A DNA stretch of 64,000 bases from Dehalococcoidia bacterium (lineage in GTDB: Bacteria > Chloroflexota > Dehalococcoidia > GIF9 > UBA5629), in contig PLME01000011.1 in assembly GCA_003142375.1 (NCBI GenBank), positions 81,475 to 145,474 on the forward strand, in the 5' to 3' direction. The notes beneath the pieces are model-generated. The model was not told the origin of the DNA. It saw nothing but the letters and a program-made list of their open reading frames with translations, and ran no database searches. Positions 1-64,000 of this stretch are shown piece by piece. Within the stretch, counting starts at the first letter, position 1, and every line of letters starts with the position of its first letter. A program made the translations under genes and the position numbers.

Positions 1-1
1 G

Positions 2-256
2 AGCGGTAATTCTATGATCGATGCGCTGATAGCCGATGGCGATATCGTTTTAATGGAACCTGTAAAATCTGTTGAAAATGGTGACATGGTGGCGGCCTGG
101 CTGAAAAAGGAAGAGGAGGTTACATTAAAAAGGTTTTTCCGTGAAGAGGACTTGATCAGGCTCCAACCTGCCAATATTCAGATGAAACCCATCTTTACCG
201 ACCCCGCCAATATCGAGGTCCAGGGCAAAGTGGTTGCAGTAATTAGGACCCTCTAA
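2..256 (+). CDS. lexA: LexA repressor, C-terminal S24 peptidase domain (5'-truncated by window edge)
   Basis: The frame is open from position 2. The Gly-x-Ser-Met catalytic serine motif (SGNSMIDALIADGDIV) and the C-terminal GKVVAVIRTL beta-strands are typical of LexA/S24. The N-terminal wHTH lies outside the window. Confidence 0.7.
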   Translation, partial: SGNSMIDALIADGDIVLMEPVKSVENGDMVAAWLKKEEEVTLKRFFREEDLIRLQPANIQMKPIFTDPANIEVQGKVVAVIRTL

Positions 257-425
257 GCCTTACGTGCCGCTGAGATTTTCTTCGATATCGGCTGTTCTTA
301 TCTTCCCCTGACTTCCGGGAACACAGAATTTCTAAAAACCGGTCAAGGAAGTATAATTCTACTCATTACCAGCGTCTATCTCGCTTATTTTGTTATTTTC
401 AGTACGCGGTTAATTGGAGGTTAAA

Positions 426-1433
426 ATGAACGACGATTATACAATACTTGCCGGACTCTACGGTTACAAGGACTCTGACAGGTTTAAAAAGATACTGAAG
501 ATTTTGATTAATGAGGAACAGATCAAGCTCATCAACTTCATGCCCGCCACAGTTGAAGAGCTGGCACAGAAGACCAATGTTTCTCCGGAAGCTATCAAAC
601 CTATGGTTGACGATCTTTTTAATAAAGGGGTCATCTTCGAGTCTTCCAAAGGTTACCGTCCGGCGCGCCATATTTTTCAGCTGCATGATTCGACGGGAAG
701 CGACAGCAGATCAGACAAAATATGGGGCAGGAAACTGTTGGATGCGTGGATGGACTTCTCTGAAAACGAGTTGTTTCGCGATACGGCCAAGTGGGTGTTA
801 AATTTTCCAAGGCCGTTTTCCCGGGTTGTCCCTGCCATGTCATCATTTGCCCGGAAGCCAGATCTGGCTGAGGGCGAGGATCTGGAATCGGTAATCGACC
901 ATGCAACCAGAATCGCTGTAGTGCAGTGCCCCTGCCGAAGAATGGCGCAAAAATGCGACAGGCCGATTGAGGTATGCTTACAGCTCAATAAAGGTGCTGA
1001 ATACGCCATAAAACGCGGGTCGGGTAAAGAGGTGTCCATCCAGGATGCTAAAAAGATACTTCACACCGCGTCGGAGGCGGGACTTGTCCACACTGTTGAA
1101 AACGTGCCGCAGGCGGGAACTTACATTTGTAACTGTTGCCCGGACTGCTGTGTTTTACTGTACCCCTGGCTTACTTATGGTAATTTGGATAAAGGCCTTG
1201 CCAGGAGCCGGTTTGAGGCTAAGGTGGACGAGGAATCGTGCAGCGGGTGTCAGGACTGTGTCGAGCAGTGCCCTTTCAGCGCCATAGAGATGACCAAAGT
1301 ACCGGGCCAGAAGAAATTGAAGGCGAAGGTCAATCCCGATAAATGTTACGGCTGTGGATGCTGCGCTGTTAATTGCCTGACTGAATCCATCAAATTGCAT
1401 GAAGTCAGGCCGCCCGAATATTTGGCTGTCTGA
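426..1433 (+). CDS. winged-HTH / Fe-S cluster fusion protein (two C-terminal CxxCxxCxxxCP ferredoxin motifs plus CPC..C and CNCCPDCC cysteine clusters); putative redox-sensing regulator
   Basis: The ORF track gives 414..1433. ATG 426 follows a GGAGG RBS (416-420). The N-terminus has a MarR/ArsR-like wHTH segment (LINFMPATVEELAQKTNVSPEAIKPMVDDLFNKGVIF). The C-terminal half carries CSGCQDCVEQCP and CYGCGCCAVNCL 4Fe-4S motifs and additional Cys clusters. Confidence 0.55.
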   Translation: MNDDYTILAGLYGYKDSDRFKKILKILINEEQIKLINFMPATVEELAQKTNVSPEAIKPMVDDLFNKGVIFESSKGYRPARHIFQLHDSTGSDSRSDKIWGRKLLDAWMDFSENELFRDTAKWVLNFPRPFSRVVPAMSSFARKPDLAEGEDLESVIDHATRIAVVQCPCRRMAQKCDRPIEVCLQLNKGAEYAIKRGSGKEVSIQDAKKILHTASEAGLVHTVENVPQAGTYICNCCPDCCVLLYPWLTYGNLDKGLARSRFEAKVDEESCSGCQDCVEQCPFSAIEMTKVPGQKKLKAKVNPDKCYGCGCCAVNCLTESIKLHEVRPPEYLAV

Positions 1434-1593
1434 ACATCAAAAAAACAATTCAAACCTGAGTTCCAATTGTCCGGAAAACAGTTCTGTCGCGCTTCTTCAA
1501 CACACTCAAATTTCTTGCTCGGCTCCCTTTTTTAGCTCACAACCATCCAACCTTGTCAATAGCCAAATAGTCCTAATCGGTGAACCGACTGGC

Positions 1594-1622
1594 TTGACAT
1601 TTCGAGCGGAGCGGCTCAAAAT
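1594..1622 (+). promoter_or_regulatory. candidate sigma70-type promoter (TTGACA-17 nt-CAAAAT) upstream of ORF 1676
   Basis: TTGACA sits at 1594-1599, followed by a 17-nt spacer and CAAAAT at 1617-1622. It lies in a 240-nt non-coding gap. Confidence 0.3.
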
Positions 1623-1651
1623 GGTACTATAGTACCAGTACGTAGGTACGT
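1623..1651 (+). promoter_or_regulatory. candidate operator: perfect 14-bp palindrome GGTACTATAGTACC followed by two more GTAC cores
   Basis: GGTACTATAGTACC at 1623-1636 is self-complementary. GTAC occurs four times, at 1624, 1632, 1638 and 1646. The array lies directly at the predicted +1 of the promoter above. Confidence 0.35.
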
Positions 1652-1675
1652 CTGAAAACAGAAGATGTTCATTTA

Positions 1676-2107
1676 GTGTGGGTTATGAAGGGCAAAATTA
1701 TTTGGATTACAGCAATTGGTTTAGCCGGCACCATTGTGCTGGGCGTATCTCTTGCGTTGCCTTCAATGCTTAGAGCGGACAACAACCAGTCGGCTACCAT
1801 GCCGACGTCCGAAATCGCCAAAGCCTATAAACAGGCGCTTATATCTCCGCTTAATAAGGCTACCAGCGAAATCAAGGACCCTGAACTTGCCAGCTTCACA
1901 CAGAAGCTGGTGCAGTCTTATGAACTGGAAAAGACAACCGCTAACACCGGTGACCAATCCAGCCTTGCAGATCTTCTGCCTGATGTAGCCAAAATTGAGA
2001 AGAACGCTATTAACATGCCCCTCAAAGAGGCCGGAAAACAGTTGAAAGATAAAGAGCTTTCCGACTTCTACAACCGCTTTATTACCACTTGCGGCGTAGA
2101 CAACTAG
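1676..2107 (+). CDS. hypothetical exported/membrane-anchored protein
   Basis: An N-terminal hydrophobic segment (IIWITAIGLAGTIVLGVSLALPSML) is followed by a hydrophilic, lysine/glutamate-rich domain. There are no recognisable motifs. The real start may be ATG 1685. Confidence 0.45.
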   Translation: MWVMKGKIIWITAIGLAGTIVLGVSLALPSMLRADNNQSATMPTSEIAKAYKQALISPLNKATSEIKDPELASFTQKLVQSYELEKTTANTGDQSSLADLLPDVAKIEKNAINMPLKEAGKQLKDKELSDFYNRFITTCGVDN

Positions 2108-2191
2108 CCTGCGCAGAACCAGCCATTATAAAAAATCACAAGATTAATACTTTCTTCTGATAGCTGTGTCTAAAAATTGCCTAGTGTGGGA

Positions 2192-2428
2192 CTAGCGACC
2201 TGGCTGCAAATAGGGGCTGGTCTGCAGAATTCCCTGAGTAAAAAGACTATATGCGCCAAAGAATGTCAGGGCAGCCAGGGCGAACAGTAATATCGCGATA
2301 ACAATTGATGGGCGGTCTTTGTTTTTCAGCCCATTTGATAAAAGCCAGATGCCCAACGGCAATAATAAAACCCCTATTATGGTGCAGATTATACCGAGCG
2401 CGGTGCTTACCGTTTTTATCAGGTCCAT
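2192..2428 (-). CDS. small two-TM membrane protein, unknown function
   Basis: The 78-aa ORF has two long hydrophobic helices separated by a basic NGLKNKDRP loop. There are no conserved motifs. Confidence 0.35.
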   Translation of the reverse strand: MDLIKTVSTALGIICTIIGVLLLPLGIWLLSNGLKNKDRPSIVIAILLFALAALTFFGAYSLFTQGILQTSPYLQPGR

Positions 2429-2492
2429 TTAACAACCCTGCCTATCTATAAGAAGCCTGCCGGATACATCTTAAATATAAGTATAGTCAAAT

Positions 2493-2545
2493 AAACAGGC
2501 CGGATACAATCTTATCGATTGCTCCGGCCTGTTTATTTATTATTT
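2493..2545. terminator. bidirectional rho-independent terminator hairpin
   Basis: AAACAGGCCGGA (2493-2504) pairs with TCCGGCCTGTTT (2523-2534). It is followed by a T-rich run on the plus strand and preceded by an A-rich run, which reads as a T-run on the minus strand. It lies just downstream of minus-strand gene 2579..3361. Confidence 0.5.
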
Positions 2546-2578
2546 CACTGAAACAAAATTTGCTTGCTTCCGGCAGGC

Positions 2579-3361
2579 TCAGGGTGTTGTAAATACCTGA
2601 TGTGGCTGGAATATGCAGATATTAGCGTCACTCTGCACATTGCCGTCCGTGATTTCCACAAAATAAGCATAAGATGTCTTAGGCTTGAGCTCATTGCCGA
2701 TAATTACCTGGCCCCTGTTGAGCCCGGCTTTCAGATCGTTATTGTAGACCCTCTGAATATAGATGTTGTCCCACCAGACCAGCTTCTGTGTATCGGCTTC
2801 GGCGGATGACCCTCCCTTAGCAATACGGTAAACGTAGAAAGCATCCATATTGCCTACGTCTTTGAGTGTGAGCCAGCTGCACTTAACATCCTTTAAGGAT
2901 GCCCCGGCCAGCATCAGCTTGGTTTTGGATGGGGAGAACGAATCGTAAATTTTCTGCTTGTTTTTAAGATAGACGGATACCATGGCATCAGAAATGGCTT
3001 TTTTTTGCACACGGGTCTTTTTTATGACGTCGCCATTTTTGCAGGTGACCTGCACCACATATTCGCCTTCCTTCATGAAACCGGTGGAAAGATTGATCAT
3101 ATACCAGTAGTAATTCAAAGTCGGATCGTATATCCAGCCGTTGAGGTTGAAATTCGTGAACATCTGGTTTTTAAATTCTACTTTGTAGCCGTTGGGGCCC
3201 AGACCTTCTATCTTCTCGATTAAGTCCGGTGTGGGCGTGCCGGGCGTAGGATAGAAGGAAACCAAGAACTTGTGTTGCTCTTTTTGCAGGGGTGAGTTTT
3301 CGAAATCCCAGTAAACATTGCATGCCATAATGTCATACATCTTGACCGCCGTATCTATCAT
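2579..3361 (-). CDS. hypothetical protein (260 aa), no recognisable domain
   Basis: A long clean ORF with a terminator downstream. It has Tyr/Trp-rich beta-type composition. No motif was recognised. Confidence 0.5.
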   Translation of the reverse strand: MIDTAVKMYDIMACNVYWDFENSPLQKEQHKFLVSFYPTPGTPTPDLIEKIEGLGPNGYKVEFKNQMFTNFNLNGWIYDPTLNYYWYMINLSTGFMKEGEYVVQVTCKNGDVIKKTRVQKKAISDAMVSVYLKNKQKIYDSFSPSKTKLMLAGASLKDVKCSWLTLKDVGNMDAFYVYRIAKGGSSAEADTQKLVWWDNIYIQRVYNNDLKAGLNRGQVIIGNELKPKTSYAYFVEITDGNVQSDANICIFQPHQVFTTP

Positions 3362-3572
3362 GATTCCTCCTTTTTGATCCGTCGATTTGCCCGGTTAAAC
3401 ATCCGAGCGCTTGCCCTAATTTTTGAGATCATATTAATACTAATTAAAAATGTTGTCAAGGCGGCTTTGGAATTGATTTTTCGTGGTTGGATTTCTATTT
3501 AATTGAGTATAACCGCCGTATGGAATATAATTCGTCCCGGATTTGTATTGATCTGGTTTTAAAGGACCGTGG

Positions 3573-4199
3573 ATGAACGACAAAGCAACTAAAAAACAGA
3601 AAAGGACCAAATCAGCCAATGCTAAGTTACAGCGAATTGCGAAGATAGCATCTACCCTTTTTTTTGAGAAAGGCTTCACGGAAACTACGGTCAGGGATAT
3701 CTCCAAGGCCTGCAATATAAGCATGGGGCATCTCTATTACTACATAAAATCCAAGGATGATTTCCCCGTGATATTCGGCGAGATACATTTAAAAAATATA
3801 AGTAAATGGGAATATGAAGTCCGCAGAGAAATGTTAAAAAGTCCGCCCGAAACAACCTTACGCTTCGCCGTCAGAAACTATTTACATCTGATACACGCAA
3901 GGCGCAAGATGATGCTTTTCTGGTACAGGGTGGCAAAGTCCCTCAAACCTGAACAGTTGCAGGGCGTAATTGAATCCGAAGTGCGGGTGGTAAACGTGTT
4001 TAAACAGATAGTGCAAACCGGCGTCCAGCAGGGCCAGTTCAAGGTGAGCGACCCTTTTCTTACAGCCTTTCAAATTGAGGTTTTATGTCATACATGGATT
4101 TTAAAACGGTGGTTCCTGCACGATCTCTATACAATTGACCAGTTTGTAGATATATGTGAGAACAATGCAGTTTCCATGGTGCGAGGAATTACCGAGTAA
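3573..4199 (+). CDS. TetR/AcrR family transcriptional regulator
   Basis: A TetR HTH is present (FFEKGFTETTVRDISKACNISMGHLYYYIKSKDD). It has a basic N-terminal extension and a C-terminal ligand-binding helical domain. Confidence 0.75.
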   Translation: MNDKATKKQKRTKSANAKLQRIAKIASTLFFEKGFTETTVRDISKACNISMGHLYYYIKSKDDFPVIFGEIHLKNISKWEYEVRREMLKSPPETTLRFAVRNYLHLIHARRKMMLFWYRVAKSLKPEQLQGVIESEVRVVNVFKQIVQTGVQQGQFKVSDPFLTAFQIEVLCHTWILKRWFLHDLYTIDQFVDICENNAVSMVRGITE

Positions 4200-4911
4200 T
4201 TTTGAAAGACTTCTGGGGCTTGGATGCGGGATTGCCTTTGACCATAGCGGCAATAAGGGCCACGATTTGGTCCACATACTGGTCTACAGTACGGCTGTCT
4301 TTATATAACCATCTCTTCAAAGCCCAGGTTTGACACATCATAACAATATTACTTGCAACTATGAATGGGTCTTTGACGTGAAACTGTCCCTGCTTGCATC
4401 CGGACTCGAGTATTTCCCGAAATACCTTTACTACCTGCTTTTCGACTTCCATTATACCGGCGCTGTCTTCCTTTTTAACTTGTACTGCAGCGTGGTACCA
4501 GAAAACCGTCATCTTCCGCCCTGTATGGACTACGTATGCATAGTCTGTTACAGCTTTCTTCAGTAATTCGTCCGGAGGTACACGCTTCATCTCTTTGCGG
4601 ATTGCCTTTTCCCACTTATCAATGCTATTTTTTTGGATTGTCCTGAAAATTGCCGGGAAATCGTCTTTCGATTTGATGTAGTAATACAGGTGTCCGGGAC
4701 TGATATTGCAGGCCTCGCCTATATCCCTGGTAGTAGTGGGACCATACCCTTTCTTATGAAACAGGTCCGCCGCCGCCATCACAATTTGTAGTAATTTGGC
4801 GCTGGGTTTCTTACTCCTTATAATAGCATCAAGATCATCCATCGTTATATCTTCACGAGGCGCCTTGTTTTTACGAACTTTCACAAGTTTATCTGAGGCC
4901 ACTGGCGACAT
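4189..4911 (-). CDS. TetR/AcrR family transcriptional regulator (paralogue of 3573..4199)
   Basis: Its HTH (FHKKGYGPTTTRDIGEACNISPGHLYYYIKSKDDFPAIF) and C-terminal motifs (QGQFHVKDPF vs QGQFKVSDPF) are clearly paralogous to the plus-strand gene. The two 3' ends overlap by 11 nt. Confidence 0.75.
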   Translation of the reverse strand: MSPVASDKLVKVRKNKAPREDITMDDLDAIIRSKKPSAKLLQIVMAAADLFHKKGYGPTTTRDIGEACNISPGHLYYYIKSKDDFPAIFRTIQKNSIDKWEKAIRKEMKRVPPDELLKKAVTDYAYVVHTGRKMTVFWYHAAVQVKKEDSAGIMEVEKQVVKVFREILESGCKQGQFHVKDPFIVASNIVMMCQTWALKRWLYKDSRTVDQYVDQIVALIAAMVKGNPASKPQKSFKITR

Positions 4912-5280
4912 CCTTATTTAATTATTTTGCTGATTAAGTATAAAGGGATCCTAGATGGACAGCAATCAAAACTCATGGCGGCATCCTTTACGATTCTTGA
5001 CAATATTTTAGAGTTGATGATAAAGTATTTGACAAATTATAGAGCAAACGGTTGGACTAGTGCAACTAGCTGCACTACTCAGCAGGCTAACTGACCACAT
5101 TGTAATGCCCTGAGATAGGGAAATATTCATAATTTACGCCACAGTTCAAAACGAATGATCAGGCTTTGAGGATAAATATGAAGGAGGTGGTATGCGCTGA
5201 ATGTCATTCAAAAACGATTAGGGGAATCATTAATTTTGAGGCATAGAGACTCAATGAAAAAAAGGAGGTTCAACTAGGCA

Positions 5281-6558
5281 ATGATAAAATGGTACAAGGT
5301 TTCCTCACTACTAGTAGTGGTGGTTATGGTGCTTAGCCTGCTGGCCACGGCCTGCGCTGCTGAGCAGCAGAAGCCGGCACCACCTCAGCCCACAGGACCT
5401 ATCACCATCAATGTCGGTGTACCTATGCCGCTTAGCGGCACAGCAGCGCCATGGGGCCAGATTCCTACCCCACTCCGTGAAGGCTTCATCCAGGTGTTCA
5501 ATAAGGATGGCTTTAAGGTAGGTGACCAGACTTACAACATTAAGATGGTTCAGGTTGACGACGAGAACACGCCTGAGGGCGGCTCGGCCGCCGCCAAAGA
5601 GCTCATAGAGAATGATGGCTGCAAGTTCTTCGTCGGGCACTGGTCATGGAACTTCTCCGCCATTGCAGCTGTGACCAACCCGGCTAAAGTCATCTTTCTC
5701 ACCAGGAACGGCGCTCCTGATGCTTTGCCTGCCAGTTGGGCTGGTGGCGGTGCATATGACCCCAAGACCATGCCTTATGTTGTTTTCGGCACTCCGTCTC
5801 AAGAGGAATTCCTTGCTGACTGCTTCGCGCTTGTCGATGCGTTCCCCAATTACAAGAAGATAGGTTTGGTCGACTCATCAGTGAGCAAAGGTGGTCCGGG
5901 CTGGATTGCCGTGCAGAAGGCGCTCGATAAACAGGGAGTCAGGTGGGCCAGCGAGTGGTTCACGCCTGGCACTACAGACTTTTCTCCCATGCTCACCAGA
6001 TTACATGAGGAAGGTTGTGATATCGTCTTTGTCGCCGGATGGGTCGGTGAATACATGGCCATGCTTAAACAGCGGTGGGAGTTGGGCTACAAGGACATGC
6101 ATATTGCCTGTTCCGGCCCATTCGTAAGCATGGATATATACCAATCAGTTGTCGGCGTCGATGCTTTCGAGGGCGCCATCGGATCATACGAGGCCCCCTG
6201 GGCGTTCAAGAAGACCAAAGTCAACCCAAATATAATCGCCCAGTGCCAGGAAACTTTGAAGATTGCGGCGCAAACGACGGGCGGCCCGTATGACTATACC
6301 GGTGAATTCCCCTGGGTGCCCGCTCACGTAGAGATCCTGACTCAGGCAATGCAGAAGGCCGGCAGTGTCAGCGACCCGGATGCCATAATGAACGCCATCC
6401 GCGGTGGCACCTTTGATACCACTGCAGGTAAATGGACAATGTCCGGTGCACAGACATATGGTTCACCTATAGTTTTCGGAACCCCTGCTTCCTTATGCAG
6501 CATCCAGAACGGCAAAGAAGTATATCTTTCCGAACATCCAATGGAACCGCTTCCGTAA
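5281..6558 (+). CDS. ABC transporter substrate-binding lipoprotein, LivK/LivJ (branched-chain amino acid/amide) family
   Basis: The signal peptide ends LLATAC (lipobox). A periplasmic-binding-protein type I fold is recognisable. It is the first gene of a K-H-M-G-F cassette. Confidence 0.8.
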   Translation: MIKWYKVSSLLVVVVMVLSLLATACAAEQQKPAPPQPTGPITINVGVPMPLSGTAAPWGQIPTPLREGFIQVFNKDGFKVGDQTYNIKMVQVDDENTPEGGSAAAKELIENDGCKFFVGHWSWNFSAIAAVTNPAKVIFLTRNGAPDALPASWAGGGAYDPKTMPYVVFGTPSQEEFLADCFALVDAFPNYKKIGLVDSSVSKGGPGWIAVQKALDKQGVRWASEWFTPGTTDFSPMLTRLHEEGCDIVFVAGWVGEYMAMLKQRWELGYKDMHIACSGPFVSMDIYQSVVGVDAFEGAIGSYEAPWAFKKTKVNPNIIAQCQETLKIAAQTTGGPYDYTGEFPWVPAHVEILTQAMQKAGSVSDPDAIMNAIRGGTFDTTAGKWTMSGAQTYGSPIVFGTPASLCSIQNGKEVYLSEHPMEPLP

Positions 6559-6588
6559 CGATACAGAGCTAAAATAAGGAGAATTGGT

Positions 6589-7452
6589 ATGCCCCCCGCT
6601 GGAATATGGATTGACGGACTGGTTCAAAGTTGCATCTATATGACCATGGCATTCGGCATGGTGCTGGTATTCAGCATACTTGGCATTCTGAACTGGACAC
6701 ACGGCCAGTTCTACATGCTGGGCGCTTTCGTCGTCTATTACGCAGTCACGGCGGCGGGCGTACCTTTCCCCTTGAGCTTACTGATATCTGGGGTAATCGT
6801 CGGAGCATTGGGTATGGTGGTGGAGAAGCTCGTCATCGAGCGCCTCACAGGTCCAGGTTACGGCCTGCTGGCCGTAACCGCAGCCACCATGGCGCTCATC
6901 TTTTTCTTTGAGGGTGCGGCCGGCATGGCTTTTGGCCTTATGGCCAAGGGAATGGCCACCACGCTCCCAGGTGTGCTTGACATGGGTTCATTCAGTATCA
7001 GCTATCAAAAAATTGCCGTCATCATTTTTACCCTGGTTATTATGGTCGCCATGTATATCGTGCTCAACCGCACCAAGGTAGGAAAGGCTATCAGGGCGAC
7101 GGCCCAACAACCGGATGCGGCGAGCTTATACGGCGTCAACGTGGGATGGGTCTCATTGATTGTTATGGGCATCGGCTGTTCACTGGCGGCCATGGCCGGG
7201 GGCATTATGGGACCTGTCCAGTCAGTTGATCCTTTCATGGGACGTATTCCCATGATTATGTCCCTGCTGGCCATTGTCATTGGAGGCCTGGGCAGCCTCA
7301 CCGGCGCCATTGTGGGAGGCATCATACTGGGTCTCCTTAACAGCGTCATAGCATATAAGATTTCCTATTTCTCCGAAGTTGCCCTGTTCTTGCTGGTGAT
7401 TGTTATCTTGCTGATCAGACCGCAAGGCCTGTTTGGAGCCGCCCCGAAATGA
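6589..7452 (+). CDS. branched-chain amino acid ABC transporter permease, LivH family
   Basis: It is a polytopic membrane protein with a LivH-like C-terminus (LLIRPQGLFG). Confidence 0.8.
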   Translation: MPPAGIWIDGLVQSCIYMTMAFGMVLVFSILGILNWTHGQFYMLGAFVVYYAVTAAGVPFPLSLLISGVIVGALGMVVEKLVIERLTGPGYGLLAVTAATMALIFFFEGAAGMAFGLMAKGMATTLPGVLDMGSFSISYQKIAVIIFTLVIMVAMYIVLNRTKVGKAIRATAQQPDAASLYGVNVGWVSLIVMGIGCSLAAMAGGIMGPVQSVDPFMGRIPMIMSLLAIVIGGLGSLTGAIVGGIILGLLNSVIAYKISYFSEVALFLLVIVILLIRPQGLFGAAPK

Positions 7453-8495
7453 TAATAGGGCGCTACTATATAGACCAAAAAAGCGTGGTGCCCAAAATTG
7501 TGATCGGGGCAGTTATTGCCCTGCTTGCTCTTGTGCCGCTATTCACAACCAGTATGGTGACACTTTCCACCCTGATATCAAGCGGCATCTGGTCAATAGC
7601 GGTTATGGGCTTTATTCTGATATTGAGGACCGGCCAGTTCAGCATGGGGCAGGCGGCTTTCATGGCTATAGGCGGCTATGTCTCAGCCATACTCACGGTC
7701 AGACTGGGACTTCCGTACTGGCCAAGTTTTTTAGCGGCGGGTGTTATCTCGGGGATCATAGCTCTAGGTATCGGATTGATTGTGCTGCGTGCGGGGGGCA
7801 CATCTTTCTCAATCATAACAATTGCCTTCGGCGAGATAGTGAGGATTGTGGCCCTGAATTGGGATGATGTCACCCGGGGGGCCTCCGGAATATTAACCAA
7901 ACCGCCGGCGCCTATAACCATAGGGAATTTTGAAATAAACTTCGCTACGAATCTGGTGCCATTCTATTACTTTATGTTCTTTCTGGTAATTGCGTCGGCG
8001 TTGTTCTTCTGGCAAATAGACCGATCTCGTGTAGGCGGAACATTCCGAAGCGTAGCTGCTAACCCCGTACTTGCAGAGCATTTAGGCATTCACCTTATGA
8101 AGTACCGCGTGATTGCATTTACTATGGCTGGCGTCTTCACCGGCTTTGCCGGCGCCTATTACGTCACCTTTATTTCGGTTATAAATCCGCTTATTTTTGA
8201 TTTGTGGAAGTCCGTTCAGATAATGATGATGAGCATTGTAGGCGGCCCAACCTTAATAGTCGGAGGGGCGATCGTAGGATCTACTGTATTGTATTCTCTG
8301 GGTAACTACCTGACCCAACTGCCAGTAGCCAATGTTCAGTATTTGGTGTTCGGCGCTGTGGTTGTGCTGGTGCTGCTGTTTCTCCCCAAAGGAACCGGAC
8401 TGGTTGACCTTTGGGGCAAGTTCTGGCGCAAAGTGTTTAAAGAGCCTGAAGAATATGAAATCCCCGGGGAATTCTCACAGGAAGACGAAGAATAA
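7449..8495 (+). CDS. branched-chain amino acid ABC transporter permease, LivM family
   Basis: It is a membrane protein and overlaps livH by 4 nt. The topology is LivM-like. Confidence 0.8.
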   Translation: MIIGRYYIDQKSVVPKIVIGAVIALLALVPLFTTSMVTLSTLISSGIWSIAVMGFILILRTGQFSMGQAAFMAIGGYVSAILTVRLGLPYWPSFLAAGVISGIIALGIGLIVLRAGGTSFSIITIAFGEIVRIVALNWDDVTRGASGILTKPPAPITIGNFEINFATNLVPFYYFMFFLVIASALFFWQIDRSRVGGTFRSVAANPVLAEHLGIHLMKYRVIAFTMAGVFTGFAGAYYVTFISVINPLIFDLWKSVQIMMMSIVGGPTLIVGGAIVGSTVLYSLGNYLTQLPVANVQYLVFGAVVVLVLLFLPKGTGLVDLWGKFWRKVFKEPEEYEIPGEFSQEDEE

Positions 8496-8512
8496 ATAGG
8501 ATTATTACCGAG

Positions 8513-9277
8513 ATGGCTTTATTAGAACTAAACGACGTGACCAAACTCTTCGGCAAACTTGCCGCAGTCGAGGATATCGATCTGCAGGTAGAGGAAGGTG
8601 AGATCCTCGGCATTGTCGGGCCCAACGGCTCGGGCAAGACCACGCTGATCAACTTAATTTCAGGTTATTACAAGCCTACGCGCGGCGACATATATTTTAA
8701 AGGAAGAAAAATATCCGGGCTGAGGCCCGATCAAATAGCCAGGCTGGGCATTGTCAGGACCTTTCAGTCGAATGTGCTCTTTGAAGGTGCTTCAGTAATC
8801 GAGAGCATGATGATCAGTTCCAGGCTGCAGTATAAGACCAGCGACTGGCAGGCCTTCTTCAATACCAGGACCTATAAAGACGAGCAGGAAAAGGTGGTCG
8901 GCAACCTGCTTGAAACGCTGCAGCTGCTGGATATCTTTAACGAGACATTCAGGCCGGCAGCGGCCCTCTCACACGGCTACCAGCGCATGCTGGGAATAGC
9001 CGCGGCCCTGGCTGCCAATCCCAGCGTCCTGATGCTCGACGAACCTACCACCGGCATGAACCACGAAGAAGCCATGTTCGTGGTGGAAAATATTAAAAAG
9101 ATCAACCAGCAGGGAATTACGGTATTGCTGATCGAACACAATATGAAAGTGCTGCTGGGTGTGGCTACCAGGGTGGTCGTCCTGAGCTTCGGCAATAAGA
9201 TCGCCGACGGCGACCCCTACGAAATGATGAGCAAGCCGGAGGTCATCGAGGCATACCTGGGCACGGAGACGGTGTAA
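8513..9277 (+). CDS. ABC transporter ATP-binding protein, LivG family
   Basis: Walker A (GPNGSGKTT), ABC signature (LSHGYQRMLGIA) and Walker B (LMLDEPTTGM) are all present. Confidence 0.85.
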   Translation: MALLELNDVTKLFGKLAAVEDIDLQVEEGEILGIVGPNGSGKTTLINLISGYYKPTRGDIYFKGRKISGLRPDQIARLGIVRTFQSNVLFEGASVIESMMISSRLQYKTSDWQAFFNTRTYKDEQEKVVGNLLETLQLLDIFNETFRPAAALSHGYQRMLGIAAALAANPSVLMLDEPTTGMNHEEAMFVVENIKKINQQGITVLLIEHNMKVLLGVATRVVVLSFGNKIADGDPYEMMSKPEVIEAYLGTETV

Positions 9278-9280
9278 ATC

Positions 9281-9985
9281 ATGCTGGAATTGAAGAACGT
9301 CTGGATCAGGTACGGCAAGAATGTGGCGGTGAGGAAGCTCACCCTGACCGTCAATAAAGGCGATTTCGTGACCATCCTGGGCGCCAACGGCGCCGGCAAG
9401 TCTTCTACACTCAATGCCATCAGCGGACTGGTGAAAATCAAACGGGGAGAGATACATTTTAAAGGGCAAAAAATAAACGGCCTCAAGCCGGGAGCCATAG
9501 CTGCTAGAGGGATTATCCAGATTCCCGAAGGCAGAAAATTGTTCCCGCTCATGAGCGTCATGGAAAACCTGGAGATGGGCGCCTATTTGTGCAAAGATAC
9601 CAAACGTGTCCGGGACTCCTTAGAAAAAGTCCTGACCCTCTTTCCGGTGTTAAAGGAAAAACTCGGCGGCAAAGCGCGCGAACTTAGCGGCGGACAGCAG
9701 CAGATGCTTGCCATTGCACGCGGGTTGATGGCAATACCGGAGTTGCTCATGTTCGATGAACCGTCCCTCGGCTTGAGCCCCTTGCTGCGCCAGCAACTCG
9801 CTGAGAAAATCAAAGAGGTCAGCCGTGAAGGCGTCACCATCGTTCTCGTAGAGCAAAACGCAAGACTTGGCCTGATGTTAGCTACCTATGGTTACGTTAT
9901 GGAAAACGGACAACTGGTACTACAGGGCAAAACTTCGGACTTAATGCAGGACGAAGGTGTGAGGAAGGCGTATCTCGGCGTTTAA
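9281..9985 (+). CDS. ABC transporter ATP-binding protein, LivF family
   Basis: Walker A (GANGAGKSS), signature (LSGGQQQMLAIA) and Walker B (LMFDEPSLGL) are present. Confidence 0.85.
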   Translation: MLELKNVWIRYGKNVAVRKLTLTVNKGDFVTILGANGAGKSSTLNAISGLVKIKRGEIHFKGQKINGLKPGAIAARGIIQIPEGRKLFPLMSVMENLEMGAYLCKDTKRVRDSLEKVLTLFPVLKEKLGGKARELSGGQQQMLAIARGLMAIPELLMFDEPSLGLSPLLRQQLAEKIKEVSREGVTIVLVEQNARLGLMLATYGYVMENGQLVLQGKTSDLMQDEGVRKAYLGV

Positions 9986-10119
9986 CATTTGGTTTAATGG
10001 CGCCGCCATGGCATTAAGCGATGATAAATATGGTAAATGTACCAATTTCGTCGACACGCTAATAATCGAAAATTCGAGAAAATTATTCCTGTGTAAATAA
10101 CAGCGAAAAAGGAGTGATC

Positions 10120-10527
10120 ATGGCAAAATATATGACTCAAGAGTGGATGGATTTATACAAGGATGCACTCAATGCCAGCAAAACGTACGAAGATTCCGCC
10201 AAAACATGGGAGGGTGATTTCTATTTCATTTGTGAGAAGGGCGGCCCGGTAAAAGAAACAATGTATGCCTATGTTGACCTTTATCACGGCAAATGCCGTG
10301 CGGCGGAGATCGTCGACAACCCCAGCAAATATAAACCGGAATTTGTTATATCCACCAATTACACTATTTGGAAGAGGATAGTTTCAGGACAACTGGATTC
10401 CACTCAGGCGCTGATTACAAAGCAGTCCAAACTCACCGGAAACATGGCCAAGATCATGCGCTATACCAAGGCGGCCAATGAAATAACCAACATCACCAAG
10501 CAGCTTCCCACCGAATGGCCGGAATAA
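10120..10527 (+). CDS. SCP2 sterol/lipid-carrier domain protein
   Basis: ATG 10120 follows an AAAAAGGAG RBS. The SCP2 C-terminal motif is present (QALITKQSKLTGNMAKIMRY). The ORF track start is 10114. Confidence 0.6.
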   Translation: MAKYMTQEWMDLYKDALNASKTYEDSAKTWEGDFYFICEKGGPVKETMYAYVDLYHGKCRAAEIVDNPSKYKPEFVISTNYTIWKRIVSGQLDSTQALITKQSKLTGNMAKIMRYTKAANEITNITKQLPTEWPE

Positions 10528-10666
10528 CTGCAAGTCCTATAAGCAATTACAAGGTGATTACTACCCTACCTATGGACCTCTTGGGTTGCGGGGCAGAGCT
10601 GGTTTTCGCCACCAAAATCGGCTCTGCCGCATCAGAAAAAGCGTTTCAAACAAGGAGGACCCAGAG

Positions 10667-12259
10667 ATGAATCTGGCGACATTGGCTGATGATAATATAA
10701 CGAAGTTCGGAGAATATGAGTATCTTCACTATGAAGGACGATGGTATACCAATGTCGAACTGAGCCGTATTGCCAACCGCCTGGGCAACGCACTGAAAAA
10801 ATTGGGTGTAAAAAGGGGCGACCGGGTGGGTACACAGGTATATAACTGCCCGCAAGTGTTGATGGCTTTTCAGGCCGTCCTGAAAATCGGCGCCATAATT
10901 GTACCCATGAATCCCAGCGCCCGGGGGGAAGAGGCAGCACACTTATACCGCGATTCGGGCATTAAGGTATTGATAACTTCCAGCGACTACACTCCGGTAA
11001 TCGATGCAGCACGACCGACGGCGCCCGGACTGGCACATGTTATATTTATTGACAAAGACGGCGTCCCCGGCACTCTCAATTTCGATAAACTAATAGCTGA
11101 TTGCTCCGATCGGCTGGCCGTCGAAGACATGGATACTGATGACGATGCGGCCATGATATACACGGCCGGCACCACCGGCTTGCCTAAAGGCGTGGTGCAT
11201 ACTCATTTCGGGCTCTACTACACGCTGCTGGGTTTTTACGAGACACTCGAGACGATCATTCCGGCCAGGTTTCAGTCGGTGACCCTCACCAAGGATGTCA
11301 GCCTGGACAAAGTAGTCAGAAAGGATTTCGACATCATAGGTATGGAAGTATCGAATATCTGCCTCCTTGTTCTACCGCTGTGCCATATCTATGGAATGAT
11401 GCAGATGTTCTTGAAGTTTTACACGGCGGACAAGCTGATAGTCTTGAGGAGATTTGACCCGGTGGAAATATTCAAGTGCATGGAAAAATTCAAGGTCACC
11501 AGCCTCGACGGCGTTCCTGCCATGTGGATCATGCTTTACAACCATCCCGATATCGATAAGTACGATATGAGCGCTTCCAGATATTTGTCGTGCGGAGGCG
11601 CCCCTATGCCTTTGGAACTTCTGAAAGCCTGGAAACAGAAATTTGGCATCCAGATATGCGAAGGCTGGGGCATGTCTGAGTTGGCTTCTTATGGTACTTC
11701 CATGTTTGCGCGCTCTTTTAAAGACGGATCAGTCGGCAAATTGATGCAGAAGGCAAGCCGGATAAAAATACTGGACGATAACGACCGTGAGGTCCCTACC
11801 GGCCAATGGGGAGAGGTGGTCTTCAAAGGCTTCAATGTTATGAAGTATTACTGGAACCTGCCGGAGGAGACCGCTAGAACGATCAAGAACGGTTGGCTTT
11901 ACACGGGGGATCTCGGCTACTTGGATCAGGAAGGTTATCTTTTCCTGACAGGCCGCAAGAAAGACTTGATAATCAGGGGCGGAGAAAATGTGTTCCCCTC
12001 CGATGTTGAAAATGTCCTTTATAAGAATACTAAGGTGATGGAGTGCGCGGTAATAGGGGTGCCTGATAAGGTCTATGGAGAAGAGATAAAGGCCTTCGTG
12101 GTCCTCAGGCCAGGTGAAAGCGCCACCGAACAGGAGCTCATCAATTTCTGCAAACCACAACTGCCTACCTTTAAGCAGCCTAAATGGATTGTGTTCCAGA
12201 AGTCTTTGCCCAAGAGCGCTGTCGGCAAGATACTTAAAAAAGATCTGAGGAAACTATAA
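10667..12259 (+). CDS. AMP-dependent synthetase/ligase (long-chain fatty acid or aromatic acid CoA ligase, FadD-like)
   Basis: ATG 10667 follows an AGGAGG RBS at 10654-10659. The AMP-binding motif (IYTAGTTGLPKGVVHTH), the TGDLGYLDQEGYLFLTGRKKDLIIRGGENVFP hinge and a C-terminal lysine are present. The ORF track start is 10586. Confidence 0.85.
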   Translation: MNLATLADDNITKFGEYEYLHYEGRWYTNVELSRIANRLGNALKKLGVKRGDRVGTQVYNCPQVLMAFQAVLKIGAIIVPMNPSARGEEAAHLYRDSGIKVLITSSDYTPVIDAARPTAPGLAHVIFIDKDGVPGTLNFDKLIADCSDRLAVEDMDTDDDAAMIYTAGTTGLPKGVVHTHFGLYYTLLGFYETLETIIPARFQSVTLTKDVSLDKVVRKDFDIIGMEVSNICLLVLPLCHIYGMMQMFLKFYTADKLIVLRRFDPVEIFKCMEKFKVTSLDGVPAMWIMLYNHPDIDKYDMSASRYLSCGGAPMPLELLKAWKQKFGIQICEGWGMSELASYGTSMFARSFKDGSVGKLMQKASRIKILDDNDREVPTGQWGEVVFKGFNVMKYYWNLPEETARTIKNGWLYTGDLGYLDQEGYLFLTGRKKDLIIRGGENVFPSDVENVLYKNTKVMECAVIGVPDKVYGEEIKAFVVLRPGESATEQELINFCKPQLPTFKQPKWIVFQKSLPKSAVGKILKKDLRKL

Positions 12260-12296
12260 GGTACAGAACACTGACCGTTGACCACCTGGTCTTAGT

Positions 12297-12372
12297 TGGT
12301 CGGGGTGAGTGGATTCGAACCACCGACTTCATGGTCCCAAACCATGCGCGCTAGCCGCTGCGCTACACCCCG
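12297..12372 (-). tRNA. tRNA-Pro (anticodon TGG), CCA encoded
   Basis: The reverse complement reads CGGGGTGTAGCGCAGCGGCTAGCGCGCATGGTTTGGGACCATGAAGTCGGTGGTTCGAATCCACTCACCCCGACCA. The anticodon loop is TTTGGGA. Confidence 0.85.
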
Positions 12373-12444
12373 CAAGGCAAAAGTATAGATTACACCTAAT
12401 ATGCAGTCAAGAAAGCTGTATTTAGCGGCAGGTTGATCGCAGGG

Positions 12445-13173
12445 TTACCGGCAATTGGGGCAGACGTCGAAGAACCCTTTTGGTAGGTCCCATTTCTTGC
12501 GGATGTACTCAAGCTGCTTTTCGGGCGCCCATTCAATGCCGCAGACCTTACATTTTTGCAGCCTGTATTTAATTTTCCAGTTGTAGATATAACGATAACC
12601 TTTTTTATCTTCCATTTTGATAGCGCCGGTCGGGCAGGCGTAGTAGCATGAGCCGCAGCCGATGCATGCCTTGGCGCTTTCGAGATAGGGAGATGCGGGT
12701 CCTTTGGTTATGCCGCGGTTCACCAGGCTGATAGCACTGACACCCACTACCTGCTCACAAACCCTGGCGCAGAGGCCGCAGACAATACAGTTTTCCTTGG
12801 TCCAGTATTCCTTTTCGAAGGATGATTTTTCGATGCCGTATTCAGCCGCCAGCTGCTTAATAACCTTGTTTTCCGAACACCTTGCAAGCAGCAGGTCCAG
12901 CAGCATCTTGCGGTTGCCGACTACCCTGGGGGAATCCGTTTCGACTACCAGGCCTTCCTCAACCGGGAAAAGGCATGAGGTCACAATGCGTTTCCTGGTT
13001 CCACGAGTGATCTCAACGATACATAACCGGCAGGCACCATAGGGTTCTACCGCATCAAGGTTGCATAAAGAAGGTATTTTGATGCCGTGAGCCCTGGCCA
13101 CCTGCAATATATACTGGCCCTTCTCGGCCGTATATTTATTGCCGTTTACAGTCAGAGTAACTAATTCACTCAA
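12445..13173 (-). CDS. NuoG-N-terminal-like polyferredoxin (2Fe-2S + 4Fe-4S clusters), no catalytic domain
   Basis: The likely TTG start at 13173 overlaps the nuoF-like stop by 8 nt; alternative ATG starts are 13203 and 13239. The protein begins VTLTVNGNKYTAEKGQYILQVARAHGIKIPSLC (2Fe-2S) and carries CIVCGLCARVCEQ and CIGCGSCYYACP 4Fe-4S motifs. It ends with a CxxC..CPNC ribbon. Confidence 0.65.
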   Translation of the reverse strand: MSELVTLTVNGNKYTAEKGQYILQVARAHGIKIPSLCNLDAVEPYGACRLCIVEITRGTRKRIVTSCLFPVEEGLVVETDSPRVVGNRKMLLDLLLARCSENKVIKQLAAEYGIEKSSFEKEYWTKENCIVCGLCARVCEQVVGVSAISLVNRGITKGPASPYLESAKACIGCGSCYYACPTGAIKMEDKKGYRYIYNWKIKYRLQKCKVCGIEWAPEKQLEYIRKKWDLPKGFFDVCPNCR

Positions 13174-15025
13174 TCTTAACAGCCCCCAATTTACACACTT
13201 CATAACAGGTGCGGCACTTAATGCATTTAGCCTGATCAAGCACGACCGGCTTTCTTTTGCCCACAGCTGTTATAGCCCCGGCCGGACAGGCTTTGACACA
13301 CAGGCCGCAATCGGGACATTTTTCCTCAATTATCGAGAAGGTGATCAGGTCTTTGCATACGCCGGCCCTGCATTTCTTGAGTTTAATGTGCTCTATGTAT
13401 TCCTCCCTGAAATATTGCATGGTTGTAAGTACCGGGTTGGGTGCTGAGCCGCCCAACTGGCATAGCGCACTATCCCTTAAACAGTGGCCGACTTCTTCCA
13501 GGAGAGGAAGGTCGCTTTCCTTGCCCGCACCGGACGTTATGTCATTTAAAATCTGTCGCATCCTCTTGATGCCTTCGCGACAGGGTACGCATTTACCGCA
13601 TGATTCTTCCTCAAGGAATGAGAGGTAATACTTGGCTATGTCAACCATGCAGTTGTTCTCGTCCATCACGATCATGCCGCCTGATCCCATCATTGAGCCG
13701 ACCTTGGTCAGCGCGTCGAAATCAACAGGCATGTCGAGCATACTCTCCGGCAGGCAACCTCCGGAAGGACCGCCGGTTTGGACGGCCTTGAATTTCTTGC
13801 CTTCGCGAATGCCTCCGCCTATATTAAAAATAATGTCCCGGAGCTGTATGCCCATGGGCACTTCCACCAGGCCAGTATTGTTAACCTTGCCCGTTAGAGA
13901 GAAGATCTTGGTGCCTGTGTTGGTCGGTGTGCCTATCTTCTTGAACCAAGCAGCCCCATTATTGATTATGAGGGGAATATTGGCCCAGGTCTCCACGTTA
14001 TTCAGGTCGCTGGGCCTGTCCCACAACCCTTTTTCCACAGTATGCGTATATTTGGCCCGCGGCTAGCCGACTTTGCCTTCCAGTGATGCCATCAGAGCAG
14101 TGGATTCACCGCAAATAAAGGCGCCGCCACCACGATTGACCCTGACTTCAAAATCGAATCCCGAACCCAGGATATTTTTGCCCAGCAAACCCAATTTCCC
14201 GGCCTGTTCCATGGCATTTATGATGTTCTTCAAGGCTAGCGGGTATTCGTTTCGCACGTAGATATAGCCCTGATGGGAACCTATGGCAAAGGCACCGATA
14301 ATCAAGCCTTCCAGTACGCTATGAGGGTTGCCAGTCAACAGGCCCTCATTGGCATAGGCCCCGGGGTCACCCTCGTCAGCATTGACAATAACGTACTTGA
14401 TATCTCCGTGCGCCTTCCGGCAGCTTTCCCATTTAGCGCCGGTGGTAAACCCACCACCTCCGCGGCCGCGCAGCCCGGATTGCTTAATGATATCGATGAT
14501 TTGCTCGGGCTGATAGTCGAAGAGGGCCTTGGCCAGGGCGGAATATCCGCCTATGGAGATGTAGTCCTCGATGCTAGTCGGATCGATTCTGATATTGTTG
14601 CCCAGGATAATGCGTTTCTGGTTTTTATAGAAAGGCAAATCAGCCTGGGCTGTAATCTCAGCCTTAGTTAACGGGTCTTTGAATAAAAGCCGGCTGATGA
14701 CCTGCTTGTTGAGAACCGTTTTATCCAGAATTTCCGGTACATCTTCCGGCTTTATCTTCTGATAAAAAATATTCCCCGGCTCTACAATGGCAATGGGTCC
14801 CCTTTCGCAGAACCCGTGACAACCTGTTACCTTAAATTCGACCTGGTCGGTCAGGCCTTTTTTATTTATCTCGGCTTTAAAGGCTTCGACAACCGGGTTG
14901 CTGCCATACGGGCGGCAAGCGGTTCCGTTGCAGACCGAAACCCGTGCCTTATCAGTCCCCAGCCCTTTGGCCAGTTTCTTGTTCAGCGCTTCTAGTTCTT
15001 TAGGAGATTTCAGTTTACCCGGCAT
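13166..15025 (-). pseudogene. NuoF-like NAD(P)H-binding flavoprotein, HndC/HydB architecture, interrupted by an in-frame TAG at 14063-14065
   Basis: ORFs 14063..15025 and 13166..14038 are in the same frame. The N-terminal part has a thioredoxin-like 2Fe-2S domain, GGGGF and NADEGDPGA motifs and ends [14 protein letters not shown]. The C-terminal part continues [30 protein letters not shown], carries the ESCGKCVPCREG N3-cluster motif and has 2x CxxCxxCxxxCP. The canonical KPPFPA loop is replaced by KYTHTV. Confidence 0.6.
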
Positions 15026-15040
15026 ATCGATAATTCTTCT

Positions 15041-15490
15041 CTACCTATATTTGTTCAGCATCGGCTCAACTTTGTCATTCGTCATATGGCCAAAATACTC
15101 ATCGCCTATCTTGACCACGGGCCCTGTCGCACAGCAGCCCATGCAGTTAACGCTTTCCAGGGTGAAGTTATGGTCTGCCGTCGTCCCGCCCGGGTTAACG
15201 CCAAGTTGGCGCTGCAAGGAGTCGAGGATAAGTTCGCCGCCCCTGACATGGCAGGCGGTGCCCAGGCAGACATTGACGATGTGCTTGCCCCTTTCCTTAA
15301 GGCTAAAGGCACGAAAAAACGTGGCCAGGGCAAATACCTGACTCTGAGGGATGCCCATTTTTTTGCTGACTTTATCAAGGGCTGTTCGAGGCAAGTAGTT
15401 ATATTCGGACTGGATGTCCTGTAATATAGATACAAGCTGACTTTTATCATTACCGTACTTCTTGATTATGGCTGTAACGGCGTCTTTCAT
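15041..15490 (-). CDS. NuoE-like [2Fe-2S] thioredoxin-fold subunit (HndA/HydC-like)
   Basis: CLGTACHVRGG and VNCMGCCATGPV cysteine motifs are present. Its start overlaps the porB stop (ATGA). Confidence 0.8.
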   Translation of the reverse strand: MKDAVTAIIKKYGNDKSQLVSILQDIQSEYNYLPRTALDKVSKKMGIPQSQVFALATFFRAFSLKERGKHIVNVCLGTACHVRGGELILDSLQRQLGVNPGGTTADHNFTLESVNCMGCCATGPVVKIGDEYFGHMTNDKVEPMLNKYR

Positions 15491-16416
15491 TTGATCTTTT
15501 TCCCGGCGAGCATCCTTATCCTATTAAATTCGGTCAGAACATGCTCCTGAATTTCAGCTGTATTCTCTTTGGTCAAATGGCGGAATCTGCCCTGTAGCTT
15601 CAGATAATCCTCCACAGGCCTGAGTTTAGGATAGTCAAAGTTAAGCGTGTATTTTCCATCTTCTATTTCATACATGGGGAAAATACCGGTTTCCACAGCC
15701 AGGCGTCCCATCGTTATGGTAAGGTTTGAGGCGCTGCGCCAGCCGGTCGGGCACACAGATAATATATGAATATACGAGGGACCTTTTATCTGTTTGGCCT
15801 TTTCGATTTTATTCATGATATCGAAGGGATAGCTGGAACAGGATGTCGCCACGTAGCGGATGTTATGTGCGGCAGCTATGGCGGGCATGTTCTTTTTCTG
15901 GGTATGCTGTCCCATGCTTAACTTGCCGGCAGGAGCGGTGGTGGTAGATGCCCCGAAGGGAGTTTCGCTGGACCTTTGAATGCCGGTATTCATATAAGCT
16001 TCATTGTCAAAACATACGTAAATAAAATCGTGACCTCGCTCCAATGCACCAGACAATGACTGCAAGCCAATATCCGCCGTGCCGCCGTCTCCACCCATGG
16101 CCACCACCTTAACTTCCTTGGTATACCCGTGCTTGCGCTTCAGAGCCTTAAGGCCTGACTCGATGCCGGATGCTACGGCTGAAGCATTTTCAAAGAGTGT
16201 ATGTATCCAGGGCACTTCCCAGGCTGTCTCGGGCAGCGGAGTGGACACGATCTCCATGCAACCTGTGGCGTTGGAGATTATGGTATTTCTGCCCAATGCT
16301 TTGCACACATAGCGGACAGCCAGAACCTCACCACAGCCGGAACAAGCACGGTGACCCGAGGCAATATAGTCACTCGCTGTGACAAGTTTGGGAGCATATA
16401 TAGCAAGCGTTTCCAC
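15487..16416 (-). CDS. porB: 2-oxoacid:ferredoxin oxidoreductase beta subunit (TPP-binding)
   Basis: The N-terminal Cys cluster (CSGCGEV...C), a GDG TPP-binding motif and an OFOR-beta-like size are present. The substrate (pyruvate, 2-oxoisovalerate or 2-oxoglutarate) is undetermined. Confidence 0.8.
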   Translation of the reverse strand: METLAIYAPKLVTASDYIASGHRACSGCGEVLAVRYVCKALGRNTIISNATGCMEIVSTPLPETAWEVPWIHTLFENASAVASGIESGLKALKRKHGYTKEVKVVAMGGDGGTADIGLQSLSGALERGHDFIYVCFDNEAYMNTGIQRSSETPFGASTTTAPAGKLSMGQHTQKKNMPAIAAAHNIRYVATSCSSYPFDIMNKIEKAKQIKGPSYIHILSVCPTGWRSASNLTITMGRLAVETGIFPMYEIEDGKYTLNFDYPKLRPVEDYLKLQGRFRHLTKENTAEIQEHVLTEFNRIRMLAGKKIK

Positions 16417-17591
16417 TATTCTCTCACTCCAAACATGATTATTTCCTGCGTTTCCCCGGCCTTCAATTTCTGCATGGCCAGATCAATGAGCGTTTTGAAG
16501 TTATCGGGGGATATATCCCTACCGCCGAGGCCGCCTACAACGCTGGCTACCTGCGGCTTTTTGTCCAGAGTATAAAGGGCAGCCCTGATCTCTGAGCAGA
16601 CCGGAGCCGGCCCGCCCAGCGATATGGCCCTGTCCAGAACAATAACGTTTTGAGCTGCGGACAGCGCTTCCTGTACTTCTTCGTAAGGGAACGGCCGCCA
16701 GAGACGCAGCCTGACAAGACCGATTTTCTTTCCCTCGTCCTGCAGGTCATCGATTGCAATCATGGCGTTTTCGCTGTAGCTACCCATGGTGACAAGAATT
16801 GTCTCGGCGCCATCGGCTTTATATTTTTCTACTGGATTATAATAACGTCCGGTGAGGTCGCCGTATTTCTTCCATGTATCGAGGATGACCTTCTTCGAAG
16901 CCCGTACTGAGGCATCCAACGCCTTTCTAGCCTCGGTATATAAATTCGGCGCGGCAAAGCAACCCATCGTTATAGGATCATCCGGGTCCAGCGGATGGGG
17001 GTATTTGTAAGGCGGAAGGAATTCATCAACCGATTTTTGGTCCAGTATGTATACGGGTTCGATGACATGCGATACATGGAAACCATCGATGTTAATTACG
17101 GTGGGCAGGAGAACATCGGGATGCTCTGCAATGCGAAAAGCGCACAGCGTCTGGTCGAAGGCCTGTTGACCGTTTTCAATAAAGATCTGTATCCAGCCTG
17201 CATCCCTTGTTATCATGGCATCGGAATGGTCCCCCCAGATGTTTAAAGGTCCTGAAAGGGCGCGATTGGCAACTGCCATTACGATCGGAAGCCGCAGGGA
17301 AGCGGCAACCAGCAGCACTTCGTGCATCAATATTAAGCCCTGGCTGGCGGTTGCGGTAAAAGTCCTTGCTCCAACAGCGCATGATCCAAGACAGGCGCTC
17401 ATGGCGGAATGTTCGGACTCTACCGGAATGTATTCCGCATCAAGGTAACCATTGGCGACCATTTCTGCAAGGCTTTCAACGATATGGGTCTGAGGGGTAA
17501 TCGGGTAAGCCGCGATTACATCAACGTTGGCCAGTCTTACAGCTTCTGACACTGCCAACGATGATTCAATACCGACACGCTTCGACGTCAT
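16416..17591 (-). CDS. porA: 2-oxoacid:ferredoxin oxidoreductase alpha subunit
   Basis: ATG 17591 directly follows the porGD stop. The sequence is OFOR-alpha-like (AYPITPQT, GDHSDAM). The ORF track extends to 17633. Confidence 0.8.
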   Translation of the reverse strand: MTSKRVGIESSLAVSEAVRLANVDVIAAYPITPQTHIVESLAEMVANGYLDAEYIPVESEHSAMSACLGSCAVGARTFTATASQGLILMHEVLLVAASLRLPIVMAVANRALSGPLNIWGDHSDAMITRDAGWIQIFIENGQQAFDQTLCAFRIAEHPDVLLPTVINIDGFHVSHVIEPVYILDQKSVDEFLPPYKYPHPLDPDDPITMGCFAAPNLYTEARKALDASVRASKKVILDTWKKYGDLTGRYYNPVEKYKADGAETILVTMGSYSENAMIAIDDLQDEGKKIGLVRLRLWRPFPYEEVQEALSAAQNVIVLDRAISLGGPAPVCSEIRAALYTLDKKPQVASVVGGLGGRDISPDNFKTLIDLAMQKLKAGETQEIIMFGVRE

Positions 17592-17593
17592 GA

Positions 17594-18478
17594 TTATGTT
17601 CCCTCGACCATTTTTATTGCCTGTGTCCAGCATTCATGGGCGCACATCCCACATCCTTTACAATAAAACAGATTAGCCCGGTAATAGCCTTCTTCATTCG
17701 GTTGAATGCATCCCTCGGGGCAAAACAGAGAGCATATTCCGCATTTGATACATTTCTTATCATCCCATACCGGATGCTGAGATTTCCAATCACCGGTGCC
17801 GAACTTTTTGGTATTGCCCGGTTCGGTAACTATGCATCCCACCAGCAACTCGCGCCAGCCCGGAATTTTTTCCATAGGAAATGATTTGGATTTTTTCGTA
17901 CCGGTGGTCGTTATCTGACTTATAACGGTGCTATTGTAAGCGCGCATGCAGGCCTCAAAGTTGGAACTGGCGCGGGCGCCAAACCTTTCATTAAGAGGCG
18001 CCTTTAGGGACTCAAATTTAACTACTTCGGCAGCTTTAACCATGGCTCCCACCATTGTGGTATTAACTATATTGACACCTAACAATTCGCGGGCGATGGA
18101 TGCAGCATCAACTACTGCCAGCTTCCAGTCTCCGCTGAATTCCTGCTGGAGATCTTCGACTGACCGGGTACTATTAACCACCAGACAGCCTCCGGGCTTT
18201 AAACCGTCCGTCACATTTATAAGTGTAACGAGCCCGGGATCCAGGACAACAACTATATCTGGCTTAACTACACCGGATCGAATGCGGATCGGGTTCTCAG
18301 CATCTATCCTGTTGAATGCGAGTACAGGAGCTCCGCGCCTTTCCGGGCCAAAGCTGGGAAAAGCCTGGGCAAATTTCCCCTCGTGTATGGCAGCCAAGGC
18401 AATTAGTTCGGCGGACGTGACAGCACCCTGTCCGCCCCGCCCGTGCCATCGGATTTCAATCGAAGTGTCCTTTTTCAT
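17594..18478 (-). CDS. 2-oxoacid:ferredoxin oxidoreductase fused gamma-delta subunit
   Basis: The gamma domain (GRGGQGAVT) is fused to a delta ferredoxin with CIKCGICSLFCP and CKGCGMCAHEC motifs. Confidence 0.8.
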   Translation of the reverse strand: MKKDTSIEIRWHGRGGQGAVTSAELIALAAIHEGKFAQAFPSFGPERRGAPVLAFNRIDAENPIRIRSGVVKPDIVVVLDPGLVTLINVTDGLKPGGCLVVNSTRSVEDLQQEFSGDWKLAVVDAASIARELLGVNIVNTTMVGAMVKAAEVVKFESLKAPLNERFGARASSNFEACMRAYNSTVISQITTTGTKKSKSFPMEKIPGWRELLVGCIVTEPGNTKKFGTGDWKSQHPVWDDKKCIKCGICSLFCPEGCIQPNEEGYYRANLFYCKGCGMCAHECWTQAIKMVEGT

Positions 18479-18511
18479 ATAACTTGCAGTTAAGTAAATT
18501 AACGGGTTCGA

Positions 18512-18585
18512 TGCGCCCCTGGAGGGACTTGAACCCTCGCACCCGGCTTCGGAGGCCGGCGCTCTATCCCCTGAGCTACAGGGGC
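18512..18585 (-). tRNA. tRNA-Arg (anticodon CCG)
   Basis: The reverse complement reads GCCCCTGTAGCTCAGGGGATAGAGCGCCGGCCTCCGAAGCCGGGTGCGAGGGTTCAAGTCCCTCCAGGGGCG. The anticodon loop is CTCCGAA. CCA is not fully encoded. Confidence 0.8.
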
Positions 18586-18746
18586 AGACAGAATAACTAG
18601 CACTTTATTCCCTATGGAATTCCAACGCTAGGTTATTCAGTATATCAATTTTATTTTTTATTTGGCAAATCTGTTAACCTCTTAATTTAACAGAGTAAAT
18701 AATACATGCCGTGAAGTTCCAGCTTTTGCCCTTATAAACGGGATGA

Positions 18747-18752
18747 TATAAT
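18747..18752 (+). promoter_or_regulatory. -10 TATAAT box for the tRNA-Ser pair
   Basis: TATAAT lies 11 nt upstream of the mature tRNA 5' end at 18764. The -35 box is weak (TTTTGC). Confidence 0.35.
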
Positions 18753-18763
18753 TGTCTGACAGC

Positions 18764-18849
18764 GGAGAGGTGACCGAGTGGCTGATGGTGCCGCTCTCGA
18801 AAAGCGGTGGGCGAGAGCCTCGTGGGTTCGAATCCCACCCTCTCCGCCA
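18764..18849 (+). tRNA. tRNA-Ser (anticodon CGA), long variable arm, CCA encoded
   Basis: The sequence is GGAGAGGTGACCGAGTGGCTGATGGTGCCGCTCTCGAAAAGCGG...GGGTTCGAATCCCACCCTCTCCGCCA. The anticodon loop is CTCGAAA. Confidence 0.85.
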
Positions 18850-18864
18850 TATTTTATGCCCTAT

Positions 18865-18953
<89 letters not shown>

Positions 18954-18973
18954 TATTGCATCGGTCTGGCGGA

Positions 18974-19822
18974 ATGAAAGACATAAAGGATCCTAACGTA
19001 AAAATTGGGCTGGCGCTGGGTAGCGGCGGAGCACGCGGGATAGCGCATATCGGCGTGATAAAAGCCCTTACGGAAGCCGGCATTCCCATTCATATGATTG
19101 CAGGTACCAGTATGGGAGCACTGGTGGGAGCATGTTACGCAGCAGACAAGCAGATATCTTTTCTAGAAGATATAGCCATAAAGTCGAATCTGCGTAAGAT
19201 GGCGCAACTATTGGATCCGAAACTCACCTTGCTGAGTGCTGGCATATTGCACGGGGGAAGGGTTGAGAATTTCTTAAAATCCATTATGGGTGACAGGCAA
19301 ATCGAAGATTGCAAAATACCATATTCCGCTATAGCTACTGATATAAGAACCGGCAAAGAAGTGATTTTAAATAAAGGCCCCTTGCTAAAGGCTGTCAGGG
19401 CCAGCATTTCTATTCCTTTTGTCTTTGTCCCGGTCAAATATGGATCGGCCTATCTGGTGGATGGCGGAACTATTAACCCGGTGCCTGCCAACGTGGTTCG
19501 GTCCATGGGCGCCACATTTATAATCGCCGTAAATGTATTAAATGACGTTAAGAAACGCAGGCATTTCGGGCTTACTGGAGAAAAAAAGTTCGATAAACCT
19601 CCCAGCAGCTTCAATACCATGATACAGTCCATTTACATTATGGAATACCAGATAATCAAGGCCAGTATACTCAAAGCTGATATTATCATCGAGCCGGATA
19701 TCGGCTATATCGAAGCTTTCGAATTCCACCGCGGGCCGGAAGCTATTGAAGCCGGCTATAGCGCCGCCCTCGCGGTTATCCCGGAAATCCAAAAACTTCT
19801 CAGCGGTACCGAAGAAAATTAA
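18974..19822 (+). CDS. patatin-like phospholipase
   Basis: The GxGxxG oxyanion motif (GSGGARG), the GTSMG nucleophile elbow and a DGG aspartate motif are present. ATG 18974 was chosen because the ORF track start at 18926 overlaps tRNA-Ser. Confidence 0.75.
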   Translation: MKDIKDPNVKIGLALGSGGARGIAHIGVIKALTEAGIPIHMIAGTSMGALVGACYAADKQISFLEDIAIKSNLRKMAQLLDPKLTLLSAGILHGGRVENFLKSIMGDRQIEDCKIPYSAIATDIRTGKEVILNKGPLLKAVRASISIPFVFVPVKYGSAYLVDGGTINPVPANVVRSMGATFIIAVNVLNDVKKRRHFGLTGEKKFDKPPSSFNTMIQSIYIMEYQIIKASILKADIIIEPDIGYIEAFEFHRGPEAIEAGYSAALAVIPEIQKLLSGTEEN

Positions 19823-19933
19823 AATCCTTCGATTTTCCTTATATCCTGGCGGTAATTTTCAGTACATTCTCCGCATCTAGACATACGACGGTGTTGGCTT
19901 TTTGCATAGCTGTGTTAAAATAACTCGATTTTT

Positions 19934-21031
19934 ATGCAGGACAGCGAAACAAAATACTGGATAGGCTTTAGCAGAGCGCCCGGCATCGGGAAGGTTAGAC
20001 TTAATTCCCTCAAAGACCACTTCGGTTGTCTCGAAGGTGCCTGGAAGGCCAGCAAAGCCGAACTCATCCGCGCCGGTCTGGATGATAAAATAGCCGACGG
20101 TTTAGTTGATTGCCGCACCAAGATATCTCTTGAAAAAGAGCTGGAGCTCATCGAGAAATACCATATCAAGGTCATCCCTTTCAACTCTCCGCATTATCCA
20201 CCGCTTTTGAAGGAGATCCATGATTATCCGGCTGTAATTTATATACGCGGCATGCTCAAAGCATTAACCGGAACCAACATAGCCGTTGTGGGTACCCGCC
20301 GGGCTACCGCTTACGGCAGGCAGGTTACGGAAGAATTGGCCCGGAGCCTCGTTATGAATAATATTACAATTGTCAGTGGCCTGGCCAAAGGCATTGATAC
20401 AGCGGCGCACAGGGCTGCCCTCGATGCCGGCGGTCAGACAGTGGCAGTATTTGCCAGCGGGCTGGACATAGTATACCCGCCGGAGAATTTGAACCTGGCT
20501 CGTGAAATAATGGAGCACGGAGTTCTAGTTAGTGAATATCCTGTAGGGATAAAGCCGAAAGCTGATAATTTCCCACGGCGTAACCGGATATTAAGCGGTT
20601 TAAGCAGCGGTGTACTGGTGGTGGAATCAGGAGAAAGCGGCGGCGCTCTCATCACGGCCAATTTTGCAGTGGAGCAAAACAGGGAGGTATTTGCAGTCCC
20701 GGGAAGTGTTCTATCACCCATGAGCAGGGGACCCAATAAACTCATTCAAGAGGGAGCAAAGCTGGTCAGAAACCACCTGGATATAATTGAAGAATTGAAT
20801 CTATCAGTAGTGTCCCAGCAGCTTGTGATGGAGGAGCTAACTGCATCCAACGAAATTGAATCGCATATAATGAAATGTATGACAGGTGAACCGACCCATA
20901 TAGATGAAATCTGCAGGAAAACCGGAATAAATACTTCTACGGTTATGAGCAATCTGGCTATAATGGAGTTCAAAGGGTTGGTACGGCAAATAGGCAGCAT
21001 GAGCTACATGCTTAATAATAATTTAAGATAA
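19934..21031 (+). CDS. dprA: DNA processing protein DprA (Smf)
   Basis: The Rossmann core is present (VVGTRRATAYGRQVTEELARSLV...IVSGLAKGIDTAAHRAAL). Confidence 0.8.
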   Translation: MQDSETKYWIGFSRAPGIGKVRLNSLKDHFGCLEGAWKASKAELIRAGLDDKIADGLVDCRTKISLEKELELIEKYHIKVIPFNSPHYPPLLKEIHDYPAVIYIRGMLKALTGTNIAVVGTRRATAYGRQVTEELARSLVMNNITIVSGLAKGIDTAAHRAALDAGGQTVAVFASGLDIVYPPENLNLAREIMEHGVLVSEYPVGIKPKADNFPRRNRILSGLSSGVLVVESGESGGALITANFAVEQNREVFAVPGSVLSPMSRGPNKLIQEGAKLVRNHLDIIEELNLSVVSQQLVMEELTASNEIESHIMKCMTGEPTHIDEICRKTGINTSTVMSNLAIMEFKGLVRQIGSMSYMLNNNLR

Positions 21032-21053
21032 TAAAGGATAAATAAGTAAATTT

Positions 21054-23288
21054 ATGGCTACTAAACTCGTTATTGTGGAATCTCCGGCAAAGGCTAAAAC
21101 TCTGACTAAGATACTTGGTAAAAACTATATTATCAAGGCCTCCATGGGGCATGTTCGTGATCTACCCGAGGATAAACTGGGAATACAGATAGACAAGGAC
21201 TTTGAACCCGAATACAGGAATATACGGGAGCGCAAACCTATTATCACCAGTATCAAAGAGCTGGCCAACAGCGCTTCGGCCATTTATTTGGCAACTGACC
21301 CGGATCGTGAAGGTGAAGCGATTTCCTGGCACCTCATCAAAGCTGCCAACCTTGAAAAGGACAAGATACCCCTGCGGAGGGTTACTTTCCATGAGATAAC
21401 CAAGGAAGCTGTGGAACAGGCATTTGACAATCCCCGTGCCATCGATATGAAAATGGTGGAAGCACAGCAGGCCAGGAGGATACTGGATCGGCTGGTAGGC
21501 TATAAGCTCAGCCCGCTATTGTGGAAAAAAGTGCTTAAGGGTCTTTCGGCCGGGCGCGTTCAATCGGTTGCAGTCCGGATAATTGTTGAACGGGAAAGAG
21601 AAATTCAGAGTTTCGATCCAGTGGAATATTGGACCATAGAAGCCGATCTGGCCAAACAGAGCGCCGGAGAGAAAAGCTTCAAAGCCTCGTTCGTAGGTTT
21701 GTTGGGTGAGAGGAAACTTGATATCCCCGGCAAGGACCGCTGTGATGACATCCTTGCGGACTTGAGGGAAGCCGAATATTCCGTAGCAGCAATTCAGAAG
21801 AAAGAAGTCCCGCGTAATCCGGCCCCGCCTTTTATAACCAGCACGTTGCAACAGGAAGCATGGCGCAAACTGCATTTCACAGCCAAAAAGACCATGGTCA
21901 TTGCACAGCAATTGTATGAGGGATTGCACATAGGCGAGGAAGGCGATACCGGGTTAATCACCTACATGCGCACAGATTCTACACACATGGCTGCCACCGC
22001 TGTGGAAGAAATACGGGACTACATCCACGGCAACTTCTCGCGTGAATATTTACCCAAGACTGCCCGGGCATTTACCAAGAAAGTGAAAATGGCCCAGGAA
22101 GCACACGAAGCCATACGGCCGACCAAAGCCCAAAGGGCGCCGGAGAAAATCAAAGGTTATTTAAATAAGGAGCAAAACCTTTTATATGAATTGATTTGGA
22201 AGAGGGCTATTGCCAGCCAGATGGCAGCCGCCGTCTATGATACATTGACTGTCGATATTCACGCACAGTTAAGTAAAAAGAAAAAAGCATACTTGCTCCA
22301 AACAAAAGCTTCATCCCTTCGCTTTCCTGGATTTATGGCCCTTTATATCGAGGGTAGAGACGAAGAAAAGGATGAATATGACGAGGGGACCACTACAAAG
22401 ATTCCAAAGTTATCGGAAGACGAATTGCTGCGCCTGGTTGAGCTCCATCCGGAGCAGTTTTTTACTCAGCCTCCTCCACGTTACACCGAGGCTACCCTAA
22501 TTAAATCGCTTGAACAGAAGGGCATCGGCCGACCGAGCACGTATGCCCCGATTATCTCTACTATCGTTGATAGGGGCTATGTATACAAAGATGCAGGAAA
22601 GCTCAAACCGGAGGAAATAGGCACTATTGTCAACGATCTGCTGGTAAAGAGCTTCCCCAACATCGTGGACTTCAACTTTACTGCCAAAATGGAAGATGAA
22701 CTGGATGAGATAGCTAAAGGTAAACTAAAGTGGGTTTCAGTAATCAGGTCGTTTTACTCGCCGTTCGAGAAAGATTTATTACATGCGCAGGAGAAACTGG
22801 AGAAGATAGTTATCAAATCCAAGGAGACCTGCCCTGAGTGCGGCAAAACCATGGTAATGAAATCGAGCAGGTATGGTAAATTTTTGGCCTGCAGCAATTA
22901 CCCTGAGTGCATGGGAAAGAAATCCATAAATTCGTTCAGGGGATCTTCCGGGGCTTCTGATAATGCTGCTCCCGAAGTATCCAATGAACCCTGTCCTATT
23001 TGCTCAAAAAATATGGTGGTCCGCAAAAGCCGTTTCGGAAAATTTTTAGCCTGCCCTGACTACCCTAAATGCAGTGGGAAAAAGACTATGCAGAGAAAGC
23101 CCTTTGGCGGTGGAAAGGAAAAGAGCAGTGATAGCACACCGGAAACGACCGATGAAAAATGTCCTAAATGCGGCAAGCCGATGGTTATCAGGTCTGGTAG
23201 GTTCGGGAAATTCCTGGCTTGCAGTGCTTATCCCAAATGCAAGACCACGAAAAAAATCCTCGCTGACAAACAGGCCGCTGATAAATAG
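21054..23288 (+). CDS. topA: DNA topoisomerase I with three C-terminal C4 zinc ribbons
   Basis: The Toprim N-terminus (LVIVESPAKAKT), a catalytic Tyr region and CPECGK.../CPICSK.../CPKCGK... zinc fingers are present. Confidence 0.9.
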   Translation: MATKLVIVESPAKAKTLTKILGKNYIIKASMGHVRDLPEDKLGIQIDKDFEPEYRNIRERKPIITSIKELANSASAIYLATDPDREGEAISWHLIKAANLEKDKIPLRRVTFHEITKEAVEQAFDNPRAIDMKMVEAQQARRILDRLVGYKLSPLLWKKVLKGLSAGRVQSVAVRIIVEREREIQSFDPVEYWTIEADLAKQSAGEKSFKASFVGLLGERKLDIPGKDRCDDILADLREAEYSVAAIQKKEVPRNPAPPFITSTLQQEAWRKLHFTAKKTMVIAQQLYEGLHIGEEGDTGLITYMRTDSTHMAATAVEEIRDYIHGNFSREYLPKTARAFTKKVKMAQEAHEAIRPTKAQRAPEKIKGYLNKEQNLLYELIWKRAIASQMAAAVYDTLTVDIHAQLSKKKKAYLLQTKASSLRFPGFMALYIEGRDEEKDEYDEGTTTKIPKLSEDELLRLVELHPEQFFTQPPPRYTEATLIKSLEQKGIGRPSTYAPIISTIVDRGYVYKDAGKLKPEEIGTIVNDLLVKSFPNIVDFNFTAKMEDELDEIAKGKLKWVSVIRSFYSPFEKDLLHAQEKLEKIVIKSKETCPECGKTMVMKSSRYGKFLACSNYPECMGKKSINSFRGSSGASDNAAPEVSNEPCPICSKNMVVRKSRFGKFLACPDYPKCSGKKTMQRKPFGGGKEKSSDSTPETTDEKCPKCGKPMVIRSGRFGKFLACSAYPKCKTTKKILADKQAADK

Positions 23289-23352
23289 GTTTTACTAAAT
23301 ATCGCGTGGCTTGTCTGAATAAATAATAACGTAAATTGCAGAGAAACCTGGT

Positions 23353-24429
23353 TTGCAAAGACTGAATGATTTAAGGGACAAATTTGCCGGCAGTAATATA
23401 GATGGATTGATTGTCGGCTCACCGGTGAACCGCCGATACCTGTCAGGTTTTTCAGGGTCCGCCGGCTGGATCGTTATTTCCGCTAAAGAAGCCGTTCTAG
23501 CTGTAGACTTCCGCTATGTGGAGCAGGCCAGGAAGGAATCCAACGCTTTCGAAGTTATCTATATACAGGGTGATCTGGCCAAATGGCTCCCGGAGGTCGT
23601 AGGCAGGCTGAGTATAAAAAGGCTGGGTATTGAATCAGAATATACAACTCTTTCGACCTACGAATCTTTGTGCCTCATATTTCAAAATGGTGAAACCTCC
23701 CTTCAACCTTTGAAAAACATGGTCGAATCATTGCGTATAGTTAAGTCTGAATTAGAGATCTCTAACATCAGCAGGGCTGCCGAAATTGCCGATAAAACCA
23801 TGGCCTACATAAGCACCAACCTGCGTCCCGGGATAAGTGAAATTTACTTTGCCTGGGAGCTGGAGAAATTCATCCGGGATCAAAAATATGAGCCATTGCC
23901 GTTTGAGATAATTGTCGCTTCTGGCTGCAACGCAGCTCTCCCGCATGCCAGGCCTACTGAAAAATTAATTGTTGAAGGTGAGCCTGTCACAATCGACCTC
24001 GGCGCCAGATATAACGACTATTGCAGCGATATAACCCGCACGTTCGTGATTGGAAAGGGAGACACGGATTTTTATAAAATCTATAATGTAGTGCTGGGAG
24101 CCCAACTGGCTGCTTTATCAATTGTCGAGGCGGGTATGCAGGCTTCAACTGCCGATACCATTGCACGCAAAATGATCGATAAGGCGGGTTACGGCGAATA
24201 TTTCGGACACGGTTTGGGGCACGGAATTGGCCTTGAAACGCACGAGGCCCCGCGGCTGGGGACCTTAAGTGATGATATACTCTTGGAGAACATGGTTTTT
24301 ACCATCGAGCCCGGGATTTATATACCTGGGTGGGGTGGTATAAGGATCGAAGACACGGTAACTATCAGGGATGGAAAAATAAAAACGATCAGCAAAGCCG
24401 GAAAAGAGGCACACATACTTGGAGGTTAA
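23353..24429 (+). CDS. M24 family Xaa-Pro aminopeptidase/dipeptidase
   Basis: It has a TTG start. The pita-bread fold metal ligands are present (DLGARYNDYCSDITRT, HGLGHGIGLETHE, IEPGIY). Confidence 0.8.
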   Translation: MQRLNDLRDKFAGSNIDGLIVGSPVNRRYLSGFSGSAGWIVISAKEAVLAVDFRYVEQARKESNAFEVIYIQGDLAKWLPEVVGRLSIKRLGIESEYTTLSTYESLCLIFQNGETSLQPLKNMVESLRIVKSELEISNISRAAEIADKTMAYISTNLRPGISEIYFAWELEKFIRDQKYEPLPFEIIVASGCNAALPHARPTEKLIVEGEPVTIDLGARYNDYCSDITRTFVIGKGDTDFYKIYNVVLGAQLAALSIVEAGMQASTADTIARKMIDKAGYGEYFGHGLGHGIGLETHEAPRLGTLSDDILLENMVFTIEPGIYIPGWGGIRIEDTVTIRDGKIKTISKAGKEAHILGG

Positions 24430-24435
24430 GCAGAT

Positions 24436-24996
24436 ATGATTGATGCAGGAGAGCTTAAAAAAGGCATTACAATAGTGCTGGACGGACAGCTTTACCAGGT
24501 GCTTGATTTCCAGCATATAAAAATGGGCCGGGGTTCCGCACAAATCCGCATAAAACTGCGCGATGTCAAAGGCGGCCATACCATTGAGAAATCATTCCAG
24601 GCCAGCGAAAAATTCGCTAAGGCCTTTTTACAGAAGCGCCCTGCTCAGTTTCTCTATAACGACGGCGATATATACCATTTTATGGATAACGAAACCTACG
24701 AACAGTTTGCTGTGGATAAGTCACTTATAGGCGACGCACTGAATTACCTTAAAGAGAATATGAACTTGGAGTTGCTTACACATAAGGGTGTTACCATCGG
24801 CGTTGAAATCCCATTATCCGTCGAGTTAAAGATAGTTGAGACGGGCCCCGGTTTTAAAGGCAACACGGCCAGCGCCGGCAGTAAGCCCGCTACTATGGAG
24901 ACCGGGATCACCATTCAGGTCCCTTTCTTTATAAATACCGGCGATATTATAAAAGTGGATACCAGGACCGGCACATATTTGGAAAGGGTTAGCTGA
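24436..24996 (+). CDS. efp: translation elongation factor P
   Basis: The KOW N-terminus and GDxxKVDTRTGxYxERV C-terminus match. The size is 186 aa. Confidence 0.9.
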   Translation: MIDAGELKKGITIVLDGQLYQVLDFQHIKMGRGSAQIRIKLRDVKGGHTIEKSFQASEKFAKAFLQKRPAQFLYNDGDIYHFMDNETYEQFAVDKSLIGDALNYLKENMNLELLTHKGVTIGVEIPLSVELKIVETGPGFKGNTASAGSKPATMETGITIQVPFFINTGDIIKVDTRTGTYLERVS

Positions 24997-25000
24997 TCCT

Positions 25001-25657
25001 TTGGTTAAAGCCGATCTCCACGTACATACCTTTCACTCCGTGGATTCCAATATGTCCTACGAGCAGCTTATTGCTGCCTGTCAGAGAAAAGGTATTAATT
25101 GCATTGCAGTCTCTGATCACGGGACCACCAGGGGTGCACGGGAGTTGAGTAAGATCGCCCCCTTCAAGGTCATTATTTGCGAAGAGGTGCTCACTCCCTA
25201 CGGTGAGATTATGGGGATGTTTTTAAACGAGGATATACCCAATAATATCAGTGTGGAAGACACTTTAAAGCACATACGCCAGCAGGGCGGGTTGATCAAT
25301 ATCCCCCACCCTTATGATAGAGTGAGGCCTTCAGCCTTTCGAAATAAACAGATGCTGGAATCGGTCGCCGAACAGGCCGATTTAATCGAAGTATTTAATT
25401 CCAGGAGCCTGTTTCCAGGCATAGGCAAGAAGGCCCGAGAGCTGGCTTCGAGGCACAATAAAGTTGTCAGCGCCGGCAGTGACGCCCACAGCCCGATTGA
25501 AATCGGCTATGTTTCCATAGATATGCCCGACTTCGACACCAAGCAGGAATTCCTTGCTTCGCTAAGCAAGGCCGAGTTCCACTGTAAAAAATCGAGCCCG
25601 TTGATACACATTATCAGCACCACAGCCAGGTTAGGAAAACGACATAAACCGGAGTAG
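25001..25657 (+). CDS. PHP (polymerase/histidinol-phosphatase) family metal-dependent phosphoesterase
   Basis: It has a TTG start 5 nt after the efp stop. The PHP motif DLHVHTFHS is present, with later His/Asp ligands. Confidence 0.65.
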   Translation: MVKADLHVHTFHSVDSNMSYEQLIAACQRKGINCIAVSDHGTTRGARELSKIAPFKVIICEEVLTPYGEIMGMFLNEDIPNNISVEDTLKHIRQQGGLINIPHPYDRVRPSAFRNKQMLESVAEQADLIEVFNSRSLFPGIGKKARELASRHNKVVSAGSDAHSPIEIGYVSIDMPDFDTKQEFLASLSKAEFHCKKSSPLIHIISTTARLGKRHKPE

Positions 25658-26488
25658 TTGAAAGTGCTTAGAGTCGGCTGGTTTTCTACTGCCAGGGGAG
25701 ACAGCTCACGCAAGCTGTTGTCAACTGCTTATGCAAGCATCCGTAGCGGAGAGCTCAAAGCCCAAATAGATTTTGTTTTCTGCAGCCGTGAGCCGGGAGA
25801 GTCCGAGAAGACGGACCTCTTCATTGAACAGGTTAAAGGTTACGGCATACCTCTGATCTGTTTATCTGTCAAGGAATTTGCACAGAGGTCCTCTCAGGAA
25901 ATAGGTGTTAAGAACAAGAGGCTGCCCGAGTGGAGGGTTGAATACGACCGGCAGGTGATGAAGAAGCTTTCAACATACAATGCGGATATCTGCGTGCTGG
26001 CCGGCTACATGCTTATCGTTGGCCCGGAAATGTGCGGCCATTACAATTTGATAAACCTGCACCCAGCTCTGCCATCGGGGCCCAAAGGCACCTGGCAGGA
26101 AGTTATTTGGTATTTGATTTCAACCAGGGCTACCGAATCGGGTGTTATGATGCATCTTGTGACGCCCGACCTTGATAGGGGTCCGGTCATCACTTATTGT
26201 AAATACAGTATCAGCGGCCCTGAATTTAATACTTTGTGGGCAGAGATAAAGGATGTGCCGGTTATTACTTTAAAGGCGCAGCAGGGAGAAAATAACGAGC
26301 TTTTTAAAAAGATCAGGCAGGCCGGATTTATGCGCGAAACCCCTTTGATTATTCACACCTTGAAGTCTTTCAGTGAAGGTAAAATAACCATAGACCGCAG
26401 GAAACGGTTATTGGATGCCGCAGGCAAGCCAATACCTGGTTATGATTTGACCAGCGAGATTGATAGGGACTTGTCAGCGCCTCAATAG
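25658..26488 (+). CDS. formyltransferase-family protein (PurN/Fmt-like N-terminal domain with C-terminal extension)
   Basis: It has a TTG start abutting the PHP stop. The formyl-transferase core motif is present (LAGYMLIVGPEMCGHYNLINLHPALPSGPKG). Confidence 0.5.
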   Translation: MKVLRVGWFSTARGDSSRKLLSTAYASIRSGELKAQIDFVFCSREPGESEKTDLFIEQVKGYGIPLICLSVKEFAQRSSQEIGVKNKRLPEWRVEYDRQVMKKLSTYNADICVLAGYMLIVGPEMCGHYNLINLHPALPSGPKGTWQEVIWYLISTRATESGVMMHLVTPDLDRGPVITYCKYSISGPEFNTLWAEIKDVPVITLKAQQGENNELFKKIRQAGFMRETPLIIHTLKSFSEGKITIDRRKRLLDAAGKPIPGYDLTSEIDRDLSAPQ

Positions 26489-26506
26489 GAGCGGCAGCAG
26501 AATAAA

Positions 26507-26543
26507 AGAGAGGAGACTGGTGAAGTCTCCTCTCTTTGTTTTA
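26507..26543. terminator. bidirectional rho-independent terminator between convergent formyltransferase-like gene and clpP
   Basis: AGAGAGGAGACT pairs with AGTCTCCTCTCT across a 5-nt loop. It is flanked by an A-run upstream and a T-run downstream. Confidence 0.55.
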
Positions 26544-26562
26544 TCCAGCTTTGGAAATAAAT

Positions 26563-27177
26563 TTATGTCTTCGGTTTGTTGGAAGACGGTGCCAGGATAT
26601 CATCTATCAGCCCGTATTGTACCGCCTGCTCGGCGTTGAAATAAATATCTCTGTCCGTATCCTGGCGGATCTTTTCCAAAGATTGCCCGGTATGTTTGGC
26701 CAAAATTTTGGCTATTAGCTCGTCAAGCCTTTCAAATTCTTTGGCGGCAATTTTAATGTCGGTTATCTGTCCCTGTGTTCCGGCCCTGCCCTGGTGCATA
26801 TGGATTGTTGAGCTGGGCAGTGCGTACCTTTTTCCCTTGGCTCCGGCGCACAGCAGGACCGTTCCCATGCTGTAAGCGGAACCAACGCAAATGGTTGAGA
26901 CGTCCGGCTGTATCAGTTGCATCGTGTCATAGATTGCTAGGCCAGCGGTGACCACACCGCCGGGCGAATGAATATAAAGGCTGATATCCTTCTCAGGGTC
27001 CTCACGTGCCAGATACAACAATTGAGCGACTATCAGGTTGGCGATCTGGTCTTCAACCTGGGTCCCGAGGAATACAATCCTCTCCTTAAGCAAGAGCGAG
27101 TATATATCCATAGATCTTTCGCCCCTGGCGCTGCTCTCGGTTACCATAGGTATTATGTTAAGCGGTGACCTGTCCAT
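26563..27177 (-). CDS. clpP: ATP-dependent Clp protease proteolytic subunit
   Basis: The N-terminus ([29 protein letters not shown]) and the catalytic Ser/His region (GSAYSMG, HMHQ) are present. Confidence 0.9.
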
Positions 27178-28477
27178 TTTTTTCTCCCTCCTCCGGGTTT
27201 TCTTCTTTTTCAGTTACTATCTTAGCTAGTAAGTCCATAGTTTTATTAATTATCATCATATCTCTGAGCGATTCACGCGGTTGCGGCAGGCTAAAAAGCG
27301 CCCTGACATTTTCCGCTTTAGTTTCATCGCCTTTGATCATGTTCTCGATCGCTTCTGCCAATTCATCCTCACTTACCTTGATGTCTTCCACCTCGCCTAT
27401 TTTGCTGGTAACCAGGAAAGCCTTGACCCTATCAGTGGCCGCCGGCCTCAGATCATCGCGATGCTGTTCAAGCGTTTTCTTAGCATTTCCCAGGTAATTC
27501 TCAAGCCCCTTCACACCGTCTGCAAAATTCCTCGCCTCCTCGTTGATGATATGGTCTATTTCTTTATCAACCAGCACCGGCGGAAACTCTATTGTGCTCT
27601 GCTCGATTAACATAGTTACCAGTTTGTTCTCGAATTCCTTCTTCAGGTTTTCGTCGGCCCGTGATTGCAGGCCCACACGGATTTTTCCCTTCAGGTCGTC
27701 CAGATTCTCACTGCCCGCATTCTTGGCGAACTCATCATTTACTTCTGGAAGGCTCTTTTCCTTTATTTCTTTTACTTTAACTGTGAAGGTGTACTCTTTT
27801 CCAGCTATTTCTTTTACCTCGTAATCATCCGGGAAAGATAGCGTAAACTCTGTATCCGCATCTTTTTCCAGCCCCACCAGTTTCTCAGCGAAACCGGGCG
27901 CAGGGTATTTGGAATCCTTGTTCACTTCGTAGGCCGCATCTTTGCGGTCGAGGATCTGATCGCCACCCCTTTTAGCCGTGATATCGCAGGTAATAATATC
28001 CCCGTATTGGATGCCACGTTCCACCGGGACTAGGGTGCCGAATTGCATCTGCAATTGCTCGATCACCTGATTGATGTCGCTGTCGCCGATCTCCTTCTTC
28101 CCCATTTCCAATTTCAGTTCACGGTAGTTTCCGGGAGTAACATTCGGTTTTAGAGGGACTATGGCCTTGAATGTAACCGGCTCAATTTGCAGAAGCTCAA
28201 TTTTAGGTTCGGCGATGGCCGCAATAGACTCCTTCTTTAAGGCCTCTTCATAGGCTTCAGGGATAAGGTGCTCTAACGCCTCCTGGAAAATAGCTTGTTT
28301 GCCTACGTGCTGCTCAACCAGGCTGCTCGGCGCTTTGCCCTTTCTAAAGCCGGGCAGCGTCACTCTTCTCGCCAGGTGCTCCAGGGCCTCGGCCATATAT
28401 TTATCGATTTCATTGCCTTCCATTTCCACATTGAGGGCAAGCTGGCAATTATCCATTTTTTCGCAAGTTGTTTTCAT
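27158..28477 (-). CDS. tig: trigger factor
   Basis: The ribosome-binding N-domain (GFRKGKAP signature), an FKBP PPIase domain and a C-terminal helical domain are present. It is upstream of clpP. Confidence 0.9.
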
Positions 28478-28532
28478 ATTAACGTATCACCTTGAATTAT
28501 TATAACATCGGGAAATTCGACTTCAAAAATGT

Positions 28533-30335
28533 TTACGCTTGATTCTCCTGCTCCGTAATGCGCAGGTGCAGCTCATCGAGTTGTAAATTCGATATATGGG
28601 AAGGCGCATCGGTCATCACATCGATCGCAGCCTGATTCTTGGGGAAGGCAATAACATCCCGGATGGTCTTACTGCCTGTCAGCAGCATTATAAACCTATC
28701 AATTCCGGGAGCTATGCCCCCGTGGGGTGGCGCTCCGTATTCCAGAGCCTCCAAAAAACCCCCGAACTTGTCTTCCATTTCTTCTTTCGAGTATCCAAGG
28801 ATGCTGAATATTTTCTCCTGGAGATCCCTGGTGTGTATGCGGATGCTTCCACTGGACAGTTCGAAACCGTTGCAAACGATGTCGTAGTGACGTGCGCGGA
28901 TCTTGGAGAGGTCCGAATCAAGCAGTGGTACATCTTCGTCAAAGGGCGCTGTAAACATGTGGTGCATGGAGTCCCAGCCTTTTCTTTCTTCGTTCCACTC
29001 AAATAGAGGGAAATCCGTGACGAAAAGAAATGCCATTAAATTGGATGGACACAGCTGCAGGCGTTTGGCCATCTCACGGCGCAGCTCATCAAGAATCTTA
29101 TGTACTATGTTTTCGCTGCCGGCCGCTATGAGAATTAAGTCCCCGCGTTGGGCTTCAAATATCTTGAATATCTCTTTCAGCTTTGCGGTCCCCAGATGTT
29201 TGGTGGCGACTGATTTAACCTGTGTGGACAAATCACCAGCGTCATCTCCATCCGGCAACCATGCCATCGAGATCAGGCCTTTGGCGCCCAAACCTCTGGC
29301 TATTTCAGTCAATTCTTCAATTTGCTTGTGTGTGTAATTGGCACATCCCGGCAGGCAAATACCTTTTACAACTCCTTTGGCTTGGATGGCGGACTTGAAG
29401 ACAATAAACTCGCTGTCCGACACCAGGGATGAGATGTCCTTTAATTCCAAGCCGTAGCGGATATCCGGCTTGTCCGTCCCGTAGCGGCTGATAACATCGG
29501 CATAAGACAGCCTGGGGAATGGTTTAATGAGTTTGATATCGGGCGTCAAGGTTTCCACCAGCGAAGTAAACATCTCTTCACACAAACTCAATATGTCCTC
29601 TTCAGTGACAAAACTCATCTCCAGGTCTAACTGGGTAAACTCCGGCTGGCGATCGGCGCGCAGGTCCTCATCACGAAAACACCTGGCTATTTGATAGTAT
29701 TTCTCCATGCCGGCCACCATCAGCAGTTGCTTAAGCTGCTGGGGCGATTGAGGCAAAGCATAGAACTTGCCCGCATGTAGGCGGCTGGGGACCACGTAAT
29801 CACGAGCTCCTTCTGGTGTGCTCTTTATCAATATAGGAGTCTCCACCTCGACAAAGCCCCTGACATCAAGGAAATCACGCATGAATTTAATCACCTTATG
29901 CCTGAGTATCATATTGTCCCGCATACCCGACCGCCTGAGGTGGAGATAACGGTATTTCAGCAAAAGGTTTTCGTCAACGTCCACCTCTTCATTGATATAA
30001 AAAGGCGGAGTTTTGGAGGAGTTATAAATTTGTATGGCTTTTGCAAGAATCTCTATTTCACCGGTAGGCAATTTAGAGTTTTCGGTGCCAGACGGCCTTT
30101 TTGAGACCTCTCCTTTAACCTGAAGGACGTACTCATTTCTTAGTTCCGTGGCAATGGAATGTGCATCACCCGAAATCTCGGGGTTAAAAACGACCTGCGT
30201 AATCCCTTCTTTGTCACGTAGATCAATGAATATCAGGCCGCCGTGGTCGCGACGCCGGTGAACCCATCCTGCCAGTGTGACCGATTGACCGGTATTGGCG
30301 GCGCGCAATTCTCCACAATTATGAGTTTTTAGCAA
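28533..30335 (-). CDS. aspS: aspartate--tRNA ligase
   Basis: The class II aaRS motifs and the AspRS QSPQQ flipping loop are present (FYALPQSPQQLKQLLMVAG). The size is 600 aa. Confidence 0.9.
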   Translation of the reverse strand: MLKTHNCGELRAANTGQSVTLAGWVHRRRDHGGLIFIDLRDKEGITQVVFNPEISGDAHSIATELRNEYVLQVKGEVSKRPSGTENSKLPTGEIEILAKAIQIYNSSKTPPFYINEEVDVDENLLLKYRYLHLRRSGMRDNMILRHKVIKFMRDFLDVRGFVEVETPILIKSTPEGARDYVVPSRLHAGKFYALPQSPQQLKQLLMVAGMEKYYQIARCFRDEDLRADRQPEFTQLDLEMSFVTEEDILSLCEEMFTSLVETLTPDIKLIKPFPRLSYADVISRYGTDKPDIRYGLELKDISSLVSDSEFIVFKSAIQAKGVVKGICLPGCANYTHKQIEELTEIARGLGAKGLISMAWLPDGDDAGDLSTQVKSVATKHLGTAKLKEIFKIFEAQRGDLILIAAGSENIVHKILDELRREMAKRLQLCPSNLMAFLFVTDFPLFEWNEERKGWDSMHHMFTAPFDEDVPLLDSDLSKIRARHYDIVCNGFELSSGSIRIHTRDLQEKIFSILGYSKEEMEDKFGGFLEALEYGAPPHGGIAPGIDRFIMLLTGSKTIRDVIAFPKNQAAIDVMTDAPSHISNLQLDELHLRITEQENQA

Positions 30336-30458
30336 TTAGTCCTCCTGGGCATCAAATTATATCTTAATACGATTACTCGGCACAAAATTTGAATACAGGA
30401 GTCAGAGGATAGCAGTACTTAATGTAACAACTCCTGGATTAAAAAGGTGCCTGGCAGG

Positions 30459-32015
30459 TTAGGAACCTTTAGAGTATTTATCCCTCAGCCTGGGCTTTTC
30501 AATTTTCCCGGTGGGGTTTCGCGGTATCTTATCGAATATAATTTTCCTCGGCACTTTGTGTTTTGCGAGGCAATCTTTGCAAAAGTCAATGACCTCGATC
30601 TCGGTGATGTTTTCGCCCTGCTTAAGATCAATAATGGCAACAGCTATCTCCCCTAACCTATCATCAGGGATGCCGATGACCGCAACATCATATATTTTAG
30701 TATGATTATGTAAAGCATCCTCGACTTCAACAGGGTAAATATTCTCCCCACCTGTGATGATGACATCTTTCTTTCTATCTACTAAATAAATAAAGCCTTC
30801 ATCGTCCATAGTTGCCATATCCCCGGTATAAAGCCAGCCGTCCTTCAAGGTCTCTCGAGTTTTCTCCGGATTCCGGTAATATTCTTTCATTACGCCGTCG
30901 CCTTTAACCGCCAGTTCCCCTATCTCTCCCTTCCCCATAGTGTCTCCTTTTTCATCCACTATTTTCGCTTCCCAGTTAAAACCTGGAACCCCAATAGCTC
31001 CGACCTTCCTCTCATTCTCTATACCCAGGTGAACGCATCCGGGCCCCGAGGATTCGCTCAACCCGTAGTTGGTATCATATTGCATATCAGGGAAGACCTG
31101 CTTCCACTGTTTTATCAGGGCCGGCGGCACGGGTTGCGCTCCAATATGCATCAATCTCCAGCAGTTGAGATCATAGTCCTCTTTTTTAAGATCGCCTTTC
31201 TCCAGGGCCACCAGTATATCGTGAGCCCAGGGGACCAGCAGCCATACAATTGTCCCCCTTTCCTTGTGAACAACTTCCAACACATTTTTAGGACTCACAT
31301 CACCCAATAGCGTGGCTTTACCACCCACTATCAGGCTGCCGAACCAGTGCATCTTGGACCCGGTGTGATAGAGTGGTGGAATCAATATGAAGTTATCATC
31401 CCTTGTCTGATGATGGTGCGCATACTCGGTGATGGCCGCGCATTTCAAATTACTGTGCGTGAGAAGGATCGGCTTCGGCGTGCCGGTGGTCCCCGAGGTA
31501 AAGTACAGGCTGCAGTTATCATCTTCTTTCAACTGTACTGCGGGCGCTGTAACCGGGAACTGGGCAATGGCTGAGTGAAAGTCTTTTATATAATCAGGTG
31601 TTTTGCCGCCCACTCCTATGTATTTCTTGAGTTGGCGTAACTGGCCGTGCACCGAGTCTATTCGTCCGAAGAACTCTTCGCCGATTATGGCGTTTTTTGC
31701 GCCTGAAATATCGGCACAGTATTTGAAGTCCTGTTCCGTGAACCTGAAATTTAGCGGAACCACCCAGGCCCCGGTACGCAAAATTCCGAAATAGGCTATC
31801 AGCCAATCGATGGAATTCACCATCCAGTGTATGACTTTATCGCCCTTATTAACGCCCGAGGCTAGGAGCATATTGGCGACTCTGTTGGCCTCTTCGTCAA
31901 ATACCTTCCAGGTTATCTCCCGCCGATAGTTCAAGCTCGGCTTAATCTCAACCAGGGCGCAATCGTCAGGATAATTTCTGGCGTTGCGCGCAAGCATTTC
32001 GGGTATTGTGATCAT
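30459..32015 (-). CDS. AMP-dependent synthetase/ligase (acyl- or aryl-CoA ligase)
   Basis: The AMP-binding motif YFTSGTTGTPKPILLTH, the YTGDMATMDDEGFIYLVDRKKDVIITGGENIYP hinge and a C-terminal K are present. Confidence 0.85.
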   Translation of the reverse strand: MITIPEMLARNARNYPDDCALVEIKPSLNYRREITWKVFDEEANRVANMLLASGVNKGDKVIHWMVNSIDWLIAYFGILRTGAWVVPLNFRFTEQDFKYCADISGAKNAIIGEEFFGRIDSVHGQLRQLKKYIGVGGKTPDYIKDFHSAIAQFPVTAPAVQLKEDDNCSLYFTSGTTGTPKPILLTHSNLKCAAITEYAHHHQTRDDNFILIPPLYHTGSKMHWFGSLIVGGKATLLGDVSPKNVLEVVHKERGTIVWLLVPWAHDILVALEKGDLKKEDYDLNCWRLMHIGAQPVPPALIKQWKQVFPDMQYDTNYGLSESSGPGCVHLGIENERKVGAIGVPGFNWEAKIVDEKGDTMGKGEIGELAVKGDGVMKEYYRNPEKTRETLKDGWLYTGDMATMDDEGFIYLVDRKKDVIITGGENIYPVEVEDALHNHTKIYDVAVIGIPDDRLGEIAVAIIDLKQGENITEIEVIDFCKDCLAKHKVPRKIIFDKIPRNPTGKIEKPRLRDKYSKGS

Positions 32016-32065
32016 ATTTGTTTTCCGATGCCGTCCAGAAGATTTCCCCGCTATTATATAACAGG

Positions 32066-32776
32066 TCAGCCGCCCAGGTATGCGTTTTTGACCCTTTCGT
32101 CTTCGTTTAATTCGCCTGCCGGTCCTTCAAGCACCAATTTTCCAGTCTCCAGCACATATGCCCTGTTGGCGAGGTTCAGGGCCATGCGGGCGTTCTGTTC
32201 CACAAGGATAATACTTATACCACCGCGATTGATCTCTTTAATCGTTCTACCGACCTCCCCCACCATGATAGGCGACAGTCCCATGCTTGGCTCATCCATC
32301 ATAATAAGTGTAGGCTTATTTAAAAGGGCACGCCCAATGGCCAGCATCTGCTGCTCTCCTCCGCTCAGGCTACCCGCCGTCTGGTTCTTTCTTTCCTTCA
32401 AGATAGGGAAATGCTCGAATATTGCATCGAGTTGACCTGCTATTTCCTTTTTATCCTTCCATAAATAAGCGCCCAATTCCAGGTTTTCCATGACTGATAA
32501 GGGAGCCAGTATTTTCCTTCCTTCCGGTACATGTGAGATACCGAGGCGTACGATTTTATATGCGGGCAGGCCCGTGATTTTAGCACCCCTAAAATAAGCT
32601 TCTCCCGAGCTTAGCGACTTTAAACCGGATATGGCCCGCAGCGTTGTGGTCTTGCCCGCCCCGTTGGCGCCTATAATTGTAACTATCTCCTTCTCGCCGA
32701 CATGCAGGGAAACATCGGTCAATACCTTCGTTTTGCCGTAATAGACAGTGAAATTCCTTACTTCAAGTAGTGACAT
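32066..32776 (-). CDS. ABC transporter ATP-binding protein, LivF family
   Basis: Walker A (GANGAGKTT), signature (LSGGEQQMLAIG) and Walker B (IMMDEPSMGL) are present. Confidence 0.85.
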   Translation of the reverse strand: MSLLEVRNFTVYYGKTKVLTDVSLHVGEKEIVTIIGANGAGKTTTLRAISGLKSLSSGEAYFRGAKITGLPAYKIVRLGISHVPEGRKILAPLSVMENLELGAYLWKDKKEIAGQLDAIFEHFPILKERKNQTAGSLSGGEQQMLAIGRALLNKPTLIMMDEPSMGLSPIMVGEVGRTIKEINRGGISIILVEQNARMALNLANRAYVLETGKLVLEGPAGELNEDERVKNAYLGG

Positions 32777-32780
32777 TATG

Positions 32781-33545
32781 TCATATCACCTGCTTTCCCA
32801 AATAGGCTTCGATCACCTGTTCATCTTTTCGAATATCGGCCGGCGTATTTTCCGCTATCTTCACGCCCAAGCTTAGTACAACTATCCTGTCACAAAGGCT
32901 CATAACAGCCTTCATATCGTGCTCCACTATCAAAACGGTTATCCCTTTATTACGGATCTTCTTTATTTTTTCCACCATTTCCATAGTTTCAGTGGGATTC
33001 ATACCGGTTACGGGTTCGTCGAGCAGCAGCAAGTCCGGTTCGGTCGCTAGTGCTATGGCGATGGCAAGTGCACGTTGATGTCCATGCGGTAAATTGGCTG
33101 CGAGTTCGCCGCTAAAAGAAGATAGCCCCATGAACTCTATAATCTCAGAGGCTTTCTTTTCCTTATCAGCTTCTTCACTGTTTGCCCCGGGTGTATGCAG
33201 GAAAGCTTTCCACAGCGGTTGAGTATAATGCTGGTGAAATCCGCTCAAAACATTCTCGAAGACCGTTTCCTGCATAAACAAAGTAGGTTCCTGGAATATC
33301 CTGGCGATACCTTTTTGAGCAATCTCATCAATCCGTAAGCCAGTAATCAGTTCGCCTTTAAATTGAATTTTGCCCTTATTGGGAACTATAAAACCGCCGA
33401 TAATATTGAAAAGAGTGCTTTTACCGGCGCCGTTGGGACCTATAAGCCCGAGGATTTCGCCCTCCCTTATATCCAGCGATAAATCACGCACTGCGACCAG
33501 TCCGCCAAATATCTTTGTAACATTTCTAACTTCCAGGAGGGCCAT
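32781..33545 (-). CDS. ABC transporter ATP-binding protein, LivG family
   Basis: GPNGAGKST and [10 protein letters not shown] are present. Long stretches match the LivG gene at 8513 by eye. Confidence 0.85.
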
Positions 33546-33547
33546 TT

Positions 33548-34585
33548 CTATCTTTCTCCAGCCCCCGGATTCTTGTTTTTCTGCAGCCAGGATTTAATGG
33601 AATGAATAGCCTGACCGTTGTTTCGGTTGTTTGATTTTGCAGCATTTATTATCGTGCCCAGAATGCCTCCCTGGAAAAATAGGATAACCAGCAATAACAA
33701 TATGCCTGTTACTATCGGCTCGTACTCTTTGATTATCCGCAGATATTCGGGAATAAATGTCATTATAATCGAGCCAACAGCCGGGCCCATTACATAGAAC
33801 TCAAGACCGCCCAGTACTGCATAAAGTTGAATATAGATCGACAGCCATCCGCTGAAAGCCCCCGGAGTAACGGTCTGAAAATAATGCGCATAAAAACTTC
33901 CGGCTGCGGCTGCTGTAGTGGAAGCGATGGTAAAGGCCAGCAATCTGTAGTTATACTGGTTGATGCCCAGCGTCCCGGCCAGGTTGGGGCTAAGCTTAAT
34001 GGCCTTCCACGCCCGGCCTATATATGACGTGTACAGGGCATAGTAAGCTAGCACGACCAGCAGTAGAATAATCAGTATTAGATAGTAGTATGGTGTTTTG
34101 CTGCCGAATTGAATTGGACCTAATGGCGTCGGTTTGGGAATGCCTATGATACCTCCCCACCCCCCTAGAAATTCGATCTGTCCTGCAGCTATAACCACAG
34201 CGCTAGCAAAAAGCAGCGTGATGATTACGAAGGCAATTCCGCCGTTTCTGACGAAAATAGCGCCGACCCCCAGTGCCAGTATGCTGGCAATGATGATGGT
34301 GAGCGGAAAGGCCAGCCAGAAAGATATGCCTGAATTCATTGCCAGTGTAGCCGAAATATATGCCCCAACTGCATAGAAGGCCCCAGCTCCCAGGCTTATC
34401 AGCCCGGTGCTGAAGAGCATGCTGAAAGACATGCCCAGAATGGTCCCCACGCAGGCCATAATCAACAGGTGTTTAATATAATCGTTTTCAATAAACAGTG
34501 GCAGGGCTGCAAGAATGATGATGAGGATCACCGCCGCCGCCAGTTTTTTGTGAATTGTTTTCCAGCTAGTCGGCAGCTTCACCAA
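33548..34585 (-). CDS. branched-chain amino acid ABC transporter permease, LivM family
   Basis: It is a polytopic membrane protein in the LivM position of the cassette. Confidence 0.8.
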
Positions 34586-35459
34586 GCAAACCTCCGGGTC
34601 TGAAACTAAGTATAGCGATAACCAGCAGGAATACGAATAGCTCGGCTATTCCGCCCAGGAATTGAAAACCAAAGCTCAAAGCAAGGCCGACCAGCAGGCC
34701 TCCCAAAATTGTACCTCTATAGCTGCCTATCCCACCGACTAACAGCACCAGCAGAGATAAGAATATTACATTTTCTCCCATGGCGGGCGTGACAGAGAAA
34801 AGCGGGGCGATGATGCCGCCTGCAATCCCGGCCAGGGCGCTTCCCAGAGCGAAACAAAACACCAGTATCCAGAGGGTGTTGATACCTGCCAGGGTTACGG
34901 CTTCAGGATCGTAACTTATGGCCCTTAATATTTTGCCCAGCGTGGTCCTGTACATAAGGAAATACAGCAAGAGGCAAATAATTATGGCCGCCAGTATGAC
35001 TATTACCCGCATGAGGGAAATCCTGACGTCGAAGATATCTATCATTTGAGGAAATGGAGTTTTCACACCCCTTTCTTCGGTTCCGAATAGCAGCAGGGTG
35101 CCTTGCTGCAATATCATCATCAAACCCACGGAGGCCATGGCGCTCAATAACAACCTGTAGGAAAATGTCGTGGTAACTGTGAACCTCTGCCTCACAACAT
35201 GAAAGATGCTCATGTAGCATATCGCTCCGACCAGGCCGAGGGTAAGACCGGCCAGGATAAGGGAGAGAGCGAAGTCCAGATGCATGATTTGGAATAATAG
35301 GAGCAGCATGTAGGCTCCCAGCATATAGAACTGGCCGTGGGCAAAATTCAGTATTTTAGTGCCCCTGATAATGATGTCCAGGCCGAGCACCATAAGTACG
35401 TAAACCGAGCCTAGAGATAGTGCGTTTAAAAGTAATTGAGCTAATAAACCCGGAGTCAC
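34566..35459 (-). CDS. branched-chain amino acid ABC transporter permease, LivH family
   Basis: It is a membrane protein with a LivH-like C-terminus ([11 protein letters not shown]). Confidence 0.8.
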   Translation of the reverse strand: MTPGLLAQLLLNALSLGSVYVLMVLGLDIIIRGTKILNFAHGQFYMLGAYMLLLLFQIMHLDFALSLILAGLTLGLVGAICYMSIFHVVRQRFTVTTTFSYRLLLSAMASVGLMMILQQGTLLLFGTEERGVKTPFPQMIDIFDVRISLMRVIVILAAIIICLLLYFLMYRTTLGKILRAISYDPEAVTLAGINTLWILVFCFALGSALAGIAGGIIAPLFSVTPAMGENVIFLSLLVLLVGGIGSYRGTILGGLLVGLALSFGFQFLGGIAELFVFLLVIAILSFRPGGLLGEAAD

Positions 35460-35573
35460 GTTATTCCCTTTACATCAAGAGGTAGAAGTCACTGCAATAT
35501 TACAGTGACTTCTACCGTTTTGGCTAATTATTCGTTTAGAAATAAGACTTTCTGTTCGGTGATTGTAGCAGAA

Positions 35574-36824
35574 CTACTTCCATACTCCGCCGAAAGCACT
35601 CTGGTTAGCCTTTAAGGCATCATCCGCTGAAACGGTCCCCAGGTATTCGTATTTACCACTCTTGAAAATACCGAAGTCCAATGACGCACAGGTGTCGCAG
35701 AACCTGTCGTTCTTGAAGTCCGGCCGCTTCACCAGCATGGCACTGCCATTAGGGCTTTGCCAGGATAGACCATTGGCTGAAAGATATGCACTGACCACTT
35801 CGGGATCAATGCTATCGGCCTTTTGAACAGCATTGACGAAGGCGTAAAAGGCGGGTATCCAGGTAAGGCTGACCGTCGACCATGAGCCGTATTTAGCCGT
35901 CCAGTCCTGTTTATATTGCGTAGCTAAGGCACTGGGGTTTGGAATCTCAGTCGATGGCAATATGGAGATGAGCCCCTCCATAGACTGCGGTGGGGCCACC
36001 GCCAGCACTTCGGTCAAGCTGGGGGGCATGGGGCTCACATGAGCACCTTTGAACCCTGCTTCATATAATGCTTTGAATTGCAGGCCGAACTGGGTTCCGG
36101 CAACCGCTCCCGGGTAGTCCATAATATCGGGTTTCAAGGCTGCAATCTTGGTAGCAAATGGAGCAAAATCCTGTGTGCTGCGCGGATAGTAGACGTTATC
36201 CAGCACGGTGATTCCGAGGGCCGTAGCGATTTTGGCGTTATCGCTCGCCAGGGCTTTGCCGGTTTCATCGTCCGGGGACAGGTTTACCATGGTTTTAGCA
36301 TTGGGGAAGGCAGACTTCAGCAATGGGAACAACGGTGCCAGATTGGTCCTCCATGTTGCAGTTCCAAATACGTATTTGTTGGCCGGATCGATTATTTTCG
36401 ACGAGGCGCCGCCGCAGAGGACCATCACTTTGGCAGGTTCTGTAACTGCGAGGCCGGCCACGATCGGTGCTGAACCGACCTGGCAGATAATGAATTTTAC
36501 TTTATCTTGATTGACCAATCGCTCTACTGCCGCCCGTCCACCGTCAGCAGTATATTTGTCATCGTATATAATCAGGTTAATATTGTATTTCTGGCCTTTG
36601 ACCGTCAGCCCACCCGCTGCATTGAACGCAGGGACGATCATTTCCAGAGCCTTTTTTGTATCCATGCCCAGGCTGTTGTCAAACGGAAGTGTGCATCCGA
36701 CATTGAGAGTTTTTACTTCCGTTGCCGCGGCTGGCTGTGTGGTCGCTGCCGGGCTGCAAGCTACCATGAACGAAGATGCCAGTATGCTCGCAACCATTGT
36801 CAGAATCAGGGCCGCCCTTTTCAT
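35574..36824 (-). CDS. ABC transporter substrate-binding protein, LivK family
   Basis: The signal peptide has a lipobox (FMVACS). A type I periplasmic-binding-protein fold is recognisable. It is the first gene of the minus-strand K-H-M-G-F cassette. Confidence 0.8.
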   Translation of the reverse strand: MKRAALILTMVASILASSFMVACSPAATTQPAAATEVKTLNVGCTLPFDNSLGMDTKKALEMIVPAFNAAGGLTVKGQKYNINLIIYDDKYTADGGRAAVERLVNQDKVKFIICQVGSAPIVAGLAVTEPAKVMVLCGGASSKIIDPANKYVFGTATWRTNLAPLFPLLKSAFPNAKTMVNLSPDDETGKALASDNAKIATALGITVLDNVYYPRSTQDFAPFATKIAALKPDIMDYPGAVAGTQFGLQFKALYEAGFKGAHVSPMPPSLTEVLAVAPPQSMEGLISILPSTEIPNPSALATQYKQDWTAKYGSWSTVSLTWIPAFYAFVNAVQKADSIDPEVVSAYLSANGLSWQSPNGSAMLVKRPDFKNDRFCDTCASLDFGIFKSGKYEYLGTVSADDALKANQSAFGGVWK

Positions 36825-37177
36825 AGATATACCTCCTCTTAATATAAATATAACTGTTAGTAATAAATTAGAAATATCAGTGTTGCCGGGACTTTTAGGT
36901 AGGATTCGTGACTCCAGAGTTACCGTGGGGATGCGGTAACCGGCCTAGAGTCACCTTCGGTAGATATACTTATTTGCGTGCATCTATACTGCGTAAAAGA
37001 TTAATTTAGTCTGAAGCTTTTTCAGTATATTATATTACCCCAGTATACTGCAACTATGTCAAGTTAACGCATCAAAGATATTAATGTTAAAATATCGACA
37101 ATACTAATACTGGCATTGCAAAAGCGGGGTTCTAATCAATCGTAAGATGGTCTCTATACATTTATGAGGAGGTGGCT

Positions 37178-37477
37178 ATGGCTATATATCTTTTACTTTC
37201 GACTCTGACTGGTGAAGGCAGAAAGGCAATAGAGGAATATCCCGAGAAATTAAAGGAATTAAATAAAGAAGTCGAATTCATGGGTATTAAAATCCTCGCC
37301 CAGTATGCGCTGCTCGGCCAATATGACTTCGTCAACATAGTAGAAGCCCCTTCAAATGAAAAGGCTGCTGAGCTGGCCATACACCTTTCAGCCGGCGGTT
37401 TGCAGAGCCTGACCCTGGCTGCGATTCCCCTGGACAAGCTCATTGAGACCCTTAAAAAGAAGCCCCAGGTATTTTAA
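37178..37477 (+). CDS. GYD domain protein
   Basis: ATG 37178 follows a GAGGAGG RBS. The GYD-family sequence is present (GQYDFVNIVEAPSNEKAAELAIHLSAGG). Confidence 0.65.
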   Translation: MAIYLLLSTLTGEGRKAIEEYPEKLKELNKEVEFMGIKILAQYALLGQYDFVNIVEAPSNEKAAELAIHLSAGGLQSLTLAAIPLDKLIETLKKKPQVF

Positions 37478-37557
37478 GTAGCGGTCAATTGAATTAATCA
37501 ATCAAACCCTATTATAATTGTGTCTCATGTTCGAGCGCACAATGAACTCAATGTAAT

Positions 37558-39387
37558 ATGAATAAAAGCCGCAAACTGCTTTCCGGAAATGAAGCCATCG
37601 CAATTGGCGCCTACCATGCCGGTGTACTCGTCGCAACAGCCTACCCCGGCACGCCGAGCACCGAGATACTGGAGAATCTCTCAAAATACAGGGACATCTA
37701 TGCCGAATGGTCTACCAATGAAAAGGTAGCCATGGAGGTCGGGCTGGGCGCCTCCTATGCCGGCGTCAGAACCCTGGTTTCCATGAAACACGTAGGTCTA
37801 AATGTCGCTGCCGACCCATTCATGGCAGCGGCTACTACCGGTATACATGGCGGCCTGGTTGTCATATCTGCTGACGATCCCGGAATACACAGCTCCCAGG
37901 GTGAGCAGGACAACCGTCATTTCGCCAAGCTGGCCCGGGTGCCGATGCTGGAGCCGTCCGACAGCCAGGAAGCTTATGATCTCATTGAAATTGCCTACGA
38001 TCTGAGCGAAAAATACGACACCCCCGTCCTTTTCAGAATAACTACCCGCGTGGCCCACTCCAAGTCAGTCGTTGAATTGAATGAAAAGCGTATTAGAAAG
38101 GAAAGAACCAAGCATTTCCATCACGATGTAGGCAAATATGTGATGCTGCCCACTAACGCACGCAACCGTGTGCCTAACATGCATAGGCGGATCGTCGAGC
38201 TGACAAAGTATGCTGAAAGCACGCCGGTCAACCAGATAATCGATGGAGACAGCAAAATAGGAATCATATCAAGCGGTGTAAGTTATGAGTATGCCAGGGA
38301 AGTGTTCCCCCAGGCGTCTTTCTTGAAACTGGGCATGACTTATCCGTTGCCGCCTGATCTGGTGCAGAAGTTCGTCGGCAAGGTTAAAAAACTCTTTGTG
38401 GTTGAGGAATTGGACCCCTTCCTGGAAGAGAACATCAAAATAATGGGGGTCCACGTTGAAGGCAAGAAGCACCTCCCGCGCTTCGGTGAACTGAACAAGT
38501 CCGCAGTTCATCACGCGGCTGTGCAGGCAGGTCTTTCAGATCTGGCCAATCCGGTCGACGAAGTGAACCTGGTGAAGAACCTGCCGGGCAGGCCTCCCCT
38601 CCTTTGCCCCGGCTGTCCCCATTCAGGTGCGTTTTTTATTTTAAGCACCATTGGTAAGCGGGCCAAAGTACTGGATGCCGAGGGAAGATCGGAGGAAGAG
38701 ACCGGGCTGATTATTACGGGTGATATCGGCTGTTATACCTTGGCAACCTACCCACCTTTGCGCGCCATGGATACCACGGCCTGCATGGGCGCCAGTATTG
38801 GACAGGCCATAGGCCTTGAAAAGGCCGGGGTAAGCAGCAAGATCGCTGCCGTCATAGGGGATTCGACCTTCATGCATTCCGGTATTACAGGAATTGTAGA
38901 TGCCGTTTATAACGATGCGAAAATAACAGTGATCATATTGGATAACGGGACTACCGCCATGACCGGTCATCAGGACCATCCGGGCTCCGGTATATCTGCG
39001 CAGGGCGTAGCCACCGAGAAGGTTGATATCGAGAAGCTGGTACTGGGAGCCGGCGTTAAAGACGTCCATGCGGTTAATGCATTTGACGTCAAGGCTGTCA
39101 GAGCTGCTATCAGGTCGGCTCTGGATAATCCGTCTTTGTCGGTGGTCATTGTAAGAGGTAAATGCGCCGTAATAAACAGAGTCCGAAAAAACCCCAGGCA
39201 GATAGATCTGGCTAAGTGCAACGATTGCGGTGTATGCGTAATGATAGGCTGCCAGGCCATTCAAAAACGCAACGACAAACTGTATATTGACGCTACCACC
39301 TGCATGGGAGACGAGTGCAGGATTTGCGAACAACTTTGCCCCAAACAGGCAATTGCACCGGTATCAGGGAAATCGGTGGGTGGATGA
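37558..39387 (+). CDS. iorA: indolepyruvate:ferredoxin oxidoreductase alpha subunit
   Basis: The N-terminus (LLSGNEAIAIGAYHAGVLVATAYPGTPSTEILE), TPP domain and C-terminal 2x[4Fe-4S] (CNDCGVCV, CRICEQLCP) are present. The size is 609 aa. Confidence 0.8.
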   Translation: MNKSRKLLSGNEAIAIGAYHAGVLVATAYPGTPSTEILENLSKYRDIYAEWSTNEKVAMEVGLGASYAGVRTLVSMKHVGLNVAADPFMAAATTGIHGGLVVISADDPGIHSSQGEQDNRHFAKLARVPMLEPSDSQEAYDLIEIAYDLSEKYDTPVLFRITTRVAHSKSVVELNEKRIRKERTKHFHHDVGKYVMLPTNARNRVPNMHRRIVELTKYAESTPVNQIIDGDSKIGIISSGVSYEYAREVFPQASFLKLGMTYPLPPDLVQKFVGKVKKLFVVEELDPFLEENIKIMGVHVEGKKHLPRFGELNKSAVHHAAVQAGLSDLANPVDEVNLVKNLPGRPPLLCPGCPHSGAFFILSTIGKRAKVLDAEGRSEEETGLIITGDIGCYTLATYPPLRAMDTTACMGASIGQAIGLEKAGVSSKIAAVIGDSTFMHSGITGIVDAVYNDAKITVIILDNGTTAMTGHQDHPGSGISAQGVATEKVDIEKLVLGAGVKDVHAVNAFDVKAVRAAIRSALDNPSLSVVIVRGKCAVINRVRKNPRQIDLAKCNDCGVCVMIGCQAIQKRNDKLYIDATTCMGDECRICEQLCPKQAIAPVSGKSVGG

Positions 39388-40000
39388 TTTGGATCGAAAG
39401 AAACAAGATATTTTAATGGTGGGCGTGGGCGGACAGGGCATCATCCTGGCCAGCGATATTTTAGGAGAGGCGGCGCTGGAAAAGGGCCTGGATGTTAAAA
39501 AGACAGATACTCTGGGCATGGCACAGCGCGGAGGAAGCGTCACCAGCCACCTGCGTATCAGCCAAAAGGTATGGTCTCCCTTAATCAGCCCTGCGGAAGC
39601 AGACATCCTGCTGGCCTTTGAGAAGCTCGAGGCAGCCAGGTGGGTAAACTACTTGAAACCGGACGGACTGGCCATTATTAACAATCTCGCCATTCCGCCC
39701 CTGTCTATTTCGCTTGGCTCGCAAAAATATCCGGGCGATCAGGAGATCATCGATTCATTCAAGCAAAGGACTAAGAAAGTACATCTTGTGGATGGTTCCG
39801 CACAAGTGGCCCTTCTTGGCGATACCAGGACCCTCAATATTTTTATGCTGGGATTTTTGTCGGTGTCCTTGCCATTGGATATCGATTTAGATGCCTGGAA
39901 AAGCTGTCTGCGAAAACAACTACACCCCAGGATACTCGATATAAATTTGCGCGCTTTCCAAAAGGGCCGCGAGGAGGCTTCAAGTGTCAATCTCGGATAA
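39380..40000 (+). CDS. iorB: indolepyruvate:ferredoxin oxidoreductase beta subunit
   Basis: The sequence ILMVGVGGQGIILASDILGEAAL is typical of IorB. The start is uncertain: GTG 39380 or ATG 39416. The ORF track start 39287 overlaps iorA. Confidence 0.75.
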   Translation: MDDLDRKKQDILMVGVGGQGIILASDILGEAALEKGLDVKKTDTLGMAQRGGSVTSHLRISQKVWSPLISPAEADILLAFEKLEAARWVNYLKPDGLAIINNLAIPPLSISLGSQKYPGDQEIIDSFKQRTKKVHLVDGSAQVALLGDTRTLNIFMLGFLSVSLPLDIDLDAWKSCLRKQLHPRILDINLRAFQKGREEASSVNLG

Positions 40001-41171
40001 CGTGCGCCGGAGGATGGCAGATGGGTCCTGGACCAGGCGCATGTTCGAGGAAGCAGCCGTGCTCAAGAAAAAGCATGGTGAACACAACGTTTTCGATCTC
40101 TCCCTGGGGAATCCGATTATTGAACCTCCGGCGGAATTTAAACATGCTTTAAAAAATTTCATGGAAAATCCTTTGCCGGGCAGGCACCGTTATATGGAAA
40201 ACGCCGGTTATCAGGACACGAGGGATGCTGTAGCCAAGCAGGTCTCGCTAGAAAACGGTCTTGACCTTGGAGGTCATGACATCGTCATGACTGTAGGAGC
40301 GGCCGGCGCTATCAACGTCATACTCAAAACCCCGCTTAACGCCGGCGAAGAGGTCATTGTATTCGCACCGTATTTTATGGAGTACGACAACTATATAGAT
40401 AACCACCAGGGCGTGACCAGGGTAGTTAAAACCAGCGATCAATTCTTGCCGGACCTTGGCGATTTAGAGAGAAATATCAATGAAAAGACCAAAGCTGTCA
40501 TCATCAACTCTCCCAACAATCCCACCGGCGTTGTCTACAGTGAAGACTTGTTAAGACAGATAGCAGATATCCTTGTCAGAAAGGAAAAACAATACGGCAC
40601 ATCTATTTACATGATCAGCGACGAAGCCTACAGCAGCCTGATTTACGATGGGCTTAAATATGTACCTGCCCTCAGAATATATCACCGCTGCATGATAGCA
40701 ACGTCCCACTCCAAAGACCTGGCTTTGCCTGGGGAACGTATAGGTTATATTGCAATTAACCCGGAAATAGGGAATAAGGGCGAAATAGTCAGCGGCCTCA
40801 TTTTCTGCAACCGTATACTGGGATTTGTAAATGCCCCCGCCCTCATGCAGAACCTTATCCGCCACCTGCAGCATGTAACCGTATCAATTCCGGAGTATCA
40901 ACAAAAGCGCGATTTCTTGTATAATAGCCTGACTGAAATGGGATACAAGCTTGTAAAACCCCAGGGCGCCTTCTATATGTTTCCGCGGACGCCCATCGAA
41001 AACGACATAGAGTTTGTACACGAATTGCAGAAATCTAATGTCCTGACCGTCCCCGGTCGTGGATTCGGCACCCCCGGCTATTTCCGCATCTCATATTGCG
41101 TCAGCCAGCCAACCCTCGAAGGCTCGCTCTTCGGCTTTAAAAAGGTTGCTGAGCAGTTTAAACTCTTTTAG
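39984..41171 (+). CDS. class I/II PLP-dependent aminotransferase (aromatic/aspartate aminotransferase-like)
   Basis: The GTG start follows a GAGGAGG RBS. A SHSKDLALPGERIGY Lys-PLP motif and the NPTG motif are present. Confidence 0.75.
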   Translation: MSISDNVRRRMADGSWTRRMFEEAAVLKKKHGEHNVFDLSLGNPIIEPPAEFKHALKNFMENPLPGRHRYMENAGYQDTRDAVAKQVSLENGLDLGGHDIVMTVGAAGAINVILKTPLNAGEEVIVFAPYFMEYDNYIDNHQGVTRVVKTSDQFLPDLGDLERNINEKTKAVIINSPNNPTGVVYSEDLLRQIADILVRKEKQYGTSIYMISDEAYSSLIYDGLKYVPALRIYHRCMIATSHSKDLALPGERIGYIAINPEIGNKGEIVSGLIFCNRILGFVNAPALMQNLIRHLQHVTVSIPEYQQKRDFLYNSLTEMGYKLVKPQGAFYMFPRTPIENDIEFVHELQKSNVLTVPGRGFGTPGYFRISYCVSQPTLEGSLFGFKKVAEQFKLF

Positions 41172-41216
41172 ATTGGGCGGTTTATTTCAACGGATCGCCC
41201 TCCTCATGTAATCTAC

Positions 41217-43109
41217 ATGAAAAACGCGCACACGATTCCACAATTGATACAGGAGAACTACCGTAAGTGGGGTAGCCAGACCGCCATGTGCGTTAAAAAG
41301 CGCGGCATCTGGCATAAGTTCAACTGGAACGAATATTTTAATACGGTAAAATTCTTTTCTCTGGGTTTAACCAGCATCGGGCTCCAGCGGGGCGATGTTG
41401 CATGCATCATCGGGGATAACGAGCCCGAATGGTTCTGGGGAGAATTTGCAGTGCAGGCCGCCGGCGGCATAGCGACTGGCTCTTTTGTCGATTCTATCCC
41501 CTCCGAGCTGAAATATATTGCCGGTCATTCCGGAGCAAGTTTTGCCATAGTAAATGACCAGGAGCAGGCCGACAAATTCCTGGAAATCTGCGCTGAGCTT
41601 CCAGCACTTAAGAAGGTTGTCTACTGGGATGCCAAAGGGCTGAATAACTACGACCACCCCATGCTTATAAGCTTCGAGAATGTAATAGAAGAGGGCAAAG
41701 CATTCGACCGTTCCAACCCCGGACGTTTTGAGGAAAATATTGCACAGGGCCAACCTGATGATACCGCTTTCATTTACTATACTTCCGGCACAACCGGGCT
41801 GCCCAAAGGTGCAATTCTGACTCATCGAGCTTTGATACAGACTGCGCGCGGCTTTACCAGCGTTTATCCCCTATTCAAAGATGATGACCTGGTCTCCAAT
41901 TTCCCGGCCGCCTGGGTGGGCGACAGTTATTTTGCGACTATCCCCCATATCCTGACCGGGGCTCGGCTGAATTTTGCCGAAGAACCTGAAACAATAGCCG
42001 AGGATACACGCGAAGTGGGACCTGATTTTGCCATCTACGGCCCGAGACAGTGGGAGAGCCTGGTCAGCGAAATTCAGGTCAAGATGACCGATGCGCACCC
42101 GCTCAAGAGATTTTTCTATCACATGCTGCTGCCCGTCGGCTATAAGATTGCCGACATGAACTTTCAAAATAAGAAACCGGATGTATTCTGGAGTACTCTT
42201 CATGCCATAGCGTATTACTTGCTGCTGCGGCCTTTAAAAGACAGGCTCGGCCTGAGTAAAGTGAGATTCGCAGTCACCGGCAGCTCCGTTTTAAGCCTCG
42301 ATACCTTTAGACTAATCCATGCTATCGGGATAGAGCTCAGGCAAACTTACGCCAGCACGGAAGCCGGATTCATCTCCTCTCACACCAAGGGAGAGATCGA
42401 TTTTCAGAGCGTAGGCCGTCCGGCGCTGGGCGTTGAAGTACGTATAGCCAGGGACGGAGAATTGCTGGTAAGGAGCGATTGCCTTTTCAAGGAATATTTA
42501 AATGAGCCGGAGAAAACGAGAGCAGTGAAGATCAAAGGCTGGTGCCACACCGGCGACGCCGTAAACATCAATGACAACGGCCACCTGATCTTTCTTGACC
42601 GTCTCGAGCATATGGGTACGCTGGTGACCGGCGCCAGGTATGCACCGCAATATATTGAGGGTAGATTGAGGTTCAGCCCTTACATAAAGGATGCCATGGT
42701 AATTGGCGGCAAGGATAAGTCCTTTGTGGCTGCCATGATCAACATCGACTTCGCCATGGTCGGCAAATGGGCCGAGCGGAAGGGCATCACATATACCACA
42801 TTTGTAGACCTTTCCCAAAAAGAGGAAGTAGCCAACCTGATAAAAAAAGACCTTTCCAGGGTAAACAGCTATTTGCCGGAATTATCCAGGGTAAAGAGAT
42901 ATATGCTTATGCATAAGGAATTCGATCCTGACGAAGCGGAGTTGACCAGGACGCGCAAGCTGCGTCGCGAGTTTATGGAAGTGAGGTATAACCCACTGAT
43001 CGTAGCTATCTATGCCGGGCAAAACAGTTTGAATGTCGAAGCTTCGGTAACCTACAGGGACGGCCGGAAGGGCGTGGTATCGACCGGCATCAGGATATGG
43101 GACCTGTAA
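41217..43109 (+). CDS. AMP-dependent synthetase/ligase, long (~630 aa) FAA1-type acyl-CoA ligase
   Basis: The AMP-binding motif IYYTSGTTGLPKGAILTH and a TGD motif are present. It has a C-terminal extension typical of COG1022-type ligases. Confidence 0.8.
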   Translation: MKNAHTIPQLIQENYRKWGSQTAMCVKKRGIWHKFNWNEYFNTVKFFSLGLTSIGLQRGDVACIIGDNEPEWFWGEFAVQAAGGIATGSFVDSIPSELKYIAGHSGASFAIVNDQEQADKFLEICAELPALKKVVYWDAKGLNNYDHPMLISFENVIEEGKAFDRSNPGRFEENIAQGQPDDTAFIYYTSGTTGLPKGAILTHRALIQTARGFTSVYPLFKDDDLVSNFPAAWVGDSYFATIPHILTGARLNFAEEPETIAEDTREVGPDFAIYGPRQWESLVSEIQVKMTDAHPLKRFFYHMLLPVGYKIADMNFQNKKPDVFWSTLHAIAYYLLLRPLKDRLGLSKVRFAVTGSSVLSLDTFRLIHAIGIELRQTYASTEAGFISSHTKGEIDFQSVGRPALGVEVRIARDGELLVRSDCLFKEYLNEPEKTRAVKIKGWCHTGDAVNINDNGHLIFLDRLEHMGTLVTGARYAPQYIEGRLRFSPYIKDAMVIGGKDKSFVAAMINIDFAMVGKWAERKGITYTTFVDLSQKEEVANLIKKDLSRVNSYLPELSRVKRYMLMHKEFDPDEAELTRTRKLRREFMEVRYNPLIVAIYAGQNSLNVEASVTYRDGRKGVVSTGIRIWDL

Positions 43110-43119
43110 GTACAAGAAA

Positions 43120-43992
43120 ATGGATATATTAATTCAAAATATCATTACGGGCGTTGCCACCGGCATGGTATATGCCCTGATTGCGCTGGGTTTTGCCCTT
43201 ATCTGGAAGTCCAGCCGTGTTGCTAACCTGGCGCTGGGACAATTAGTTCTGATATCCTCATGGTTTACTTACAGCATGCTCGTTCAATTCAAATTTCCGT
43301 TCTGGTTGGGAATGATATTGACCATCGCCTTTGCAATTTTGCTGGGCTGGCTGATTGAGAGACTGGCATTGCGACCACTGATAGGACAGCCGATACTTTC
43401 ACTTATTGCCATAACATTGGGGCTGGCCTATTTCCTGGAGGGTTTCACCGCGTTTATCTGGCCGCAGGGCCAGGGCAACCTGCCCAAAGTCTTCCCACAG
43501 ACTTCAATTCAGATTGGTCCAGCCATGATACAACAGGAATTGCTGTGGGCAGCCGTCATCTCCTTGATTCTATTCATTTTGCTATCGGTCTTTTTTAAAT
43601 ATCACAGGATGGGCATCGCCATGAGGGCCACAGCCGATGACCAGCTGGCTGTCCAGGCCTGCGCCGTTCCGGTAAACCGTGTATTTTCCATGTCGTGGAT
43701 TTTCGCCTGTGTGGTTGCAGCTATCGGCGGTGTCCTCATATCCAGTATCGCAGCTATCAACTATGGGTTAGTCGAAACGGGCTTCAAATCATTTTCGGTG
43801 GTTATCCTGGGAGGAATGGAGTCGTTCCTGGGCTGCATCGTAGCCGGCCCAATAATTGGGTTGTGTGAAACGTTCGGCGGCTCGCAATTCGGCTCAAGCA
43901 TTAAAGAAGTAATACCGTTCATAATCATCGTGATAGTAATTATGATTAAACCCTTTGGATTATTCGGCGAAGAGAGGATTGAGAGGATTTAA
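43120..43992 (+). CDS. branched-chain amino acid ABC transporter permease, LivH family
   Basis: It is a membrane protein with a LivH-like C-terminus (IMIKPFGLFG). Confidence 0.8.
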   Translation: MDILIQNIITGVATGMVYALIALGFALIWKSSRVANLALGQLVLISSWFTYSMLVQFKFPFWLGMILTIAFAILLGWLIERLALRPLIGQPILSLIAITLGLAYFLEGFTAFIWPQGQGNLPKVFPQTSIQIGPAMIQQELLWAAVISLILFILLSVFFKYHRMGIAMRATADDQLAVQACAVPVNRVFSMSWIFACVVAAIGGVLISSIAAINYGLVETGFKSFSVVILGGMESFLGCIVAGPIIGLCETFGGSQFGSSIKEVIPFIIIVIVIMIKPFGLFGEERIERI

Positions 43993-43994
43993 TT

Positions 43995-45050
43995 ATGAGT
44001 CTGCCCTGCGGTATACGTAATTTCTCATATCATACCGATATAGCCATTATCAGGACCAAAACCCAATGGGTATTGTTCATATTGTTCATGCTGGCGCTAT
44101 TTGTTTTGCCGTTATATTTGCCTAGATCCTGGTTTGACACTGTTAATTCTATCGGTATCCTGCTGATTGCGGTGGTCGGTTTAAACATCCTGATGGGATA
44201 CTGCGGCCAGCTATCACTGGGTCATGCCGGGTTTATGGCAGTTGGCGCATTTACTTCTGCTCTGCTGACCGGCAACCTGCATATGCCGTTCCTGCTGGCG
44301 CTTATTATTTCCGGTCTGTCTGCCGGGATAATCGGCCTTATATTCGGCATCCCTTCCTTGCGCGTGAAAGGGTTTTACCTGGCTATCGTAACAATTGCAG
44401 CCCAATTCATCATTATCTGGATACTTCAGAACTGGACGGATATTACTCACGGCTCCAACGGCCTTGATGTATTGCCGGCCTCAATATTCAATTGGCAATT
44501 CGACAGTGAGATCAAACAATTTTATTTAATATTTACAATTGCTGTAATCAGCATTCTGTTTGCCACGAATCTGGCTAGAAGCCGCATCGGCCGCGCCTTT
44601 ATTGCCATCAGAGATAACGACCTGGCGGCAGAGGTAATGGGAATCAATGTTTTCAGCTACAAGCTGCTGGCCTTCTTCCTGGGCTGTTTTCTGGCAGGCA
44701 TCGCCGGATCCCTGTACTCGCAATATAGAGGTCATATTACTTACGAAGACTTTACGTTTCAGCAATCGATATTGTATATAGGCATGCTCATCATAGGTGG
44801 CCTCGGAAGTTCACTGGGCCCCATACTTGGCACGGTTATCATAGAGACCCTGCAAAAGTCGTTGACTAACACAGTGGCGCCCTGGCTTGAGCATACCATG
44901 ACCTTCATGCCGACCGGCTTTTCTTCCGGCCTCAATCTAATGTTATTCGGCCTGGCTATCATCTTAATCCTGATTTTTGAACCTAGGGGGTTGGCCCATT
45001 TATGGGCATTGTTCAAATCTTCGTACAGGATGTGGCCGTTTTCTTACTAA
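43995..45050 (+). CDS. branched-chain amino acid ABC transporter permease, LivM family
   Basis: It is a membrane protein in the LivM position. Confidence 0.8.
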   Translation: MSLPCGIRNFSYHTDIAIIRTKTQWVLFILFMLALFVLPLYLPRSWFDTVNSIGILLIAVVGLNILMGYCGQLSLGHAGFMAVGAFTSALLTGNLHMPFLLALIISGLSAGIIGLIFGIPSLRVKGFYLAIVTIAAQFIIIWILQNWTDITHGSNGLDVLPASIFNWQFDSEIKQFYLIFTIAVISILFATNLARSRIGRAFIAIRDNDLAAEVMGINVFSYKLLAFFLGCFLAGIAGSLYSQYRGHITYEDFTFQQSILYIGMLIIGGLGSSLGPILGTVIIETLQKSLTNTVAPWLEHTMTFMPTGFSSGLNLMLFGLAIILILIFEPRGLAHLWALFKSSYRMWPFSY

Positions 45051-45118
45051 ATGCTTTAAATACAAATGTAAATTTGATATAATGCATCTTCTTTTACGAA
45101 AAAAGTGAGGAGGTTTAA

Positions 45119-46387
45119 ATGAAGAAGTCCCGTGTAGTCTTGGTAGTCACATTGGTTCTCTTACTTACATCCCTGGTTACCCTGATGTCGGCGTGCACCA
45201 CCCAGCCGTCGGCGGAAAAGAAAGCCTTTAAACTCGGCTTGAGCATTCCCCTGACGGGCCCTGCAGCCGAAAAAGGCGCCCCCATCGGCCATGGTCAACT
45301 CGATGCTTTTAAATACATCAATGATGAGTTGGGCGGAGTTGCCGGATATAAAATCGATCCTGACTGGTACGACACGAATTATGATACACAGAAAGCTACC
45401 GACATCGCCAAGAAACTTATGACGGACGGTTGCCTGTTCTTTACCGTGGTGGCTTCCAAGGATATGAGTGCATCACAGGTAATAGCCAATAGGGCCGGAT
45501 TCCCCGGCATGATATGCTTTAGCTCCCCATCAAACACCCATCCCCCGGCGCATATCTACGCTCAGCTTCCGGATTACGGCGATGATTGGACCGCATTCAC
45601 AAAGTACTATATGCAGAATATCTGGAAGGGTCCGGGCAAACCAAAGATGGCACTCGAGCTGCTGAACAACTCCACAGGTTCCGGAGTCGCTAATGCGGCC
45701 AGGGCCATGGCAGACCAGCTCGGTGTTGAGATTGTTGATACTGAACAACACTCAGCCACCACTATCTCTGAAACAGATGCCCTGAACAGGATCAAAGCTA
45801 AGAATCCCGACATACTCTTTATCTCGAGTACACCTGCTCCTACAGCCATTATTCTGAAGAATGCGCGTGACCTGAACATGATCCCCGGTATGACTGTGGC
45901 CTGTGCGCATGCAAGTTTTACCAAAGCCCTTATCGATGCCGCCGGCAAAACCGTGGCCGAAGGCGTTTATGGCGTCTATCCGACGGTTAACTTTGGGGAC
46001 AACGTGCCGGGCATGGCCAAGATGGTAGAGTACTGTAAGGCCCAGCATCCGGAATATATGGGAAACAATGACTATCTGGTAGGCTGGGCATCCAGCCTTG
46101 TCAATGCGGAAATCTTAAAACAGGCCATACAGAATTCCAATGTCGACGATCTTTTTAAAGGAGACGCTGCTTCATGGCAACTGGCGGAGACCAACGGCTT
46201 TATGAAGGTCAAAGGGTATGATGTAGGCGGATTGCAGGGTCCGGTGGATTTTTCCGGTACTCTTGATAAACGCGGTTCCAAATCCGTCAAAATATTCCAG
46301 ATCCAGAATGGCCTGATGGTCTCACTCTCCGGCTGGGTTGATGCGCCCAATATTCCCTATGAGACCTTCGATTGGTTCGGTAAGTAA
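45119..46387 (+). CDS. ABC transporter substrate-binding lipoprotein, LivK family
   Basis: The signal peptide has a lipobox (LMSACT). A type I PBP fold is recognisable. It lies after the permeases, which is an atypical order. Confidence 0.8.
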   Translation: MKKSRVVLVVTLVLLLTSLVTLMSACTTQPSAEKKAFKLGLSIPLTGPAAEKGAPIGHGQLDAFKYINDELGGVAGYKIDPDWYDTNYDTQKATDIAKKLMTDGCLFFTVVASKDMSASQVIANRAGFPGMICFSSPSNTHPPAHIYAQLPDYGDDWTAFTKYYMQNIWKGPGKPKMALELLNNSTGSGVANAARAMADQLGVEIVDTEQHSATTISETDALNRIKAKNPDILFISSTPAPTAIILKNARDLNMIPGMTVACAHASFTKALIDAAGKTVAEGVYGVYPTVNFGDNVPGMAKMVEYCKAQHPEYMGNNDYLVGWASSLVNAEILKQAIQNSNVDDLFKGDAASWQLAETNGFMKVKGYDVGGLQGPVDFSGTLDKRGSKSVKIFQIQNGLMVSLSGWVDAPNIPYETFDWFGK

Positions 46388-46404
46388 GTTTAAATCCAGG
46401 TAAT

Positions 46405-47196
46405 ATGTTAAAACTCAACAACATTGAGGTATCGTACCTCAATGTGGTGAAAGTATTGCACGGCATTTCGATCACCGTCGAGAACGGTGTCGTTGTTGCC
46501 CTTCTCGGAGCTAACGGGGCCGGAAAGACGACTACTCTAAAGGCGATTTCCGGCCTCCTCCGCATTGAAGAGGGCGAGATCAATGACGGCACCATTGAAT
46601 GGGACGGAATCCGGATAGATAAGAAAAATGCCGTCGACATCGGCAAACTGGGTATAGTGCAGGCGCTGGAGGGCAGGCGGGTCTTCGAGCACCTCAATGC
46701 CGAGGAAAATCTTCTGGTTGGGGCTTTCAGCCGCTCCAATTTAAAGGATGTTAAGGCTGACTTGAATATGGTCTATTCCTATTTCCCCCGCCTGGAAAGT
46801 CTGAAACACAACATTGCCGGTTATCTATCGGGCGGAGAGCAGCAGATGCTGGTTATCGGCCGGGCCATGATGGCTGCTCCCCGGTTGATGATGCTGGATG
46901 AACCATCGCTGGGCCTGGCGCCCATGGTAGTTGATCAGATATACGACATCATTAAGAGATTCAACATGGATAGAAAAACCGCCATTCTGCTGGTTGAACA
47001 AAACGTGAGGGTTGCCTTGAACACCGCACATTACGGATATGTGATGGAGAACGGGCGGGTAGTTTTGGACGGTTCAGCCGATTACCTGAAAGGCCGTGAA
47101 GACGTGAAGGAATTCTATATGGGTATTTCGGCCTCCGGAGAGAAAAAGAGCTATAAAGACGTCAAGCACTATAAACGGCGAAAAAGGTGGCTCTGA
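46405..47196 (+). CDS. ABC transporter ATP-binding protein, LivF family, with basic C-terminal tail
   Basis: GANGAGKTT, LSGGEQQMLVIG and MMLDEPSLGL are present. The C-terminal tail is KSYKDVKHYKRRKRWL. Confidence 0.85.
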   Translation: MLKLNNIEVSYLNVVKVLHGISITVENGVVVALLGANGAGKTTTLKAISGLLRIEEGEINDGTIEWDGIRIDKKNAVDIGKLGIVQALEGRRVFEHLNAEENLLVGAFSRSNLKDVKADLNMVYSYFPRLESLKHNIAGYLSGGEQQMLVIGRAMMAAPRLMMLDEPSLGLAPMVVDQIYDIIKRFNMDRKTAILLVEQNVRVALNTAHYGYVMENGRVVLDGSADYLKGREDVKEFYMGISASGEKKSYKDVKHYKRRKRWL

Positions 47197-47220
47197 CAGT
47201 TTAGAAGGCCGTCCGCTTCC

Positions 47221-48033
47221 CTATTTTTCTCCCAGGTATGCGGCAATCACTTCAGGATTCCCCGATATCTCCTCGGGGGTTCCCTCGGCTATTTTGCGTC
47301 CGAAATCCAGTACAATAATCCTGTCGGCTAGGTCCATAACCACTCCCATATCGTGCTCAATAAGCACGATAGATTCTACACCATCTCGCAACACGGGTGT
47401 AGCCGGATAAGATTCGCCCTGTCCCTCGAAAATATCATAAATAAAGCGGACGATATCTTCCTTCTCCTCAAGGTTCATACCGGCCATGGGCTCATCCAAA
47501 AGAAGGACCCTGGGCTCCAGGGCCAGCGCCCGGCCCAATTCCACGCGTTTCCTGAGTCCGTAAGGCAAAGAGCTGACTATACTTTTTCTGATATGCTCGA
47601 TCTCAAGGAAGTCAATGATGTCTTCCACAGTTTTACGATGCTCCAACTCTTCCTTTTGAGCAGGCCCGAAATATAAAAATGTACTTAGAATATTCTGCTT
47701 CATCAGGACATGCCGTGCCGCCATAATGTTATCCAGCGTGCTCAGCCCCGAATAAAGCTCAATATTCTGGAAAGTCCTGGCAATTCCCATCCTGGCAATT
47801 TTGTCGGAACGTACCCCGTTGATCTTCCTTTTATTAAATAGAATCTGACCTTTCTGGGGCTTATAGAAGCCGTTAATGCAATTTAACAGGCAGGTCTTTC
47901 CGGCTCCATTGGGCCCAATGATAGCCAGCACCTCGTTCTTTTTGATCTCCAGGTTAATATCGGTCAGAGCCCTTACGCCCCCGAACCACAGTGAAAGGTC
48001 CTTGATACTTAAAGCTGTTTCTTTCCCATTCAT
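47221..48033 (-). CDS. ABC transporter ATP-binding protein, LivG family (inverted relative to its cassette)
   Basis: GPNGAGKTC and LLLDEPMAGM are present. An insertion GQGESYPATPVLRDGVE precedes the H-loop. It is convergent with livF. Confidence 0.8.
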   Translation of the reverse strand: MNGKETALSIKDLSLWFGGVRALTDINLEIKKNEVLAIIGPNGAGKTCLLNCINGFYKPQKGQILFNKRKINGVRSDKIARMGIARTFQNIELYSGLSTLDNIMAARHVLMKQNILSTFLYFGPAQKEELEHRKTVEDIIDFLEIEHIRKSIVSSLPYGLRKRVELGRALALEPRVLLLDEPMAGMNLEEKEDIVRFIYDIFEGQGESYPATPVLRDGVESIVLIEHDMGVVMDLADRIIVLDFGRKIAEGTPEEISGNPEVIAAYLGEK

Positions 48034-48083
48034 AAACGTAATACCGGAATTGGAAATTTTATGTTACCACCAAAGCCGCGTTA

Positions 48084-49271
48084 TTAAAAGTCTTTATCCC
48101 CTTTTTTACGTTTCGCTTCAACGCTTCTGATCTTCTGCTCGATTCTCTTATCCTCGTCGGTTACGTGATAGGACGCCAGAAATTTCTGCTTGAAGGCAGG
48201 AAATTGACCGGCGCTGATTGATTCACGTATTTCCGATACCAGAGAGTTCATAAAAAACAGGTTATGAATTGTGGCCAGCCTGTAGGCCAGCAATTCCTCG
48301 CATTTAAAAAGATGGTGTACATAGGCCTGAGTAAAATTCCGGCACGTGAAACAGCCGCAAGAGTCTTCAATTGGTATAAGTTTGTCGCCGAAAACTGCAT
48401 GCTTGATATTTATCCTTCCGTTGCGTGTGTAAAGCGCCCCGTTGCGCGCTACCCTTGTAGGCAAAGCGCTGTCGAATATATCGATGCCCCTGCCGATACC
48501 ATCAACTATGTCTTCGGGGGATCCTACACCCATTAAATAGCGCGGTTTATCTTCCGGCATTAGTTCCACGGTGCGATCTACAATCTCCCACATAGACGAC
48601 TTGGATTCTCCCAGACTGAGGCCGCCTATGGCATAACCGGGAAAATCTATGGCCGTTATTTGTTTGGCGGAAAGTTTCCTGAGTTCGGGTATCAGACCAC
48701 CCTGTATAATCCCAAATAGAAGCTGGCCGTTGTCCCCGTGCGACCGGAAGCATCTGCCTGCCCATTCAGTTGTATAAGCAACGGCGCTTGCCATCTGCTC
48801 TTTCTTCGCCGTGCTTTCCGGGCAAACGTCCAACACCATGATAATATCGGCGCCCAGCTTTTCCTGCAGATATACAGCATTTTCAGGAGAGATGTGGTGC
48901 TCGCTGCCGTCGATATGCGATCGGAATACAACTCCGTCCGGAGTTATCTTGCGGAATGAGGATAAACTGAAGATCTGGTAACCCCCGCTGTCGGTCAGGA
49001 TAGGTTTGTTCCATGACATGAATTTATGCAATCCGCCGGCCTTTTCAATTATCTCGACGCCTGGGCGTAAATAAAGGTGATAGGAGTTACAAAGGATCAT
49101 CTTGATGTCTATTTCTTCAAGGTCCTGCGGGGTCAAGGCCCTTACCGTCGCCTGACTCCCGACCGGTAAAAATATAGGGGTTTGCACCTTGCCATGCAGC
49201 ATGTTCAATTCGGCAAGCCTGGCCTTCGATGTAGGGTAAGTGGCCTGTAGCTTAAATGTCTTATCCGGCAT
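48084..49271 (-). CDS. tgt: queuine tRNA-ribosyltransferase (tRNA-guanine transglycosylase)
   Basis: The LTDSGGYQIFSL and DKPRYLMGVGSPEDIVDGI motifs are present, along with a CxCxxC Zn site (CGCFTCRNFTQAYVHHL). Confidence 0.9.
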   Translation of the reverse strand: MPDKTFKLQATYPTSKARLAELNMLHGKVQTPIFLPVGSQATVRALTPQDLEEIDIKMILCNSYHLYLRPGVEIIEKAGGLHKFMSWNKPILTDSGGYQIFSLSSFRKITPDGVVFRSHIDGSEHHISPENAVYLQEKLGADIIMVLDVCPESTAKKEQMASAVAYTTEWAGRCFRSHGDNGQLLFGIIQGGLIPELRKLSAKQITAIDFPGYAIGGLSLGESKSSMWEIVDRTVELMPEDKPRYLMGVGSPEDIVDGIGRGIDIFDSALPTRVARNGALYTRNGRINIKHAVFGDKLIPIEDSCGCFTCRNFTQAYVHHLFKCEELLAYRLATIHNLFFMNSLVSEIRESISAGQFPAFKQKFLASYHVTDEDKRIEQKIRSVEAKRKKGDKDF

Positions 49272-49292
49272 CAGATCACTCTGCCGTCCTTG

Positions 49293-50738
49293 TCAGCGCC
49301 TTTCCCAATAATGGATGTATTTGTTCAGGGCTCCAGCAGCTTCGGCCATATTCTCGAAAACGGGTATCCGGGCATCCACCAGTATAGGCCTTTGCTCCGC
49401 TATGGTTTTCCAGCGCACATTCTCCAGGTCGCTGTATCCCGCTTTAGCCGTACTCATAATGGCAACTATTGGTTTTCGCCCCTGCTTCGCATAACTTACA
49501 ATATTCTCGACCTCCATCTTTATAATGTTAACCCACCAGTCATCGGCCATGGGGTTATCATCGGAAACCTGGATAACGAGAAAATCGAACTCAGGGCTTT
49601 CGATAAACAGGCCGGGTATTTCACGAACCTTCATAAAGCTGTCGCCCCAAATAGAGAAATCGACCGGGTTACCTACCCAGTCCCATAGATCAGGCACCAT
49701 CTCCCGCAATTTCCTTCGCATGTCATCCGAAAATGGGGGTAAGCTTAAACCCGCTTCTTCCGCAACATCTGCCGATATAACGTTCTTTCCTCCACCTCCA
49801 CCCATCACCCCGATTCTACCTCCCCTTATCGGAGGCAAGCAATTAAACAGCACCAGCAGGTTAATCATCTCATCTATGTCCCCGGCTTCGATAACACCGG
49901 CCTGGTTAAATGCCGTATGCCACAGGTCAAGAGAACCGGCCAGTGCGGCGGTGTGGGACATAACCGCCCTCGTTCCGGCTTTGCCCCTTCCTCCCTTGAT
50001 GGCAACCACGGGTTTTAAGGCAGCCGCCTTTTTTAACGAGCGCATCAATTTTTGCCCGTCCTTTACTCCTTCGATATAGGCTGCTATTACTTTAGTGTTC
50101 GGGTCCCCGGCAAGATATTCGAAGATATCGCTTTCATCTATATCGAAGGCATTCCCGTAGCTGATCACCTTGCTAAAACGCAGGCCCTGCAGCATACCAT
50201 TCTGAATCAGGGTGGTCGCCGAGCCACCGCTCTGGAATATCACTCCTATATTGCCCGTTTCCCGTGGGAACCCATAGCCAAATGCGATGCCCGACGACGG
50301 GCTGTAAATTCCCATGCAATTGGGCCCTATAATGCGGATACCCAGTTCACGGGCCCTGTTCTGTATCGTACGTTCCAGCTCCAGCGCCTGCGGCCTTCCT
50401 GTCTCGCTTAAACGGGCGGTAAACAGGTGCATAACCTTTACATTTTTAGAAGGGCATTCTTCCAGCAGGGGTAGTACCCTGCCTGTTGGGACGCAGCAGA
50501 TTACCAGATCTACGTCTCCCGGTACATCGCTGAGGCTTTTATAGGCTTTGACGCCCTGCAGTGATTGCTTCTGTGGATTGACGGGATATATCGGTCCCTT
50601 AAACCCGTAATCGAGGAGATGCCGAAGAAAATGGTAACCGAATGAAAAAGGTTGATCAGAAGCTCCAACTACTGCCACACTGGAGGGATTAAACGCATAA
50701 TCCAGGACACATCCGGGCCGTCTTTCTAAATGAGCCAT
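49293..50738 (-). CDS. ADP-forming acyl-CoA synthetase (ACD) alpha subunit: CoA-binding + succinyl-CoA-synthetase-like domains
   Basis: The N-terminal CoA-binding domain (VAVVGAS), a flavodoxin-like domain and the CoA-ligase domain with the phospho-His loop region are present. There is no beta (ATP-grasp) subunit in the window. Confidence 0.65.
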   Translation of the reverse strand: MAHLERRPGCVLDYAFNPSSVAVVGASDQPFSFGYHFLRHLLDYGFKGPIYPVNPQKQSLQGVKAYKSLSDVPGDVDLVICCVPTGRVLPLLEECPSKNVKVMHLFTARLSETGRPQALELERTIQNRARELGIRIIGPNCMGIYSPSSGIAFGYGFPRETGNIGVIFQSGGSATTLIQNGMLQGLRFSKVISYGNAFDIDESDIFEYLAGDPNTKVIAAYIEGVKDGQKLMRSLKKAAALKPVVAIKGGRGKAGTRAVMSHTAALAGSLDLWHTAFNQAGVIEAGDIDEMINLLVLFNCLPPIRGGRIGVMGGGGGKNVISADVAEEAGLSLPPFSDDMRRKLREMVPDLWDWVGNPVDFSIWGDSFMKVREIPGLFIESPEFDFLVIQVSDDNPMADDWWVNIIKMEVENIVSYAKQGRKPIVAIMSTAKAGYSDLENVRWKTIAEQRPILVDARIPVFENMAEAAGALNKYIHYWERR

Positions 50739-51610
50739 GCATCAATTGCCATTACAGTGAAGATAATGCCCAGGTAAGGGAAGGCCGATAGTTTATACAC
50801 TGCCCAGGCATTCCTGGAATTGGGATTGAAAAGCAGCCTCAAATTGGCAACTATCATTATCAGACTTAGAACGACCGCAACCGATAAATAGAGCCAGTGG
50901 AACCACCCCGTAAGGAAATAAACCAGGACGGCAAAGACCGAAAGGGCAATCGAAAGCACTGCCAGCATTTTTATCACGTCAGCATCCTTAAAGTTCAAAG
51001 GAAAATAATGCAAGCCGGCACTCTCGTAGTCCTCCCGGTTGGCCATCATCAGCGTCCATACATGCGTCGGGGTCCAGCAGGCAATCATGCAAAACAATAG
51101 GACCGGCATAATATCGATGGATGTCTGTTTGGTGATTGCATACCAACCTATTAGGATAGGAGCGCTGCCGGCTACAATGCCGAAGAAAGTGCATGAAATG
51201 GTCTTGCGCCAGATTGCGGAGGCTGAAACGCCTATCAGCCCGATCAAAAAGCATATGGGGGACAAAAACCAGGCCGTCACCAAGCCGGCTATAATGAGAA
51301 TCAGTGTCAGCGCCAGCACCTTTTCGGGTGGCTGGATCCGCTTGGCCGGCAATACCCGGTTGCAGGTCCTCTTCATGAGGACATCAACATTGCGGTCCAG
51401 ATAATTGGTTAGTCCATTGGCGCCGGCGCTTCCCAGGGCTATGGCCACTATGGTCAGAATAAAATCTTTGACCGGGAAGACCCCACTAAGAGTTGCTGCA
51501 GCAACCAGCGCTGAACAAGCACCGATTATCAATATCAGGCTGGTTTCCCTGGGCTTGAGGACGTATATATAGTCAGCAAAACTATAATCTGCTTTTAATA
51601 CAATGCTCAC
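50726..51610 (-). CDS. UbiA-family prenyltransferase, heme O synthase (CtaB/CyoE)-like
   Basis: It has nine TM helices. The NYLDRNVDVLMKRTCNRVLP motif resembles the CtaB NxxxDxxxDxxMxRT signature. Confidence 0.6.
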   Translation of the reverse strand: MSIVLKADYSFADYIYVLKPRETSLILIIGACSALVAAATLSGVFPVKDFILTIVAIALGSAGANGLTNYLDRNVDVLMKRTCNRVLPAKRIQPPEKVLALTLILIIAGLVTAWFLSPICFLIGLIGVSASAIWRKTISCTFFGIVAGSAPILIGWYAITKQTSIDIMPVLLFCMIACWTPTHVWTLMMANREDYESAGLHYFPLNFKDADVIKMLAVLSIALSVFAVLVYFLTGWFHWLYLSVAVVLSLIMIVANLRLLFNPNSRNAWAVYKLSAFPYLGIIFTVMAIDAWLI

Positions 51611-51737
51611 TTTAGATCGGTCCCTGGTCTGAAGTTGAAATGGAAGACCAAAATAACTGTAATATGATATACCGTTTTTATCTCTTCATCAAAATCGAGT
51701 TGGGTTTTTCACGACTGGAAGATGGCCGGATCAACAG

Positions 51738-52661
51738 TCATTGATACAGGAATCTTGGATATGAATTATTGATAAAATTCAAAGCCGCTATTTGTTCGGC
51801 CCCTAATAACTTGCCGCCGATGAAGTCTCCCAGAATGCTATCGTTGCCGCTGAATAACATTCTGAATAAGCCGGGCGACTCCGGGTGATAGTATTCGATC
51901 TGAGGATTTTCGATAGAAGCCAATTTCGCTGCTTCGTCGACTGCTGTTTCCAATCCACCAAGTTCATCAACCAGTCCCAGGTCTTTGGCCTGAAGCCCGG
52001 TGTAAGCCTGCCCGGTGGCCAGCTCTTTCACTTTTCCCGGGTCCATGTGGCGGCCCTCAGCCACGATATCGATGAATTCACCATATAATTCATCCGTAGT
52101 CTTCTGTACGATTGCCCTTTCCTCCGGTGTCAGCTCCCGCATACCGGCATACATATCCTTGTATTTGCCGGATTTCACGATCTCCATATCTACGCCTATC
52201 TTATCGAATAGCCCTTTTAAATTGGGCACTTCTGAGATCACACCTATGCTTCCGGTCAGAGTGGAAGGCAGAGCAATGATCTTATTAGCTTTGGCGGATA
52301 TATAGTAGCCTCCGGAAGCCGCCATACTTCTCATGCTGATAACCACAGGTTTCTTTACCTTTTGCATCTCATAAACGATCTCCTGACAGGCGCTGACATC
52401 TCCGCCGGGGCTATTGACCTGGATAACTATAGCTTTGACATTAAAATCATTCTGAGCACGCTGAAGCTGGTTTCTTACCGCATCCGGCGTAATGGATGCA
52501 CCGCTAAAGACTGATGAGCCAGATTCGATCTGGATTACGCCGTTTAGTGATATTACCGCAATCTTATTCACAATTGCATTGCATGAGGTAAACATGGAAA
52601 TAGCTAATATCATTATCAAAATGAATGCTATGACTGGTCTCATCCGGGCACCTCCACGCAC
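51738..52661 (-). CDS. sppA: signal peptide peptidase SppA (36K type)
   Basis: The N-terminal TM, a ClpP/crotonase fold with SPGG and a catalytic Ser/Lys region are present. The start may be ATG 52643. Confidence 0.75.
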   Translation of the reverse strand: MRGGARMRPVIAFILIMILAISMFTSCNAIVNKIAVISLNGVIQIESGSSVFSGASITPDAVRNQLQRAQNDFNVKAIVIQVNSPGGDVSACQEIVYEMQKVKKPVVISMRSMAASGGYYISAKANKIIALPSTLTGSIGVISEVPNLKGLFDKIGVDMEIVKSGKYKDMYAGMRELTPEERAIVQKTTDELYGEFIDIVAEGRHMDPGKVKELATGQAYTGLQAKDLGLVDELGGLETAVDEAAKLASIENPQIEYYHPESPGLFRMLFSGNDSILGDFIGGKLLGAEQIAALNFINNSYPRFLYQ

Positions 52662-52717
52662 AGCGTTAATATCATAATAGGGCCAAAAGAAATATTACTA
52701 TTTATCAGGATTTAAAA

Positions 52718-53170
52718 CTAATGAGAAGGGTCGTTGGAGGCCGAAATATCGCCGTTCATTTTCCTCTCATCCAAGAAGGACTGAAGAATCACGGTGGCCG
52801 CAGCGGCGTCCATCTCATTTTTTAGCTTATTTCCCTTCTTCCCCGCCTCTCTTAGCTTTTGGTTGGCTGACACCGAGGACAGCCGCTCATCCTGCATCAC
52901 TATTTCCACATTTACTGCCTCAGCTATCTTTCCTTTGAAGTCCAAGACCTTCTCAGCCTGCTTCCCTATGGCACCGCTTAAAGAGTAGGGAAGGCCGATT
53001 ATTATCTGGCTGGCGCTGTATTTTTTTACCAGGGCAGCTATTTGATTGATGGCCTTCTCGTCCTGGTCCCTGATGATAGTGCTGAAGGGAGAAGCCAGGA
53101 CCTGCGACGGATCCGATAATGCCACCCCGATTTTTTTATCTCCGATATCCAATCCAATAATTCTGCCCAT
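52718..53170 (-). CDS. ruvX: Holliday-junction-resolvase-like pre-16S rRNA nuclease RuvX/YqgF
   Basis: The N-terminus MGRIIGLDIGDKKIGVALSD matches. The size is 150 aa. Confidence 0.85.
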   Translation of the reverse strand: MGRIIGLDIGDKKIGVALSDPSQVLASPFSTIIRDQDEKAINQIAALVKKYSASQIIIGLPYSLSGAIGKQAEKVLDFKGKIAEAVNVEIVMQDERLSSVSANQKLREAGKKGNKLKNEMDAAAATVILQSFLDERKMNGDISASNDPSH

Positions 53171-53174
53171 GTCT

Positions 53175-55811
53175 TTATTTGATCAATTCCTCGACAAATT
53201 TCGGCACAGATTGCAACGCTTCAGCGATTTTTTCCTGGTTTTTGGCGCCGGCCTGGGCCATCTCCGCCTTGCCCCCACCACTTCCTCCCGCGATAGCGGC
53301 AACTTTCTTAACGAGTTTACCGCTGTGAAAACCCTTCTGGATAATATCTGACGTGGCAGTAGCTATAAATCCCGGCTTTTCTTCGAATACGGTGGCCAGT
53401 ACAATAACCCCGCTTTTAATTTTATCGCGAAGCATATCTCCCATTTCCATCATATCGGGCATTGATCTGGGCGCAACCTCGGCAAAAAGAATATTTACTC
53501 CGTTAAAGTTTTTCAGATGGTCTTTGATAAGCTCGTCCACCTCAGAACGGGATTTTTCCCGCCTTAGCTGTGCGGTTACTTTGTCGCTCACGGCCAGATT
53601 GTCCTGAAGGACAAGAACCTTACTCGGGATTTCATTCACACTGGTCTTTAAATCGCTGGACAATTGCTCCAATATGCCCAGACGCTCGTTAATCAGGCCC
53701 TCGGCGCCCCTGCCCGTCACCGCCTCGATACGGCGTAAACCCGTGCCTACGCTGGCTTCACTGGATATCAGAAAATAGCCTATCTCACCGGTTCGTTTGA
53801 CATGCGTTCCGCCGCAAAGCTCCATGCTGACGCCCGGATCGCCGATCTTGACCACCCTCACCATATCGCCATATTTCTCTTCAAATATAGCTGTTGCACC
53901 CTGACCGACCGCCTGGTCATATGAACACACATCGGTTGCCACCGGCAGATCTTTACGTATTATCTCGTTGACACCGGCCTGTACCTCCTTCAACTGCTCT
54001 TTGTTGATGGCAGCCAGGTGGGTAAAATCGAAACGCAGCCTCTCCGGGGATACCAGTGACCCCCTCTGAGCTACGTGGCTGCCTAAAACCTTTCTAAGCA
54101 CTGCCTGTAAAATATGTGTGGCGGTATGGTTCCTGGCTATGTCCAACCTGCGGTCTATATCTACGGCCGCGCTGACTACATCCCCTTTAGAAATGGTGCC
54201 AGAAACAACATGACCGGAGACAGCGATGGTGTTGGCATGGGAAACGGCGTTGGCAATGTTAACTTCACCCGACTTGGACTTTATTTTGCCTGTATCTCCG
54301 ACCTGTCCACCCATTTCACCGTAAAACGGAGTCCTATCTAAAACGAGGGTGATTTTCTTCCCCTTGCCGGCTTCAGAAACAGGTTTGCCTAAAGCATTAT
54401 CGATTATCTGTACTATCCTGGCGCTTATGGAGAGCTCCTCGTAGCCAACAAATTCCGTCGGCTCCAGAGATTTTGTATCGATGTCGCTTCCGCCGGAAAT
54501 CTGGGTGTTAAACTTATGTGATGCCCTGGCCCTTTCACGCTGTTTTCCCATCTCCAGCTCGAAGCCTTCTCTGTCAACCGACAGACCGTGCTCCTCGGCG
54601 ATCTCAGCGCTGAGCTCCAACGGGAAGCCAAAAGTGTCCCAGAACTTGAAAACCTCTTCGTTTAACAGGCAGTTTCTGTTTTGAGACTTCGCTTCACCAA
54701 TGGCTTTTTCACAAAGGTTGATGCCCGCATCAAGCGTAATCTCGAATTTCTCCTCTTCATTTCTGATTATGTCAAATATTAGCTTGCGGTTGGTTACCAA
54801 CTCGGGATAGATATTCCCCATCTTGTCAATGACTACACCGGCCATTTCACCCAAGAAGGGCTTATCGATGCCCAGTTTTCTCCCCAGGAAGCAGGCACGC
54901 CTTAAGATTCGCCTCAAAACATAGCCGCGGCCTTCATTGGACGGCAGCACACCATCGGCAATTAAAAAGGTTATGCCCCGGCTGTGCTCCGCAATTACTT
55001 TGAACGATCTGTCGATTGTCTCGTCAACGCCGCCCTTTTTCCCTGTAATACCCCCGATCTTTTTGATTAGAGGAACAAAAAGATCGGTATCGTAAACAGT
55101 AGGGTTGCCGTTGCAGGCGGCGACAATTCGTTCCAGGCCCATCCCGGTATCTATATTGGGTTTAGGCAGTTTAGTCCGTTTACCCTCGCGGTCCTGATTG
55201 TATTCTGTAAATACCAGGTTCCAGATTTCGGAAAACCTTCCGCAACTGCACGAAGGGTCGCAATCGGGCTTGCCGCAGCCGTATTTCTCGCCGAAGTCGT
55301 AATGTATCTCGCTGCAGGGTCCGCAGGGCCCGCTGTCGCCCGCTGGCCCCCAGAAATTGTCCTTTTCTCCCAGCCTTACGATCTTATTTTCGGGGAAACC
55401 GATCCCCTTCCAGATTTTAAAAGCCTCGTCATCATCCAGAAATATGGTTACCCACAGCTTTTCGGGAGGTACATGCAGCCGGTCGATGACAAATTCCCAG
55501 GCCCACTTAATGGCTTCTTTTTTAAAATAATCGCCCACACTGAAGTTGCCCAGCATTTCGAAGAAAGTCAGGTGCTTGTTATCCCCGACCGACTCTACAT
55601 CCGTTGTCCTGAAGCATTTCTGGCAGGATGCCAGCCTGGGATTGGGAGGGATTGCCAGTCCCAGGAAATAGGGCTTGACCTGTACCATTCCGGCGGTAGT
55701 TAACAGCAGGGTAGGGTCCCCGTGCGGTATCAGAGATGAACTGGATATTACCTTATGCTTCTTTTCAGTAAAGAAATTTAAAAATTCACTGCGGATATCG
55801 TTACTGTTCAC
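53175..55811 (-). CDS. alaS: alanine--tRNA ligase
   Basis: The 878-aa size, class II core, editing domain HxxxH/CxxxH and C-terminal DHHA1 domain match. Confidence 0.9.
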   Translation of the reverse strand: MNSNDIRSEFLNFFTEKKHKVISSSSLIPHGDPTLLLTTAGMVQVKPYFLGLAIPPNPRLASCQKCFRTTDVESVGDNKHLTFFEMLGNFSVGDYFKKEAIKWAWEFVIDRLHVPPEKLWVTIFLDDDEAFKIWKGIGFPENKIVRLGEKDNFWGPAGDSGPCGPCSEIHYDFGEKYGCGKPDCDPSCSCGRFSEIWNLVFTEYNQDREGKRTKLPKPNIDTGMGLERIVAACNGNPTVYDTDLFVPLIKKIGGITGKKGGVDETIDRSFKVIAEHSRGITFLIADGVLPSNEGRGYVLRRILRRACFLGRKLGIDKPFLGEMAGVVIDKMGNIYPELVTNRKLIFDIIRNEEEKFEITLDAGINLCEKAIGEAKSQNRNCLLNEEVFKFWDTFGFPLELSAEIAEEHGLSVDREGFELEMGKQRERARASHKFNTQISGGSDIDTKSLEPTEFVGYEELSISARIVQIIDNALGKPVSEAGKGKKITLVLDRTPFYGEMGGQVGDTGKIKSKSGEVNIANAVSHANTIAVSGHVVSGTISKGDVVSAAVDIDRRLDIARNHTATHILQAVLRKVLGSHVAQRGSLVSPERLRFDFTHLAAINKEQLKEVQAGVNEIIRKDLPVATDVCSYDQAVGQGATAIFEEKYGDMVRVVKIGDPGVSMELCGGTHVKRTGEIGYFLISSEASVGTGLRRIEAVTGRGAEGLINERLGILEQLSSDLKTSVNEIPSKVLVLQDNLAVSDKVTAQLRREKSRSEVDELIKDHLKNFNGVNILFAEVAPRSMPDMMEMGDMLRDKIKSGVIVLATVFEEKPGFIATATSDIIQKGFHSGKLVKKVAAIAGGSGGGKAEMAQAGAKNQEKIAEALQSVPKFVEELIK

Positions 55812-55901
55812 AGGTGTTCACCTCGGAGCATTTTATATAAGTACGTGTGTGTTAGTCAATACGAATTTAAATCTGCTTTGCCGGGTTCAAGCTACCGCCT
55901 T

Positions 55902-55930
55902 TTAACAAGTCAAATAACATGTGTTACAAT
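55902..55930 (+). promoter_or_regulatory. candidate sigma70 promoter TTAACA-17-TACAAT upstream of the FmdB-like gene
   Basis: The -35 box is at 55902-55907, the spacer is 17 nt and the -10 box is at 55925-55930. Confidence 0.3.
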
Positions 55931-55951
55931 CATCAAATCCGGGTGATAAGT

Positions 55952-56305
55952 ATGCCTATTTATGAATACTGGTGCAACAGTTGTAAAGCCAGGATAGAGA
56001 TCCTCGTTCCTACTTTCAAGAGCGATCCGCCCTGTTGCCCCCAATGTCAGAATAATTCGCTGCAGCGCAGGTTCTCGACATTTATGGTGCAATCCTCTTA
56101 TAAAGATGTATATGATAACATTCTTTCGGATTCACAGCTAATGCGGGGCATGATGCATAATGACCCCAGGGCACTGGCGGAATGGAATAAAAAAATGAGT
56201 GGCGGCGAACCGATTGCCCCCGAATATCAGGAAACACTGGAGCAAATGGAGAGGGGGATCATGCCCTCCAATCCGGATTCGGATACTTCCGGAGAAGTCC
56301 CCTGA
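55952..56305 (+). CDS. FmdB-family zinc-ribbon protein
   Basis: MPIYEYWCNSCKARIEIL...CPQCQN gives two CxxC pairs. The ORF track starts at 55919; ATG 55952 was chosen. Confidence 0.55.
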   Translation: MPIYEYWCNSCKARIEILVPTFKSDPPCCPQCQNNSLQRRFSTFMVQSSYKDVYDNILSDSQLMRGMMHNDPRALAEWNKKMSGGEPIAPEYQETLEQMERGIMPSNPDSDTSGEVP

Positions 56306-56319
56306 AACGAAGGTTGATC

Positions 56320-56424
56320 ATGCCAATCTACAAGTATACCTGCAATAACTGCAACCAGAGGGTCAGCCTGTTTAGAGGCAGCCAGGGGAGGGGATCTTCC
56401 CCAGTCTGTCAAGGATTTGAATAG
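56320..56424 (+). CDS. small (34 aa) FmdB-like zinc-ribbon ORF
   Basis: MPIYKYTCNNCNQRVSLFRGSQGRGSSPVCQGFE. Its N-terminus is paralogous to the upstream gene. It is not in the ORF track (under 60 aa). Confidence 0.3.
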   Translation: MPIYKYTCNNCNQRVSLFRGSQGRGSSPVCQGFE

Positions 56425-56426
56425 CG

Positions 56427-56897
56427 GTGCATCCTCGGATTCTACGTACCATTGACGCCAATGTAAACCGTATAAGCGAAGGGCTGCGCGTCCTGGAAGA
56501 TATATCCAGATACATAATCGAGGATGTGAATACCAGCCGCCAACTTAAGTCCATCCGGCATCAGGTAAACCAACTGGTGAGCGGCATTGCAACACATCTA
56601 ATCCAAACAAGGGATGTAGAAGGCGACATTGGCTCAGGATTCGATCTAATCGATGAACATCAGGACCTTGCCGCCGTGGTCAGGGCCAATGCCAAAAGAG
56701 CACAGGAGGGGATACGGGTTCTGGAAGAGCTGTCAAAATTACCCGACCTGAAATCCGTGATATCTTCCACGAAGCTGAAAGAATCTAGATACCACATATA
56801 TTCCATAGAAAAGTCCATAATCACCAAGTTGCCTGATCAACGAATATCTAACAAGGATGGGAAAAAAGTTGAAAGAAAAGGAAAAAGCCTCCCGTAA
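56427..56897 (+). CDS. hypothetical protein (156 aa), predicted helical; overlaps downstream translin-like gene by 41 nt
   Basis: It is a clean ORF immediately after the small zinc-ribbon ORF. There is no confident family assignment, though it is possibly PhoU/HEPN-like helical. Confidence 0.4.
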   Translation: MHPRILRTIDANVNRISEGLRVLEDISRYIIEDVNTSRQLKSIRHQVNQLVSGIATHLIQTRDVEGDIGSGFDLIDEHQDLAAVVRANAKRAQEGIRVLEELSKLPDLKSVISSTKLKESRYHIYSIEKSIITKLPDQRISNKDGKKVERKGKSLP

Positions 56898-57534
56898 GCT
56901 GGATAAAATCGCAGACAAGATACGCAAAAAGCTGGGCGCCAAGGATTCGGCGCGTGAACAATGTCTCAAAGGCTGCCGCGAGATCATCCGGCTCAGCTCC
57001 ACCTCCATCAGGGCCATACACCGAAGGGAAAAGGAACACGCTTTTGAGCTGGTGAACTTGGCCGCCTCGCTGGTGCGACAAATCCAGGACGAACTGTCCG
57101 TCACACATCACGACCTGTTGAGCGCCAACTACGTGCATGATGCCTTTAAAGAATTTGCCGAGGCGCGCATAACCTACGGTATCATCTTTGAGGGAGACAT
57201 CCCCGACCCGGACTCTCTGCGCATCGCATATCCGGCATACCTCAACGGCCTGGCCGAATCGGTGGGCGAACTGAGGAGGTTTCTGCTGGATAGCCTGAGA
57301 ACCAACGATTTTTCCGCCTCCGAGGAGCTTCTGGCCGTGATGGACCATATCTATACAATCCTGGTAACTATGGATTTTCCCGATGCCATCACTTACGGAC
57401 TCAGGCGCAATACCGACAGTGTCAGGGGCATAGTGGAAAAAACCCGCGGAGACCTTACCCTGGTGATCCACAACAATCGTCTTCAGAAAAAATTAGGCAC
57501 TTTAACCCGCAAATTACGTATTTCTGCGGACTAG
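56857..57534 (+). CDS. translin-family protein
   Basis: AYLNGLAESVGELRRFLLDSL, ELLAVMDHIYTILVTMDFPD and GLRRNTDSVRGIVEKTRGDL match the translin GLxDxxGELxR, MDxIY and LRxKxD motifs. Confidence 0.55.
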   Translation: MGKKLKEKEKASRKLDKIADKIRKKLGAKDSAREQCLKGCREIIRLSSTSIRAIHRREKEHAFELVNLAASLVRQIQDELSVTHHDLLSANYVHDAFKEFAEARITYGIIFEGDIPDPDSLRIAYPAYLNGLAESVGELRRFLLDSLRTNDFSASEELLAVMDHIYTILVTMDFPDAITYGLRRNTDSVRGIVEKTRGDLTLVIHNNRLQKKLGTLTRKLRISAD

Positions 57535-57541
57535 ATTTAGC

Positions 57542-57570
57542 TTGACTTTAATCGTCAGCGCTGGTAAAAT
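57542..57570 (+). promoter_or_regulatory. sigma70-type promoter TTGACT-17-TAAAAT upstream of hppA
   Basis: TTGACT is at 57542-57547, the spacer is 17 nt and TAAAAT is at 57565-57570. A strong AAGGAGG RBS precedes ATG 57635. Confidence 0.45.
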
Positions 57571-57634
57571 CCCCGATTTGGTGGGTATGCGCTGTTTTGC
57601 AGCGTGACCATAATTAATCGAATAAGGAGGTACC

Positions 57635-59779
57635 ATGATACAAATTCCCCCAATCTTTTGGATCGTTCCTGTTGCCGGTGTACTGACACTTGCGTTCGCC
57701 GCATGGCTGATCGTAAGTATCATGCGCAAACCTACAGGCACTCCAAAGATGAAAGAAATTGGCGACATGATTTTCGAGGGTGCGTGGGCGTTCCTTAAGA
57801 GGCAGTACAGCACGATCGCAATTTATTCCGTGGTCGTGGCTATCGTTCTCGGCATTATCGTAGGTCTACTGCCAGCTGAGGGAGCACTTCAAAAAGCCGG
57901 CTATGATGCCATATCGATCGGCTGGCATACAGCTCTGGCATTCCTGGTCGGCGCCATTTGTTCAGGCGTAGCCGGGTTTATCGGCATGTACATCGCAGTT
58001 AAATCCAACGTACGCTGCGCTGCCGCTGCTCAGAAGAATCTTACAGAGGCAGTGAACGTTGCCCTGCGCGGCGGTGCCGTATCCGGTTTCCTCATCACAG
58101 CACTCAGCCTGATCGGCGTAACCGTAATCTTCTTTGCCTTTGGCGGTGCTAATACGCCCGAGCTTTCACCGCATTTGATCGTCGGCTTCGGCTTCGGCGC
58201 CAGCTTCGTGGCGTTGTTCGCACAGCTTGGCGGCGGTATCTATACCAAAGCTGCCGATATGGGCGCCGACCTCGTCGGCAAAGTCGAGGCTGGAATCCCT
58301 GAAGATGATCCCCGCAATGCCGCCGTTATCGCAGACCTCGTCGGCGACAACGTTGGCGACTGCGCCGGCCGTGGCGCCGACCTCTTTGAGTCAACGGCAG
58401 CCGAGAATATCGGCGCCATGATTCTGGGTATCGTAGCATATATTGCTACAGGCAATGTAGCATGGGTCCTCTTCCCCCTGTGTGTTCGTGGCTTTGGCAT
58501 GATTGCCAGCATGATCGGAATTATGGTCGTGCGCGCAAAGGAAAGCGAGAATGCCATGAACGCTCTCAATCGCGGTTACTTCGTGGCCATCGGCCTTTCC
58601 ATTATCGGCCTGGCAATCACGGTATACTTCATGCTTAACAACTGGTGGCTCTTTGGCGCCGGCATGGTTGGTATAATTGCCAGCATTGCCATCATCTATG
58701 TAACCCAATACTACACAGAGTCACGCTACAAGCCGGTCCAGGAGATCGCTGAGGCATCCAAGACCGGTCCTGCAACCAATATCGTCATGGGTATTGCAGT
58801 CGGTTTCGAAACTACTTTTGCTACTGCCATCGTCATCGGCACAGCCTTAATACTGGCCTACTGGTTCGGCCAGATGAGTGGAGTACTAGGTGGTGCTGCG
58901 TTCGGTACTGCAGTTGCCACCATGGGCATGCTCATGACCTGCCCTTACGTTCTATCGATGGATACCTTCGGCCCCATCACCGATAATGCCAACGGCATTA
59001 ACGAGATGGCAGGCGCCGGCAAAGAGATCCGCAAGATTACCGACAGGCTCGACGCCGTCGGCAATACCACCAAGGCGCTTACCAAGGGCTATGCCATGGT
59101 CTCCGCCGGCCTTGCTGCATTCCTGCTCTTCCAGGCCTACATGGACCGTGTAGCCTTCCTCAGGGGAGGAACCTTCGATTCCGTTAATATCGCGCGTATC
59201 GAGGTTTTCGTTGGCGCACTGCTTGCTGCCATGCTCGTTTTCCTGTTCAGTTCACTGGCCATCAAAGCAGTCGGCCGCACTGCCAGCAAAATCATCAACG
59301 CAGTCCGTGAACAGTTCAGGGCCCATCCGGGCATCATGGCTGGCACTGAAAAGCCCGACTATGGCGAGATCGTAGACATCACCGCCAAAGCCGGCCTGAG
59401 GGAAATGATCGCTCCCGCTTTGCTGCCGGTCCTCGCCCCGGTCGTAATCGGCCTTCTCTTCAAATATCTCTCTCCCAAATTCGACGCTGCTCAGGTCGTT
59501 GCGGGCGTGCTGATGGTCGGCACCATAGCCGGAATCATGCTGGCCTCCTTCATGAACAACGGCGGCGGCGCCTGGGATAATGCCAAAAAGATGATTGAAG
59601 ATGACCAGCTGAAAGACGATAAGGGCAACATCCTTGGCAAAGGTTCAGATGCTCACAAAGCTGCTGTGGTAGGAGATACCGTCGGTGATCCGCTCAAGGA
59701 CACTGCAGGACCTTCACTGCACGTGCTGGTAAAGCTTCTGGCCACCATCACCCTGGTACTCTGCCCGCTCTTCGTCTAG
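57635..59779 (+). CDS. hppA: membrane-bound proton-translocating pyrophosphatase
   Basis: The DNVGDCAGRGADLFES and GDTVGDPLKDTAGPSL signatures are present. The protein is 714 aa with about 16 TM helices. Confidence 0.9.
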   Translation: MIQIPPIFWIVPVAGVLTLAFAAWLIVSIMRKPTGTPKMKEIGDMIFEGAWAFLKRQYSTIAIYSVVVAIVLGIIVGLLPAEGALQKAGYDAISIGWHTALAFLVGAICSGVAGFIGMYIAVKSNVRCAAAAQKNLTEAVNVALRGGAVSGFLITALSLIGVTVIFFAFGGANTPELSPHLIVGFGFGASFVALFAQLGGGIYTKAADMGADLVGKVEAGIPEDDPRNAAVIADLVGDNVGDCAGRGADLFESTAAENIGAMILGIVAYIATGNVAWVLFPLCVRGFGMIASMIGIMVVRAKESENAMNALNRGYFVAIGLSIIGLAITVYFMLNNWWLFGAGMVGIIASIAIIYVTQYYTESRYKPVQEIAEASKTGPATNIVMGIAVGFETTFATAIVIGTALILAYWFGQMSGVLGGAAFGTAVATMGMLMTCPYVLSMDTFGPITDNANGINEMAGAGKEIRKITDRLDAVGNTTKALTKGYAMVSAGLAAFLLFQAYMDRVAFLRGGTFDSVNIARIEVFVGALLAAMLVFLFSSLAIKAVGRTASKIINAVREQFRAHPGIMAGTEKPDYGEIVDITAKAGLREMIAPALLPVLAPVVIGLLFKYLSPKFDAAQVVAGVLMVGTIAGIMLASFMNNGGGAWDNAKKMIEDDQLKDDKGNILGKGSDAHKAAVVGDTVGDPLKDTAGPSLHVLVKLLATITLVLCPLFV

Positions 59780-59804
59780 AAATAGACTTAGACTGCTGAT
59801 AAAA

Positions 59805-59842
59805 AAGGGGCAATCACCTGATAAAGGGATTGCCCCTTTTCT
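59805..59842. terminator. bidirectional terminator hairpin overlapping the 3' end of the MBL-fold gene
   Basis: AAGGGGCAATC pairs with GATTGCCCCTT across a 12-nt loop. An A-run precedes it and a T-run follows. The second arm encodes the C-terminal RGNPFIR of the minus-strand gene. Confidence 0.5.
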
Positions 59843-60437
59843 CATCCCCTATGGTGGTTTCAGGACCGTGCCCCGGGTAAACTATGGTGCTGTCGGGCAA
59901 TGTATAGAGCTTACTCTTAATACTGTGTTCCAACTGTTTGTAGCTGCATCCCGGAAAATCGGTGCGCCCTATGCCCTGATTAAAAAGGGTATCGCCGCTG
60001 AAAAGGATTCCGTGTCCGTATAAAGATATTTCATCGGGACAGTGACCCGGCGTAAACAGCACTTCAAAATGGAGGTCGTCTATATCTATTTTATCGCCTT
60101 CCTTTAATATCAGATCCGGTTCCGGAACCCTGGTCGAGCCCCCCGACATGGCGGCGACCAGCTTTACGAATGCACCCGGCGTCGTGGGTTCTGGCCCCGC
60201 TCCCACAGCGAACTTGGCGCCGGTAGCCTCTTTTAGAGCTTTGACGGCCCCGATATGATCGAAATGGGAATGGGTAACTACTATCAGGGCTACGGAGATA
60301 TCAAGGCTTTCGATCCTTTTCAATATCGTCTTCGACTCCCCTCCCGGGTCAACTATCATCCCTCTTTTAGACTTATCGGAAGCAACGATATAGCAATTGG
60401 TGGCGATAAATCCCACGGTAAGAGCCTCGAATATCAT
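59814..60437 (-). CDS. MBL-fold metallo-hydrolase (glyoxalase II-like)
   Basis: The HxHxDH motif (VVTHSHFDHIGA) and later His/Asp ligands are present. Confidence 0.75.
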   Translation of the reverse strand: MIFEALTVGFIATNCYIVASDKSKRGMIVDPGGESKTILKRIESLDISVALIVVTHSHFDHIGAVKALKEATGAKFAVGAGPEPTTPGAFVKLVAAMSGGSTRVPEPDLILKEGDKIDIDDLHFEVLFTPGHCPDEISLYGHGILFSGDTLFNQGIGRTDFPGCSYKQLEHSIKSKLYTLPDSTIVYPGHGPETTIGDEKRGNPFIR

Positions 60438-60543
60438 CTCTTAATCTCCTTAATATACAGGCTTAGCACATTTTACGGGCAACGTGAAAGACAACACCTA
60501 AAGTTTAATTATGCGTAGCGCAGCTGTCCACCGGCCGGTGGGA

Positions 60544-61494
60544 CTAAGTAGCCCTTATTTCTTCGCGCATAAACTTGATATACGCAATGGCAAAGCACAC
60601 CGCGGTCAGTGCAACCAGCGCCACTATTTGCGGCCAGACGATCAGCAGGCTCTGCGTCAGTGGGAGAGGGGTGGGAGTAAGCCCGGAATATATACCGATT
60701 ACCATCATGGTAGGGCTGCTGGTGCCCATTGAAGGCAGCAATATCGCTTGAATGCTCTCAGAATACAGGGTCCCGGGGGAAACCCTGCTGATCATCCTGA
60801 ATAAGTTGTCGAATTGCATTATATCGCTCACAGATGCGTTTTGTGTGCTTGTATGCAATACGGCGCCCGCGATTAAGGCCGCAATTAAACTCCCGAAAAG
60901 GAAAAGAAACATCCAGATTGCGATTGAGGTGAGGGCGGACGTTGATGTCTTTCTGAATAGTACGGAGAAAAGGATAGCCAGTGACATCCAGAAAGCTCCA
61001 TATAATATGCTGATGACTATAAATGTGAACAGGCGCAGTATTTCCTCGGCTTGCGGCGGGACGCCGATCATACGCAGGCCAAGGCCCGACACTAGTATGA
61101 CCATGGAAAATATCATTAAGGCCATCATAATCACGCCGGCCAGGAATTTACCGTTTATAACATCGTCACGATAAACAGGCTGTGCCAGCAGACGGCTCAG
61201 GTTACCACTTACCCGCTCGCTGTTGACGGCATCGAAGCCAAGGGCAATGCCGATTATGGGTATGAAGATCGACATGAAAAGCGGGAAGGAGAACGGATTA
61301 CTGCTGCCGGATGTTGTAAACAGATTAAGGAATATATATTTGGTTGAGTCATCCACGCTGGACCTGATATTTTGCGATGCGATATAGACCGTGGCTATCC
61401 CGGCCACATATATGAGTAAGAACAGGACAACAAACCTTTTGCTATTGAAGCAGTCCGACAGTTCCTTCCACAATATCTCTTTTAAGCCTGTCAT
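60544..61494 (-). CDS. ABC-2 type transporter permease
   Basis: It has six TM helices and a polytopic ABC-2 topology. It follows the ATPase gene with a 2-nt gap. Confidence 0.6.
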   Translation of the reverse strand: MTGLKEILWKELSDCFNSKRFVVLFLLIYVAGIATVYIASQNIRSSVDDSTKYIFLNLFTTSGSSNPFSFPLFMSIFIPIIGIALGFDAVNSERVSGNLSRLLAQPVYRDDVINGKFLAGVIMMALMIFSMVILVSGLGLRMIGVPPQAEEILRLFTFIVISILYGAFWMSLAILFSVLFRKTSTSALTSIAIWMFLFLFGSLIAALIAGAVLHTSTQNASVSDIMQFDNLFRMISRVSPGTLYSESIQAILLPSMGTSSPTMMVIGIYSGLTPTPLPLTQSLLIVWPQIVALVALTAVCFAIAYIKFMREEIRAT

Positions 61495-61496
61495 TT

Positions 61497-62441
61497 TTAC
61501 GACTCTCTAAAATATTTCATGTAGACTTCTTCGAGCTCGAATTCTTCAACCTTCATCTGGATTTTCAGCCCTGTGCATTTCAGTATGACCTGCTCCAGCT
61601 CTTTTTCCAGGTTGTCTTCCGCTTTCACAACCGTGCTGTCACCCACACATTCCACGCTGATAACCCCCGGTATTTTCATGATCTCTTCACTGACTTTGTC
61701 AGCCAGTTGGGCTACAGGCATTATGATATTGAATTGACCTTCGCGCAGCATCTCCCTGCCCAGCTTGTCGACAGGTCCCGAAGCCAACATCCTACCCTTG
61801 GAAAAAATACCGACCTGAGTGCATACTTTTTGTACCTGATGAAGCTGGTGCGAGGATATGAGAACCGTGACCTTCCGTTTAGCCATTTCTGTTATCAAAT
61901 TCAAAATCTGGTCCGTGCCCTCGGGATCGATTCCCGAAGTAGGCTCATCAAGAATTGCCACCCTGGGGTCTTTGATCATGACATCGGCAATGCCAAGGCG
62001 CTGTTTCATCCCGTGGGAGAACTTGCCCACCATTTGATCACCCTTATCTTTTAAACCGATGACCTCCAGCAATCCGTCGATTTTATCCTTTAGCAATGAC
62101 CCTGACAGCCCGTTGAGCCTGCCCGTATACTCCAGGTTTTCGCGGGCGGTCAGGTCGTCATAGAACCCTATTTTTTCCGGCATGTAGCCTACCACTTTTT
62201 TTACTTTAATGGGTTCACGGGCCGGATTATAGCCGATTACACTCACGGTTCCCGAAGTGGGCTCCGAAAATCCCATCAGCATCAAAATGGTTGTTGTTTT
62301 GCCGGCGCCGTTGGGACCCAGCAATCCGAATACCTCGCCCTCGGGCAGTTGCAGGTTCAGGCTGTCGACAGCCACGAACTTGCCATAGGCCTTGGTTAGA
62401 TTATGGGTTTCAATAACAAAATTGTTGCTCATAATCTCCAT
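61497..62441 (-). CDS. ABC transporter ATP-binding protein (ABC-2/DrrA-like)
   Basis: Walker A (GPNGAGKTT), signature (FSHGMKQRLGIA) and Walker B (AILDEPTSGID) are present. Confidence 0.85.
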   Translation of the reverse strand: MEIMSNNFVIETHNLTKAYGKFVAVDSLNLQLPEGEVFGLLGPNGAGKTTTILMLMGFSEPTSGTVSVIGYNPAREPIKVKKVVGYMPEKIGFYDDLTARENLEYTGRLNGLSGSLLKDKIDGLLEVIGLKDKGDQMVGKFSHGMKQRLGIADVMIKDPRVAILDEPTSGIDPEGTDQILNLITEMAKRKVTVLISSHQLHQVQKVCTQVGIFSKGRMLASGPVDKLGREMLREGQFNIIMPVAQLADKVSEEIMKIPGVISVECVGDSTVVKAEDNLEKELEQVILKCTGLKIQMKVEEFELEEVYMKYFRES

Positions 62442-63370
62442 TAGCGGCGGCCGAAGCGCATAAAGATGACAGCCAGGGCCAGTACTACCAGAATTACAAT
62501 GCCGACTCCAACCCAGCCCCAGATCGTGGGCGTAAGTACAGTAACCCTCATCTGCAAATTGGCGAACGCATATTTTGATTCAGGTTGAGCCTGTATCGTA
62601 ACCATATAATCACCTGAAATGGTTTTATCCGGGGGCCGGATCGTAACTTGGATTTCTTTAGTGTCTCCGGATTTAAAAGCGTCCAACTTATCGGGCTTGC
62701 AGGTAACAGTCCAGCCGCTGGGCCTGTCTTTGGCCAAACAGGTTATTTCAACGTTTTCAAGGTCACCCGATCCGGTATTGGTCAGGTCGACGGTCATATT
62801 ATTATCCTGTCCGGAAGTAGCCTCGGTATTCAGCCTCCCGTCAGGTGTGGACATCTTCATGTCATAATTGGCGGTAACAATGCCCTTGAGATCGATGCTG
62901 GCCTTGACGTCCCCCGAAATGGCCTGGAAAACGATGGGGTATTCACCGGGCGCCGGGGAACCGGTGGTAAATGGGCTTACCGTAAGTTTAATCGTGTCGC
63001 CGTACCCCTTGGTACCGTCAAGGCGGATGGCAGCTATTTCCTGCCCCTCACCATAGCCAGGATAGATTTTGTAAACGAAGCCGTCCGGCACCACGGCTTT
63101 CAAATCGAAGGTCTTGAATCCCGGTCCCTTGTAATTTAAGGTTACCGTAAAAGAATAGCTCAGCCCTGAATAGCCACTTACAACCGGGTACTGGCAGGTT
63201 AATTCCAAATTTTCGGCAGGTGCTGTATCGTTTTGTCCTGTATATCCGGCGGCCTCATACGATTTAAGGGATTGTGCCGCATTCACAGGGGTATTATTAA
63301 CAAAAGCTACCGATAGAATCGTAAATGTAAGAATGCATAATACGGCTATCTGAAGGACCTTTTTGACCAT
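62441..63370 (-). CDS. cell-surface protein with signal peptide, two Ig-like/NEW3-type beta domains and C-terminal TM anchor (COG1470-like)
   Basis: ATG 63370 follows a GGAGG RBS; the ORF track start is 63397. The signal peptide is VLCILTFTILSVAFVNNTPVNAA. The C-terminus has a hydrophobic helix followed by RFGRR. Confidence 0.5.
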   Translation of the reverse strand: MVKKVLQIAVLCILTFTILSVAFVNNTPVNAAQSLKSYEAAGYTGQNDTAPAENLELTCQYPVVSGYSGLSYSFTVTLNYKGPGFKTFDLKAVVPDGFVYKIYPGYGEGQEIAAIRLDGTKGYGDTIKLTVSPFTTGSPAPGEYPIVFQAISGDVKASIDLKGIVTANYDMKMSTPDGRLNTEATSGQDNNMTVDLTNTGSGDLENVEITCLAKDRPSGWTVTCKPDKLDAFKSGDTKEIQVTIRPPDKTISGDYMVTIQAQPESKYAFANLQMRVTVLTPTIWGWVGVGIVILVVLALAVIFMRFGRR

Positions 63371-63579
63371 GAACATACCTCCATCATTATAAAGCAATAC
63401 GTGTATTCAACGGATAGATAAACTGGCAAATACGTTAAACGAAAATATAATGTAGCTCAATATGATTTTAGTGTCAAATATTAGCAATTTATTCCAGACT
63501 CAGAGCCTTGATTTATTAGCTTGTTACAAATATACTAAAACAAAGCATCAAACATTCAATTTGAGAGGGAGGTGTCACC

Positions 63580-63834
63580 ATGGCAGAGGTCGAAGTTGGG
63601 ACTATTTCTGATTTCTTCGCTAAACCGGTTGTTGCCGCCGTCGAGCTAACCGCAGAGTTGAAGGTTGGTGATACTATTCATATCAAGGGCCATACTACGG
63701 ATATGGAAATGGTTGTCAGTTCGATGCAGATACATAATCAGATGGTGGAGACAGCTAAAGCAGGCGATGCCGTCGGCATCAAGGTATCCGATAAAGTACG
63801 GCACGGCGACAAAGTTTTCAAGGTAACTGAATAA
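63580..63834 (+). CDS. small beta-barrel protein (84 aa), translation-factor domain-2-like fold; unknown function
   Basis: A GAGGGAGG RBS precedes it. It is Gly/Val/Lys-rich with beta-barrel spacing (KVGDTIHIKG...KAGDAVGIKV...HGDKVFKV). Confidence 0.4.
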   Translation: MAEVEVGTISDFFAKPVVAAVELTAELKVGDTIHIKGHTTDMEMVVSSMQIHNQMVETAKAGDAVGIKVSDKVRHGDKVFKVTE

Positions 63835-63837
63835 ATA

Positions 63838-64000
63838 CTACGTCCCGAAGCTTTTCAGCAGGTTGGCCATCTCAATCGCACTGTTAGCTGCGGCGAATCC
63901 CCTGTTTCCTTCCTTGGCTCCTGCCCTTTCGATAGCCTGCTCAAGGTTATCCGCCGTGATGATTCCCTGAATCACCGGTATTCCCGTATCCAGGCTCAAT
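63838..64000 (-). CDS. ribH: 6,7-dimethyl-8-ribityllumazine synthase, partial (start beyond window end)
   Basis: The reverse-strand translation ends ...[50 protein letters not shown]. This matches the RibH C-terminus. Confidence 0.7.

What the first reader, a model, noticed from the sequence alone, without database searches (positions are those of the whole stretch)
37172..43109. GYD–iorA–iorB–aminotransferase–acyl-CoA ligase block: candidate arylacetate to aromatic amino acid (or reverse) pathway
An indolepyruvate:ferredoxin oxidoreductase (alpha 609 aa with a ferredoxin tail, beta about 200 aa) is followed by a class I aminotransferase whose GTG start overlaps the iorB stop by 17 nt. A CoA ligase and a Liv-type transporter follow immediately, and an ADP-forming acyl-CoA synthetase alpha subunit lies 6 kb away (49293-50738). 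By established knowledge, aminotransferase plus IOR plus ACD is the archaeal-type aromatic amino-acid fermentation route to arylacetates plus ATP. In the reverse direction, IOR performs reductive carboxylation of arylacetyl-CoA (phenylacetate or indoleacetate to Phe or Trp) in some anaerobes. The ligase-IOR-aminotransferase order fits that salvage direction equally well, so the direction is my inference.
Basis: partly seen in the sequence, partly recalled or inferred. Interest (0 to 1): 0.55.

Follow-up and report, generated by a model that had tools for sequence, protein, structure and literature searches.

The report
Dehalococcoidia IOR–aminotransferase operon beside acid importer
An uncultured sediment Dehalococcoidia bacterium carries a tightly coupled indolepyruvate:ferredoxin oxidoreductase plus aminotransferase unit next to an acid-importer/CoA-ligase module, an ordinary member of a known pathway type that links aromatic amino acids and arylacetyl-CoA, with the direction still unproven.

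Summary
The gene block is real and sits at the stated coordinates, apart from minor start-codon corrections. The order is GYD, iorA, iorB, a class-I aminotransferase (its GTG start overlaps the iorB stop by 17 nt), a 630-aa AMP-forming ligase, and a Liv-type ABC importer. The host is an uncultured Dehalococcoidia bacterium; the closest genome is UBA1162.

Comparative loci show two modules.
- **iorA–iorB–AT** is a translationally coupled unit, conserved down to about 56% AT identity.
- **ligase630–LivHM–SBP–LivF, with a convergent LivG**, is an independently conserved unit that also occurs without IOR.

The ligase is an ACSL/FadD11-like enzyme, not a PaaK-type phenylacetate-CoA ligase. The "ACD alpha" 6 kb away lies in another transcription unit, has no beta subunit in the window, and is missing at this position in the closest genome. 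GYD adjacency is loose.

Hints of an aromatic theme come from relatives: a PaaI-like thioesterase and DAHP synthase next to the AT, and a PaaK-superfamily ligase inside one ligase–Liv operon. The AT also lacks the acidic-substrate Lys109 of Thermus AspAT.

An importer plus an AMP-forming ligase, with no ATP-yielding enzyme, mildly favours assimilation (acid to amino acid). Direction and substrates remain inference.

Verdict: a new member of a known kind, of modest interest.

In passing, an apparently undescribed structured leader RNA lies in the divergent intergenic region.

The parts
37178..37477 (+). GYD-domain protein, 99 aa, function unknown. It is a loosely linked upstream neighbour of iorA.
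   Evidence: PF08734, E = 1.5e-21. ATG start 6 nt after GGAGG. It is more conserved than IOR: 90% identity where IorA is 75%. At 75-77% identity it is unlinked (L116) or 2.5 kb from iorAB-AT (L118).
37558..39387 (+). iorA, the indolepyruvate:ferredoxin oxidoreductase alpha subunit (609 aa). It carries the TPP domains and a C-terminal 2x[4Fe-4S] ferredoxin-like tail.
   Evidence: TIGR03336 scores 695 bits against a cut-off of 651. POR_N and TPP_enzyme_C are present. The Cys motifs are C554xxCxxCxxxxC565 and C582xxxxCxxCxxxCP.
39389..40000 (+). iorB, the IOR beta subunit, about 203 aa. An alternative start is GTG 39380, which overlaps the iorA stop.
   Evidence: PF01558, E = 3e-36. NF005322 scores 240.7 bits against a cut-off of 237, with the profile match beginning at residue 37 of the long ORF. 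Sequence read. Relatives show 1-4 nt iorA/iorB overlaps.
39984..41171 (+). Class-I (I-gamma) PLP aminotransferase of the PRK06836 family, 395 aa, translationally coupled to iorB.
   Evidence: Aminotran_1_2, E = 3e-53; NF005305 scores 534 bits against a cut-off of 376. GTG start after AGGAGG with a 17-nt overlap. The overlap of 14-17 nt is conserved in L001, L002, L004, L087, L117 and L118. The PLP-Lys motif SHSK is invariant. Thermus AspAT Lys109 is replaced by Ala.
41217..43109 (+). 630-aa AMP-forming acyl-CoA ligase, ACSL/FadD11-like. It is the first gene of the ligase-Liv importer module.
   Evidence: AMP-binding and AMP-binding_C_3 domains. The best NCBIfam hit is FadD11, 237 bits against a cut-off of 950. 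The adenylation motifs YTSGTTGLPKG, YASTE and GWCHTGD are present. It stays with LivHM-SBP-LivF when IOR/AT are absent.
43120..47196 (+). Liv-type (HAAT family) ABC importer: LivH 43120-43992, LivM 43995-45050, lipoprotein SBP 45119-46387, LivF-type ATPase 46405-47196.
   Evidence: Domains BPD_transp_2 x2, Peripla_BP_6 and ABC_tran, with LivH/LivM/LivF-like NCBIfam hits below cut-offs. The SBP has a lipobox signal peptide. The best PDB relatives of the SBP are weak (E = 3e-11).
47221..48033 (-). LivG-type ATPase, convergent with the importer operon. It is probably the importer's second ATPase.
   Evidence: ABC_tran and BCA_ABC_TP_C domains; LivG NF008449 scores 241 bits. The convergent position is conserved in L001, L002, L007 and L086-L089.

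Best explanation
The locus joins two conserved modules in an uncultured Dehalococcoidia bacterium.

**Module 1: iorA-iorB-aminotransferase.** This is a translationally coupled pair of reversible enzymes.
- The aminotransferase interconverts an (aromatic) amino acid and its 2-oxoacid.
- IOR interconverts arylpyruvate + CoA + oxidised ferredoxin with arylacetyl-CoA + CO2 + reduced ferredoxin.

**Module 2: ligase and importer.** This is a 630-aa AMP-forming acyl-CoA ligase, a lipoprotein-SBP Liv-type ABC importer, and a convergent LivG. It takes up a carboxylic acid and traps it as a CoA thioester.

**Most likely operation in this lineage: assimilation.**
1. An exogenous acid, an arylacetate or similar fermentation product, is imported.
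2. The ligase activates it to the acyl-CoA.
3. IOR reductively carboxylates the acyl-CoA to the 2-oxoacid.
4. The aminotransferase converts the 2-oxoacid to the amino acid.

**What is shown:** gene identities, translational coupling, synteny, and the absence of an ATP-yielding partner.
**What is inferred:** aromatic specificity, the ligase and SBP substrate, co-transcription, and direction.

My confidence that IOR and AT work as a pair on aromatic or related 2-oxoacids is about 0.75. The overall confidence of 0.4 applies to the full assimilatory pathway that includes the ligase and importer.
For: - IOR family membership is above curated cut-offs for both subunits.
- The iorB/AT overlap of 14-17 nt, and the iorA/iorB overlap or abutment, are conserved from 90% down to about 56% AT identity.
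- Intergenic gaps are short: 45 nt between AT and ligase, 10 nt between ligase and LivH. No terminator-like hairpin lies in the gaps.
- AT is adjacent to ligase630-Liv in several lineages: the window clade, L015 (58% AT), and L007, which has no IOR.
- SBP-dependent ABC systems are importers, and all three SBPs in the window carry lipoprotein signals.
- AMP-forming ligases favour acyl-CoA synthesis. IOR next to an AMP-forming ligase has been argued to be biosynthetic in Bacteroides and methanogens (PMC13285125).
- No Pta/Ack and no complete ACD is found in the locus or among the window ORFs of at least 90 aa that were scanned.
- Aromatic hints come from relatives. The AT clusters with DAHP synthase in 6 loci and with a PaaI-like thioesterase in 6 loci; four thioesterases were scanned, with best hit TIGR02286 at 79-89 bits.
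- A PaaK-superfamily ligase sits inside the ligase-Liv operon of L089.
- The AT lacks Lys109, which Thermus AspAT uses for acidic substrates.
Against: - The ligase is ACSL/FadD11-like ("long-chain acyl-CoA synthetase"), not a PaaK-type arylacetate ligase.
- In relatives at 72-74% ligase identity, ligase-Liv lies without IOR/AT nearby (L088, L089) or about 6 kb downstream of iorAB-AT (L004), next to MaoC-type hydratases and an SDR. That suggests beta-oxidation of the imported acid.
- The window holds three Liv-ABC plus ligase modules, so adjacency may reflect their abundance.
- L004 suggests the AT-ligase juxtaposition arose by loss of about 6 kb of intervening genes.
- A PaaI-like thioesterase directly after the AT in relatives fits release of free arylacetate, which is the oxidative direction.
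- AT orthologs in other Dehalococcoidia lie near catabolic 2-oxoacid dehydrogenase complexes.
- The PaaI and PaaK hits are below family cut-offs.
- No assay, transcript or SBP-ligand data exist.
Confidence: 0.4

Rival explanations
1. Oxidative (fermentative) direction. Imported or peptide-derived aromatic amino acids are transaminated. IOR oxidises the arylpyruvates to arylacetyl-CoA and yields reduced ferredoxin. The thioester is then cleaved by a thioesterase, a CoA-transferase or an ACD encoded elsewhere. The ligase-importer module is not part of this flux, or the Liv-type importer brings in the amino acids.
For: - A PaaI-like thioesterase lies immediately downstream of the AT in L004, L009, L010 and L015.
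- Two acetyl-CoA hydrolase/transferase genes lie upstream of the block in L004.
- An ACD-alpha-like gene lies 6 kb away and is conserved in L001, L002 and L087.
- The best PDB relative of SBP_R is a Leu/Ile/Val-binding protein, though weakly (E = 3e-11).
- AT orthologs in aerobic relatives lie next to E1/E2/LipB 2-oxoacid dehydrogenase genes, which is catabolic logic.
- AT plus OFOR oxidation is the common pattern in amino-acid-fermenting anaerobes.
Against: - The window itself has no thioesterase; the AT-ligase gap is 45 nt.
- No Pta/Ack is present. The ACD alpha has no beta subunit in the window, scores below the family cut-off, sits in a different transcription unit, and is missing in the closest genome, L006.
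- PaaI-type thioesterases coexist with the activating ligase PaaK in classical paa clusters (own knowledge), so they do not fix direction.
- The thioesterase-DAHP synthase-AT trio also occurs without IOR (L016, L026).
Confidence: 0.3
2. Mosaic with no pathway link. iorAB-AT and ligase630-Liv are functionally independent neighbours, kept together by descent and brought side by side by a deletion. The ligase-importer takes up fatty or other aliphatic acids for beta-oxidation. IOR-AT serves as a general reversible 2-oxoacid/amino-acid node.
For: - Ligase630-Liv occurs without IOR/AT in L088 and L089, and 6 kb from it in L004, each time near a MaoC-hydratase pair and an SDR.
- The ligase family is annotated as long-chain acyl-CoA synthetase and is more conserved (72-95%) than IOR/AT.
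- The window has three ligase plus Liv modules.
- iorAB-AT occurs without ligase-Liv in L009, L010 and L011.
Against: - AT-ligase630 adjacency recurs in separate lineages: the window clade, L015, and L007.
- Gaps are short and on the same strand, with no terminator-like site.
- A PaaK-superfamily ligase is embedded in one ligase-Liv operon.
Confidence: 0.25

Closest known systems
IOR-dependent aryl-acid assimilation in methanogens (Methanococcus maripaludis; own knowledge of Porat et al. 2004) and the Bacteroides IOR with its adjacent AMP-forming arylacetate-CoA ligase (PMC13285125)
   Same: A two-subunit IOR lies next to an AMP-forming CoA ligase. The proposed flow is arylacetate to arylacetyl-CoA to arylpyruvate to amino acid. 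No ATP-yielding enzyme is in the cluster.
   Different: Here the ligase is a 630-aa ACSL/FadD11-like enzyme tied to an ABC importer, not a roughly 430-aa PaaK-type ligase. Here the aminotransferase is translationally coupled to iorB. No biochemical evidence exists for this lineage.
Archaeal aromatic amino-acid fermentation: aromatic aminotransferase + IOR + ADP-forming acyl-CoA synthetase in Pyrococcus and Thermococcus (own knowledge)
   Same: The aminotransferase and IOR enzyme pair is the same. An ACD-alpha-like gene exists in the wider neighbourhood.
   Different: The ACD alpha is in another operon on the other strand and scores below the family cut-off. No beta subunit is in the window, and the gene is absent in the closest genome. 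An AMP-forming ligase, not an ACD, is the adjacent thioester enzyme.
Clostridium scatologenes HpdDEFG-HpdJ-HpdK oxidative tyrosine pathway (PMC13285125), and OFOR loci with aminotransferase plus Ptb/Buk in gut acetogens (bioRxiv 10.64898/2026.01.29.702580)
   Same: An aminotransferase is followed by ferredoxin-dependent oxidative decarboxylation of arylpyruvates to arylacetyl-CoA. OFOR genes cluster with aminotransferases.
   Different: Those use four-subunit VOR-like OFORs, with phosphotransacylase and kinase for ATP. This locus has a two-subunit IOR and no phosphotransacylase or kinase.
Bacterial paa (phenylacetate) clusters with PaaK ligase and PaaI thioesterase (own knowledge)
   Same: Relatives of this locus carry a PaaI-like hotdog thioesterase next to the AT. 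One relative carries a PaaK-superfamily ligase in the ligase-Liv operon.
   Different: All these hits are below family cut-offs. Neither gene is present in the window. No ring-attacking paa genes are present.
Liv-type (HAAT) ABC importers for aromatic and aliphatic acids, for example Rhodopseudomonas palustris benzoate-derivative binding proteins (PDB 4EY3/4EYG/4EYK; ligand identity from own knowledge)
   Same: A Peripla_BP_6 SBP with LivHMGF-type components lies next to CoA ligases. SBP_L (35574-36824) has 4EY3 as its best PDB hit.
   Different: The similarity is weak (E = 3e-10). SBP_R of the finding is closest to a Leu/Ile/Val-binding protein (E = 3e-11). No specificity can be read from sequence.

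Membership tests
Indolepyruvate:ferredoxin oxidoreductase (IOR; TIGR03336 / IorB NF005322) | Full-length alpha subunit that fuses the POR_N and TPP-binding domains and scores above the curated equivalog cut-off | tested here: met
   TIGR03336 scores 695.2 bits against a cut-off of 650.9, with the match covering residues 5-599 of 609. PF01855 and PF02775 are present.
Indolepyruvate:ferredoxin oxidoreductase (IOR; TIGR03336 / IorB NF005322) | C-terminal ferredoxin-like domain with two 4-Cys cluster motifs in the alpha subunit | tested here: met
   C554-N-D-C-G-V-C-V-M-I-G-C565 and C582-MGDE-C-RI-C-EQL-C594-P.
Indolepyruvate:ferredoxin oxidoreductase (IOR; TIGR03336 / IorB NF005322) | Separate beta (gamma-like, PF01558) subunit of about 200 aa encoded directly downstream | tested here: met
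   NF005322 scores 240.7 bits against a cut-off of 237. PF01558 E = 3e-36. The start abuts or overlaps the iorA stop.
Indolepyruvate:ferredoxin oxidoreductase (IOR; TIGR03336 / IorB NF005322) | Preference for aromatic 2-oxoacids (indolepyruvate, phenylpyruvate, 4-hydroxyphenylpyruvate) | not testable with these tools
   The only PDB sequence relative of IorA is a partial match to another OFOR alpha subunit (1YD7), so no IOR structure is available as a template. A recent study found no sequence motif that predicts indolepyruvate oxidation. Only indirect context supports it: PaaI-like, DAHP synthase and PaaK-like neighbours in relatives.
Class-I (I-gamma) PLP aminotransferase, PRK06836 group | Aminotran_1_2 fold with the PLP-binding Lys and cofactor or carboxylate-binding residues, scoring above the family cut-off | tested here: met
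   NF005305 scores 534.5 bits against a cut-off of 376. SHSK244, N179, D213, Y216, R252 and R368 are invariant in alignment A1. The closest structure is 3ELE (E. rectale, function unassigned; E = 1.5e-78).
Thermus-type aspartate aminotransferase | Lys109 (TVGGKQ), which binds the distal carboxylate of Asp or Glu (role of the residue from own knowledge) | tested here: not met
   The residue aligned to Lys109 in the query is Ala (TVGAAG), within the segment G105-A106-A107-G108, which is invariant in the family alignment. The AspAT NCBIfam models score far below their cut-offs.
Phenylacetate-CoA ligase (PaaK; TIGR02155, AMP-binding_C_2) | A roughly 430-aa adenylating enzyme with the PF14535 C-terminal domain that matches PaaK models | tested here: not met
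   Ligase630 has PF23562 (AMP-binding_C_3). PaaK models are not among its 25 best NCBIfam hits, and it gives no blastp hit (E <= 1e-3) to the PaaK-superfamily ligase of L089.
ADP-forming acyl-CoA synthetase (ACD) | Alpha subunit matching TIGR02717 above its cut-off | tested here: inconclusive
   The 481-aa ORF at 49293-50738 (minus strand) has CoA_binding_2 and Succ_CoA_lig domains, but TIGR02717 scores 346 bits against a cut-off of 567.
ADP-forming acyl-CoA synthetase (ACD) | ATP-grasp beta subunit or domain encoded with or near the alpha subunit | tested here: not met
   No ATP-grasp family was reported by the Pfam scans of the non-overlapping window ORFs of at least 90 aa (a few larger ones, such as the 137-aa ORF at 10114-10527, included). 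Smaller ORFs were not scanned. The rest of the genome was not available.
Arylacetate salvage module (importer/ligase -> IOR -> aminotransferase) | Genes co-transcribed and ligase active on arylacetates | not testable with these tools
   Only gap lengths (45 nt and 10 nt), shared strand, and the absence of terminator-like sites in the gaps are available. No expression or enzyme data exist.

The most novel reading that the evidence does not exclude
The whole 30-48 kb region may be an integrated organic-acid assimilation island of energy-limited sediment Dehalococcoidia. In this reading, two importer plus AMP-ligase modules flank an IOR-aminotransferase pair that runs as an arylpyruvate synthase. 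One module is an ACSL-type ligase acting with a Liv importer on arylacetates. The other is controlled by a previously undescribed structured leader RNA that may sense the imported acid or its CoA ester. Aromatic amino acids would then be made from fermentation-product arylacetates, CO2 and reduced ferredoxin instead of through the shikimate pathway.
Probability: 0.15. Interest if true: 0.55.

Novelty: new member of a known kind. Interest (0 to 1): 0.3.

Why it matters
If the assimilatory reading holds, abundant but uncultured subsurface Dehalococcoidia would save the high cost of the shikimate pathway by scavenging arylacetates. That would link them to the fermentation products of their neighbours and add a ferredoxin-dependent CO2-fixing step to their carbon budget. 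If the oxidative reading holds, the locus simply marks aromatic amino-acid fermentation. Either way, the enzymes and the pathway logic are already known from archaea, Bacteroides and clostridia. The value here is mainly in annotation:
- the conserved functional unit is iorAB-AT;
- the ligase belongs to the importer;
- the nearby ACD alpha should not be counted as part of the pathway.

The leader RNA found beside the block may be the more original lead.

Tried and rejected
1. **ACD alpha as the ATP-conserving partner: rejected.** It is on a different strand and in a different operon, scores below the family cut-off, has no beta subunit in the window, and is absent in L006.
2. **Ligase630 as a PaaK-type phenylacetate-CoA ligase: rejected**.
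3. **GYD as an obligate IOR accessory: rejected.** L116 has no IOR nearby. In L118 it is 2.5 kb away, with a rubrerythrin gene in between. No GYD was detected in the remaining loci, including the IOR-bearing L009-L015.
4. **T-box or riboswitch of a known class upstream of GYD/iorA that would reveal the regulating metabolite: none found**.
5. **Promoter and terminator scans:** site counts are at the level of shuffled sequence, so they are uninformative beyond the absence of terminator-like hairpins in the gaps.
6. **SBP specificity from solved structures:** only weak matches (E >= 3e-11), no inference possible.
7. **IOR specificity from a solved structure:** no IOR structure was matched.
8. **General role of the AT family from gene neighbourhood:** the answer is mixed. 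About 70 loci have no IOR, 12-15 lie near E1/E2/LipB, and 6 lie next to DAHP synthase.
9. **Literature on Dehalococcoidia IOR and on the GYD domain:** nothing specific.
10. **Expression platform of the leader RNA:** only the main hairpin is supported. No terminator or clear SD-sequestering helix was found.

Full report
**Observation**

- **GYD.** PF08734. The more likely start is ATG 37178, 6 nt after GGAGG, which gives 99 aa.
- **IorA (37558-39387, 609 aa).** TIGR03336 scores 695 bits against a cut-off of 651. There are two C-terminal 4-Cys motifs.
- **IorB.** NF005322 scores 240.7 bits against 237. The real start is GTG 39380 or TTG 39389, giving about 203-206 aa.
- **Aminotransferase (39984-41171).** Class I. 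The GTG start follows AGGAGG and overlaps the iorB stop by exactly 17 nt.
- **Ligase (41217-43109, 630 aa).** An AMP-binding enzyme, 45 nt after the AT and 10 nt before LivH.
- **Importer.** LivH, LivM, a lipoprotein SBP and a LivF-type ATPase follow, up to 47196.
- **LivG-type ATPase.** Encoded convergently on the minus strand (47221-48033).
- **ACD alpha.** The 481-aa ORF at 49293-50738 is on the minus strand. It has CoA_binding_2 and Succ_CoA_lig domains, but TIGR02717 scores 346 bits against a 567-bit cut-off.

**Origin**

The closest AT homologs are named Dehalococcoidia or Chloroflexota MAG proteins. The best species-level genome is Dehalococcoidia bacterium UBA1162, with 90% AT identity (L006).

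**Synteny: what belongs together**

I fetched loci around AT homologs, ligase homologs and GYD homologs. I mapped the window proteins onto them with tblastn and blastx.

- **The full block.** The order (GYD, iorA, iorB, AT, ligase630, LivH, LivM, SBP, LivF, convergent LivG) recurs in about 11 distinct variants.
- **iorA-iorB-AT is the tight unit.**
  - The iorB/AT overlap is 14-17 nt in L001, L002, L004, L087, L117 and L118.
  - iorA/iorB overlap by 1-4 nt or abut.
  - The trio persists down to about 56% AT identity (L009-L011, L015, L031, L118). In L013 the IOR is on the other strand, 3 kb away.
- **Ligase630-LivHM-SBP-LivF with the convergent LivG is a second unit.**
  - In L004 it lies 6 kb downstream of the AT.
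  - In L088 and L089 it has no IOR/AT nearby and sits near a MaoC-hydratase pair and an SDR.
  - In L007 it follows an AT with no IOR.
  - The ligase is more conserved than IOR or AT: 72-74% identity where the AT is 64-65%.
  - Sources annotate its homologs as long-chain acyl-CoA synthetase.
- **The juxtaposition in the window.** Comparison with L004 suggests it arose by loss of intervening genes: thioesterase, DAHP synthase, hydratases and SDR.
- **AT orthologs at 51-57% identity.** In about 70 other genomes they have no IOR within 10 kb. Of these, 12-15 lie near E1alpha/E1beta/E2/LipB genes of a 2-oxoacid dehydrogenase complex.
- **GYD.**
  - It is very conserved: 90% identity where IorA is 75%.
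  - At 75-77% identity it is unlinked (L116) or separated from iorA by 2.5 kb (L118).
  - It was not detected in the other loci, including the IOR-bearing L009-L015.
  - I treat it as a loosely linked neighbour of unknown function. No literature on its function was found.
- **ACD alpha.**
  - It sits in a UbiA-ACDalpha-TGT-LivG string on the opposite strand.
  - It is missing between TGT and UbiA in the closest genome, L006.
  - No ATP-grasp partner appears among the ORFs of at least 90 aa scanned across the window.

**Substrate clues**

- **Ligase.** It is not PaaK-like. It has AMP-binding_C_3. Its best NCBIfam hit is FadD11 at 237 of 950 bits, and it has no similarity to a PaaK-superfamily ligase. 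Its adenylation motifs are intact.
- **Aminotransferase.** It belongs to the functionally unassigned PRK06836 group. The nearest structure is 3ELE from E. rectale. It keeps all PLP and alpha-carboxylate residues. The Lys109 that Thermus AspAT uses for acidic side chains is replaced by Ala (TVGGKQ becomes TVGAAG; the role of that residue is from my own knowledge). This argues against an Asp-specific enzyme but does not prove aromatic specificity.
- **Neighbours in relatives.**
  - The AT sits next to a DAHP synthase with an FXD regulatory domain in L004, L009, L013, L016, L026 and L031.
  - It sits next to a hotdog thioesterase in L004, L009, L010, L013, L015 and L026.
  - For the three members scanned (L004, L013, L015), the best family hit is PaaI at 79-89 bits, below the 119-bit cut-off.
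- **PaaK-like ligase.** L089 carries a PaaK-superfamily ligase between LivF and the convergent LivG. It has PF14535, and its best hits are PaaK models far below their cut-offs.
- **SBPs.** Their solved-structure relatives are too distant to read specificity.
- **IOR.** No solved IOR structure was matched. A recent study found no motif that predicts indolepyruvate use.

Together these give a consistent but indirect aromatic theme.

**Direction**

The IOR and AT reactions are reversible.

Points favouring assimilation:
- The adjacent thioester enzyme is AMP-forming.
- The transporter is an SBP-dependent importer with lipoprotein SBPs.
- There is no phosphotransacylase/kinase pair and no complete ACD.
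- The published argument that IOR with an AMP-forming ligase indicates biosynthesis, as in methanogens and probably Bacteroides, while Pta/Ack or ACD indicates degradation (PMC13285125).
- The AT's link to DAHP synthase in relatives.

Points favouring oxidation:
- The PaaI-like thioesterase after the AT in relatives.
- CoA-transferase-like genes upstream in L004.
- The nearby ACD alpha.
- The catabolic context of AT orthologs in aerobic Dehalococcoidia.

Points favouring no link at all:
- The independent life of the ligase-Liv module.
- Three Liv-ABC plus ligase modules in this one window: 5281-12259, 30459-36824 and 41217-48033.

My estimates are 0.4 for assimilation, 0.3 for oxidation, and 0.25 for an unlinked mosaic.

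**Regulation**

No known RNA family lies upstream. Promoter and terminator scans are at chance level. No terminator-like hairpin falls in the intergenic gaps of the block.

**Comparison and novelty**

The enzyme logic is known from three settings:
- archaeal fermentation (AT + IOR + ACD);
- methanogen and Bacteroides aryl-acid assimilation (ligase + IOR);
- clostridial OFOR pathways.

This locus is a new, uncharacterised member from Dehalococcoidia. It has two particular traits: an AT translationally coupled to iorB, and an ACSL-type rather than PaaK-type ligase tied to an ABC importer. I rate it a new member of a known kind, with interest about 0.3.

**Noticed beside the finding**

The divergent intergenic region (36825-37177) contains a roughly 90-nt block that is far more conserved than its surroundings.

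- **Distribution.** A metagenome pattern scan recovered 26 more loci, giving 25 distinct variants.
- **Position.** The element always lies 140-265 nt upstream, in sense, of the first gene of a transporter operon that ends in the ligase518 ortholog. That operon is either a Liv-type ABC system or a TRAP DctPQM system. The element stays with the transporter when GYD-iorA is displaced by 2.6-3.5 kb (L095, L115).
- **Structure.** A two-helix hairpin is supported by covariation:
  - 98.9% of 450 cells are paired.
  - Six pairs show double changes.
  - 0 of 500 shuffles reach the observed value.
  - Slid controls give 33-57% paired.
- **Strand.** Many G-U pairs would be A-C mismatches on the other strand, so the RNA lies on the window's minus strand.
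- **Flanks.**
  - An invariant single-stranded AUGCACGCNAAYAANUAYAUCUACCGA precedes the hairpin; that invariance was imposed by the scan pattern.
  - A conserved TATAAT box lies upstream.
  - A second GGUAUAUCUA copy lies at the ribosome-binding site.
- **Status.** It has no Rfam match. It is a candidate cis-regulatory leader RNA for an acid-uptake/activation operon. Its ligand and expression platform are unresolved.

Noticed in passing
window 36890-37000, minus strand (leader of the SBP_L...lig518 operon, 30459-36824): Candidate new structured cis-regulatory RNA. It consists of a conserved single-stranded AUGCACGCNAAYAANUAYAUCUACCGA segment followed by a 10-bp and an 8-bp hairpin with strong covariation: 98.9% paired over 25 variants, 6 compensatory pairs, and G-U pairs that fix the strand. 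It always lies 140-265 nt upstream of a Liv-type SBP or a TRAP DctP gene in operons that end in the same ligase. It has no Rfam 15 match. A conserved TATAAT lies upstream and a second GGUAUAUCUA copy lies at the RBS..
   Followed up: partly
window 5281-12259 (+), 30459-36824 (-), 41217-48033 (+/-): The 64-kb window holds three separate Liv-type ABC importer plus AMP-forming CoA-ligase modules. Their ligases are of 557, 518 and 630 aa. The first module is preceded by two TetR regulators (3573-4911) and contains an SCP2-domain protein (10114-10527). In relatives the middle module is replaced by a TRAP DctPQM transporter followed by the same ligase.
   Followed up: partly
window 13166-18478, minus strand: A second 2-oxoacid:ferredoxin oxidoreductase is present. 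Its subunits are PorC/D-like (294 aa), PorA-like (405 aa) and PorB-like (309 aa; NF008819 scores 420 bits against a cut-off of 405). NuoE-like and NuoF/HydB-like genes follow. This arrangement suggests an NAD(H)-linked or bifurcating OFOR complex.
   Followed up: partly
window 14063-14065, minus strand (between ORFs 14063-15025 and 13166-14038): The NuoF-like gene is interrupted by an in-frame TAG within the conserved LEGKVG*PRAKY segment. The two ORFs match NuoF profile positions 10-181 and 194-410. This could be a pseudogene, a sequencing error or recoding.
   Followed up: partly
window 47221-48033 (-) relative to 41217-47196 (+): The importer's LivG-type ATPase is encoded convergently, at the end of a UbiA-ACDalpha-TGT-LivG string, instead of inside the operon. 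A ligase occupies the first position of the operon. This odd arrangement is conserved in L001, L002, L007 and L086-L089.
   Followed up: partly
window 49293-50738 (-); L006 18096-20198: An archaeal-type split ACD alpha subunit overlaps the end of the UbiA gene by 13 nt and has no beta subunit in the window. The gene is absent between TGT and UbiA in the closest genome, UBA1162.
   Followed up: yes
L004 11195-13207; L009 5290-7448; L013 8419-11188; L026 1192-4020; L016 and L031: In related Dehalococcoidia the same aminotransferase forms a recurring trio with a PaaI-like hotdog thioesterase and a DAHP synthase carrying an FXD regulatory domain. The trio occurs with or without IOR next to it.
   Followed up: partly
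L089 14010-15293: A 427-aa PaaK-superfamily ligase (AMP-binding plus AMP-binding_C_2) is inserted between LivF and the convergent LivG of a ligase630-Liv operon that has no IOR/AT nearby.
   Followed up: partly
L040, L056 and about 12 other loci (e.g. L056 3826-8217 upstream of the AT at 10001): AT orthologs at 51-57% identity in other, mostly GC-rich Dehalococcoidia lie within a few kb of E1alpha/E1beta/E2/LipB genes of a 2-oxoacid dehydrogenase complex. This may be an aerobic counterpart of the AT plus IOR pairing.
   Followed up: partly
window 37178-37477: The GYD protein is unusually conserved for its neighbourhood: 90% identity where IorA and the AT are 75%. It has no cysteines and no known function.
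   Followed up: partly
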